NCBI RefSeq assembly: GCF_000315625.1
Contig: NW_005434614.1
Span: 430,272-494,271, forward strand
Direction of reading: 5' to 3'
DNA: 64,000 nt
Source of the DNA: Guillardia theta CCMP2712
Taxonomy: Eukaryota; Protista; Cryptophyta
Part shown: piece after piece, positions 1-64,000 of the stretch
How positions within the stretch are numbered: the first letter of the stretch is position 1
How the letters are laid out: the number at the start of each line of letters is the position of its first letter
The notes under the pieces: generated by a model
What the model was told of the DNA's origin: nothing
The model's input: only the letters and a program-made list of their open reading frames with translations
Databases searched by the model: none
Translations under genes and position numbers: made by a program

Positions 1-862
1 GTGACGTCGGTGTTCAAAACTTTCATGGTGAGATTGTATATATACGCTTACTTTGGAGCTATTCACTCAATTTCAAATAGTCACGCACAGTCCTCCCTCA
101 TGGAGACGGGTGAAGGTCAGCACTTTCTTTAAATATCTTTTCGTCTCACACTATGATATTTTGTACCTCTGCAACAGAGCAGTGCAATGAATTGCTATTA
201 ATACGTAGACCTTGTGGAGCCTGAGGTAAGCTGATCCAGCTTTTATACTAGGTATGTTGTCATAAAATCCTCCCTGTGCAGCCAATGGAATTCTGCTCTC
301 TTGAGGTCGGTACGCGTCAGAAAACGAACGGGAGGGGAGGAGAGAGGAGAGGGGAGAGGAGTAGCGGGGAGGAGGAGGAGTTGAGATGAGTAAAAGAACT
401 AGGGTTTATCTTCGTGGGTGAATTATCAGTTGTTAGGGCCGTGCAAAAAAAGGGGGAAGTGTATGGGAAGACGATGGCAGCGGGAGGGGGGAGGAGGAGG
501 GAGGGAGGGGAAGGGGAGGAGGTCGAACGATGGAGGAGAGGGAGAGACGTCAGGACAAGGATGTTAAAGGCTGAGCTTGATAGGCCTGGCAAGAGGATGC
601 GACGAGAGAGGAAGCGTTGAGGCTGAGGAAGGAAGACAGAAGAAAGGACGTTGGGAGGTGCAAGGGATCGAGATAGAAGATCGAGTTTGCAACCCTCGAG
701 GCAGATGTAGCCAGCATGCGATCCAGGTCGTACATGAAAGTCTTGCGATCTAAGAGCTGCAAGCATGTGCTGAAGGCAGGCACCCTCGACGTAGAACAAA
801 CTGAAAGAGGAACAAACTCAATTTGGCTGTCCTGCTATTGGATTGAACCTCAACGCAGGTAA

Positions 863-1783
863 ATGGCCTCCGCACGGTCCTCCTCCTACAGATGCTACTC
901 TGAGCTAGCTCTTTTCTTCCTCCTTGCCCTACTATCAGAAGCAGAGTCGCGCCCAGCCATCCTCCATGAGACGAGGAAGTCGAGCACAAGCGACAAGTCC
1001 TGGCTCCGTAGCGCCTCCTCGCTCTTGGACGGTGAGCTCAAGGGGTTGAGAGGAGAGGAAGAGGATGACAGCAGGCTGTGTTGCTTCAGAGCTATGGGGC
1101 AGGAAGGATTAAAAGGATCTTCGCATCATAGGAGGGACTCTGGCAGGAGAGGAGTACCCCTGGATAGTAGAGTTCCTTCCTAACTCTACTCTTCTCTGGT
1201 GACCCACGTGACCTCCTGCTCTTGGCACGAGGCTGACAGCCCCCAGAACAGCTCAGATCATCGCAACCAGCTGGGCCTTGTCGGCTGTTCACTGCGTCTA
1301 CGACTTCAACACGGGCAAGCCCATGCTGCCCTCGTCCGCCTTGCTCATCGTGGGTGAGGCTGAAAACGCGGCTGAGGTTGATGCTCATGGAGTGAACATG
1401 TAGGATGCAACGGGAACACACGCTCCTCCTCCTGCTTGGAGGTTCCAGTCACTCGCTACGTCCTTCACCCCAACTTCAACCCGAGGACCCTTGAGAACGA
1501 CGTGCTGCTGATGGAGGCACGCGAGGGATCTCGTCCTCCTCCCTCTCACTGCTGCCTCAGGTCTCCGTGGACTTGGCGTCTCTTATCAACAACCAGCTGC
1601 CGCGCATCGACGGGTTGACTTCGCTCCCTCCTGGTCTTCTCGTCCCCAATAACGACATCCTCCTTGCTGGCTATGGGGTCACGGCCAACATCCAGCCCAA
1701 CCAATCCCCTCAGATCCCCTTCGCCCTGTACAAGGTCGCTACTGCGGCAGATGCTGCTGCTTCTGCTGACTCTGCTTCCATCT

Positions 1784-1825
<42 letters not shown>

Positions 1826-2445
1826 CCCTCACTTCGGCATGCAGGTATCCGTCCCCATCGCAACCGAGCAGACGTGCAAGAACAGCAACCCGACGCTGAG
1901 CAGGCAGGCCTCTCAGTGGGTATGGCTGTGCGTGGACGGGCAGGGGAAGAAGGACAGCTGCGAAGGAGACTCAGGTGAAGGAGGAGGGGGAGAAGGGGGT
2001 TGGGAGGAGGAGGAGGAGGAGGAGGAGGACGGGAGGGGAGTGGGAGAGGAAGAGGAGGAGAAGGAGTGATCGAGGAGGAGGAAGAGGAAGAGGAGGAGGA
2101 GGAGGGATGGTGGGAGCTGCTGGCTGACAGCTTGTAGGTGGCCCTGCCTTCTTCTACTACAACAGCACCTCCTTTGTTGTTGGTGTTCTCAGCATGGGGT
2201 CAGAGGAGCCGACGAGCGGCCCAGCATGCGCGACCCCTGGGCGGTATGGGGTGTACACGCAGATAAGATTCTACACAGACTTCCTTGCGAGCTACGGCAA
2301 TTTCTCGAATGTTACCCAGACGGCAATCGCAGTCAAAAGTGTGGGAGGCAGCAATGTAGTCTCATCGTCTCAGAGATCTAGTCCCTCCTCCTCCCTCGCC
2401 CCCTTTCTCTCAAGCATCGTGATCCTCTTCTACTTGTGTATGTGA
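863..2445 (+). CDS. Secreted or membrane-tethered trypsin-family (S1A) serine protease, multi-exon
   Basis: Signal-like LALFFLLALLSEAES; activation site R-IIGG (1122-1136) then EYPWI; His motif WALSAVHC (~1272-1295); Asp motif HPNFNPRTLENDVLLM (~1465-1513); DSCEGDS|GGP rebuilt across GT-AG intron 1975-2137; YGVYTQI; hydrophobic C-terminus. Confidence 0.9.
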
Positions 2446-2882
2446 AGGAGATGAATGTTCAAAGCGAACTTGTTCTCATGTCGACTTACAATATTCTTTC
2501 AATCTCCCATCTGATTCATTCCCTCAAGTTTGACCTTGGCAGCAAGAGCCGGCTGCCCTCGTAACCTACACATGTGGCTGCCATTTGCTCGGTTCAAACT
2601 TGACGGCGTAGTGAGCAGCGGCAGCAGGAAAAAAGATGCAAAATCATTGAGAGATTCCGCTGGAGATGATGAATGAAAGGGAGTCGAGCAAACAGGAAGG
2701 AGGAGGTGGTGGTGGTGGAGGAGGAGGAGGAGGAGGAGGACAGGAAGGAATGACGGAAAGGGGAACAGAGGGGCAAGGGAGAGGAGACGAAGAAAGAACT
2801 TTGACTTTCATTACTGTACACCAGCCATCCACCACATTGAAACCTCACCCTCCTCTTCTCACTTTCACTTTTGACTTGCCGT

Positions 2883-3758
2883 TCATACGGCGGCAGCACT
2901 GGAGGTCATGACTATGGCCATGCAGAGGACGGCGGTGCCCTGTCGAGGAAGGTCAGGGCCAGAGGAGAAGCGTAGGAGTGAAGGAGCTGAAGGAAGAGGA
3001 AGAGACCGATGACATACAAATTTGAGATGTGAAGCTCAGCAGAGAGTGTGAACAAGGTAAGGAGGAGTAGGAGTAGGATGATGATGATGAGGTGGAGGAG
3101 CAGGAGGAGGAGGTGAAGCAGGAGAGCGTGAGAAAGGAGGAGGAGGAGGAGGAGGAGGAGGAGGTGTTGGTGGTAGCGGAGGAGGCGGCGACGGGGGATG
3201 GGGAACGTCACCAATGCGTTGATGCGACGACCGTCATCGTCCGGTCTGAACTCGCGGAGGAAGAAACCCCAGAGCTGCCCGAAGGTCATGGTGCAGCACA
3301 TGAGCACCGGCCAGGCGATCACCTGAGGGAGGTGTGAGCACGAGGATAAGAGCATGGTGAATCAAGAGGAGGAAGAGGAGGAGAAAAAGGAGGAGGAAAA
3401 GGAGGTAGAGGAGGTAGAGGAGGAGGAGGAGGAATGATGGTGGTGGAGGAGGGATAAAAAGGGTTGGGAGAGGCAAAGGTGACGCAAAGAGTTGCTCAGT
3501 CGCTCACAGGGCCAAGAGTTCCGAGAAGTTTGGCTGCTGCGCCGTAAAGGTGAATGTGACAGGAAAACGCGATCCCTGCTCATCATCAGCAACGTCCTTA
3601 AACAAGTCTTGTCTTCGATGTTCGTGTCCTTTTTCTGCTCCAGCGCCTTCTCCTGCTCGTCCTCTACTACTACAACAAAACCACAAGTGCGAACACGAGC
3701 ACGAATATGAAGACGAGTTAAATCATCGTCGTGGTCGTGGTCGTGGTGGTGGTCGTCA

Positions 3759-3798
<40 letters not shown>

Positions 3799-5532
3799 AG
3801 TCTTCGTCATCATCAATGTAGTCATCATCATCGTTATCACCAGATCTAAAGATCAATACTCGGTGACAATTGGGACCATATCGGTTTGCTCAACGTTGTT
3901 GAAGGAGCGCAAATATCCTCTTTTACACCTCAACGATCCTATCTTAGTCTCGCACCTGACAAGATGCTGTTTCGCCATGATATCAAGAGTCGCTCATCTG
4001 GCCTGTTGGAATCTCTCAGAACATGGATGATATCTCCAGCTGCTGACCACCTCACAAACTCTGCCCAATTCTGCTTCCTCGTTATGAGGAATCCAGCATA
4101 GCTGCAGTTCACAACTCCTTTGCAAGTCATGGTGAGGTGTAAACTTCAGTGTTATCACTCGAACCTGCGAGACAAAAAGCAAACAACCATATGGCGTCTT
4201 GTGCGAACAACTTGCTTATCTTGCGAGGCAGTCAGTATGTGCCGTCAGATCGAGCTAGTCCTCACTCCGAGAGCAAGGAGCTGCTGCGTGAGTGAGTCCC
4301 CAATCACAAACGCAAGCTGCAAGCTTGACGCAAAGATTCCAGCAACCTCCCCAGCAAGTCAGGAGCAGCAAGACAGTCGCTCAGGTACCATGCAGAAGCC
4401 AACAGACTGCAGAGGGGAGAGAGTTCTCCTTCTTGGCTCCTCTGGCCTCCTCTCTGCTTCACCTCCTCCCTCCGCCTGTATCCAGCGATCAGTTCATTTC
4501 CTAGCCTCCTCGTCTCATCGAACCGCGAACGCTGATTTGGAGGAGGCAGGAAAGTTTGGGCTGGAGGGCTCGACGACCACAAACTTCATCGATTCGTCCA
4601 CCTCCTTCATGTCGATACCCAGGTTGGTGCTGGCACAGCTCATCTCTTGCCCGCTCCCATGCTCCTGCTACACCCAAGTTACATCGCTCCTCCAATTTTA
4701 TCCCGGGCAGCCGAACCTTGGATTCTCCGCTTGTTTCTGACCTGGACAAGACGCGAGTCAGTAGGAGCATGAGCATGAGCATGAGCATGAGCATGAGCAT
4801 GAGCATGAGCATGAGCAGGAGCATTGAATACCTCCTGGTCCTCCCAACTTCACGCAGGTGAACAGCTCTTCCCAGCATGCCTGCTCGAGGTTACATCTGT
4901 TCATATCCCAGAAAGTTCAGCTACCGAAGCCGATGATGGCTACTACAACTCCGGTCAAGATCAGCGCTCCTGCTGCTCCTGTCGGGACTCCTCCTCCGAA
5001 TATGAAACCCCACACCACTCCCATGATCACAATCACCGACATGCACAGAGCCGTCCCAAGCCCGATGCCGACCAGTCTGAGCGCGAGCCCGAAGCCGATG
5101 GTGCCGAACCCCCACGTGAAGCTCGCGACGATGATGGCGGCAAGGCCCGAGCTGCTGGAGGATACGATAGCATGGTGGAGGTTGTCGACGCCGAGGTGAG
5201 GGAGGATGTAGGCAAGGTTGAGCACAATGGACACGCCTTGGTTGACCTGAGGAACGATGAGAGGATGAAATGGAGCGAGCGAGGGACTGCATAAGAGAGC
5301 AAGACGAGAGGAGACAACCCACGACTGCAACCCTCTGCGAGAGAAAGGTATACTTCAAGTCTCATACCATCCAAAAGTGCTCCCAGCACCACCCGCTCTC
5401 CTCCGCCGGTCTTCGCACCACTCGGATCATATCCGACGTTGCAACGTTGCCAGGGAGGTTCCACACAGAGTTGAGGAAGCCTCCCACGATGGGGAGGACG
5501 ATCCCCACCGCAAGCTCGGTCTGCGTGACCAT
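2883..5532 (-). CDS. RhaT-like (L-rhamnose/H+ symporter family, DMT superfamily) multi-pass transporter, multi-exon
   Basis: Spliced segments MVTQTELAVGIVLPIVGGFLNSVWNLP..WCWEHFWM, TWGFGTIGFGLALRLVGIGLGTALCMSV, IAWPVLMCCTMTFGQLWGFFLREF and GTAVLCMAIVMTSSAAAV* parallel the RhaT motifs WSWE, WGIG..GL..RYLG and W.....G...G..L.EW (recalled, not searched). Confidence 0.7.
3727..3840. repeat. (CGTGGT)n/(CATCGT)n microsatellite, intronic
   Basis: Direct reading; gives spurious poly-D, VI and HR ORFs. Confidence 0.9.
4764..4816. repeat. (GAGCAT)n microsatellite, intronic
   Basis: About 8 tandem units. Confidence 0.9.
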
Positions 5533-5983
5533 TTCCAACCACTCTGCTCGTGGAATAGTCAGTACGTGAGGGTCAACCCACGACCATGGCCCTTGATCGT
5601 CTTACCTCAGTCTCACTACCTTCATACCTGCCTCCTACCCCACCTGCCTCTCTCTGCCTCTCTCCCGCTCCCCTGCCCCCTCCCCCCTCCCGTTTCCTAC
5701 AGTCTCCTCCAAGTCCTGCTCCCTCCCCAGAAAGCCATCCGGGGGCTGATCAGGCAAGTTGACTGATAACGATCAAAGGACCGGCCCCCGGCACTCGGAC
5801 AAAACGGTTGCGGCGGCAGCTTGACAGGAATCACAGTACTCTTGGTTGAGATCGGATTGATTCAAACACTAGAGTTTTTAGTGAAAACAAAGAATAACAA
5901 ACAAATGCAACCTAATCTATATATTTACACATTCCACATCATCGTCATCCCGACTGTCAGTGTGCCGTATAGGAGGAAGATAT

Positions 5984-6697
5984 TCAAGCATTGGATTGCC
6001 TTCGAGCCAGCAAAGAGTTGTCAAGACTGAACGTGCGCTTTGAAGGCACAGTGAAAGCTTTGCTCAGTCTTGCCGCTAGGTCATCGATGTCTCCAACAGA
6101 CTTCGTCTGACCTCTTTTGGTCCAGGTTCGAATACAGCTGACCCAGTCTTGTCTTATCTTGTAGGAAGGGATCCTCATCTGAATGACGTCGCTGGAGGAC
6201 TCTTCGGATGTCTTGAGACAGATGACGGAGTGATCCTTTTCGTCCTGTACCAGATAAAGATCCATGATCGAGGTTGATGACTGCACAGGGGAGCTTTGTG
6301 ACTTGCGGACAACAAGGTCACCCGACATTGTTAATTCACAATATCGCATCTCCCACCAGACTTTGAAGAGACCTCTCTTGCGAACCTCCAACCAGCCCGA
6401 AATCATCCTGGCTTCATTCTTGACGCTGTTTGCGTTTGCGACTTTCGAGAGACCCAGCAGGCTGATAATCCCTTTGCTTCTGGCGTAGAGCTGTCTAGAG
6501 AATACGTCGCCATCAACATCTCCCTTTGACTTTGGAGGGGCCCACATGTCGTAGAGTTGCTGTTTCCGGACATCAGCTACATCTTGTCTGCTTTCGATGA
6601 TTCTGGCTGCTGCATGACTGGCAAGTTTCTTACACAGGAGAACTGTCTTCATGGACGTCTGTCGAAGCAAACTCTTTCTTGCTGCCTCGGGCGCCAT
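5984..6697 (-). CDS. Single-exon PH-domain protein, paralogue of 59608-61113
   Basis: SGWLEVRKRGLFKVWWEMRYCEL at the domain start and the C-terminal helix RQDWVSCIR with the invariant Trp. Confidence 0.8.
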   Translation of the reverse strand: MAPEAARKSLLRQTSMKTVLLCKKLASHAAARIIESRQDVADVRKQQLYDMWAPPKSKGDVDGDVFSRQLYARSKGIISLLGLSKVANANSVKNEARMISGWLEVRKRGLFKVWWEMRYCELTMSGDLVVRKSQSSPVQSSTSIMDLYLVQDEKDHSVICLKTSEESSSDVIQMRIPSYKIRQDWVSCIRTWTKRGQTKSVGDIDDLAARLSKAFTVPSKRTFSLDNSLLARRQSNA

Positions 6698-7723
6698 TTC
6701 TTTCTTAAAATTCGGAACAATCTTGATGGAGGGGAAGGCTGCTGCCTATTTCAACGCTGAATTGTCGTGGAGTTCCTCGCGTAGAGCAGAAATCAAACCG
6801 TACTGTCTGCTCCGTGTTGTATGTGCGTGTTGAGGAGCAGATGATTTCTTGGGGCCGTGCTCTTATCTATCGGTCTTTTCTTCGCTACCCCCTGACCCTA
6901 CCCATCTTGTATGGACCCCCACCTACCTGGAAAGATAGCCGAGTTTTACACACCTTTTATCGACCGCAGGCGCATGTATCAGAGCATAGCATTATTGTAT
7001 AATAGCACAATTAGTATTTATCTCACCCCGACCATACCTTCTTGATTTCTAAAGTCTATCGATTTCTGGGGGTGGATGAAAAAGTAGGGGTGGCATCCCA
7101 AAATCTTCTCCCTTCGGGGTGGGGGTGCGTTCAAAAGGGGTAGGAGACACAGAGGCAACCTGAAGCGGTTGGAGGCCCACTGGGTCATCATGTGGTTTAC
7201 CACACAGTTGATGACTGAGTTCTTGTCAGCATATATTTTTATCTTTCCGGAAAGATCTGTTTTCGTACTGAGGAGCCGTAAACGGAATCAAACGTTGTCT
7301 TTTCGAGGACAGGAGGTCATGCTGACACAGGAGAGTCCGTGCATGTCATCATCATTGGTTGACCACATCGCCGTTTGACCAGCCGAGTAAAGTGTTTCAA
7401 AAATGTAACGGAGAATAACGACTCAGCTCACCTTCCTAGAGGGTGGCGGGGCGTCGCCAGGATGGTATCTTTGCGAGCGGATGAAGCTGGTAACCTACGT
7501 GGAAAGAGAATGGCGGGCGCCGACCTCCCTACGAGCAATGTACCAGCTCCCCTTGCCTCCTGTACCAGCTTCCCTTGCCCCCTCCCCTACCCCCCCTTGG
7601 TCATGTAAAACTCTTCAGCTCTCGTCGTCTTTCTCCCTCCCCGCGATGGGCTGGCGTCTACTTTCTCGTTGATCGTCGTTGAGATCCCCACGACACTTGC
7701 TTCCCTGTCATCTGAAAGCGAAG

Positions 7724-10700
7724 ATGGGCTCCACCAACATGCTGCTCTTCTTCATCCTCCTGGTCTGCTCCATGGAGGGCTCTCCCGCGCAAGATGGTAC
7801 CTTCAGTCATCTCTCCTCCTCGCTAACAAGATTCTTGAGATTCCTGCACATTGGACAAGGTGAAGATTGCATTCGTTCATCATGCCTTGGACATGGGAGG
7901 AGTAGAGAGGTGAGCCGATAGAGGGTGTGTGAGGAGGGGGAGGAGAAGGGGGTGTGAGGAGGGGGAGGATGGGAGATATGAAATGAAACAGGCAGATCGA
8001 GACTACCTGGTTGTCCATCGATCACCAGCAGTTCGATGGTGCGGTGGTTCTGTGAGAAGGCCATCCCTCCTTCACGTGAGGCTGATGCGGCACGCGCCAG
8101 GTACCAGCGACTTGGAGGATGGGCGACCAAGTTTGAGAGCTTCGGTACGAGGTGATGCTCGAAGTTGCTCTTGACTGCTTCCAGGGCTCCGAGCTGTCCT
8201 CTTCCCGATCTTCGATCACCATGGCGCTTTGCTGCCGGGCCATCAGGAAGCCAGGAAGGTGGAGGTCGGTCTGTATGAGCAGGATGGGATGTGATGCTGC
8301 TCAGGACATGGTTCGGTTCCTCTCTGAGCACCATGTTGCCCACGTCTGGTATGGGGGAGGGGCGCTGGGCAGTTTCAGCACGTGAGTTGTGGAGGCGGAT
8401 CGGGAGAGGGATAACGTCAAAGCTCAGGTTTGGAATCGAAGTTGCAAGCGCTGCCGGTCTGCCTGTGATTCAGAACCTTGCATGGAATGTCTTCACGGTG
8501 GACTTGTCAGTTTCTGTAGTTGTGGTGAGGTGCAGGCAAGTGGAAAGTAATTCTGACAGTGAGCAGGTGGAATGCGATGAGACTGAGGAGCTTCACAGGG
8601 AAAATCTCCGCGAGGTAGTCGTTTGATCTGTGAGTGAGATAGTCACTTGATATGTCAGTGAGTGGAACATATATTGCTTTCTTGGTTGTGCCAGTCAGTG
8701 AGTCAGTGAGTCAGTGAGTCAACCAGTCAACCAGTCAATCAGTCAGTCAGTCAGTCAGTCAGTCAATCTGTCAGTCAGTCAGTCAGTCAGTCAGTCAGTC
8801 AGTCAGTCAGTCAATCAATCAGTCATTCAATCAGTCAGGCAGTCAGGCAGTCAGTCAGACGTTTCTGATTTTCTTCATCTCCAGCGTTTTTCTGTGGACG
8901 AAGATATTTTGAACAGGCTCGGAGTAACTCAGGCAAGCGAACAGCAAGTCATTCTTGACTCGGGGTTCCAGTTCGTATCAGGAAAGGAAAGGCGCTTGTT
9001 GGTTGTGAATTGTGACTCTGAGGAACAGAAAATGCCAATTTGAGCATCGAAGGTTTTCAGACTCAACTAGAACGAAGTCAACATGTACAGATTCCTGTTG
9101 TCTTGCTTCTGTTTGATCTTTGATCCACCCCCTGCTTCTTTGTTGATTCATTTCCAGTGTTTGTACTGAATGCTTTCTTTCAGAGCAGAGTCCCTCTCGT
9201 TGTTCGGATCAACCCCGGAGTGAACTTGTCTCGTTTTGACTTAGCCATTCCTCAACTTGCAAGAGTGAGAGCAGAGGTGAAAACTTTCTGTGACTGCTTA
9301 AAGGTGTTGATAAATTGCAGGCCCGAAGCTCGGATCGAATCATTGTTGGGTGAGATGATAGGGATAGATCCATGAAGTTAGATGTTGATCTGAGAATCAT
9401 TGTGACGATGCAGTTTCGGTGAAATTTGAATGCTGGTGATGTTGCTGATGATGAAGCTGTAACCAGTGATGGTGATGGCTGTGACATGATGACAGTGGTG
9501 TTATTGGAGTTTGAGATCGAGATAGACGGTCACGCTGATCTTGTTTTCAAGACGTCTTAGCCGTCTTGTACCCGAGAAAGACCCGGAGACGTTTGTAAAT
9601 TTTTCTTTGCTTGCTCCACAAAGGACTTAACTAGGCATGCTCTAGGTAAAAGCTGCGGCCCTCCTCAAGCATCGTGACGATCTCTTGTTCCGGTAAAGAT
9701 CTTCCTCTACGTCAGATCTTGCTGATAATCACTCATTCGAACCCCCGTTCATCTGATGTGCGGCAGTTCTTGCTTCTTGCTCCTGCTCCACTCTGTATGT
9801 TTTCCTTTCTCGCTCTTGCTCTTTCGCTGCCTCTTTCTCTCCATTTCATCTGGACGTTTGGTCGTGCGGACTTGTTCTAGTTTTCCTTTCTTTACTTCTT
9901 GTTGATTTGATGCCTTGCAGACTCTGGGGAGATGGTCCTGAGCGAAGGAAGCTAGAGGAGTGAGCGTGTGCTAGTTCCTGCGTGAGTTTGTCTTACATCC
10001 TTTCCTCTCAGAATGCGATTAAACTTGGGCCTGCAAGACAGACTAGAGCTGATGGGATCAACTGAACAACCCGAGCTTGCCCTTGCCGCCATGGACGTTC
10101 GTGTTTCCCGTCCATCCCCATCGCTCTCCTCTGACTTTGTTCTTGTCTCCAGATCTTCGCCTACCCGACAACAGGTGTTGAGATTTGCTGCTCTCAGTCA
10201 CTTCCCTCCTCCTCCTCACTCGGTGCAGGTGAGAGTGTCGGTTGGGTCGTCCTCGAGGCCATGGCGATGGAGCTTCCGGTGATCAGCACGGCAGTGGGGG
10301 CAGTGCCGTCCTTCGTCAGGTGCAGGAGGTGATGACGTGGCAGGGGCTGATGGGTGGAGCAGGCATGGCGAGAACGGCTTTCTGATGGAGAAGGTACAAG
10401 ACGAAGAGATACTAGCTTCTCTAATTGGTCTTGCCTGTTATGCTGTCGATGTTGTTGTTGACCTGGGGCATGTCAGAGGTGTTGGCTGACTCTCAAGAGC
10501 TCCGAGATGAGCTTGCAAGGTTTGTTCTTCTCCTGTCTGTCTCTCGCGACTTCTCATCGTGCCTGTTTTGTCACGATGTCATGTGTTTCCCCTGTCAATG
10601 TCTGTGTCTGTTCTGCCTTGTTTTCAGTATGCCTTCGTTGTGCTATCATGTGTCTTGTGCTGATTGCATCTTAGAGGGGCGAGGGAGTTTGTTGAGCGAG

Positions 10701-10807
10701 AGTGCAATCTGGAAGCGTTTGCAGCGTCATACACGTCTTTGTACCGAGCTGTGGGCGAGAAGAGGAGGAAAAAACTGAAAGGAGTGAGCGATAATCCTGT
10801 GTCGTAG
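7724..10807 (+). CDS. GT-B fold glycosyltransferase (GT4 / Glycos_transf_1) with signal peptide, many exons
   Basis: N-terminal MGSTNMLLFFILLVCS; RINPGVNLSRF; SRLVPEKDP; signature ESVGWVVLEAMAMELPVISTAVGAVPSFV|RHGENGFL (~10230-10385); end GREFVERECNLEAFAASYTSLY, stop at 10805-10807. Confidence 0.75.
8692..8860. repeat. (AGTC)n tetranucleotide tract, intronic
   Basis: Degenerate AGTC/AATC/AGGC run. Confidence 0.9.
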
Positions 10808-11012
10808 AACAGGAGGAAGAACCTGCAGCTGAAAGCTCTTGTGAGTTACGTTAACTTGTTGTAGAACAACGACAATCTTATGAAATCTGTCTCCTTCACG
10901 CTCTCTCGCCCCTTCTCCTCCCCTCCTTTATCTCCCACTCCTCCCTCTTCTTGTTGTTCGCTCTTTATTCATTGCCATCCACACCTGAGTTCAGCTGCTA
11001 CCTTCCTCCACT

Positions 11013-14000
11013 TCAGCTCTGCTTGTCTCGTGATGGTGGAGGCCCTTTGGGAGGCGGAGGTTTTGGTTTGCCCGACTTGGACTGGGAGGAGGCTCGCGAG
11101 CTCTGACCAGGAGGAGGAGGAGGAGGAGGAGGATGACTAGGGGCTGGAGGTTTCCTGTAGACGACCCGTCAAGTTTGCACGAGCAAGAGAGGTCTCGGGT
11201 TGACGAGGAGGAGGACAGGGAGGAAGGGATAGAGGGGATCAAAAAGATGGGCAGCGAGGGATGGAAGGAGGGCGAGTCACCTGAGTGAGGGAGATCCTGA
11301 CTTGCTTCCTGTACGAGAGAATTCTTTGCCAGGCGAGGGAGGGTGAGGAGGAGGGGGAGCTTGGCCGGGGGATACAGGGGCATGGATAGAAGGAGGAGGA
11401 GCGTGGATTGGGGGAGGCGGGGCACGAAGAGGAGGGGGAGGGGCCTGCCTCGAGGAGGAGATGGAGGAGGAGTCGTCGCGCACTTCTGTTGAGGGAGCCG
11501 TGGAGGAAGACGAGGACGATACATGGGATATTTCAGTGTGCGAGGGAGGAGAAGGAGCGTGGAGAGGAGGAGGAGGAGCAAGTGGAGGAGGTGGTGGAGG
11601 TGGGGGGGAAGGAGCCGTGACCGTAGGTTGCACGCTTGACTTGACAACTGTGACAGACACTTAGGGTAATGAGAGAGGAGGAGGGGAGGAGGAGGGCTGA
11701 GGGAAGAGGACGGAGGAGGAGGCTGAGGGAAGAGGATGGTGGAGGAGGCTGAGGGAAGAGGATGGAGGAGGAGGGGAGGAGGAAGCGGCAGGATCGTTAC
11801 CATCCACATGCGATGCAGCGCGAGTTGGAGCAAGCTGCGGGGCTTCGGCGTCTACAGGGTCAATGGAGACCTTGGGGCGGGAGTAGACGAAGTCCTGAGA
11901 GGGAGGGAAGAACTTGACGGCGGGTTTGGGAGGAGGAGGGCAGACCGCGCGCAGGCGGTCGAAGATCTGTTTGTCGATGCCCAGGAAGGTCTCCGCCCGC
12001 TGGAGGAAGAGTTTGACAACCTCGCTCCCCAGCTCTGGCAGGTTTCTGTCCTGCTGCGCCTCCTTGAGGATGTGGGAGGGGATGGAGAAGGTGAGGTAGC
12101 GATGCTCTTGCCGCAGCAGATGCATGATCGCGCAGCCCGCCCACTGCAGCCCGTCCCCGAACTGCCACTCGCCCGGTGACCTGCAGGACTTGACGAGGAG
12201 GAGGAATGTCAGGCTGCTCCAGACCCAGTGGAACTCTACATCCTTGGAGGAAGAGGAGAGCAGGTGCCAGGGGGGGAGAGGCAGCACGGCTCCTGGCACA
12301 CCGTCGTAGTCCTTCCCTCCCATCCACGTCAACTTGGCGTTGGCGATGAACTGGTCAAGCTTTGCAAGCACGTTGTGGAGGAGGGAGACGTGCTTGGAGG
12401 AGAGCTCCGACAGCTCCGAGACCGACCTCGTGTGTCCTGCTATTCCTGTCAGCCTTTTCGACTGCAGCTGCGCCTCCTCCCCCAAGACCCCCGACGTCTG
12501 CAGCCTCCTTGCGCTATCCTCGATCACTGCCTCCGTCTTGCTCTGCACGAAGTTCCTGACCTGCCGGCCGGAAGAGAGGAGCAGAGCAGCGAGGGCCTCG
12601 TCGAGCAGGTCAGCGAAGCAGAGCATGTTTCCCAGCTCTCTGAACTGCTGAATGACGCCCGTGCGGAGGGGTGGGTAGGAGGCGACGTCCTTGAGCTTGG
12701 CGTCTTCGAAGTAGCCCATCACTCCCTCTACCGTGTAGTCTCGTGCGCTAGGGAGTTTCATGTCGGCGTCAAGCCCGACGGCAGCGATCTTAGAGAGGTA
12801 GGGGATGATGCCCTCCCGCACCAGCCCCTGCAGCTGGTTGGTCGAGGCCTCCAGCAGCAGCGAAACGTTCTCCTCTCCCATCACCTGCAGCATCGCCGTC
12901 GCGTGCTGTCGCCCGAACGTCCCCCGGCCCTTGAGCGCAGCGAGGATGCGCGAGGTGGCCAAGCGAGAGCCAAAGAGGAGGGCGTACTTGTCGCGCTTGA
13001 GGTCGGGGTGAGTGTTCTCAAGGTGCTTCTTCAACAGCCTCATCTGCTTCCTCGAGTCCGTGTGGCCCTCCGTGTCCTCGTAGTCCATCTCCAGCTCCGA
13101 CTCCACGAACGTTCGCGACCGCTCCTCGAAGTACATGCACGGCAGCAGGTGCGCGCGGATCTGACCCACACAGTAGCGAGCGATCCTGTTGCCCGCTAGC
13201 CCCGTCCTCAGCCCCTCGCAAACGTCCTGCCACACCTCCTCGAACGGCGTCAGCTGGAGTCCGTCCTCCGACAGGTACGCGTGCGCAAACCGACTTGTCC
13301 TAACCAGCGCCTCCAGCTCGAGAATCCCACTGAGGCCCGTCGCTTCGAACCTGCTCTGAGCGTACCACAGGGACGTGCGCTGAAGGTCTTCCACCCTCCA
13401 GCTCAGCTGCGAGCTGAGGTCCACCGAGCGGCCGAGCAGCTTGACATGCTTGACCTTAAGATTAACGCGCATGAACGGGTTGTCCTCCACCTTGTGCGGG
13501 GGAACGAGGTCAGGGAAGAGGTGGGAGGCGGCGAGGAGGCGATAGTGAGCGTAGATCTTGCGAGCGAGGGAGCTGAGCAGCTTGTCGAGGCAAGTTTGAG
13601 CCTCCGCCTCGATCTCGAGGAACAGGTGCTTGCTGCGGAGGACGTTCAAGGAGAAGCGAGCAGCGTCATCGTAGATATGCAGGGGCATGAAGACGTGGGA
13701 GATGGGATTCTTGGTGAACTTCTCTGTGCCAAGGAGGAACGAGCACAACATCCAGGGCAGGTTGATGGAGGCAGGGAATTGCACCTGCTTAGTCATGTCG
13801 AGGAAGAGCTCGCGGAGGTAGAGCGAGCTCAGGTCGGACAGGCTTGCTAGACACTCGGGCAGGTTCTGCATAGTGAGGAAGGACCGGCTCTCCGTCATCC
13901 ACATGCTGAGAGTCTTCTGCTGCTCCTTTGACAGCTCCGCCTTTGAGAACATCCCTCCCTTGCGCTGCTCCGCCCTCCTCAGCACCACCCCACAGATCGA

Positions 14001-15902
14001 TCGGAGGAGGAGGAGGAGAGGATAGCCTGGCCCTGACGATCGCTGGGACATGACAGAGTCTTTGCGGGCCGTTAGAGGCATGATGACAGCCCGGCCGTCC
14101 TGCCCACCTGACGCGTGCCAGTCGGCAGCATACTGCTGTATGACTAGGAGGAGCTCGGCCATCTCTTTCTTGCCCCTCTCCTGCAGGTCTCTGACCATTT
14201 GCCCGACTGCCCCCACAACAACCTCCTGTGTGCGCCAGTGGCAGGTCCTGGCCATGGCTGGGACGAGGAAGGGCAGGAGCTCCTCCAGGCTGCTCACGAA
14301 GCTCTTGATCATCGAGATGAGCTCGAGAAGGGAGGACTTGTCTGTAGCAGAGTAGTTGTTAGTGACCACTCTCTTGTACTGCTGAAACTTGTCCTCCTCG
14401 GTCGGATAGATCTCCGAGCCTGCGTTCTCATCTTTCTGCGGGCAGCTATACTTGATGGCCGACTGCTCCAGGATCCACTCCTTCCACTCCTCCACCATCT
14501 GCAACCAGCCAACGACCTTGGTGTAGATCTCCTGGTCCTCCGAGGGGGAGAACTTTCTCGAGGTATTGGACTGGAAGAATGAAGCTTTCATCTCCTCCAG
14601 CTGGCAGCAGGAAGCATAGATGTTCCTTCTTGCCATGTCCAGCTTGCCTGTGATCGAGTATCTCTCGGACAGCTTCTCTGACTTCCCCTTGCTCAGGTCC
14701 TGGACGTCCGTCAGTTTGATCCCAAGCGCTTCCACGCCGGGTGCGAGACGGACGACGTTCATGCATTCGCTCGTCATGTCGCCAAACACCGGACAGACGG
14801 GGTAGGACGTGATGAAGTCGACGGCATCTTTCACCAGGCTCCCGGCCTTGACCTCTTTGTATCCTTTACTTCCGTCCATCACGCTGGCGACTTCGGCCGC
14901 GTCTTCTCCCAGCATCACAAGACAGAGGGATATCACCCTGTGCGCGACGTGCCTGCTGTTGAGACCAAACCATCCGACCTCCTCGAACTGCTTCCTCGCA
15001 ACTTGGAGGCAGAGGCGCAGCAGCTGCACCGTCACATTCATCGAGAAGAGCTTGGCAAGACGGATGCGAAAGATACTTCCGGTGAGCATCTTGACAAGGT
15101 TGGACTTGTTTGCAAGGTAATGAGACAGATCTTGATCGCAAAACAGGTCATTGTTGAGCAACTGCCTGTTGTCCGTTGTCAGGGCCTGGAGGCCTCTCCT
15201 CCAGCTCGAGTAGTCGTTGTTGAGGCTGGGCTTCATGTCCTTGAGCACGTCGATCACAAACAACTTATCCAGGATCTTGATGATAGCCCACAGTCTCTCC
15301 TCGTTCCACGCCTGGTCCTTGTTCTTCTGCTCCAGCAAGGCTTGGAACTGCTTCACCACGGCGTCTTGCAGGCACGACAGCACAAACGTGTGGAGCTCCT
15401 TCAGCTTGTGGACTGTCGACTTGAGCATGTTGATGTGACTCGCATAGTCCGGGTTGCTCTGAGAGAAGGTCTTGGCAATGCTGCGGTACGTGTACAGCCA
15501 GTGGATCCAGCCGTCAGCCTTGCCCACCCATCTCTCGATCAGCATGACAGCATCGAAGTCTTCCACCACCTGAGATAGATTCTCTGCATCATCGAGGATA
15601 CCGTCTCTCCTTGACAGGTGGCGGTCAAACACAAAGTCTTGACTGGCCCCGCAAGGGAAGAAGAGAGCGTTGCTTGCTCCTTGCACCTGCGGCTGACACA
15701 CCGCCAGCTCGCGCGTGAGAAGGCCGCTGTTGGCTGCTCCATCAGGATGATCGCGCTTGTACTCTTCTAGCTTCAGCTCCAGCGTCTGCAGCGCGAAAGT
15801 TCCACTTGAGAGCGACATCGAACGGATCGGTCCTGTATGGCAAGGCACTTGTAGCTCCAGCGCTCTAGTCTTGACTTGATGTACTCCAGTTGCTATCAGC
15901 AA
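11013..15902 (-). CDS. CYFIP: CYFIP/Sra1/PIR121 family (WAVE regulatory complex subunit) with spliced proline-rich C-terminal extension; may have extra 5' exons to ~16440
   Basis: 1413-aa ORF with family motifs WLYTYRS, DMKPSLNNDYS, P.FGDM, SDLSSLYLRELFLDM, QFPASINLPWML, IYDDAA..L..EIEAE, HVKLLGRSVDL, FRELGN, FGDGLQWAGC. Confidence 0.9.
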
Positions 15903-16699
15903 CTAAGACAGAAACATTCCCTGCTAAAAAAATATCTTCAGCTGGAGCCAGCAACCTCGATCAATCCAGACCCTGCATGCTGTTGGCCTGATCTTATCGC
16001 TAATATGTGAGGATGTTATACCTTCCCTTCTCGACTCAGCCTTGTATTTCATATCCAGTAGATTTCACTCCTCTGCCTCCCGCACAGCTATCTCCCTTCT
16101 CTGCTCACGTTCTAACATCGCTTGCTTAGCTTTGTGCTCCAACCATCGCATTGAGCAGCCTGCTGTTGTCAACTTCCTTGCTCACAACCCCTCTTTTAAC
16201 CAAATCACATCATCGCAAGACACATGACTTCGCAGTTTCTTCTCGCATCTGATATGCTGCTGTCTTTCTTCTAGCATTTGTCAGCCATGTATGTCTCATC
16301 GCAACTATCGCTATAAATCTCTCCTAGTTTCTCTTTCCTCACTGAACACAAGCATGAGCTTGCAGGCAAGCTCATGCTCTGCCATATCGTTGTCCTCTGC
16401 CACGTCGTCATCTTCTGCCATGCCCTCAGCTCGCCACATTCTCGACCGCTCCCTGCCTCTTGCTCTGTCGTCTTTCTGTAGCATCCCGCGAAGCGCCTAA
16501 CTTGTAAAACCAGTTATTAAGTGTACCACTAGTGCCTTAAATTATGTTTTGATAGGACTTTAGTGATGATGCGGAAGACTAATAAATCTTTTAGAGGGAT
16601 ATTTAAAATATTTTATAATATTTACATCTCAGCTTTTAAAAAGCATGGCCCTCATACCGCATCAAATAACGGCCATGTCGCACCAGATGTCGCACAATG

Positions 16700-17579
16700 A
16701 CGCAAGGGAGGAACAAATTTCTTGAGGGGGAGGAGGAGGAGGCGAAGAACGATGAAGGACATGGGCGAGAGCGCGATCTCTATGAGAGACGATGAAGATC
16801 ACTGAGATGTTCACGGGAATGAGAAAGCTGTTCCTGGACAAACACGAACAATTCATCAACAGATTGCAACAAGTGCTGTGCTGATCTGCAGAACACCTTC
16901 TTCTAAGTGTTCTTTCAACTTCATCAGGATGTATGACCTCGCACCTCCAGGCTCTCCCATACCTGGTGACTTGCTTATGCTCTGCTCTTCTCCTCCTCAA
17001 ACTCTTTCAGGGCTGGAGCATCTATTCGGAGGAGGATCAGGGATGTCAAAGACGGGAGGGCAGAAAACGTCTGCTGCTCCCTCTCAGAGGATCGAGCGAA
17101 TGATACAGACGTCTGCATCGCACAGGTTGCTTGCTCCTTGTCTGCCAGACCTTCTCCTCATTCCTCCCTGCAGACGACCTGTCTTGGTAGGGAGGAGGGA
17201 TCTTCGAGGGAACAGCAACGGGACGACAAAGACGAGCAGGAAGACTGCAGGAGAGCGGAGGAGGAAGGAAGTCGACGACGAGGGTGCCAACCTCGCGGAT
17301 CTGATCCTGGCAGCTGTCCCAAGACAGCCGATCGTCGTGGAGTATGAAGCTACACCACCATCATATGTGCAGGACGAGGAGTTTGCTGCCGTAACACGCA
17401 GTGAGCAGGTAAGAAGAGGAGCGTGCTGCTCTACTTGAAGTGTTACGATGACAAGATGGTAGATGGAAGACCATCAGTCAACATCATCACTTACAAGCGA
17501 TGAATCACACGTCATTCGTCACGTTCCCCTCCATTCACATCCCTTTCAGCAAAATGCCTTGAGGAGCGTTCCTTTTGAA

Positions 17580-17615
<36 letters not shown>

Positions 17616-18723
17616 CCTCCTCCTCCTGCTCCTCCTCCTCCCGCAGTCTCTGCCAGTCCTGCTCCCTCGTCTTCCCTTCCTGCAGTTCCTCTTCATGACC
17701 CATCGGCGATCTCGAGGCTGTCAGATCCTCAACAGGAGGAGCGAGCGATGAAGATCCGAAAACAAGAAGAGCTGAAGGAGTCTCTCAGGCAGCAGGTAGT
17801 TCTTGCCCTTTCTTTTGTTCTTCCTCCTGTCCTTTTTCCACTCCTCCTCTCTCTCTCATTTACCCTTCCCTCCCCTCCTTCTCTGCCCCTTCCCTCGCCT
17901 TCCCTTCCCTTTCCTTTCGTTCTCCTCCCTTGCCATTTCTCAGCTTTCCTTCCCTGCCTCCCTTCCCATCCTCTGGTCCCATCCCTTCTGCTCAAGAGCG
18001 ACTTCGCAGGTGCAGGAGAGGAAGAGGTTAAAGGAAGAGGAGGTACTTCGACAGAAGGTAGCGAAACAACTGGGCGCACACGTTTCTGACTGCATTGCAG
18101 CGGGAGGAGGAAAGGGAGGAGGAGAGGTGTAGGAGGGAGCAGGAGCAGCTCAAGTATCAGGTGAAGGCAGAGGATAGGAGCAGTTGTTTCATGATGTCCG
18201 AGCAGTTTGAGGCAGAGAAGGCAGCAAAGCGATCAGCTGGAAGCTCACAAACAACAGGTTAGCTTCTCCCCACCTGGCCTCTCTTCCCTTCCCTTCCCTT
18301 CCCTTCCCTTCCCGTNNNNNNNNNNNNNNNNNNNNNNNNNNNNNNNNNNNNNNNNNNNNNNNNNNNNNNNNNNNNNNNNNNNNNNNNNNNNNNNNNNNNN
18401 NNNNNNNNNNNNNNNGGGAGGAGGTGGAGGAGGAGCAGCTGCAGCAGCAGATATTGGTTCTGCTGCTCCCCGCAACAAGATGGCTCTGTCGAAGGCTCTC
18501 GCAGCTGCTCGAGGAGGAAGGAGAGAGGCTGCTGGTGCGGTGAAGGGCGTCAAGGTAACGCCGGCAGGGCGAGGACGAGGAGGGAGAGAAGAGGAGGAAG
18601 AGATGCGTGTTGGCGTTAGGGCCCTGCGAAGACGGCGAGACTTGAGAAATGAGCAGGCAGGAGCAGAGGCAGGAGCAGGAGCAGGAGCAGTGAGATCAAG
18701 AGCTGGAGCTGGAGCTGGGACAA

Positions 18724-18784
<61 letters not shown>

Positions 18785-18959
18785 GATCAGAGCAAACAAA
18801 CGAGTGGAGGCTCCTGCTCCCCGTGCTGCCTCTCGTCCTCCCTTTGGTTCTCGTCCTCTCCCTGGCAAGGCTTCTGTTCAAGTCTCGCGTTCCCTAGAGG
18901 CTGAAAGTGTCTTCCTCTCTGCGGATCAAGGTGCCCTCGTGCCCCTGCTTCTCTTCCTG

Positions 18960-19025
<66 letters not shown>

Positions 19026-19330
19026 AACTTCTCTTCCTTTACCTCCTCCTCCTACTTTTTCCCGTGTACCTGCTGCTGCTGCTGCTGCTGTTGATTCCCT
19101 TCTGCGGTCTCGTCCTCTTCTTAACAGTCTCGCAGGGGTTCCTTTCCCGCCATCGTCGCAACAATCTCTGTATGTTCGGCTCTGTGCCTCTTTCTCAGTC
19201 TTGCTTAATGACTCGATCGCCTTATCTTGACTCTCCTGCACCTTCCTCTCCCCTTCCTTCCTCCCCCTTCCTTCTTCCCTCCTCTTCCTGAGTCTCGTGC
19301 AGGGAGCAGGGCGAGGAGGATCTGGGAGAA
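16700..19330 (+). CDS. Low-complexity coiled-coil protein, CCDC66/CSPP1-like; spans the assembly gap, ends uncertain
   Basis: Spliced KIRKQEELKESLRQQ|VQERKRLKEEEVLRQK|REEEREEERCRREQEQLKYQ|FEAEK pattern resembles the CCDC66 domain; Pro/Ala-rich linkers. Confidence 0.45.
18316..18415. other. Assembly gap (100 N)
   Basis: Run of N flanked by low-complexity sequence. Confidence 1.
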
Positions 19331-19554
19331 AACTTTGAGCTGCTTCAAAACCTCAACTTCCCTCTCTCACAACACGATCGCGACAAGTTCGAGACTTTCT
19401 TGCGATCTTTACATGTTTGATATATGTACTTATCATCCTCGTCTTCCATCTTGTCCAATATGTTCCTGATCCCTTGACCTTCCTGCCTCCTCTGCTCCCC
19501 ACACCCCCACACACCCCCACCCCTCTGGTCACTGCTATCTACTTCCTCGCTCCT

Positions 19555-24354
<4,800 letters not shown>

Positions 24355-25066
24355 GTCCAGGTTGTGGGCCTTGGACGTGATTAGGAGCTTTCAGATTTTC
24401 CTACGAAACTCCAGCCTCGACATTTTATCATCCTCGGGTTGGTCTTGTCACCTTGAGGAGGTGCAGGCAAATTCTGCTGCGAGCTCATGCATGTTGCACT
24501 GCGCGAATGTAAGAATCATGCGCACGCGTGACGAAGTTCGAGATCTCAAGGTTGATATCAGTCTCTTCAACATCGTTGGCTATCATGGCATTATTGCTTG
24601 CCTAATCTTTGCAGAGCTTGTGACTGCTTTCCTAATCTTTGCAGAGCTTGTCACTATTTTTCTATTCTTCGCAGAGGCGATGTTTCATCAGCAATTATAT
24701 CGGCACCTAACCCTACCTTGGTTGTGCTCCTCGAAGCAACCTACACAGGCCCGTTGTAAGGCATTCACCAACAACGCACTGCGGCAAGGTAACATAGTGT
24801 CTACCTGCATGATTGCATGCAACTCGTTCATTCGTTCTACCACTACGTCGCGCCTATTCGTCGATCTTCTGCTTGCATTGCCTTGTCTTCCCTGTGCGTT
24901 TCAACACATCTTCCCTTGGCCTCGACCTCTCTACCTATGCATCAGATACACCTATAGCACTTTCTCGGGCATTAGCGCTGCTACGCGCGTCATGTATCCC
25001 TGCCATTCTCGCCATGTCTGCGCTCTTTCCCCGCCTCTCCCTCTCCTCGTTTCGTTTTCCCGCCAT

Positions 25067-25178
25067 CACGTGCCTGCCCGACCCACTAGGGCTGCGAACC
25101 GGCTGCGCTGCCAAGACACATCACGTGATATCACGTGACTCAGATTTGAAACACGTGACAATAATTTCTGGTCACGTG
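25067..25178. promoter_or_regulatory. Cluster of five CACGTG (E-box/G-box) sites
   Basis: CACGTG at 25067, 25122, 25132, 25152 and 25173; includes the perfect 18-bp palindrome TCACGTGATATCACGTGA (25121-25138). Regulatory function is inferred. Confidence 0.55.
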
Positions 25179-25227
25179 AGCTACCATGCCGAACGAGTTT
25201 TATATCAGTCACGGTCTGCGAGGAAGA

Positions 25228-25475
25228 AGAAGCGAGGAATGCAGGGAGAGGGAGGAGAAGCGAGGAATGCAGGGAGAGGGAGGAGAAGCGAGGAATGCAG
25301 GGAGAGGGAGGAGAAGCGAGGAATGCATGGAGAGGGAGGAGAAGCGAGGAAGGCAGGGAGAGGGAGGAGAAGCGAGGAAGGAAGGCGGGGAGAGGAAGGA
25401 GAAGCGAGGAAGGCCGGGAGAGGGAGGAGAAGCGAGGAAGGCAGGGAGAGGGAGGAGAAGCGAGGAAGGCAGGCA
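25228..25475. repeat. Purine-rich 28-bp minisatellite, ~8-9 copies
   Basis: Unit GCGAGGAA(T/G)GCAGGGAGAGGGAGGAGAA. Confidence 0.9.
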
Positions 25476-26040
25476 GGGAAGGGAGGGGGGATACATAGCG
25501 CGGGAAAGTCTTAGAGCTAGTAGTAGTGCAGGCTGGATGAGAAATTTTGAGGGCCAAGGCCGAGATTCTTGCGAGGGTGGGACGTCATGGAGTGTCAGAG
25601 ACACGAGAGTACACTGATGCGCATGACTGAGAACACGTCTTGCTGTGGTGCATACATGCAAGGGCTATGTAGTACCTTCACAGGATACACCAACTAGACA
25701 CAGCGAAACGAATACATCCGTGTAGGGATATGAAATGTGTGCTGCATTGGGGAATGCCAATCGAGGTTCGTGTTTGCTCTATAAGACTGTCTTCCCCGCA
25801 TTGGCCTTGCATAGCGCAGTAACAACATGCAGCGATCAATGATGGAATGGCAATCGTGACTGTGCCATTGGGATAGAAGTGAGGACGTACCAATCAAAAT
25901 CAGCGGTGGCATTCTCAACGAATAAACATGTGTACAACCGAAGAAAACAATTCACGAAAGACATTTATTCACAAGAGTCTCATGTAATCAAAAACAGTTG
26001 CAATCGAAACTCTTCACCAAGAAAAGCATCAGTCTTGTTC

Positions 26041-27493
26041 CTAGAAGCACACTGCTCCACTCGATCGCACCCCCACAAGTAGCACAACCGCCCCTGCCCC
26101 CTGCTGCTGCTTCCTCCCCCCAGGCTTCTTCTCTCCCCGGAACGCCTTCCATCGCACCACCTCGTACTGCATCCTTGCAGCCTTCCCTCCTCCCTTCTCC
26201 CCTCGGCTCCTCCGAGACGTCTCCCCATGGCCCTTCACGCCCCTCGCCTCCTCTGCCCGGTATCGACACATCCGGAACATCTCGCAAGGCCTGCCCTCAC
26301 CCGTCATCCCTCCCACCGCCCCTCCGCCCGTCCCTCCGTACTCACACTCGGTTAGTCGACCTCGTCGCCGCCTTGAGGTATCGTCCAAGCCGCTCCTGCT
26401 CTGCCGGGTGTACCAGGAGGTCCAGCGTCACCTCCTCCTTGAGGTCCCCGTACCATGGCGCCGCCTCCACGTACTCCCGCATCCCTCGCCCCATCCACCT
26501 GCCCATCGCAAGCCTCCCTGTCAGCTCCTCCCCCTTCCTCTCCTCTCGTGGCCCTACCGGATCGCTCCTGTCTCCGTCTCGACCTCCACCACGAGCATGC
26601 ATCCCGCTCGCCGCATCCCTGGTCGACCCTTTAGCCCGAGCGCTTCCCTCCCAGTGCTCCCGCTCACCTTCCCGAACCGTGTCCGACGACACCCCCGACA
26701 TGTAGGACCTGCAGCCCCACGACGCGTCAGCCTCCGGCAGCCCCTGGCCGCACTGCTGCTCGCACGCCTTCCTCGCTCTACCTGACGAGCTTCGAGGCCC
26801 CCTCGAGGATCTGGAACAGCGATCGCCCAGACGGCGTCAGCGCTCGCGGCTGCCGGGCCTCCCCGGCGTCTGCCGATGACGAGCGTGAGTGAGGTGCACA
26901 GAGGGCAGAGAGAGAGCGACTGCGGGACTGCACGTACCGAGAGGAGGGAGGAAGGCGTCGAGCTGCCTTAGAAGCTCCTTCTGGGAGCCGCGAACGCGCT
27001 GCTTCTTCTCCGCTAGCCTTCGTTTTTCTTCCTGATCAAAGCAGGGCTCGCTATCTGCTTGTGGTGAGTAGATTGCTGTGCTCGAATGCTGTAGAGAAGC
27101 TTCTTGCACTGACAGTACTGTAGCCATCGATACCGGCTTCGAGTCCCCCCAACTCCATTCCATTGTTGGCTGTGGGATGCCTGGGCTGTCGGTACTGTCC
27201 ATGATGCAGTCCTCAGGACTCTGAGTCTCGGAGGCATCAGAGAACATGTCGATTGATAGATGTAGCATTGCTGCGTCTTGCGCGTCACATGGCGGCTCGT
27301 TGTGACCAGGGGTGGAGTCTACTGCCCCCGAAGCTTCTTCCACGTCACTTTCTCTATTCATGAGAAAGTCGAGAGGATCCACCAAAAAGAAAGGTTCTAG
27401 GAGAGAGTCTTGAGCACACGTGAAAGTGAAGATTGGTCTGATATTCTCCAACCTGCTGTCTACAGTCCCCTGCGCTGAGCCGCTCCCGAGCAT
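26041..27493 (-). CDS. bHLH-PAS-like transcription factor, copy A
   Basis: Basic region/helix 1 KRRLAEKKQRVRGSQKELLRQLDAFLP; helix 2 GRSLFQILEGASKLVR; spliced PAS-like GCMLVVEVETETGAIRWMGRGMREY..LDLLVHPAEQERL..EMFRM; stop at 26041. Confidence 0.65.
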
Positions 27494-29353
27494 CAGAGCA
27501 GTGTACTCGACGTCAAGTTGCTAAGCTGGTCAGTTTCCAGCTGAGCACAGATGATAATGTGATGTGATGTCGGGTAACGTCGAGGATGAGGGTGTGGAAG
27601 GGCTCGGTAGTCTGGTACTGGGACGGCTCGAGATTGCCGGTGTCGTGGACGACGCTGATGTATGGAGGGAGGTGTGGGGGAGAGTTTATAAGGCCCTCGA
27701 AGCGGTGTAAGATCGGGGCAGGAGAATGGTCGGGCAACGGATAAGCGTTAGGATAGCCTCGTGACAGACTCGATCTCGAGATTATGTATTGTAAAATCCG
27801 TTTGGATCGCAAAAATCTACTTTGTCTGAGGCCCCATGCGATCCCTTCTTGCGACTGAGTACTTTCTGGATAGACTTTTGAAGAAGGTATACGTTAAACT
27901 AGGTATACGGCATACGTTACATTCGTTTGGATAGCATGCTTTCCAATAGCTCGGTTCTCAATCGTTTCAAAACTCCATCTTTTCAAGAGAGGCGTTGAAA
28001 TTTCAAAGAGTTGCTCATTTTACTGACACGGATTCCAACGGATGGCATGACTGATAGCTAGGGGGCAGCAGCGTTATATCTTGGAAGATCGATTTGATGC
28101 CTCGCAAAGTTGAGTAAAGTCTTTGCTCTGGCGTAACGCAGCGTGATGACCGTTGAAACCTGATCATTGAATGCTTCCCATACATGCTGAGTCGTTGAAA
28201 ACAACAACGAAACTTGAGAATGCATAACATCAACAGTTGAAAAACATTGAACAAATGCTTCAATTAAAACACGAACATCATTGACACATGAATCAAGAAA
28301 AAACACAAGGCGAATATACATAACAATGCAAAAATCTTTATTCAAACAAGGACCCATCTAACAAAAGCCCCTTGTCTGCCAAATAAGCCTAGAAGCACAC
28401 CGCTCCACTCGATCGCACCCCCACAAGTAGCACAACCGCCCCTGCCCCCTGCTGCTGCTTCCTCCCCCCAGGCTTCTTCTCTCCCCGGAACGCCTTCCAT
28501 CGCACCACCTCGTACTCCATCCTTGCGGCCTTCCCTCCTCCCTTCTCCCCTCGGCTCCTCCGAGACGTCTCCCCATGGCCCTTCACGCCCCTCGCCTCCT
28601 CTGCCCGGTATCGACACATCCGGAACATCTCGCAAGGCCTGCCCTCACCCGTCATCCCTCCCCCCTCCGCCCGTCCCTCCGTACTCACACTCGGTTAGTC
28701 GACCTCGTCGCCGCCTTGAGGTATCGTCCAAGCCGCTCCTGCTCTGCCGGGTGTACCAGGAGGTCCAGCGTCACCTCCTCCTTGAGGTCCCCGTACCATG
28801 GCGCCGCCTCCACGTACTCCCGCATCCCTCGCCCCATCCACCTGCCCATCGCAAGCCTCCCTGTCAGCTCCTCCCCCTTCCTCTCCTCTCGTGGCCCTAC
28901 CGGATCGCTCCTGTCTCCGTCTCGACCTCCACCACGAGCATGCATCCCGCTCGCCGCATCCCTGGTCGACCCTTTAGCCCGAGCGCTTCCCTCCCAGTGC
29001 TCCCGCTCACCTTCCCGAACCGTGTCCGACGACACCCCCGACATGTAGGACCTGCAGCCCCACGACGCGTCAGCCTCCGGCAGCCCCTGGCCGCACTGCT
29101 GCTCGCACGCCTTCCTCGCTCTACCTGACGAGCTTCGAGGCCCCCTCGAGGATCTGGAACAGCGATCGCCCAGACGGCGTCAGCGCTCGCGGTTGCCGGG
29201 CCTCCCCGGCGTCTGCCGATGACGAGCGTGAGTGAGGTGCACAGAGGGCAGAGAGAGAGCGACTGCGGGCCTGCACGTACCGAGAGGAGGGAGGAAGGCG
29301 TCGAGCTGCCTTAGAAGCTCCTTCTGGGAGCTGCGAACGCGCTGCTTCTTCTC
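26041..29353. repeat. Near-identical ~970-bp direct duplication, 26041-~27010 versus 28389-~29353
   Basis: Base-by-base identity apart from a handful of substitutions and one 5-bp indel; includes introns. Confidence 0.95.
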
Positions 29354-29725
29354 TGCCATCTTTCGCTTGTTTCGGAGAGTGCATGTAGTGGCCGCGGAGG
29401 ATTCTTGGTATGCCGATTCTTTGTTGGGCTGTTCATCAACCCACCGCCAAGCTGTTATTCCTGCTTGGGCATACGGACTTTCGGTTTCACTGACTAGAGA
29501 GTCGCTTCCTGATATCTCTGAGAAGCTTTCAACTTGGAGCCGAATCATGCACCTTTCCTCAGCGTCGCAAGGGTTCTGGCTGGAGTTCAGACCATGTAGA
29601 GATATGTCTGATTCATTGAGCTCGTCAGGATCGTCGAACATGAACTCGAGAGTGTAATCTGTCAATGCCTGCTGGGTATGACCGATGAAGCTATGCGTCA
29701 AATGCTCCTCCGTATCAATCATCAC
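28389..29725 (-). CDS. bHLH-PAS-like transcription factor, copy B
   Basis: Same bHLH and PAS-like exons as copy A (KRKMAEKKQRVRSSQKELLRQLDAFLP); different acidic N-terminal exon; stop at 28389. Confidence 0.65.
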
Positions 29726-30189
29726 ACTCCGCCCTTGTTGACCTGCGCCCCAACGGCGGAGAGGAGATTGTTTTTATATCCCCCGCCCCCCACAAATCAT
29801 CCGGCTGTTAGGATAAGACGTGCGTACATTATGCAGTCGGTTGATTAAAATTTTAAGAGGTCGCTCATGTTACGACACTCAACCGACGAGTGCTATCCGT
29901 TAAGATCTCGAGGGGATCATGATGCGTTCGCGAAAAGAGAGTGTTTCGGATGTCCTTTTCCTGTCAGTCACGGTCATCGGTTTTCCGTTGGACCCCTGTT
30001 TCCCTACAGTTGAGACGGGGTTTTATTGCCCCCTCTTCCGTTGCCCCCCCGTTGGAGGCTTGTCTGGTTCATTATCCCAACTTACATGACAGTACGTGAT
30101 TCGAAAACAAATGTTTTCGAAAAAGCAAAGTGCTGATAAAGGCAAGAAGGGGACTGGTGCAGAGGCAAGCTTTCGACGTGAGGAGGAGG

Positions 30190-31070
30190 CGATGAGCGAT
30201 GGTATCATTCCTAATACTTTCCCCTTTCTTGATACAAGATCATCATCGGTGTGCTGAACCTTTCACAGAGCTGAGATGATCGACGACCTTCTCTGTCAAG
30301 CTAAAAAGAATCTAGTCGTGAAAAAGCCAGATATGTTGATGTATGTTGTCCGAGCATAGAGTGCAGTGTAGCTGATAAACAATCTTCTGACCTAAAGTAA
30401 GCAATGGAACCAAATTTAGAGCTCCATCAACCAGAACCAGCCATCAACTCTGAGAGCAATGCTGAGGAACTACTCAAAAAGCTCGAGGAGGTCCTGAAGA
30501 CTCGAGGTGACTGAGCTCTTGGAGCCATCAGTATCTGACCATCATGTCAAGATCTTTCGTGTGTCAATCTCCTTCAATCCAGCGAGCTCAGCCCGCAGGA
30601 TGAAGTACTTCGAGACGCCTGCGAGGTTCTGAGGTATCAAGACATCCCTCCAATCCCCCCCCCCAACACCCCCCCCCCCCGTCTCACTCCTCTGCAGCAG
30701 GTTGGCCATCCAAAATGAGGAAGAGCACGGCGGCTCGGGCGGGAGCTCAGTCTCCTTTCAGCAGGGTAAGACCTCTTGCTAGCGCATGCGAGTGCCTTGT
30801 GCAAGGGTGCGCACGTCGATTTGCCTCCTAGCAGCTCCCCGTGGAGCTGACGCGTCCCTGTTCCCAGGTTTGCTGACAAGCTCCGAGATGCTGGTTTTCA
30901 CCGCACGGCTGCCGCTATGGACGATCATGTTCAAGGATAAGCTGTCTAGTTGAGACCTGACTTGCTCGCTCCCAGGGATATGGGGAGAGGAATGAAGGAG
31001 TTCACCGCCAACGTGCCATGGAGGAACGAGATGGAGCTTCGGCTGCCGCAGCTGATTCACCCGGGTGACA
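30190..31070 (+). CDS. Small multi-exon hypothetical protein
   Basis: Short coding-like exons (NAEELLKKLEEVLKT; FADKLRDAGFHRTAAAMDD) bounded by GT/AG; no family recognised. Confidence 0.3.
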
Positions 31071-31404
31071 AGAAGGAGCTCGAGAGCCTAGCTGGAGACA
31101 GAGCTGAAGGGGGGCAGAGAAGGTGACTCAAGTCAGAGGAGAGGAGGAGGAGGAGGAGGATGAAAAGGAGGAGGGAGAGGAAGAAAAATGGTGATGTCGG
31201 GTTTTGCAGGAGCAAGCTTTCTCTACGCATGATGCACTACTCCGTGGAGGAAGTGCCCGACGACGAGGACCCCAGCCTTCTTCGGCGGGTCTTTGGTTGT
31301 CAGTTCGTCCACTTTGCTGTTTCTGCGGTGCGATACTCGGCAGAAGGAGGGGGGGCGGCGTTTCTGATGGTATGCGAGGAGGAAGGAGTAGTGAATCAGC
31401 TGCA

Positions 31405-32553
31405 TTAAAGTTGACCTGGGGCCTGCAGCTTGTATCCTTTCGCTCGCTTGCCCTCCACCCGCAGCGTCCTCCCGTGTCTCTTCTCCCTTACTTCTCGGCG
31501 CTTCCTCCTCTTTGCCCGCAGGCGCTTGTAGTACTGCCAGCGAGCAATGCAGATTACGGTCAGGGTGACGAACAGGGCAAGCAGCGCCAGGCACGCGACC
31601 ACCCAGGGGGCAAGGAAGGAGCAGGCACGTCCGATCCATCCAGACTTGCAGATGCAGACTCCCTCCACGTCGCAGACGCCATGGCCCGAGCAGATCTTGG
31701 GCGGCAACGGCCCGCCAGGACAGAGGATGCTGCAGCTGTAGTTTCGGTAGGCCACCTCGCACAGACAAGTCCCATCCTCCAGGCAGTTGCCGTTGCCGTT
31801 GCATGGGTCTGCCGCTCCCCCGTCGCACTCCCGCTGGCAGGCAGACAGGCGGTACCCGCTGTCGCACGTGCAGTTGCCGTCCTGCAGGCAGCGCCCGTGC
31901 CCCGAGCACACGTTGGTCGCTCCTCCAAGGCACTCAACCTGGCAACCTCCTCCTCTCCAGCCCGAGTCAACGTTGGCTGGCATCCCGTACTGGCAGTCAC
32001 AAGTTGCGTCTGCTCGGCAGTATCCGTGCCCGCTGCAGGAAGAGGTGTTGGCGGGATGGACGTTGGAGGGACACTCGAGCTCGCAACCGACGCCTCGGAA
32101 GCCGCTGTTGCACACACAAGCTCCGAGGGGGAGGGGGAAACTCTGCAAGAACAAATCAGCACAGCGACAGAGGAGCAAGGAGGGGAGAGGAGACTGAGAA
32201 GGAGAGCAACAGCAGCACAATCAAGAAGCATGTAGGACTGAGGAGACTGAGAAGAAGAGCAACAGCAGCACAATCAAGAAGCATGTAGGACTGAGGAGAC
32301 TGAGAAGAAGAGCAACAGCAGCACAATCAAGAAGCATGTTGGACCGAGATCAGTGGCCATCCGTTTGTCTTCAGGAACCTCGAGCCTCCATCCACAAGAA
32401 TGTCCTTGAGATTCTGCAGGCAGACGCCATGCTCAAAGCAGACCCCGGCCCCCTCCTCGAAGCCCGGGCACGACAGTCGGCAGTCCAGCCCGGCATATCC
32501 GATGTCGCACTTGCAGGTAGCGCTCCTAGAAGCAAAGCAGGTCACACAAGAAC

Positions 32554-32625
<72 letters not shown>

Positions 32626-32627
32626 GA

Positions 32628-32693
<66 letters not shown>

Positions 32694-35600
32694 TTCCTTA
32701 CACGTTGGACTGGTCGTGGTAAACGTCGCACGTGCCTCGTCCCGAGCATTCCCAGCCACTGGCTCCAGTGAAGACCATGGAGTCCTGGCCGGGGCAGAGG
32801 AACCTGCAGTCATCTCCTCTGTACCCGTAGTAGCACGCGCATGATCCGTCGGAGAGGCAGACCCCGTTGAAAGAGCACGGCTTTCCTACCTCTCCCTTGC
32901 ACTTGATGCTGCAGTCAGGGCCCGTGAAGCCGACGTTGCAGGAGCAGGTAGCGTCTGGGAGGCAGAGCCCCTTCCTCGAGCACGGGTTGTCCCATCCCCC
33001 TGGGCACTCTAGCTCGCAGCTATCGCCCGTCCAACCTGTCTTGCAGACGCAGGTTCCGTCACCGATGCACCCTGATTGGACTGTCCCGTGCTCGCACTTG
33101 GAGCAGTTGTCACGGATCAGGCTGATCGCCTGCTCTACAAGTGCAGCTGTCGCGGCGTCTGGCCAGGAGGAGCCGTCCGTGGGAGATCCTCGCTGTTCGT
33201 TGATGAAGCTTGCAAGGTCTGCTGCTGAGAGACCAGAAGTGTCTGCCCAGATTGTGGTGCTGGGAGCAAGACGAGTCAGGAGACAGCAAGTGAGGAGAGG
33301 AGAGAACGAGAGAGGTACGCGAGAAGAAAGAACAAAGCAAGGGTAGGAGAGATCAGGAACAATATGTTCTTACACATCCACAAGTCGCAGGCCCGTGAAG
33401 AAGGCGATCGCTTTGAAGTCACACGATTGACATTCTCCGTTGAGTCGCGCCCAGGGCCCGGGAAGTCGCTCAGAGGGGTAGGACGGGTTGACCCTCAGCG
33501 TGGAGTAGAACTCTTGTGCTGTTTGTTGCCCGTCAAGTCCCCTCCTGCGATCAGAATGTCAAATTTTGAACATCAATCATCAACTCTAATCACTCTTGCA
33601 GCTTCGTCCAGATGTTCTGCAGCTCTTGGAGGCTGAACAAGCCGTCGCCGTTGAGGTCATAGACACTCGCGCACGACAATATGTCGGTCTTTGAGATGTT
33701 GGAGAAGACCGGAGGAAAGAACACAACGATGTTGCACAGATCGACGATGTCGCCATTCGAGACCTCAGTGCCGTACACGATGAACTCAAAGAGAGGAGAG
33801 AGGGAGGGAAACATTGTTCCGACCTCGATCAGATATCTCATGACTCTGTACATGTCAAACTCAAGAGGCCAGTCCGTCTCCCATGTGCAGACAGCGCTGC
33901 CCGAGCAATCTTGCTGACCGCCCGGGCATGTGGCTCCCACGTTGGTCTCATTGCAGGTGCTGCCAGCGCAGAACAACAAACAGCCTGTGGCATCTGAGAA
34001 ACTTTGCCACGTGCTGGGTGGTCCTGAGCCAACACAAACTCGCTCCCCCGTCCTCGTCCCTTGGCAGATCGGACGAGCGTCAGCTCGGATGCTTGCCTCT
34101 GCTAAGAGGATACTGTTGAAGTTCCACCCAGCAAGAACTGTGATGACGTCCTGAAGTCTGTGCATGAGCATCGTTGCCTGTCCTCACTGTTAGAGGGCTC
34201 AAGATCCTTCACCTCCTCCCTTCACCTTCGCCTCGTCTCCGTGACCCGTGCACGCATTTTCAGCTCCTCCCATGCACGTGATAGAGCAGTCCCTGCCTCT
34301 CCTTCCCTTGTCGCACACGCAGACTCCGTCCCAGTAGCAGAGCCCCTTGACTGCCGTCAGCATCGCTAGAGTCACGTGAGTTCTTCACCTGATCCGAGCA
34401 CGCGACGCTGTTGACTCCCTTGGGACAAGCTGTCCGGTACTCGCTCTATGTGCACAAGTCACAGAAGAGAAGAAGAAGGAGGAGACGGAGAAGGAGAAGG
34501 AAGAGAAAGAAGAAGAAGATGGAGAAGGAAGAAAAGAGGAAAGAAAGGTGGAGAGGAAGGAGAAGCGGAAGGGGAGAGGAGGGAGGAAATTAAGAGCAGA
34601 GGTGAACAAGAAATGCCTGCATGTCAGCTGCTGAGATTTGAATGATGTCATACTGCGGAAACGCCTGCAGCCCCAACAGGAGGAAAGGGATTTTGTGATC
34701 TTCAAAGTTTCCTAGACCGAGCTGACCCTCTTGGTTGCTGCCCATCACGTACAGTCGAGGTACGAAGACGATCTGTCCTGGTTTGCCCAGCTCCATGCGC
34801 TGTCTGGCAAGCAGAAGCGAGTGGGAGTCTCCTCCTACAGCCATCACTGCATCCGATCCGAACCGCTCGAAGTCTGCCTCGGAGACGCAGGGGATAGGAG
34901 GCTGCCCGCTTGCTATGAGCGTGGCATCTGTTTCAGAAGCCTGCGGTACAAGTTTGAGCCTCTGGCCCCCGCAGCAAAGTCTCACCTGTCCAACATCGTA
35001 GAACGCTGAGCTGCAGACTGTCGAGCTCGACCTCAGCTGGCGAACAAGCTGGGGGGCTACATGGTAGAAGAGCCCGTTCCCTCCTGCTCTCAGGTTAGCC
35101 CGAGAGGAGCTCGAAGAGATCGGCGGCGACCGTCATCCAACGCTAAAGGAACTCCCAGCTGACCCTTTGAATTGTCGCCCCAGCTGTAAACATCTCCTAG
35201 CTCTGAGATCGCCAGGCTGCGAGCTAGAATCAACCGTCAAGACAGCAGGCAACCTGCTGGACCTGTGCCGACTTCCTGCTGCCACTCCAACGATTCGAAC
35301 TTTGATAAGGGGCTCGACTAGAGACGGCGTCAACTGCAGCGACAGGCTGTCAGGACAAGTTTGCCTCCAGTTGAAGGAAGAGAGATCAGACGAGGTAGAG
35401 CAGGAGCAGCAGCAGCAGCAGCAGGAGCAGCAGCCTGGACCTGATCGAAGAGTCCGCTAGAAGAATCCGTTCCTACCCCCACGTAGCAAACGCCTGCTGC
35501 TCCCTGATCCCTTACGATCGAGTTGCACAGCCCCAGCTGAAAGTGGCCCTGTCAACTCGATCTTGACGTCCTCCCTCCACGAGCCTCACCTGCCCGTAGT

Positions 35601-38600
35601 GGTTCCAACCCCACGCGTACAACCTGCCGTCGTCCGCGAGAGCGAGAGAATGGTAGAGCCCAGCTGCCACCTTGACAAACCTCACCTCGACTGTGATCCG
35701 TGTCAACCCGATGACCACTCACAAAAACCCGCAGGCGGGCGGGCGGGCGGGCGGGCGGGCAGGCAGGCAGGCAGGAAGATGGAAGGAGGAAGGAAGGAAA
35801 GAAGGCAGGAAAGAAGGCAGGGAGGGTGTACCTCCTCCAGCCATGACTTTGACTCTTTGAGGAGCTCGTCTTGTCACCCGATCGTTGAGCCCCAGCTGAA
35901 ATCTCATTAGCTGGGTCTAATAGCTGACTGGCTCCGCACCTGGCCCTTGTTGTTGTAGCCGCACGAGTAGAGATGCCCCGAGGAAGCGACTAGAAGACTG
36001 TGAGCGTATCCGGCAGCTGCCTCCACCACTTGCTCCCCCAGGCTGTAAAGCTGATCGTTCATGGAGGGGCTGGAAACTGTCGGAGCCATCATTGCCGAGC
36101 CCAGGCCCAGCTGGACAAGCTTGTTATGTCTCCACAAGCGCAGGAGCGACTCACCTGCCCGAACATGTTCCAACCCCACGTGTAGAGTAGACCGTCGGAA
36201 GTCCAGGCGAGAACATGAAAGGATCCAGCAGCTATGCCGGTGACGTTCTCCTGTTCGAGACGATCAGGTGTAAAGGTCAAGGGAAGAAGGACGAATGCTT
36301 TCAGTAGAGCAAGAGGAGCCATGCAGGACAAGCCAGAAGCAAGACGATAATCAAGAATGAAACTTGCCTGATCGATGTTCTTCGTGCAGACGATCAGCCC
36401 TTCCGAGCTGAGCACCTGACGGCAACAAGTCCTGATAATGCTCGGCACACTCTTGCTCTTGTAGTCGCCTGTCCCCAGCTGACCAAGGTAGTTGTCACCC
36501 CACGTGTAGACCTTTCCTACTAGCGGCATCGTCCCTGGCGCGTCCCTGAACGTCTCCCTAGCGATCGCGACGCCGAAGGTCTTGCCCAGCACAAATGCTG
36601 CCACGTCCTTCCCCTCCAGCGCAGAGACTGGGGTAGGGCTGAGCTCGCAGTTGCTGCAGGAGGGCGAAGTTTGGTTGTGCCCAAGGTTCAGCCACTCGTT
36701 GACGCCGAAGGAGAAGGGTTGGCGGACGCCATTGAACTTGAGGTAAGGGCCGCTGTAGCTGACGATGAAGTCTGCCGAGTCAATGAAGTTGTCTCCTATA
36801 CCCGGGCTCAGCGGGACGGCAAGCAAGGAACCGTCCTTGATGAGGGTGCAGATGGTTCGAGGGCTGGACTTCTGGCCGTTGACAGCGACTTCAATGCTGA
36901 CACGTCCGTGCGTTGAGACGCTGGGGGTGCGGCAGAGGATGACAGTCTCGCTGATATAGGTCGCTTCTGTTGCCTGCAGTTCTTCTCCAAACCTGCACAT
37001 GAGCTCGGAGGTGTTGCGGAAGTACTTGCCGACGATGGTAAGAGTGACGCCGCCGTAAAGAGGGGAGGAGAGAGGAGATACCGTATCGATCACCCAAGGG
37101 AGGGAGTAGTAGAAGAGAGTAGAGCTCTCTGAAAAGTCCTCACTGTTCAAAGAGACTCTGACGTTGACTGGGGACAGGTAGGAGTCAGGAGTTGATAGGT
37201 TAGCTAAGAAGAGCATCGGAGGAAAGCGAGCGACAAGGCTGAAAGTGTCCAGGAATTTCACGTAAGGAGCAAGACATGTCTCGTTGAAAAACCTCCCGCA
37301 TATGTTCTGATCGCTCACCCTGACCACCAAGTCCTCAGTGTCGACAAACCCTTCTCCGATGAGTGTGATGGTTGTGTTGGAGAAAAAGTCTCCAACGTCA
37401 GGATGAATGTTGGTGAGGTTGATGAGCTCATGGAACCTGTACTTGCTGTCTTGCAGAGTCTGCTGACACATGTAGTAAGGATATGCGGGTGTGCTGGTGT
37501 CGTCCAGACGACATTCCTGAGCATAGCTGGGGACCTGAACCCAGTGCTCGCCGTTCATGGTAACGAACATGACGTTTTCTTCGTACACGCCAACGTCAGG
37601 GTTGACAAGAGAAGAAGAGGACTGGTTGGGAAAGTTGCACTCGAGTATCTCCGAAGACAACTCAAATGGGTCCCAGGCACACATGAAGTTGGCTGGCAGG
37701 CAGATCGATCGGCGATATCCGGGGACAAAGTCGTTGCGAAACATGCCGGGAGGGACTGGGAGGCCGTTGCAAGGGATGGGGGAACGAGGGCAGGAGGGGT
37801 TGTAAGGGCGCTTGATGAGGCAATCTTGTAGCTTCTGGTCCCTGATGAGGGTGGAGGGCCGGAGGAGGAGGACGCTAGGAGGGAGGCAGGTCAGCATCGT
37901 GGAGTTGTCGACAGTCAGAGGCGTCGGTCGCTGTGGGTAGAAGAGGCAGGAAGCTCGCTGGTCAGGATCAGATACGAAGAAAGTCCCGCGGATGACCGTC
38001 AGGTTTCCCCCCGTCTCGGGCCCGATGGTGGGAGAGAAGGAGGTCAGAGTCCACATGGCGACGTAGCGGAAGCTGCCGCAGTAGAGCTTGGAGATGTAGG
38101 AGAGGTCGTTGGTGCGCATGAACAGCCCCCACTGTAGCGATTTCTCAGCGCAGGAAAAGCGAGAGGGATCGGAGAGGGAGACGTAGTTGATGCCGTCCAG
38201 GGAGAGGGAAACGTTGAAGGTCCAGACAGCAGGAAGGTACTGCGAGCCTAGTGAGTCAGGAATGGCCCTCCAGATCTTGGGGAAGCGAGCGATGAACTGG
38301 TTGTTGTCGACCACACGCGGAGCAAAACACTTCTGCCTCCTGCTGCCCTGCCGGATGTTGAGAGCGTACGAGGGCCCGGCCGAGGCTTCAAGGAAGCAGT
38401 CAAGGAGAGGCGACAGACCGGAAGGAAGGAAGCCGTCGCCTGTGAACGTGACCTCGGTGTTCTCGATGTACGGGCCGACGGCAGGAGAGATCTTAAGGAT
38501 GGTAGGAGGTCGATAGAGGAGGATAGGAAGGGGGTCAAACTGCCCCTCCTGCTGCTCCCGCTGACTCCAGTGCTGCCCGTCCAACGTGACTTGGAGCTCG

Positions 38601-41600
38601 ACAAGCCCCAGAACGTTCTCGCCCGAAAGATCCGGCATGATACAGACAAGTTGGTTGAGGCCAAGGAGAAAGGCTCGTGAAGATAAGACAGACCAGCTTG
38701 CAGTCGAGAACTTGCAGGCAAGCTTGTCATGCTGCGAGTAGATCACCTGTCAACAAAAATCAGTGAGGCAGCAGTGAACTGAAGCACTTGACCTCCATCG
38801 GACAAGAACCTGGTTGAAAACTCTTGTACCTGAACGGAGAGAGTTAGAGAGATCAGCTAGCGATTGAATAAGAACATCAACTCGTTCCATCCTCCAACTT
38901 CACCAACTTGCTCCCTCCATCTCTCCCCCATCAATCCCCTCTCCCTCCCTTCCCCCCTCCCCTCCTCTCTCCCTCTCTACGCGTCTCTGTCATCGAATCA
39001 TTCCAATCTTCCAGCAGCATCTACATTTGTGTCTCTTGCCACGCATATTCGAGAATATTTGGAAGCAATTTACCAGAAGCTTCCTTCAAACAAGGCCCCT
39101 CCTCCTCCAGTGTTTGCAAAAGTGTCGGCAAAGCAACTCTTCCTTCTCCTGGGCTCTGACACAAACGAATGGTTGAAAGCAGAAGAGACCGTGACGGTCA
39201 CAGGGCTGGTGATGAAGACAGCAGACGGAAAGACGTTTTGAAGAGAAGGAGAGGTGAAGTAATAGAAGCTGATTCCCTGGTTTGACCAAACCCTGCCGTC
39301 AAACGTGACCTCCAGCGGCACTGAGCCGTTGTACTGCAAGGGAGGGGAAGAACAGGTCCAAAACCCGGCCTGCACTAGGGTGGCAGGGACGACCTGGAGG
39401 TCAAACTTGCAGAAGATGTTGTTGCCGGCGTTGGAGATGTCAGACTGTATGCTGTCGAGGTGAAGGAACTGGAGGGTTACTTGAGTTCCTCCTGCCATGG
39501 GTCCGCTCTTGGGGGTGATGGAGAGGATGGTGACCTGGGGGCCGCATGCAAACCCTGTGAAGCCGATGCCCGTGCAGTTGCAAGCCGAGAGCATGCCGTT
39601 GGTGAGGGGGTCCTGGTACTGATAGCAGTTGCCTCTACCCGAGCAATCGAAGGGGCAGGAGGAGGAGGTGGACTGAAAGTACTGGAAGGACGGGAGGACT
39701 GTAAACTTGTAGTTGAGGAGCTTGAGGTAAACGGCGACGGTCTGGATGATGGAGCTGGGGGGAGGGCTGACTATGAGCTCGTTGTCGGAGGTCGACTGGA
39801 TTATGGTTCCGTCAATGGCTCCGAACAGGACGGACCATGCGGCAGACTGGCCGAGCTTGGAGGGCTGAAGGAGGTTAGAGCCGAAGATGGTGACAGGGGA
39901 GCTAGACTGTACAGCCATGGCTGAAGGAACGACGTTAGAGAAGACAGGCTGAGGATAGGTTTGAAAGAGGATGTCATTCACGCTGTCGAACTCCTCGCCG
40001 TTGTATGACAGGCGGAGGATGGAGGTTCCGATTGGAATGCCGGCCGGAGTGATACATAAGATGTTTGCTTTGCCGGAGTTTGAGAAGTATGCTCCCCGGA
40101 ACACAACGTCTGCTACCTTGCAGAAAATATCATGGCCTCCGTTCTTGGGCTCCAGGAACACACCATCCACCGTGATGGATGTCCCTCCAAAGACGGGCCC
40201 GGCCGATGGGTAGACGTTCTGGACGACAGGATATCTGTAGTAGGTGAAGAACTCGTAGCGGATCTCGTCCAGGCAGCCTCCAGCAGGGTTTGAGGAGTAC
40301 CAGCAGTTTGTGGTCCCTCGCTTGACGCAGTAGGAGTTGCCGTTGGCTGCGATGTACACTTGGGATCCAACGTCGCAGTCCCAGGAGCAGTAGGACACGT
40401 CGCCGCACCGTCCCGGCTTCCAGATGCAGAGCTCGCAGCTCACAAAATCTTTGCTGTTCATGGTGAGGGTAAGCTGGGGGGCGTCGGCGAAGCGCTCTGG
40501 GGCAGGGCAGATGATTTCGGTGGCGGTGACGAACACAGCTTCTGTGTAGAGGAACTCAAACTTGCATCGGAGGTCGGGATGGTCGACGAAGCCTTTGCCG
40601 TACACGTGAATTTGGGTGCCTCCGTTGAGGTTCCCAGCCTTGGGGTAAAAGTCTTGGAAGAGGAAGGGGCGGTAGTAGAAGAAGGTCAGCTCCTGCGAGT
40701 TCGGTTCCCCCGGATTCATCTGAATGCCAACAGTCGTCTGAAGAACTTGAGGAGAGCGGCCGAACAACCTGAACTCGCTGATCCCAACCACCTTGCTCCC
40801 GTCTGGACGGCCCACAACATCTCGAACTACCAGTCGCACTCGGTTGACATCGGCAGGCTCGTCCCTGCTCAAGTAAACTGAAGGCATCTCGAAGAACTAG
40901 GAGCAAGTCAGCACCAAGACAAGTCAGCGCCTCCTCACCTTCTCCTCCCCAGCAGTCCAGGAGACCTCCTGCTTCACGTCATCCAGCACCTGCCACGTCT
41001 CGCCGTCTACGGAGCCCAGCACCTGCCAGCTCGACGGGGCGTCATAGACCGAGAAAAGCTCGTGCTGAACTTGCTCGCTAAGGTCGACGAGGCCGCTGCT
41101 GAGCTTGATGCTGTAACCCGCCACCACCTGCCTCGGCTCGACGTTGATGCGGAAACCTGTTGACCCTTGCGTGAAGCGATACTGCAGCCACTGGGGCATG
41201 CCCGGGGAGGAGAACCAGCTCTTATAGTCACTCTGACCGTCAACTGCGTTGATCGCCTGCCCTGTGAGGACTCGAGAGCCATTGAGAGTCGAGACGAAGA
41301 AGCTGCTCTCCGACGACGATGTCACCAGCCCCCCAGCTGAGCTGATAGGCCTCGCGCTGAAGTCAACGCCAAAAGCAGGAAAATGCAAGAGCGCAGGAGC
41401 TGAGCAGACAAGAGAACCATCGTAGCACTTCCCCGTGCTTGGGTTGCAGGAGCTTGTAGAGTCCCAGGCAGCTGTCACCGTGACGTTGCCGAACATGCAC
41501 ATGTAGGTCTGATTGCCGGGAGGAGGACGGAGAAACGTTCCCATGACCGAGACTGTCGTCCCTCCTTCCGTGGGGCCGCTGGAGGGGTAGACCCACTCAG

Positions 41601-44600
41601 CACGACCGTATCGGAACCTGGGAACGGCGAAGGTGTGAACAATCTGACGGTTGAGAGAAAGCTTGAGGGGAAGGGTCTCGGGGAGAGGATGAGGAGGGGA
41701 GAGACAGACGAGCTGAGACTGACTGATCAGAGTGGCAGGGGTCAGAGGATAGTTTCCGAACCCACAGGCCAGCAGGGACTTGAGCTGCGTCTGCTGAGCT
41801 GACAAAGCGGTTACAGCGAACATGCCCGAGCCGAAACGATCCCCGAGGACTGTGACAAGCGCTCCTCCTCCAGCTGACCCGATGGTGGGGAAGATTGACA
41901 AGGGATAGGGAGAGCAGAAGTCGTTGACGAGGTTGTATCGCTCAAGTCGGACTAGGGTGTTGGTGAAATCTCTGCCGTTCAGAGAGACTTCCAGTGGGAG
42001 AAAGGGAGTCTCCCCAGAGCTCTGACGGATTACGTCAGGAAGGGAGCAGAGAATGGTAGAGGAGCTGACGACTATTCCTTGGAAGACGTTGAGCGATCCG
42101 AGTTTGCAGCGAGGAAACCTGACTCCTCCCTCCGCAAGCTTGCTCTCGTCAAAGGCGAAGTTCACTCCTGTGACTGTGATGACGACCGGGTTGACCATCC
42201 TGCCTCCTTGGAAGATGCTCTCCCACTGCAAACACCCCGGCTCTGACTGGATCGCTGTTCCATCACGTCAGGAGCATTGCAAAAGCAGATCAAGAGCAAC
42301 CTGCTGGATTTTCGTCGCAGAAGTCGCAGGAAATGGAAGCGCCTCCTGGAAGCACCTTGATGCACTGCGGCAACGTGCAACGAGCGGGACGTCCGAAGGG
42401 ATTGACGTTTGCGATGGCATGGAAAGTGAACAAGTTGACGGTGCGGGAGAAATCTTGGCCATTGAGAGAATACTCGACCTGGGACGTAATCGTCAACAAA
42501 GTTAGAATTACAATCATGCCAATTGATTCACAAAGACAAGCAACAATGTCATCGTCAAAATTCAACTTATCATTACAATCATCGCTATCTTCTACCATCT
42601 GCATCATCGAAACATCCGAAAGCACCTGAACAGCACCAGCGATGCCCGCATCAGAGATATTGGGCCAGGAAGGTACGGTACAAGTCATCCGAGTAGCGTT
42701 GAGGATCTATCAAAACGCGTCAGCAAATTCCAGTTCAACTTCATCTTGATTCCTACCTGCCCCGGAACTTGATGACTCCCAAAGCGACAGGAGGGGCCCA
42801 GCAAGGTGTACGATCTCAACTGCTGAGGACTGATGTAGCTGGGGTCAAACTGCGCTGGCGACAGGTCGATGACAAGTTCGTATCCTCCATCAGCCGGGCC
42901 GGCAGCTGGGGTTATGCTGATGAGAGGATAGAGGGAGTAGTAGTTGAACTTGTTGGCATTGTGTGTCCATCCGTTCACACAGCCTGCGGGTCCGTAAGGG
43001 TTCAGTTGACTTGCAATGCAAACTTCAAGGAAGGAGAAGAATCTTCCCTGAGGAGCAAAACACGTCACAAAAGACCCACTGGCATCGAGAGTAGCAGCTA
43101 CTTCGAGCATGTTGAAGCTGAAACGACAGACAGAGGTGCGAGAGTGGTTCAGGTTGGTCCCAAACACAGTGACCAAAGTCCCTCCCTCCAACGGCCCCCC
43201 GCACGGCTCGATGGAAGAGATTTGATAGAGCAACAAGGAAGTAGACGATAAGATCGACTGCTGACCGTTGGGACTGACCTTGACCATCGTTTCTGACAAG
43301 GAGGAAGAAGGTTGAATGTCTTGAGGGACTGAGCAGGTGATGGAGCTGCTGTTCACATACTTGGCTGGTAGCTGCTGGTTGTAGCCCACTAGCCCGCAAC
43401 TCAGGGTGTCCATGTGGAAGAAGCCTGAGCCAAAGATGGTGATGTTGAACCCTCCGGCTGCTGACCCGAAAGTGGGAAGGATGAAAGAGAGCACAGGATC
43501 AAGGTAGAAGTAGAAGACGATGCCGGCATATGCCTCGAAGAACTTCGTGCTGGAGGAGGAGACGGAGACGTTGGCGGCAAGCAGACCTCGAGCATCTGAG
43601 CTGAGATTGAGACCTTGGACTGAGCCTGTTGTGCACACAACGACATCTCCATGTACAGTCCCTGACAGCACAAGGTCTCTCTCGCCGATCTGAAGCTGGC
43701 AGACTGGGGAGGAGATTAGGCCAAGGAAAGGGCCAGATAGGGATATAATCGTGTTCCCTTGGACTGGCCCTGAACTCGGGTGAACTCGATCGATCCCGAA
43801 GAAGCCAAGGGAGAGGAAGGAAGAGAATCGCTCTCTGTCGTTAGAGACATCCACCAGCAGCAGCAGGCCCCGCGAGTTTTGTTGCTCGGGGGTTGAGCAT
43901 GTCAACAAAGTTGAGGACAGGAAGGTCGCAGCGGAGACAAGGGTCTTGTTGAACCTGCAAGATAAAGTCTTCATGTTCTCAAAGTTTGCTCCAGCAATAG
44001 TCAAGAGACAAACAACTCCTGCCGGGCAGCTACGAGGAGCAACGCTTAGCAGGGAAGCAGCATCGTAGACGAGGAAAGATACGTTGGCAGGAAACCATTG
44101 CTGCCTGTTCTGACTGGACTTCACTGACAAGGTGGAGGGGGAATTGAACATCGTAGTCTGAAAGAACATGAAGCTCGAGTTGATCAGTCTTGGAGCTATT
44201 AGAACATTCCCAATGACAATCTCAACGGCCTCGTCAAAGTTGGATCCAACGACTGTCACGACAGCAGTCTTGCTAACACGAACGTAGGAAGGCAGCAATG
44301 AATCGATCTGTGCTGGAGCATAAGTTTGAAACACGACCGGGGCAGACCACGTGCTGTTCGATCCCGCAGAGATACTGAAGTTGTACAGGCAGACACTTAG
44401 GCCAGGAGGAGTGACGCAAACCACGAAGGAGGCGTTCAGCACAGATCCCGCAAAGATCGTCTCCGAGGTGGAGCAGGAGGATTGAAGCCTGCAGCTCACT
44501 TGAAGGAGGCTGTCGAGGTTGTAGCCCGAGATAAGAGCCCTCGTTCCTCCTCCAGCTGGACCCGAGCCCGGTGAGACCGCTGAGATGGTGAAGACATGCA

Positions 44601-47600
44601 CGTGGAGCGAGTCAGGGAAGGAAAAGAAACTCTGACCGTCGAAGGAGAGAGAGAAGGTCAGAGAGTCGTTGAAAGTCAACTGCCTCGTAACGGAGATAAC
44701 AACATACGCGCACTTGTCTCTCGGATTGACAATCACATTTTCTTGCCCGGGTGCGCTTATCTTGTAGGGCAACGAGGTCGAGTTTTGACCACAGCCGTTG
44801 TAGAAATGACAATCAACAGCAGACGAGTTCACATCACTTGCCTTGCACTGGAGCAGTCCTGAGTTGACAAACCCGAGCCCTCGAACGCTGATGTCAAACC
44901 TGACAGGACGAGGATACAGAGGGAGCGCAAGAGGTCTGACATCGTTGACAGCGGGAGGAGGAGTGAAGAGGAAAGGAGGAGCCGAGGAGTCCAAGAAGGA
45001 GTACCCTCCGTCAAGCGAGACGTTGAAGTTCGCGCTGCTGTAGATCCCGATGTCGGCAGAGAACAAAAAGTCAATCTGCGAGAAGTCGAGGGAGAGTTGC
45101 GGGGAGACGCAATGGATGCGAGAAGAGGAAGAAAATGACCCTTGGGTGAGCTGAGAAATGACAGCACTGCTGAACTTGCACAGGATACCTCTAGATGCAA
45201 TGAAACCCTGGCCTACCACCTGCAGTGTGATGGCTCCCAGCACGTTGGTCATGGTCGGGACGAGGGACGTGACAGTCGCCTGAGATGAGAAGAGAGAGAA
45301 GCGTATGTCGTCCGAAGTCAGTACAGTGTTGGACATGCCGATCGGAACTTGTCCGAGGTCAAGAAACAGGCGCAGCTCGCTGGCTGCTGTCTGTAGCGAC
45401 GGCTGAGAGCATATGACGGAAGAAGCGGAGGAGGAGATCTGAGAGGAGGAGAGGACAGTGCTGCTATCATCGACCTTGTACAGGCAGAGGATGCTGTTGT
45501 CAAGCCGGAAAGAGAAGAGATTGAATCCAAACAGAGTGATCCGTCGGGAGCTCGAAGAAGCCACAGGCCCGGCAGCAGGAAGAATCGAGTTGATGCCATA
45601 GAAGAGGAAGCGCATAAAACTGGCGACAGAGAGAAACTGCTGGTTGTTGAGACTGACCTCGACGACCAGCTCAGCTGCTGCTGAGACAGGGAGAGGAGGA
45701 ATAATGCACATTACCGCTTGCATAGTGAAGTTGTACCTCCCCTGTACGGTCCCAGCTTGTCCGAACCTGCAGCTCAGGTCCGGATGGGCGAAGAATTTTG
45801 CGCCTGCTATGTAGAGCGTGTAACCTCCAGCTCGAGGAGAGGCTGAGGGGGCCATGCTCAGGGGGACGGGGTTGTCGTAGTAGCGGAAGACGAGGAGGTC
45901 CTCAGTGAAGCTGTTGGTCATGTCGTTGAGGCGGATCTCGATGGAGATGTCCATGCTCTGCAGGTTGGCGGGCTTGGCAGGGGAGAGGCACCTGAGGGAG
46001 GCCTGGTCGACCAGGCTCGCGGCTACCAGGATCTCACCCATGAAGAGACAAGCCATCTCGATCCCGTCATTCATCGCCGTGTTGAGGTTGGGGCCGAGGA
46101 TCAGAATGCTCGTTGAACCATCGACGGGGCCATGGGAGGGGCGGAGCTCAAAGATGGAGTAAAACATGAAGTCGACATCTTGACTTGTGAACTGCTGCTC
46201 ATTGAAGGTGATGGAGACTGCCAGTGAGAACTCGGAGATGTTGAGCTCATTCAGCTGCTTGTCCGGGTACACCTGCAGCAGCCCAGGAGCGTCGCACCTG
46301 TACCGCGGGCCAGCACGGAAAGCAGCAACAACACACTTGCGGTAAGTTGGCATCGTCTTGCTAGTGAAGCAGCAGGTTGGGGAGGAGGAGCGCCCGTAGC
46401 TCTGAGGAGGAAAGAAAGATCCAATGAGCGTGACGGCTACGTTGCCCATGACAGGTCCGCTCTGAGGGCGGATGCGATCGAGATGCGGCTCATGGTAGAA
46501 GACGAAACGAAGCTTGTCTTGCGAGTAGATCTTCCCGTCGAAAGAGACGTTGAAGGTTGAGAGGGACTGCGAGACCTCGCTCGGCATGCTGATTGCAGGA
46601 GAACGACAGAAAATCTGTTGCGTCGTCACAGACTCGTTGCTAAGGAGGTTGGCGGGGAGCAAGGAGACGACAGACTGTGAGAACATGCAGGTCGCGTTGA
46701 CGAAAAGATCAACTGGCACGGAATGCGACAACGTGACATTCAAGACTGCACCTCCTAGCATGGATCCACCTGAAGGAACAAAATTGACGATGGCAACGAA
46801 ATGAACAACATCTTCAGTCTCAAACGACTGCATGTTGTTGCTGATAGCAAGAAGAGTTCTTCCTGCGGGAACGAGACTGGGCGAAAGGCAAACTATCAAT
46901 GTCGAAGATCTCCAGGCAGCTGGAAACATAAGATGGGTTGCTGTTGTATTGTAGAGCTTGCAGGAGAGAAGAGAATGATTGTAGAAGTTCTTCCCCACGA
47001 TCTCAATCGGGAACGAAATCGAGACTGGCCCGATGGGTGGAGAGATTTTGAAAGTTTGAATGTCTGGCAGGAAGAGGAAAGAAAGGTTCTGTGCACGTTG
47101 ATCGGCATGAAGAATCACTTGCAAGGACGAGGGAACGACATGAGTCAAACTTGTAGGAGCGATTGTGAAATTCATCTGCGTGAGGGGAGGGAGTTTGCAC
47201 GTGAAAGTAGACCCGACCTGGTCTGTTGGAATCATCAATGTTCTCCCCATCACTAACAACAGGCAGTACGACCCGCTGCGGATATTGAGCCCTGCTATTG
47301 AGATCGTTGCGCTATGCGAGGAGGGGCCGAGACTGGGAGAGATGCTTTCAGTGACGTAGAACAAAACTTTCACGGTCTCTGCACTGTCTGTCGTCCCCGA
47401 GTGATACTGATTGCCGTTGAGAGACAGGTAGACTGGTAAACCTTGCAGGTTGAAAGGACATGGAGGGACTGTACACGTGAGTAGGCTGGAGGATAAAACC
47501 TGACCAACGACGTCTGATTCAAAGTCTCCAAACTTGCATCGAGGGGATCCATTAGCAAAGTTTGCTCCTATGATAGTGATTTTGGACGAGCTGTCCGGCG

Positions 47601-48861
47601 GAACGAGCGAAGGAGAGACTGCGCTGATGATCGGATTAGGAAAGAACGCGAAAGGAAATATCGGGCTGACTTCATGACCGTCAAAAATGAGAGAGAAGCT
47701 GGTAAGAATCGTTGAGTCATTCGCTACTCGAATCCTGGGTGTGAGACACAAGATGTTGCCATCATCGATCAGATGTAAAGATGGAAATGAAACGTAGATG
47801 AAGCCATCGCTCGAAAAGACTCCGCCATCGAAGATCCCAGCCATGAAAGGTGCAGGACCAAACTTAACCCTAGTGAATGAGAATGCATTCGAGAAATTTC
47901 TGCCATGGACAAGGATGATTGTTCCTCCTTCAAACGAGGCAGAGGAGATGGAGATTCTGTCAACCACAGGGAAGTTTGAGTACATGAAGACTCTGCTCTC
48001 ACTCGAGAAGGTTTCGCTGTCCAGGGAGATCTCAAGGTATACAAGACAGAGCGAAGGGCTCGACGAACAACTCGCGATTTCTTCTCGTTTGGGGGAGGGA
48101 CATGATATTCTTGACTGCTGCATATTCGATTGTGCTGGCACGTCGCATGCAGTGATGTTATTGTAGAGGCATTCAGATGCACAAGTCGTGTCACAAGATG
48201 CGCAGACTCCGTCTAGTGTACAGAACCCTTGATTGATCCCTCCACTAGCGTATAGCAAGCAAGTGCTCGATTGAGCGTTGACTGGGGAGGACGAAGATAG
48301 CAAGGTTCTCCTAGATCTGCAAATCACCAAAGACGCGTCGCCCCCGACCTTCTCAAGGACCTCTACATCCAACGCTCCCGCATCGACTTGCTGCTCGAAA
48401 CGACAAGATGCCTGATGCCTCGATGAGTCGAAGGTCGGAGGAAAGTTTGCAACGACAACTTCGACAGGCGTGCCTCCGAGCAGCGCTCCTCCTGTAGGCC
48501 AGAAGGAGAGAATGGCGTAGAAGTAGAAGTCTGATTCCAGCAGAATACCAACTTCATGAAGCACCTGAAGCTTCGATGGAGTCGGAATGTCCACCCTTGG
48601 TGACAAACACTGAAACTCATCCACACCCGGCAGAGAGTGAGCTCGTGAGGAGATAGTGCGCGAAGAAAGGATGAAGAAGCACGTCACCGAGGTGTTGACT
48701 GACTGACCGAGACTAGAACGAAACCCTGTCAAACGCAATCGCTTTCCTCCTCCTACCGGAGCAAAGTTTCCATTCACCACTTCAACTTGCGATGCCCCAG
48801 GCAAAGACAAGAGCAACAAACTGAATGTGGTATACAAATACGGGCGAGCGGCAGCAACCAT
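31405..48861 (-). CDS. Giant type-I membrane protein (~5,000 aa): signal peptide, many IPT/TIG repeats, F5/8-C (discoidin)-like domain, RCC1 repeats, EF-hand-like loop, EGF-like repeats, TM helix, basic tail
   Basis: ORFs of 2058, 435, 605 and 885 aa join via short GT-AG introns (e.g. VPGQ|ILNAT, AGEEK|FFEMP); repeated P..GP..GGT.V.I.G..F, C.F, C.SP and VS.NGQ.FS motifs; RCC1 motifs YTWGDNYLGQLG and AAGLYHSLALADDGRLYAWGWNHYGQ; YDLNGDGLFSLQEL; CSGHG.C...C.C..GW.G..C; TM WVVACLALLALFVTLTVICIA followed by RAKRRKRR. Confidence 0.8.
32187..32339. repeat. 53-bp minisatellite, ~3 copies, intronic
   Basis: GAGGAGACTGAGAAG(A/G)AGAGCAACAGCAGCACAATCAAGAAGCATGTAGGACT with period 53. Confidence 0.9.
32555..32692. 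repeat. (CAG)n tract of ~45 units, intronic
   Basis: Lies between EGF exons, inside a minus-strand GTAAG..AG intron. Confidence 0.9.
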
Positions 48862-49168
48862 TGCAGATCTTCACGGCATGGCGCAGCAGAACATATTTCT
48901 TCTTCCACAGAACAGTACACCTACTGAGAGAGCGTAGTGTTCGTAGTGCTACTCCTGCTGCTCACCGCTTTCACGTTGCGGAGCCTTAGCATGCAGGGCT
49001 TGGGACATCGGCGAAGAAGGTGATAGGGTTCGCGACGGAGGTAACATATCAGTCTCAATGTCCAGCCTCTCTCCCTGCTTTCAGCATCAAGATCATGCAT
49101 GCGGCTCGGGTTGGCGTGGTGACCGTTTGACCCACTTGTCAAACATCGGTCAAATATTTTTTGTATGA

Positions 49169-51272
49169 CATTCTGGGGTCAAACCGCGGTAGTCGAACTT
49201 AACGCAAAAGAGGAATGCGTATGCTGTTCTCATAGGATACCGGTGGTAGTGTACCCCTTGGTTTTTGAGGGGTGTTGCTCGGTAATATCAGTGGTAGGGG
49301 TGCTTCATATTTTGAACTGGCGTGTCCATTTGTTTTAACGACAATGAATTGTTTATTCGAATACATAGTACAAACAGTTGTACTGTGTAACGGTTCATAA
49401 CTGCTAATTTGTATCATCTAAAACAATTTTGATGACCCACCCTCATCGACAGGGTGGGGAAACGCTCCCCATCATTCCCATCGTCAATCGCACACCGACA
49501 TGCTGAGCCGCCGGGCGAGCACAGCAGCAAGGTCAACGAGCTGCCGCCATGAGCACAGATGAAGGACCGCCGAGTAAGAAGATGATCGCAAGGTACACTT
49601 GGCATCAAGAATCCAGCACAAATTCTTACTTGGTGATCTTGCAGAAGTGGATCAATCAGCATGAGTTCGTCATCCTACATTTCCGACGACTAAGTCAATC
49701 GTATCATCAATGTTCTCTTCAAGACTTCTGGGCTCTCAGAGTAATGTACTTTATCTAAAGACTCTCATGAACTGAATGATAATATCTGTAAGATCATGAC
49801 GAGTCCGCTTAATTAAGGCGCAATCACATCTCACTTGACCCCCTCCTTGGCACGTCTTCTGTACGCTTCGTTACATCGTTGCTTCACATCTTCAGAACTT
49901 GAAGTTTGATGATATTTGATTCTTTAAAATATGCCAATTAGTTGACTCTGAGTCACGAAGCTCTTGTTGAAGTATCTTCCCTCCTCTCTCCAAACTCTCC
50001 TCACTCAGGTCCTTTGGATGTTTGCACATTTGCTGAAATGCATGAACTTTGCTTTGCTTCCCTAAAGGCGGAGCTTGACGTCCAATTAAGCCTCAGATCA
50101 TATCAGGGATCAAGTCTTGAGCTTGTAAGCTGGCATGCAAGAATCTATTGTGCGTTGCAACCAGACTGACATGGCCGCGTTGAATGTAGAATCAAGGTTG
50201 GAGGTGTTATGTGATTTGACATTTCTTATTCATTAGAAGCATTTATCTCAGCATGTCGAACTACCAGCAAATTGACACGGACTCCCAGTCAATGATAATG
50301 ACAACCACAATAGCATATGGAATGTCTCCAACTGCGCGCACAACAGAATGGAAGCACATCATGCTGCAGGTGCACTGCCATCCAACACCGTGCCGTTGGA
50401 TTTGCTGTCTTCAAGAGTTGTCTACATTGTTTGTCATAAAGCGGCAAGGCTTTGAGCATGTGGACATGGATATATACAAGACTATGCATCTTTACAAAGT
50501 GTTTTTAAGTCATGCAACAAGAGATGCATCATTCAAAGGCGGAGAAGTTCAAACATGATGTGAAAAAGTCATGTGGCACAGTGAAGCATCTCTCATAAAT
50601 ATGATATTCCATCCAGCACATGAAGATGAAGGTCTTCGTGGAATAAAGGTCTTGGAATCTTGTAATACGTTTCAGCTGCAACCATTCAGAACCTAGTTCT
50701 CAACATCGCCAAGCTTTTGCTACCTGTTCACAACGATTAGAAAATGAACAATCCACAGAAGAACTCTCTACCTGTGTGATGGAATGGGTTCATTTTCACC
50801 TTCTTCTCTCACAAAATACTTTCGAGTCTCTTCATGCTCGTGTGTGTTCGTGGTATACTCGTCCCCTTCCATAGAAACAGACAACCGGCACAGAGGTTTT
50901 GACGAAGAGAGATGTTGATGAGGCTCACCTGCTGCGAGTGACTGCAACTTGGGCAAACATGCTCGCACAAAACTCAAACACTGAAGACAAGGATCGGCAG
51001 AGAAGAGCTTCGCGACATGAGAGAGGTATGGTGAGGGGAGACGCGCTGGGGTAGTGGGTGAAGGCGTGTAGAATTAAAACATTTTAGAAGGTACCAGGAA
51101 ACGATGAGCTAAACATCCAAAATCAATTTTAATCACGGTTTTGAATATGGTTTGAATTTGAACAGTACAAAATTTCAACCTGCGCGAATCACACACCGTG
51201 TACCCCCATTTTCCCATTCACCACCCCCTTGAGAATATAGGACGAAAACTACCGCGGTTTGACCCCAGAATG
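49169..51272. mobile_element. Putative non-autonomous DNA transposon (2104 bp) with 25-bp TIRs and 3-bp TGA TSD
   Basis: CATTCTGGGGTCAAACCGCGGTAGT at 49169-49193 and its exact reverse complement at 51248-51272; TGA immediately outside both ends (49166-49168 and 51273-51275). Confidence 0.75.
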
Positions 51273-51299
51273 TGAGCCCAGCCGCCGAGCACGGTTTCC

Positions 51300-52080
51300 A
51301 AGATTCTCTGGCAACTTGATCCGATCACTTCAAGTTCAAGTTATCCAAAAGGCTTGATCCGATCATCGGGCCCGCGCCCCGGCCGACCAGGGGATCAGCG
51401 GCCTACCAGCCTCCGGCTCGGAAAGTTTTCAACGGTTGCCACGGTTCTCGCTGTCAGTGGGGGGCGGCGGCGGCTGTCACAGGCTGTGCTGTACTATGAT
51501 GATGAGGGGAGGACAGGGCCACTGATGCCCGGCCACTGAAGCCTGACCGTACCCCGGGGTGAGAAGCCTGCCCGGCCGGAGTCAGAAAGATAGAGGCACT
51601 GTGAAGCGTGACACGGGAGAACAACTTGAGAGCGGGCGGCTCAGCCTGTGAGCCTTCAGAGGCGGCTCTAGCCTTCTAGCCTTCCGAAGTTCAAACTGCC
51701 TCCCGAGCCCGCCCGGCTGTTCAGTCCGATCACCACTGCGCCCGCGCGGGCCGCGCCCTCCCGGAGCCGCGTGACTGATCGGACCGCAGTGAGCGCCGGG
51801 CGGCCGGCCCCGGGACCGGGCCGCCCTCGGACCGGTTTAACTGGGGCCGGCCCAGGGGCCGCGACACGGTAGTACGGTCCCCGACCGGGGGCTAACGGCG
51901 GTGCCGGGCCGCCGGCCCCCCCGGCCGCCGCCGTCACGCTGCTCTGGCAGAGTCAGGCCCGGGCGTGATGGGCCGGGCTTAGTAACACACAAAGTTTTAA
52001 GTCACTAGTGAATGCCTTTGAGACAGGCAGGCGGGCCCGGTGAAGGGTAGAGGGTGACGGTGGCCTGGGGTGGGGTAGTA
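51300..52080. repeat. GC-rich, CCGG-rich non-coding block, probably an interspersed repeat
   Basis: Abrupt composition shift, no credible ORF; similar texture to 62320-63570. Confidence 0.45.
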
Positions 52081-53327
52081 GTGGACCTTTTACGAGTGGA
52101 AAGTGGGGGAACATGGGGAGAAGAGGCCGGGCACATGAGGCGAGTCGGGGACCAGACCCCTCTTGCGGCCGGCCTCCAGGGGGTACAGAAAGGTACGGGT
52201 CCTTTTCGTCTCGAGAACTCTAGGACGTAGGACCAATGTCGTAGGAACAGGTCTCAAAGCCACACGATCAGACCTGCTTAGGCTTGCTAAGACCTGGGTC
52301 CTAGAACAAGGTTCAAACGTGGTGGAAGCACAAACACAATGAAACAGAGTTGGCGTAGCGAAAGTTGTCCTTTTGAGCACTTCCCTCGAATAAGTATAGA
52401 GATTTTACCCATGATCCTACATCAGTCCGCCATTGATGTTTGGCACAGCTAGAAAGTGCACCTCTTCACCTGCGTACTACCCCACCTTCTTTCTACAGCC
52501 CATATCTATATTGAACTACCCTTGTCCCATTCCTTACCACCCCCCTCACCCTCATCATGATCCTTTTGTATCTCGCGTGCACGTTCGGAGTTTGAACTGA
52601 AATCTCTTTGATTAGGGGTGGGGTGGTAATGACGAGGTCTGAAATTACACCACCCTTGGTTCCGAGTCTGATTGTATGGTGGGGATTCGAAGTGTTTGGG
52701 CCCTTTATCGGGGGGATCTGATAGAGTGGGGTAGTTTCACACCCCCACCCCATGAACTGACGGGTGGAAGCGCGCCGGGGAACACAGATGGAACAGATGT
52801 AGGTGGGTGGTCGGATCATGGGAAAGTTATAGGGGGGGGTCCTGTGAAATAGCGCTGCCTCGTTCATTGGAAATGGGCAACGTTTCGACTACCCCACCTG
52901 TAATAGATCTACTACCCAGGGTTTACCGGTAGAATTGTTGGGTATTCCTAGGGTAGTGTAAAGGGTGGGTGCAGAATGATCCCAGATCTAGGAACATGCA
53001 TTATACCAGGGTGGGTGTATACAGGAACCCCCTGTATCCTGTGTGACTGAGGGGGTATTTGTGGTGCTCTGATCCAGGTTGGGGGTAGAGGGGGGTAGGG
53101 TTTTCCATCCTGCTCCGTTTCCTTGCGCTCAGGGCAGGAGGGATTGACTTTGCTCAGTCTCTCTCTCCCGCTCCTTTCTCCTCTCCTCTCCTCTCCTCCC
53201 CTCCCCTCCCCTCTCCTCTCCTCTTCCATATCCTCTCCTCTCCCATCTCCTCATATCTCCTGGCTCCTCTAGCTCGGCTGACTTCCTTTAGCTCCAAGTT
53301 GGAACTAATCGACAATTCTGTGTTGGT

Positions 53328-54813
53328 ATGAAAGCGGTGCACAGCCTCGGAGAAATGATACGAAATGGAATCGGCGTTGATGATTCTCTCGGCCGTTCTG
53401 CCCATTCCAACAAGACAGATGGGACGTCCTACCACAGTCTCGGTGAGAACGTGCATGCTCTCACGCGATCACATGTGCATGGTGGTGGCCCGTCCAAACC
53501 TACTTCTTTGTTGACAAGGCTGGGGTTGACTGACTAGTGATTCAGGCGCGGAAAGGACGATTGCGCGAAGACCTTCAACACCTCGGGGAGTAGATGATGT
53601 TGTTCTCCAGCATAGAGCAGAGAACCCCAGCATGGAGGATGACTTTGACATCGCTGTTGCCAACGTTGATGCCCTCCCTGCCCACATTTACCGAGACGAC
53701 TCGAGTTCTTCTGTGAATCTGTTGGAGAAATTTTCAAATATTCCATTGAGAATACGTGGGAGAGCTGAGGCCTGGGAAGTTCCGCGGGATCAAATCAAAC
53801 TCGCAAGTAAAATAGGGGAAGGAACAGGTGGAGTGGTCTATCTCTGCAGATGGAGGGGTTTGGATTGTGCAGCCAAGCTGTTAAGCACTGCTTCCAAAGT
53901 CTCTGTAGAATATCACGATATGATCAATGAGATCTCAACAATATCCCATCTCCGTCATCCCAACCTGGTGCTTTTTCTGGGTGCTTGCACTGTGTCAGAG
54001 CCATTGCTTATCTTGAGCGAGTACATGGCAGGGGGATCACTGGAGGACAGATTTGACCTGAAAAAGAAGCAACTTGGGAGACCTTGGAAGCCGTCGAGAA
54101 TTCAAGCGATCAACTGGTGCATGGACTTATCTCGCGCTGTCTGCTTTCTCCACAATTGCACAACTCCGATTATTCATCGCGACCTGAAACCTGCTAACCT
54201 GCTGTTGAGTGAAAATGACCACCTCAAGGTCTCTGATTTTGGTCTTTGCAAGACATTAGCCAAAGTCAAGGAGGATGGAACTCCTTATACGATGACAGGA
54301 TGTACAGGAACAAAAAGATATATGGCACCTGAGGTGGTTTTGAGCCAGCCAGATTATGATGAAAAAGTGGACATCTATTCTATGGCAATGATCTTTTGGT
54401 ACATCTTCAAGGGAGAGCGTCCATTCAATTTGATCGAGCCTCAACTCATCTCCTTGCTAACCTCGTCGAGGGGACTGCGTCCAGACTCGAGGGCGATAGG
54501 TCAGCAGTTTGATTTGAATGATTGCAGAGATTTGATAGTTGACTCCCCAGGTTGGCCTGAGCTTGAAGAGCTGGTGGAATGTATGTGGGCAGAAAATCCC
54601 AAGCTGGTTGTCCTCTCTCTTGGTATTTTTACATGCTGACCATGGAAACAGCGGCCATCTGCTGTTGAAATCGTTTCTAAGCTGAAGGTCATGCAATCAG
54701 CAGCTAATGCCTCTTCTGAAGATGTGAGAGACGATGCGTGTAATGTCTGTCGTGTTGACATTCTGCAGGCAAAGGTGACATGTAAATGCAAGTTCAATTG
54801 TGTTGTACAGTAG
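53328..54813 (+). CDS. Tyrosine-kinase-like (TKL) Ser/Thr protein kinase with C-terminal CaaX
   Basis: WEVP..IGEGTGGVVY, AAK, LRHPNLVLFLGAC, HRDLKPAN, DFG, GTKRYMAPE, KVDIYS; spliced end RPSAVEIV..CKCKFNCVVQ* (stop 54811-54813); start uncertain. Confidence 0.92.
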
Positions 54814-54889
54814 CTAGTCATTAAACAACCGCCACCCTTGTAATTCTTGAAAATAAGTACCAGACGATTAGCATTGTTCAACTCATGGC

Positions 54890-57211
54890 GATCAAATCGA
54901 AATCTCTCCGTCGCTGAGACGAGGCTTCAGGACAGTTGTGGAAACGAAAGACCTGCGGTTGAACGAGGGCCAAGTGACATTCGGTTTGAAGGGGAATACT
55001 ATAGAGATCCTGTGTTACCTTCTGGATATTGCATCCAATTACTGCTAGCCCACTTCACACCAGCTGCAGGGCCCTGTCGCAAGGTCATGAATTTGCTTGA
55101 ATTCATTGATGCTACCTCAACAAGATGTAACTGGAATGTGTGACGCTCGCGCTCAGTGCGGTTTGATAATGACAGATGGTCCAGAGTTCCAGCAAAGCAA
55201 ACCTGAGTATGGAGAATTGTCAAACGATTCAATCGACAGGAGAAAATGAGCAATGCTAAATGGCAAGCGAATCAAGAGCAACCAAGTGAGAGGATACGAG
55301 TGAGGCGAAGGAAAACTATGTTGAAACAATATTACCAAGTCGCCAGCCTTCACCGGAAGAGAAACAAATCCTGCCTGCAGCATGCTCAACAAATATGTGC
55401 GACTGGATCTAATCATTTCTGACCTTTTTGAGCGCCTCAACAGTCTCTTGCGAGTAGTGCGGATTTCCTCCAGGAACTTTCCCAACCCATTTCTTTGCCT
55501 CTTCATGCCTCCCTACTGTCTCGTGAGCCCATTTCAGGAAATTCATACATCATTAAGCTTCACCAGGTCCAGGCTCGTTCACCTCAACGGTGTTCAAGGT
55601 GATCTGTTACAACGAACGTCTCAGTGAAGCCTACAGACATCCAGCAACAGGTCACTGAGACAGAGAGGTATGGAGGGGAATCAACCCGGGCGAAAGCAAA
55701 GGCGGGTGGAAAGGTTGCGAGGAAGGATGCGAAAGGAAGGCAAGTCGCAGGATAACATGGTTGATTGGAACAAAATGGGGACAAGAAAGAAAGGGAGAAA
55801 GACCTTTCCGCTTGTGTCAGGTTCATTCCTTAACAGCTGGGCTCGCAAAGGTTCACTGCAGAGGATATCAGGGAGGAGAGAGAATGGGTGATTAAGAATA
55901 ATGGTCAGGGATGGGAATCTAAAGAGTAGCTATCATTAGAATGGTAAAAGAGGGCTATGGGAAGAGTAATTATCACCAGGATGTGGAGTGGGGAATGTCA
56001 GGAGTAAAGATCACCGGTGAGAGCCTTTGCGTGCCCAAAGGCATCCATTCAGTTCGTCTGCTTCGTCCAATGCTAGCCACAAGCCAAGACACCTGAGCGC
56101 AAATGAGACTCGTTGCAGGCGTTAGACATGGTTGCAAACGTCTGCACTGGCTCGGTGAACAGGTATGTTGAGTCCTGATGCGACGTAACTTCTCCTCCTT
56201 GGATACCAGGGATGAGGAGGCAAGGAAGACATGTCATGTGTTCGAGCACCTATCTTGGCTTGTTTGAAGATGTACATCGATTGCGGCAGTACAGGATCCT
56301 AGCAACCCCTCACGCGCCGCATCTCTGCAGGAAGGATACCTTGTAGCCAAGGCTCTTCACCAAGGCCTTCACCTTATCTGACTGCGCGTACTGGCGAAAG
56401 ACGGGATCGATGAAATGCAGACCGTGACCAACTTTGTTGATGATGCTCGCCTTGTTGTTGAACGGCTTTACGACCCCAGTGTCCTTCACCTCAAGCCCTA
56501 AGAAGATGTCGCATGGCAGCTGAACATTACCTTGTCGACTGCCTCGGCTTCCAAGAAGAACCTGACCTGATGAGGCATGAGCGAACATGGCAAGCAACCC
56601 ATCGTGTCCATCACCGTGGACGCCGAGCCCAAAAAATACTCCTGAATCAACATCATCCCATCACCGTCATCTCCATCAAAGTATCAGAGCTTGCACACCT
56701 GATTGAGTTTGTCGTTGCCGTACGTGTGGAACACTGAGCCTCTCGCCTCCTCTGGGTCCCATTGGTCGATGAGCTGTTGCATTCTTCCTGCAGATTTGGT
56801 CGGCATACCTCGCGCGTTCTAGCCTTTTACCTTTCATCTCCTTGACCTCATCTTGAGACGCAAACCCCGGTAAAACCTTGAGGTTGTTCAGTTGGTGAGA
56901 GTGAAAGTAAACAAGATCTCACGATGATTCCGTCACGTATGAAGTCCTTCACATGCTCACTGTCAGGAGAGCATTCCGCTTGCCCGGGAATGGTGTAACT
57001 GTTAACCGTCGTGAGCAAAAAAGTTCTATCTCCCAATTGCTGCTCTCAGCCCATGCAGGATCCAAAAGCGCAGATGGCATCGGCTCTCTTCCTTCTCTGC
57101 TCCTCTTGTGATGATCCACTTCTTCTGGTGTCTCTTCTCGCCCTCCTCTCGTCTTCTCTTCTCTTCCCCTACCCGCTCGCTGATCCGATCGATTCACCTG
57201 AACTGCGCCAT
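54890..57211 (-). CDS. PHYHD1: Phytanoyl-CoA dioxygenase family, PHYHD1-like Fe(II)/2OG oxygenase, multi-exon; ends approximate
   Basis: [13 protein letters not shown]; PQSMYIFKQ; [17 protein letters not shown] (HxD ~56172-56180); [19 protein letters not shown]; PVKAGDLV; DHLS..N...R; SNWMQ. Confidence 0.85.
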
Positions 57212-57979
57212 GGCGCAATTTGCTTTTGCAAATTGAGGCGGGCTCGTTTTACTTTAAACATTCCACAAGTAAATCACTATTGGGTCCCATCGGCGTACGG
57301 GCCCGGCCCGGACCCGGCTGTGATCCAATTTCCATCTAGAAGGACGTAGTGCTAGAAGGGAGGGGTAGTCGGCATTTCGGTACGGGTCCTTTTACTTCGT
57401 CTTGACACGTAAATCTTGTGAGGATGGAAGCGACTTCGAGTAGGTAGGGTACTTTTACTAGGGGTGGTCAAGTATAAAGGGGGTGCGAGTTTCAATAATC
57501 CAGGGAAATGCTGCGGGATGCGAGCGGGAGAGGACGAGAAAAGGAGGCAGGAGAAGATAGAGGAGCTGTTGGTGCCTACAATGATGCTCGTGATGCCGAT
57601 GAATCGAATCCGATGTGAAACAGGGAGGGTAAATACACTAGAAAGTATTCAGTAGGCTGGGGACTGTCACGAAGGAATAGCATTCGCACAAACAACAGAA
57701 GGAGACAGAATCGGTTGTCTGGAGAAAGAAAATGAAGGGCTTTCAGCAAGTTGAATGAATATACATGAAGGGTAGATACTATGAAGGTGCACTCTAGGAA
57801 GCAGCTTGGCAAGAGATGGTTCAAATGCGTGGATGAAGAATTCCGTAGTGTTTAGATAGCAATGCTTGTGCAGGGCTGTCTGAAATGTGGACCAGTGACA
57901 TCTTTGGGGTTGAGTCTGTTTCTCTTCATGTGGTTGAGCTAGCATCTTTTTATCTGGTTGTGCAGGAAACAAAACGAAG

Positions 57980-59192
57980 ATGAGAATCGGGCAATCTATC
58001 CTGCCGAGATTGCATGGCGGCATCCGAGCAATTAGATTCAACACGACATCTGCAACTGCTTCATGTTCATCTCAATGGCTGTATCGATCAGCACAAGGGT
58101 CTGTTGGAGTTTTGCCCTGTGCGTACAAGAATGGCATGCAGAGACGATCGCTTCGACCCAGCTTGAATGTGTTTCACGATATGCAGAGGAGCTACGTTAC
58201 CGGCACGTGGGCTGCCCGCACAATGATGCCGGTTCATGCTAGGACGTTGCTTCCTTGCTTTTTCTGGAAGGAGCATCGAACGTTTACTTCAGAAGCCCCA
58301 GGTTCAGAATTGATTCTCTCTTTGACACCGATGTGCGTTGTGAGATGTGAGTTACAGCGGAAAGTCAGAAAGACAAATTCAAGAGGCTGATGCAGGTTAA
58401 CAGCTGGACATCAAGGACCTCTTTTCTGAATGACCGAGATCTCAGGAATATGGAAAAGTAGTTCTACTGTCTCATTCAACAATATGGGGGCTCTCTTTGA
58501 TGGTATTTGATGCAAAGGACATCTCGTCTCTAATGATGCGATCAGGGAACCTACGCTTTCATCCAATCCATGGATCTCACTGCCTTCATCGAGCTTCTTC
58601 CCAAGTCGTGAGTAACATTATTGAGACAACTGCTATACGACAATGTTGAAACTCCCTCAGGATCGCTTCCCATGTCGATCCATCAGCAGGCAAGTGCAAT
58701 GCTATACCGTTTCCTCGTTCACAATGCTCCGATCTCAGGAGCGTTTGCGATTGCTTTCGTTCTCGTCAAGCTCACAGGGTGTGCGAGTAGTTTGAAGGGC
58801 CTTGCAGATTGATTGTGTTGCTCTGCAGCCCCGCGAGGCTCATGATCGACTTCGCCATCACACCAACTCTCGCGGGATTTCTCAGACAGACGTGGCTCGC
58901 AGGTGGACGTCATGAAGGGTGGTCTGACATCTCGAAGAATGATGTCTTTTTAGGCCCTCTTGGCCTCAAGAAATTCACTGAAGATGATAAGAACGCTTAC
59001 AAGGTCGTCGGCCGCCTGGCTCGAGATGTGGGTCAAACGAGTGCTTGAGTGATGAAACTGACTCAGTGTAGCGGATGATAGAGCGCGCGGGCCAGGGTCG
59101 AACAATAGCCAAGTTGACGTATAAGAGGATAAGAGATTCGAAACACACGGTGAGAAAGAGTTTGTGATGAAGATGAGAGGTGACAAGATTTG
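57980..59192 (+). CDS. FAM210/DUF1279-like membrane protein, possibly mitochondrial, multi-exon
   Basis: Arg-rich presequence-like N-terminus; LIQQYG; GAFAIAFVLVKLTG|PARLMIDFAITPTLA matches the DUF1279 C-terminal pattern. Confidence 0.55.
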
Positions 59193-59607
59193 ATTTCAGA
59201 TCAAAGCGATCTCGGTATATCTCTCATGACAAAATCAAATTTCATTGGCCTTCACTTGTGCTCATGCAAAAAAATTTGGTCTTCAAATGTGCTAATGCGG
59301 ATAATGATCTTTTCCCTTCTCTGTTTCGATTTGCTCTCAACCAATGTGCCCTCAGTTGACAATCTTGTCAACCCTGCAGACTTGGAGAGAGCTGAACCGC
59401 TACCTCAATCGCCTCGATCTGGTGGGCAATCTTAAAGGCTCTTCAGCCCTTTGAACATTGCAGCAGATACGGCTTAGAGCAGAATATTCGAAATCGATAA
59501 GGAGGAAGCTAGAAAACTTGAGGTTTGTTGTTTGTTCGTTGAGCGAAATGTCACAAACATGCAGGTCAAGATCTATGAAAAGACGGGGCAAGTAATTTAT
59601 TACAGTT

Positions 59608-61113
59608 TTAATCTTTCAAGTTATGCGCATCCTTCTTCAAACTAGACATTGCCCTCCGCAACATCGTAAAATCCATACTGATGCTTCGTTTGTCGGCACC
59701 AACATCATGCCCACCTCGTTGACAGAACTTGGAGCGCATCTCATCCATCTCATTGCTCTTTTGCATCTGAGCAGGCTTCGTCCAAGGTCTCAATGATTCA
59801 ATCCATTCTTTCCTGTTCTTGAAATTGGAAATCCGGAAATTGAACGAGCTGCCTCCTTTAACTGGGGTGAGATGGATTATGGTGAGGTCTTTCTCATCAC
59901 TCTTCAAAGTCATCCCCCGCAAGCTGATGACCTCCATAGGGTCTGATGTCTCTGACTTCTTTACGTTCAGATCTCCCTCAATGCTGAGCTCACAGAAGCG
60001 CATTTCCCACTTGCAGGAGAAGAAGCACCTTGTCTTCACCTCCATCCATCCTGACTTTAAGAAAGGAGCGGTGGGCGCAGAGGCAGACAACTCTTTCTTC
60101 TGCTTGAACAGCAGCATGAGACTCGGAGTCTTGCGCATCGGGAATGAAGACACAGACTTCTGCTTCTTGGTAGGTGCCCAAAGGTCATACAGATGTTGCT
60201 TCCGAACATCCTCGTTGGACTCACAAGCTGCTGCGATGATCTGAACTGCACTCCCGTGGTAGTTTCCTGTAGCCAACAGTGATCTTATGGATGGATGGGG
60301 TCGAGACTTTGCTTGCAAACCACATTCGATCTCATCTTTTTCCGAGAGTTCCTCTGTCAGGGGAGAATCGAGCTTCTCCGACTTTTCACTCGGGGCTTGT
60401 TCGACACTAGATGCCTCAGAGTCCATCGCTAAAATTTCCGCAGCGATCTTGCTGGGCAGCGGATTCAAGCTTCCAATACCGGCTGGCATAGATATCGATC
60501 TTGTCGAAGACTTCTGAAGAGAAGGAGCTCGGGGAAGAAATGCTGCCTTGGACGTGGGTGTTGCCGTGATGGAGAGTGCTGCACTGGCCGACACCGCCCT
60601 ATCGAACGCTGCATTGTACACTGTAGAGGAGAAGGAGGAGGAGAAAGTAGAACTTTTGCTTGAGGTTGGGGATCTGGAAATAGTCGAAGCACTTGAAATC
60701 ACCGAAGCCGAAGATGTAATTGACACGTTTTGCGTAGATGGCGGAAGATTGGTGAGGTCTACCTTTGGACGAATGGGAGGTCTCCCCGTGTTGATTATTG
60801 GTGCTGGTTCCGTATTGATTGTTGATGCCAGTTCCGTATCTTTCAAGTGATTTGGTGTTGGTGAATAGCAGGAGCAGTTGTCTGATCCTTCTTTCTCTCC
60901 CGAAGGAGGGCGCGCAGCAGGAGGGAGGGGACGGATAGAACTAGCCTGCGAAGGCTTTCCAGCTTCCGGGGACCGTGATGAGGGCAACCCAGCCGGTTCA
61001 GAAGAAAGAGAGGCATGCATGGTCATGGGTGGACTTAAAGACAGAGATTCAGCTCCCGGGGATTGCGTAGCAATAGATTCGTTCGTCGAGGAGTCGTCTC
61101 GACGTGGGACCAT
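59608..61113 (-). CDS. Single-exon PH-domain protein with long Ser/Pro-rich N-terminus, paralogue of 5984-6697
   Basis: 501-aa ORF; LKSGWMEVKTRCFFSCKWEMRFCEL..RKEWIESLR. Confidence 0.8.
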   Translation of the reverse strand: MVPRRDDSSTNESIATQSPGAESLSLSPPMTMHASLSSEPAGLPSSRSPEAGKPSQASSIRPLPPAARPPSGEKEGSDNCSCYSPTPNHLKDTELASTINTEPAPIINTGRPPIRPKVDLTNLPPSTQNVSITSSASVISSASTISRSPTSSKSSTFSSSFSSTVYNAAFDRAVSASAALSITATPTSKAAFLPRAPSLQKSSTRSISMPAGIGSLNPLPSKIAAEILAMDSEASSVEQAPSEKSEKLDSPLTEELSEKDEIECGLQAKSRPHPSIRSLLATGNYHGSAVQIIAAACESNEDVRKQHLYDLWAPTKKQKSVSSFPMRKTPSLMLLFKQKKELSASAPTAPFLKSGWMEVKTRCFFSCKWEMRFCELSIEGDLNVKKSETSDPMEVISLRGMTLKSDEKDLTIIHLTPVKGGSSFNFRISNFKNRKEWIESLRPWTKPAQMQKSNEMDEMRSKFCQRGGHDVGADKRSISMDFTMLRRAMSSLKKDAHNLKD

Positions 61114-61884
61114 TTTTGTTGATCTGATGCTGAATTCTCCACCTGATCAAAAGTATGCTAGAACAAAGAGAAGCCAAGGAAGAGTCTTGGTGCAATGATT
61201 TAACTATGATGTAGGCGCAATAAGGGGGAGGGGGGGGGGTTAGAGCAGCTGTATGGGGAAGGTGAGGAGAGCGTGCCGTCAGCAGGTGGGGAGAGGAAAT
61301 GGGTAGGCGGAGCAGACGGCAGCAGGCGCTTGGTAATCGTACAAATCAAGTGGGGTGGGGTGGATACCTACACAGTACGGTAGGGTGGTCTGCAGCAGAT
61401 AGTTGAGGGGTGCAGCTACTCCAGAGGCGAAAGGATGGGAGGATGAACGACAATGGATGATGGGGCCATGAGGTAAGGTGTTGAAGGTCTTTAATTTTCT
61501 AATTCGATAAATGGATATAATGCCTATCCCTGGAAGTGTTGAGCCTGAGCTTTCCGAGATGATTGAGGGGTACAAGATCTCTGCGGGGTTGAAACGATTA
61601 AGATGTTTGGGTACAATGGGGTGGGGTACATTGCATTATTCTGGATACAGGGTAGGGTCAACAATGATCTTGATCCGAGAGGGTGTAGACCAAACATGGG
61701 TGGGTATGTGTTGCCTGATGGAGTGACAGGCAATACAGCCAGGGTGGGGTAGTGAACAGTAAAGAAAGGGCTGTTCATTGTTGATTGAAGGAGACAGGGG
61801 TACCCTACCCCTCAATTGGTGAATTTTACTTCCAGTACCCTACCCCAGTTTGGTGAAGCAAGAATTCCACCTCCTAATAATGAA

Positions 61885-61955
61885 CTACTGCTAGAGGCAT
61901 CGATAAAGTGCCCACCCCCCTCTACTGCTAGAGGCATCGATAAGTGCCCACCCCC
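61885..61955. repeat. ~36-bp direct repeat, 2 copies
   Basis: CTACTGCTAGAGGCATCGATAA(A)GTGCCCACCCCC at 61885 and 61922. Confidence 0.85.
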
Positions 61956-62319
61956 ACCCCTCGATTGCTCTCAGGCAGTACCGCAAGGGGTTAAATCGCT
62001 GAAGAGGTAAACCTCCCAAAAAAAATTAAACAATACTTATAATATTGAAATAATATTTCAAAAATTGAATATTGGTGAAAATTCCAAATTTACTCGAAGA
62101 TGTTCAATAAGTTTGGCTTCTAGGGTGCACTGCGCTGATCCTAGGCCCCTGACGGACATTCCGGGAAGCGGGGGAAGGGGGTGGTGACAGCAATAACCTG
62201 GTTCGAGGTCTCTCAGGTGCGCCTTCTCCCGGTCAGCAATAGCTATCTTCTAACGCCCATGTGACTCTTCGTCCCAACTGTCCTCAGCTCTCAGCCTGTC
62301 AGTCAAGAACAAACTGATG

Positions 62320-63570
62320 GCACTGCCCGGCCGGCCCGGCGTGACTTTGAGTAAGTCAGTCACTGAAAAGACGGTCGGCCCCCGACCGGCATAGCGTGAC
62401 TCGTGACTATGAAGACCCGCCGGGCTCGCCGGACGTCGGACTCCGGGACGTGACTCCGTGAGCGGCGGCCGGGCTTTCCGACGATGGCCCGGCCCGGCTG
62501 CCGCTGTGCCGGGCCCGGGCCCAGGCCCGCGGGGCCGCCCGGGGGCAGGCCATGATCATGATGCCAGAGCCGCAGGGTCACTGTGAGAAGGCCAGGACTC
62601 CGCCGCGCCGGCGCGGGCGGGGGGCCCCGGGGCATGCCCGCAGTGCCGCCGCAGCCTGCCAGTGCCCGGCCGCGGCCACGGCGATGCCCGCCATGTCGGA
62701 TGCGCCGCCGCAGCCTGCCGCCGGGGACCCCCCCGGGTGACCCGGTGCCACCGTTTTCCCCGGCCCGGCGAACTGAGTTCGGGCCTGACTCTGACGGGCC
62801 CGGTGCCACGGTGATGGGCGGCGGCCCGAGGGGAACTTCGGCGGCCAGCCTGGTGCGGCGGGCCGCCGCCAGCCCGGCCGGCCGGGTCACCCGGGTGGCG
62901 GCGCTGCACGCACGGTCCGTACCCCTGCGGCCGGGGCCGCCCGGGGCGGGGCTACCGTAGTACTGACCGTACCGCCGTGACCCGGTGACGGCGAGTCACA
63001 GAGTCACCCGACGGTACGCCGGGAGTCAGTAGAAGGAGGCCGGCCCTAGTGCGGTACTACGGCCCTCTCACTGAGTCTCCCGAGTACGGTCCCGAGTCCC
63101 GCCGCCGGGGCCCGGGCCGGCGGACTTGCCCAGTGCCGGGACTCTCACGGTCCGATCAGCCTCACTATGATGCCACCCGGGGCCATGATCATCCGATCGA
63201 GTCGGTCGGCTCGGGCCGCAAGTTACTAACGGGTGACTGCGTTCTTGAACTCGGAAGCGGCTTGTTGGCACTCCGAGCCGCCTCGCCGTTCGGAAAGCCC
63301 AGCCTTTTCCGAGTCCGACAGTCACTCAGTGTGAACAGTGACTGAGTGTGACTCGCCGCTACTGAGTGTGACTGGCCGGTACAGCCTCCCGGAGTCCCGG
63401 CGGCGTGTACTACACGGTACGGTACCAGCCGGCCGCCGGGCCGCTCACTGCGGCGGCTTGAAATGCCCGGGCCGCAGTACTGGTTCCGATTCCGAGTTCA
63501 TTCACAGACGGTAGGCCCCCCGGGCCCCCCGGCCCAGGCCTGCCGGCGGCGCTGTGACTGCCTGGCAGTG
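62320..63570. repeat. GC-rich non-coding block dense in CCGG and GTGAC/GAGTC words
   Basis: Very high GC, only low-complexity G/P/R/A ORFs, recurring short motifs. Confidence 0.5.
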
Positions 63571-64000
63571 TCACGGATCGAATCACTCTAGGCTGCAATA
63601 AGTCAAGTTCCTCCATCGTTCCTGGAGCAAGCTGTCAGTCTGGGTTACAACTAGTCCAAGGGTGCCACGACTTTCTGTCATTGTATTTGACGTGCGCACA
63701 TTGACTTACATGTTCACGGTCCAAAAAACGACCAAATCGTAGAGGAACTTCAGCAACAAATTCCATCTCTTCCTTTGATTCCTTTCTCAAACAAAAACAT
63801 CAGACTAATACAGCAAATGTCGATAGATCGGCACACAGGATGTTGAAGTTTCAGGCGGTGAGCCCACAACATAAGTCCAGTGGGTTCAGGCCTAAGTGTC
63901 CGTCAAAACTTTCTGTGTAAACACCTGAAAGAATCATGCGTACGTCCATTCAGGTCTTCCACAAGAAATGCCAGTGTATTTCTTATCTCCTATTATAGGG

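Follow-up and report, generated by a model that had tools for sequence, protein, structure and literature searches.

A 64,000-nucleotide window of the Guillardia theta CCMP2712 genome (the whole stretch of DNA analyzed) contains, on its minus strand, a single gene that probably encodes a long surface filament for adhesion or recognition, or for a fibrous coat. The predicted product is a type-I glycoprotein of ~5,130 residues. From the N-terminus, it is composed of a signal peptide, ~32 IPT/TIG domains, an RCC1 propeller, one EGF module, a ~300-aa linker, a teneurin-type EGF stalk, a transmembrane (TM) helix, and a basic tail. Features and their positions in the window are listed in Table 1.

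Gene structure

Judged by splice signals and by homologues with uninterrupted reading frames, the stretch from 31405 to 48861 is one real, heavily spliced nuclear gene and not several. The coding region opens with an ATG at 48861 and closes with a stop codon at 31405-31407. The start Met is the first after an in-frame stop, and the next upstream large minus-strand ORF begins only at 52867. In a coordinate-based frame check, 21 of the 22 short introns have GT-AG ends and one has GC-AG ends. All 23 exons are open and in phase across 15.4 kb, with no in-frame stops left. A CTRAY motif is present in 12 of the 20 first-modelled introns, 7-28 nt (mostly 12-17) upstream of the 3' splice site. Tandem repeats of the gene all fall within predicted introns or the 3' UTR. 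An earlier sequence-only reading had proposed one minus-strand gene of ~5,000 aa at this location. Its coordinates are exact, and each of the seven junctions that it named (42.7k, 42.3k, 40.9k, 39.1k, 36.2k, 34.6k, and 33.6k) is an intron here.

Homologues support most of the splice sites. Introns 1-3 are supported by an uninterrupted orthologue ORF in contig L024, intron 4 by uninterrupted L012 and L015, introns 5-6 by P0001 and P0129, and introns 7-15 by P0154. Transcript P0113 from Rhodomonas salina runs across the junction from TIG to RCC1. Introns 16-22 were positioned by looser collinearity than introns 1-15. Mini-exon 6 was detected solely because P0001 and P0129 have 14 residues between the flanking exons.

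Three introns that preserve the frame (147, 117, and 45 nt) may remain in the mRNA; with two of them retained, the protein would be 5,218 aa long. An orthologue lacks exactly the 49 codons of the 147-nt intron, and excising this intron eliminates a spurious hydrophobic stretch. P0154 lacks exactly the 39 residues of the 117-nt GC-AG intron, and the flanks align without gaps after its removal. The locus is useful as an annotation test, as simple gene callers would miss the 37-nt mini-exon, the GC-AG intron, and the stop-free in-frame introns.

Table 1. Predicted features of the Guillardia theta gene, in window coordinates
Feature	Position	Strand	Remarks
Whole coding region	31405..48861	(-)	23 exons, 22 introns; CDS 15,393 nt; about 5,130 aa
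Start codon and signal peptide	48787..48861	(-)	about 25 aa; translation judged by eye
Rest of exon 1: 18 scored TIG, probable N-terminal TIG, Cys-rich insert in the second	42757..48786	(-)	Pfam TIG E 8.6e-78
Exons 2 and 3 (42626-42706, 42301-42478), finishing the TIG split by introns	42301..42706	(-)	
In-frame intron, 147 nt	42479-42625	(-)	between exons 2 and 3; GT...AG ends; 37% GC
Exon 4: three TIG, then start of insert	40939..42254	(-)	Pfam TIG 2.3e-17; own profile
Insert, possibly a galactose-binding (discoidin-like) sandwich	40759..41355	(-)	about 185 aa; split by intron 40897-40938
Exon 5: end of insert, four TIG, two Cys-rich inserts (one EGF-like)	39074..40896	(-)	Pfam TIG 2.1e-25; own profile
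Mini-exon 6, 37 nt	38793..38829	(-)	translation matches P0001/P0129 residues one for one
Exon 7, 5' part: five TIG, Cys-rich insert	36681..38746	(-)	Pfam TIG 8.8e-31; own profile
RCC1-like beta-propeller	34608..36680	(-)	exon 7 3' end to exon 16; nine introns
In-frame GC-AG intron, 117 nt	36251..36367	(-)	donor GCAAGT
First EGF-like module	34226..34445	(-)	exons 17-18
Linker	33110..34177	(-)	about 300 aa; exons 19, 20, start of 21
EF-hand-like calcium loop	33623..33658	(-)	D-x-N-x-D-G-x-F-x-x-x-E; canonical 12-residue loop
Teneurin-type EGF stalk	31612..33109	(-)	about nine repeats; exons 21-23; two repeat-filled introns
Single transmembrane helix	31543..31611	(-)	23 aa; Kyte-Doolittle 2.98
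Polybasic cytoplasmic tail, then stop	31405..31542	(-)	45 aa; translation

Membrane topology

The product is predicted to be a single-pass type-I membrane protein with a giant ectodomain. The signal peptide, judged by eye, has one Arg, a hydrophobic core, and small residues ahead of the cut. The TM segment is the sole 19-residue window above Kyte-Doolittle 2.4 in any exon. The signal peptide directs the product into the secretory pathway, and together with a single C-terminal helix anchor it implies that everything between them is extracellular. Counts of 55 N-x-S/T sequons and 206 Cys in the protein fit an ectodomain. A Cys is located at the end of the TM helix, and the basic run of the tail adjoins the helix. 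Close to the end of the tail is a K-x-Y-K motif; this motif and the polybasic run are common to the paralogue family, and the tail aligns with the paralogue tail right to its end. The signal peptide, single helix, and short basic tail had all been proposed from the sequence and are present in the model.

Domain architecture

IPT/TIG domains (PF01833) make up most of the ectodomain. In exon-by-exon Pfam scans, four exons score 257, 63, 89, and 106 bits against a cut-off of 20.9, and a PDB comparison matches the domains to plexin-A4 (E 1.6e-4). Exon 1 and orthologue contig L024 are collinear. A TIG profile derived from the gene's own sequence places 30 domains inside single exons. With one domain split by introns and one probable N-terminal domain seen by eye only, the total is about 32. 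The array expected by the sequence-only reading is thus present, at a higher count than its "roughly 20 or more".

The insert that follows the TIG domains of exon 4 may be a discoidin-like domain. Its intron is 42 nt long; orthologues L012 and L015 carry the insert without a break. One exon piece matches Pfam F5_F8_type_C (PF00754) at E 0.004 (17.7 bits vs a cut-off of 28.2), and F5_F8_type_C_2 is matched at E 0.0027, also below cut-off. In the ESM Atlas, every one of the nearest clusters belongs to F5/8 type C (scores 0.85-0.88), and three motif blocks can be seen by eye. The insert of the uninterrupted orthologue has no Pfam match, and the insert is absent from the 44 places found by a genome-wide discoidin profile search (E up to 1). 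An hhalign comparison with the genome's own discoidin domains, using a profile of few sequences, gave a probability of 0.13, and the AF2 model (pLDDT 43) is unusable. The insert itself was correctly noticed from the sequence; its discoidin assignment falls short of significance.

The RCC1 propeller (PF00415) is above the Pfam cut-off of 21.7 bits in two matches (E 6e-19, 68.8 bits; E 1.6e-10, 41.8 bits), in agreement with the initial assignment. Counted by eye, the blades comprise six G-Q-L-G type motifs and a degenerate first blade. The propeller is collinear with its counterpart in P0154, which is free of interruptions and spans positions 2-300 of 363 in the RLD profile (PF25390). P0154 matches UVR8 at E 2e-48 and also RPGR, HERC2, RCC1, and BLIP-II in the PDB.

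The first EGF-like module follows the propeller. It is 51-59% identical to the post-propeller EGF of the paralogue family, a correspondence also seen in a by-eye paralogue alignment; its 40-aa piece has no Pfam match. The linker matches no Pfam family and has no second copy in a search of the genome. It shows a weak profile match to the paralogue linker (E 6.6e-4), and AF2 gave no usable model. Within the linker is a possible EF-hand calcium loop, where positions 1, 3, 5, 6, 8, and 12 agree with the EF-hand consensus. Pfam EF-hand_1 (PF00036) matches at E 0.0023 (17.8 bits vs a cut-off of 25.4), calmodulin EF-hand 3 at E 0.017, and ESM Atlas EF-hand clusters at 0.83. EF-hand loops lie between two helices and usually come in pairs; no partner hand for this loop was found, and the loop is not retained in the paralogue family. 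The EF-hand suggested by the sequence-only reading therefore stands as a canonical loop and not as a statistically significant match. The EGF stalk, also anticipated, matches EGF_Teneurin (PF23106) twice above the cut-off of 24.3 bits (E 3.5e-15, 56.2 bits; E 2.5e-12, 47.1 bits) and is 40-45% identical to the paralogue and P0109.

A cryptophyte protein family

On sequence comparison, the gene belongs to a conserved cryptophyte TIG-RCC1-EGF family, and its architecture is not a one-off. The G. theta genome has a paralogue on contig C7 of assembly G000 (about 1,021,187-1,038,676). This nearly intronless paralogue is composed of a 5,149-aa frame and a 678-aa tail with the same domain order. Full-length collinear relatives of 5,800-6,000 aa are found in metagenomes and in one Teleaulax amphioxeia transcript: P0221 (5,805 aa), P0325 (6,033 aa, with signal peptide and TM), and P0358 (the transcript, 5,977 aa). 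In an exon-by-exon BLAST, the gene is collinear with all three from exon 1 to the last. Family fragments are also present in Rhodomonas salina transcripts.

The C7 paralogue, P0221, P0325, and P0358 share the TIG array, RCC1 propeller, single EGF, linker, EGF stalk, TM helix, and polybasic tail with K-x-Y-K. The tail module of the C7 paralogue is 45% identical to that of the gene, whereas identity to the paralogue family over most of the length is just 24-30%. The C7 paralogue differs in having no insert and almost no introns, and the linker of its family is different, well conserved, and without the calcium loop. Over the TIG, insert, and propeller exons, orthologues share 35-51% identity with the gene; with the C7 type they share just 26-30%. 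These comparisons divide the family into two ancient subfamilies, and the gene is in the one that carries the insert.

No description or characterization of the TIG-RCC1-EGF family was found in the literature searched. The initial statement that the domain combination is not in any characterized protein holds for that literature, although the architecture itself recurs across the cryptophyte family, the paralogue included.

Comparison with known proteins

Fibrocystin (PKHD1) and PKHD1L1 are likewise giant single-pass proteins with a long IPT/TIG run and a short cytoplasmic tail, but they have no RCC1 propeller or EGF stalk. Membership in this family was rejected, as no G8 or PbH1 module was found in any exon (Pfam, E up to 0.01).

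Plexins and the Met/Ron receptors are type-I receptors that pair a seven-blade propeller with an IPT/TIG stalk. The propeller of the G. theta protein is of the RCC1 type and not the Sema type, is membrane-proximal and not at the tip, and the tail contains no GAP or kinase domain. Plexin membership was rejected; Pfam matched no Sema, PSI, or RasGAP domain, and the tail is only 45 aa.

Teneurins and tenascins resemble the protein only in EGF repeat type, where their EGF models score best. Teneurins have type-II topology and contain NHL, YD-shell, and Tox-GHH modules. Teneurin membership was rejected because the topology here is type I and none of these modules was matched by Pfam.

The eukaryotic RCC1 fold is known from intracellular proteins, e.g., RCC1, HERC, RPGR, and UVR8. 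Bacterial TIG/RCC1 giants (P0137, P0220, Candidatus Saccharibacteria) have extracellular RCC1-type propellers, often beside TIG domains. They differ in their many tandem propellers and lack an EGF stalk, and none has a type-I anchor with a basic tail. In the PDB, the orthologue's propeller also matches BLIP-II (E 3.9e-11), a secreted RCC1-like propeller and tight-binding inhibitor of beta-lactamase.

Possible functions

Topology and domain types suggest that the protein serves adhesion, recognition, or the cell coat; no evidence favours a flagellar location. The TIG domains would form a glycosylated rod, ~100 nm or more if extended, with its tip distant from the membrane. An insert that may bind sugar would lie about two thirds along the rod. 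The membrane-near base would be made up of a seven-blade-type RCC1 propeller, the linker with its calcium-loop motif, and a rigid EGF stalk, where the propeller would be the principal protein-binding platform. The tail, which is without an enzyme domain, most likely tethers this base to acidic lipids or the submembrane skeleton. The most likely role is that of a long filament for adhesion to or recognition of cells or particles, or of a fibrous coat part.

A less likely possibility is a structural role in the cryptophyte coat, with the protein as an element of the surface periplast component and not a receptor. Together with the other giant TIG proteins, it would cover the plasma membrane in many copies, forming a brush that sets coat thickness and mechanics. 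The genome has other giant TIG open frames (16,482, 8,567, 7,360, and 5,133 aa), the tail has no signalling domain, and the glycosylation sequons of the ectodomain are numerous, all of which fit such a brush. However, a pure spacer would have no use for an insert, or for a propeller and a tail motif that are conserved. The two subfamilies have also been distinct since before the cryptophyte genera split, which suggests specific partners. Coat proteomic data were not found in the literature searched.

More speculative is the proposal that cryptophytes made the RCC1 propeller a general extracellular sensing module on TIG stalks, a functional counterpart of the plexin Sema-IPT unit. The gene would then encode a mechanical or contact sensor, where the rod of about 32 domains, set above a propeller at the membrane, could relay pulling force or contact with a ligand to the base made of propeller and EGF.

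A flagellar-membrane protein is unlikely. Such a protein might anchor or space flagellar hairs, or sense flow or contact in the manner of fibrocystin and PKHD1L1 on cilia and stereocilia. The build is fibrocystin-like: a single-pass protein whose TIG ectodomain is giant and whose tail is short. The ciliary targeting signal of fibrocystin is described as a motif of 18 residues within its cytoplasmic tail (PMC2812845), and the tail here likewise has a helix-adjacent basic run and a Cys at the helix end. This is a resemblance only; no tested ciliary motif is present, and Pfam scans found no G8 or PbH1 modules.

It is very improbable that the stretch contains more than one gene, or a pseudogene in decay, and merely looks continuous: some 3' junctions depend on loose collinearity, but the exons are uniformly open and in phase, the orthologues are conserved across the TIG, insert, and propeller exons, and relatives hold the identical domain order in single frames of 5,000-6,000 aa, among them a transcript whose ORF is complete.

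Significance

Very little is known about the cell-surface molecules of cryptophytes, which are major aquatic algae. The gene and its relatives appear to encode very large single-pass cryptophyte proteins with an extracellular RCC1 propeller. If the family makes up the fibrous coat, or serves recognition (in mating, or of prey or Teleaulax-capturing ciliates), it would provide a first molecular handle on such processes.

Domain architecture and likely role

The giant gene is a member of a conserved, uncharacterised cryptophyte family, and its product joins TIG, RCC1 and EGF modules in one chain. Pfam places TIG in four exons (E 8.6e-78, 2.3e-17, 2.1e-25 and 8.8e-31), RCC1 at E 6e-19 and 1.6e-10, and Teneurin-like EGF at E 2.5e-12 and 3.5e-15. 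TIG domains total about 32. Thirty were scored inside single exons with a TIG profile derived from the gene's own sequence, one more is split across exons 1-3, and a probable first copy was recognized by eye only. The array is followed by an RCC1 propeller, one EGF, a linker of ~300 aa and a stalk of about nine EGF repeats. The protein also has several Cys-rich inserts, an insert of ~185 aa that spans intron 4, 55 N-glycosylation sequons and 206 Cys. The linker has no Pfam family and no further copy in the genome, and its exon alone gave an AF2 model with a pLDDT of 36.9.

The N-terminus is signal-peptide-like by eye. The sole strongly hydrophobic segment (Kyte-Doolittle 2.98) is near the C-terminus and precedes a polybasic tail of 45 aa. 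The protein is therefore read as type-I, with an extracellular propeller. The sequence-only reading had described a signal peptide, roughly 20 or more IPT/TIG repeats, an RCC1 propeller, an EGF stalk, one TM helix and a short basic tail, all of which are borne out. Plastid targeting was considered and rejected. Cryptophyte plastid pre-sequences are expected to have Phe right after the cleavage site, and here the residue past the predicted site is not Phe.

The protein would form a long, glycosylated surface filament atop a rigid EGF base. The propeller would lie close to the membrane and serve as a binding platform, and the short basic tail would act as an anchor. A role in adhesion or recognition is favoured from this anatomy. 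A structural component of the cell coat is the next most likely reading, with a flagellar protein far behind.

The protein is not a fibrocystin, a plexin or a teneurin. Fibrocystin has G8 and PbH1 modules and plexin has Sema, PSI and GAP domains, whereas Pfam reports none of these in the exons of the gene. Pfam likewise reports no YD shell as in teneurin, from which the protein also differs in its type-I orientation. Bacterial giant surface proteins combine TIG with RCC1, as this gene does. The sequence-only reading had recognised the full domain combination of the gene from no characterised protein, and the literature search found no paper on the TIG-RCC1-EGF architecture or on Guillardia TIG proteins. 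This architecture is not unique, however, being shared by a second G. theta gene of like build (the C7 paralogue) and by cryptophyte relatives.

Two proteins from JGI metagenomes, P0268 (5,571 aa) and P0294 (5,309 aa), combine RCC1 propellers with teneurin-type EGF and have a TM and basic tail at the C-terminus. The TIG profile of the giant gene finds no TIG domain in either, so the pairing of extracellular RCC1 with EGF extends beyond the TIG-RCC1-EGF family. Elsewhere in the G. theta genome, contigs C67, C134, C56, C44, C24 and C40 hold further giant TIG-matching frames (16,482, 8,567, 7,360, 5,133, 5,288 and 4,625 aa), some also with EGF repeats.

The insert and the EF-hand-like loop

The ~185 aa insert had been called discoidin-like. 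The insert itself is present, but its discoidin identity stays below threshold, with E 0.003-0.004 against two discoidin-type Pfam models. The uninterrupted insert of an orthologue has no Pfam match. The insert is absent from the 44 genome-wide places listed by the discoidin profile at E up to 1, and hhalign gave no match to five genuine discoidin domains of G. theta. AF2, run on the insert of orthologue contig L012 with an 8-row alignment, returned a mean pLDDT of 42.9. Among PDB sequences, only GH92 mannosidase was matched (E 0.028-0.09). In the ESM Atlas, every near neighbour of the insert is an F5/8 type C cluster (0.85-0.88, lead level only), and three conserved blocks show a discoidin-like pattern by eye. 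A discoidin-type domain is thus possible. Contigs C33 and C165 of G. theta each encode one frame of ~3,340 aa with at least 10 tandem genuine F5/8 type C domains.

The EF-hand loop of the linker fared similarly. A textbook loop is present, with three weak signals in agreement, but no partner hand was found. The loop is not kept in the C7 paralogue family.

Gene structure and splicing

The large frames had been joined into one minus-strand gene, and this assignment holds. The gene is an open-frame chain with Pfam domains in fixed order, and a coordinate-only check of the model, with 23 exons and 22 introns, finds 0 in-frame stops. The CDS of 15,393 nt encodes about 5,130 aa; leaving two of the in-frame introns unremoved gives 5,218 aa. 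That the stretch is several genes is disfavoured, since relatives carry the architecture in single frames. The genome searched was 87.1 Mb in 669 contigs, with the window at 430272-494271 of contig C60. All inter-frame gaps were inspected on the minus strand, and an intron was accepted if GT/GC...AG restored the frame and uninterrupted homologues aligned across it. Single exons or natural uninterrupted homologues served as queries in domain and similarity searches.

Introns range from 42 to 253 nt, with 12 of them at 42-53 nt. A CTRAY motif is found in 12 of the 20 first-modelled introns, 7-28 nt (mostly 12-17) upstream of the 3' site. Pairwise comparison found no common element among the short introns. 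Introns 1-3 are spanned by one 1,325-aa ORF in the orthologous metagenome contig L024, and the position of intron 4 is continuous in L012 and L015. The mini-exon between introns 5 and 6 was detected because the homologues P0001 and P0129 have 14 additional residues that match one frame within the gap. Introns 7-15 fall within the propeller, all of which is in a single frame in P0154. One of these, the GC-AG intron, is open in frame and therefore resembles coding sequence. If retained, it would lengthen the protein by 39 residues, and the in-frame introns at 42479-42625 and 34941-34985 would do so by 49 and 15. Introns 16-22 were positioned by collinearity with the C7 paralogue and P0109, and their junctions are the least certain.

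Coordinates of features in the window and of related G. theta loci (window positions unless a contig is named)
Feature	Position	Strand	Remarks
Giant gene	31405-48861	-	
Insert	40759-41355		Split by intron 4
Mini-exon 6	38793-38829		37 nt
GC-AG intron	36251-36367		117 nt; donor GCAAGT
Three propeller introns	36111-36154, 35896-35939, 35537-35589	-	Phase 0; same point of successive RCC1 blades, between G-Q and L-G
Micro-/minisatellites	32555-32693, 32187-32348, 34463-34564, 35399-35434, 35731-35825		In predicted introns
EF-hand-like loop	33623-33658		In linker
CYFIP/Sra-1 frame	11664-15902	-	1,413 aa; full domain (FragX_IP, E 1.7e-138)
Protein kinase frame	53632-54636	+	E 9e-47
PH frame	59611-61113	-	501 aa; weak PH domain
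C7 paralogue	C7, about 1,021,187-1,038,676		
F5/8 type C frame	C33, about 19,100-30,350		
F5/8 type C frame	C165, about 11,500-22,700		

The three introns at the same point of successive blades have no sequence in common, and the propellers of P0154 and the C7 paralogue are intronless. They may have been gained repeatedly at a preferred position, or they may have been retained. Tandem repeats of the gene are all in predicted introns or the 3' UTR, and the micro- and minisatellites explain the longer introns. Among those in introns are a (CAG)46 tract, 3.1 copies of a 53-bp unit, and short repeats that are purine-rich or GC-rich. Depending on the frame, the CAG tract translates as poly-Leu, poly-Cys or poly-Ala, and it could mislead gene callers. 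Among the other frames of the window is CYFIP/Sra-1, a kind of subunit found in the actin-regulatory WAVE complex.

Relatives and subfamilies

The best 150 matches of a broad similarity search were mostly TIG-array proteins and were sorted by local BLAST. The closest named relatives are sequences of Rhodomonas salina and Teleaulax amphioxeia. The C7 paralogue, made up of a 5,149-aa frame and a 678-aa tail frame, has a TIG array, a complete propeller and an EGF stalk. In the tail module it shares 45% identity with the giant gene.

Full-length relatives were sought with the propeller-to-linker region of the C7 paralogue, which gave matches at about 50% identity. These are P0221 (5,805 aa, 27 cluster members), P0227, P0257, P0325 (6,033 aa, with signal peptide and TM) and P0358, a complete 5,977-aa ORF from the Teleaulax amphioxeia transcriptome. 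Fragments from Rhodomonas salina were found with the same query. Exon-by-exon BLAST shows the full-length relatives to be collinear with the giant gene from exon 1 through the last exon.

Orthologues of the window type (P0154, P0001, P0113, P0365 and contigs L012, L015 and L024) share 35-51% identity with the giant gene but only 26-30% with the C7 type, and the two subfamilies are therefore old. The insert is confined to the window type and is lacking in the C7 type. A more distantly related member is P0109 (assembly GCA_041447055.1), with an adjacent 2,327-aa TIG ORF before it. Contigs L012, L015, L016, L017 and two more with window-type orthologues all stop within a few hundred bases past the propeller exon, which suggests that a repeat or low-complexity intron there breaks their assemblies.

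The value of the gene lies mainly in its extracellular RCC1 propeller and in the lead that it gives to the cryptophyte cell surface.
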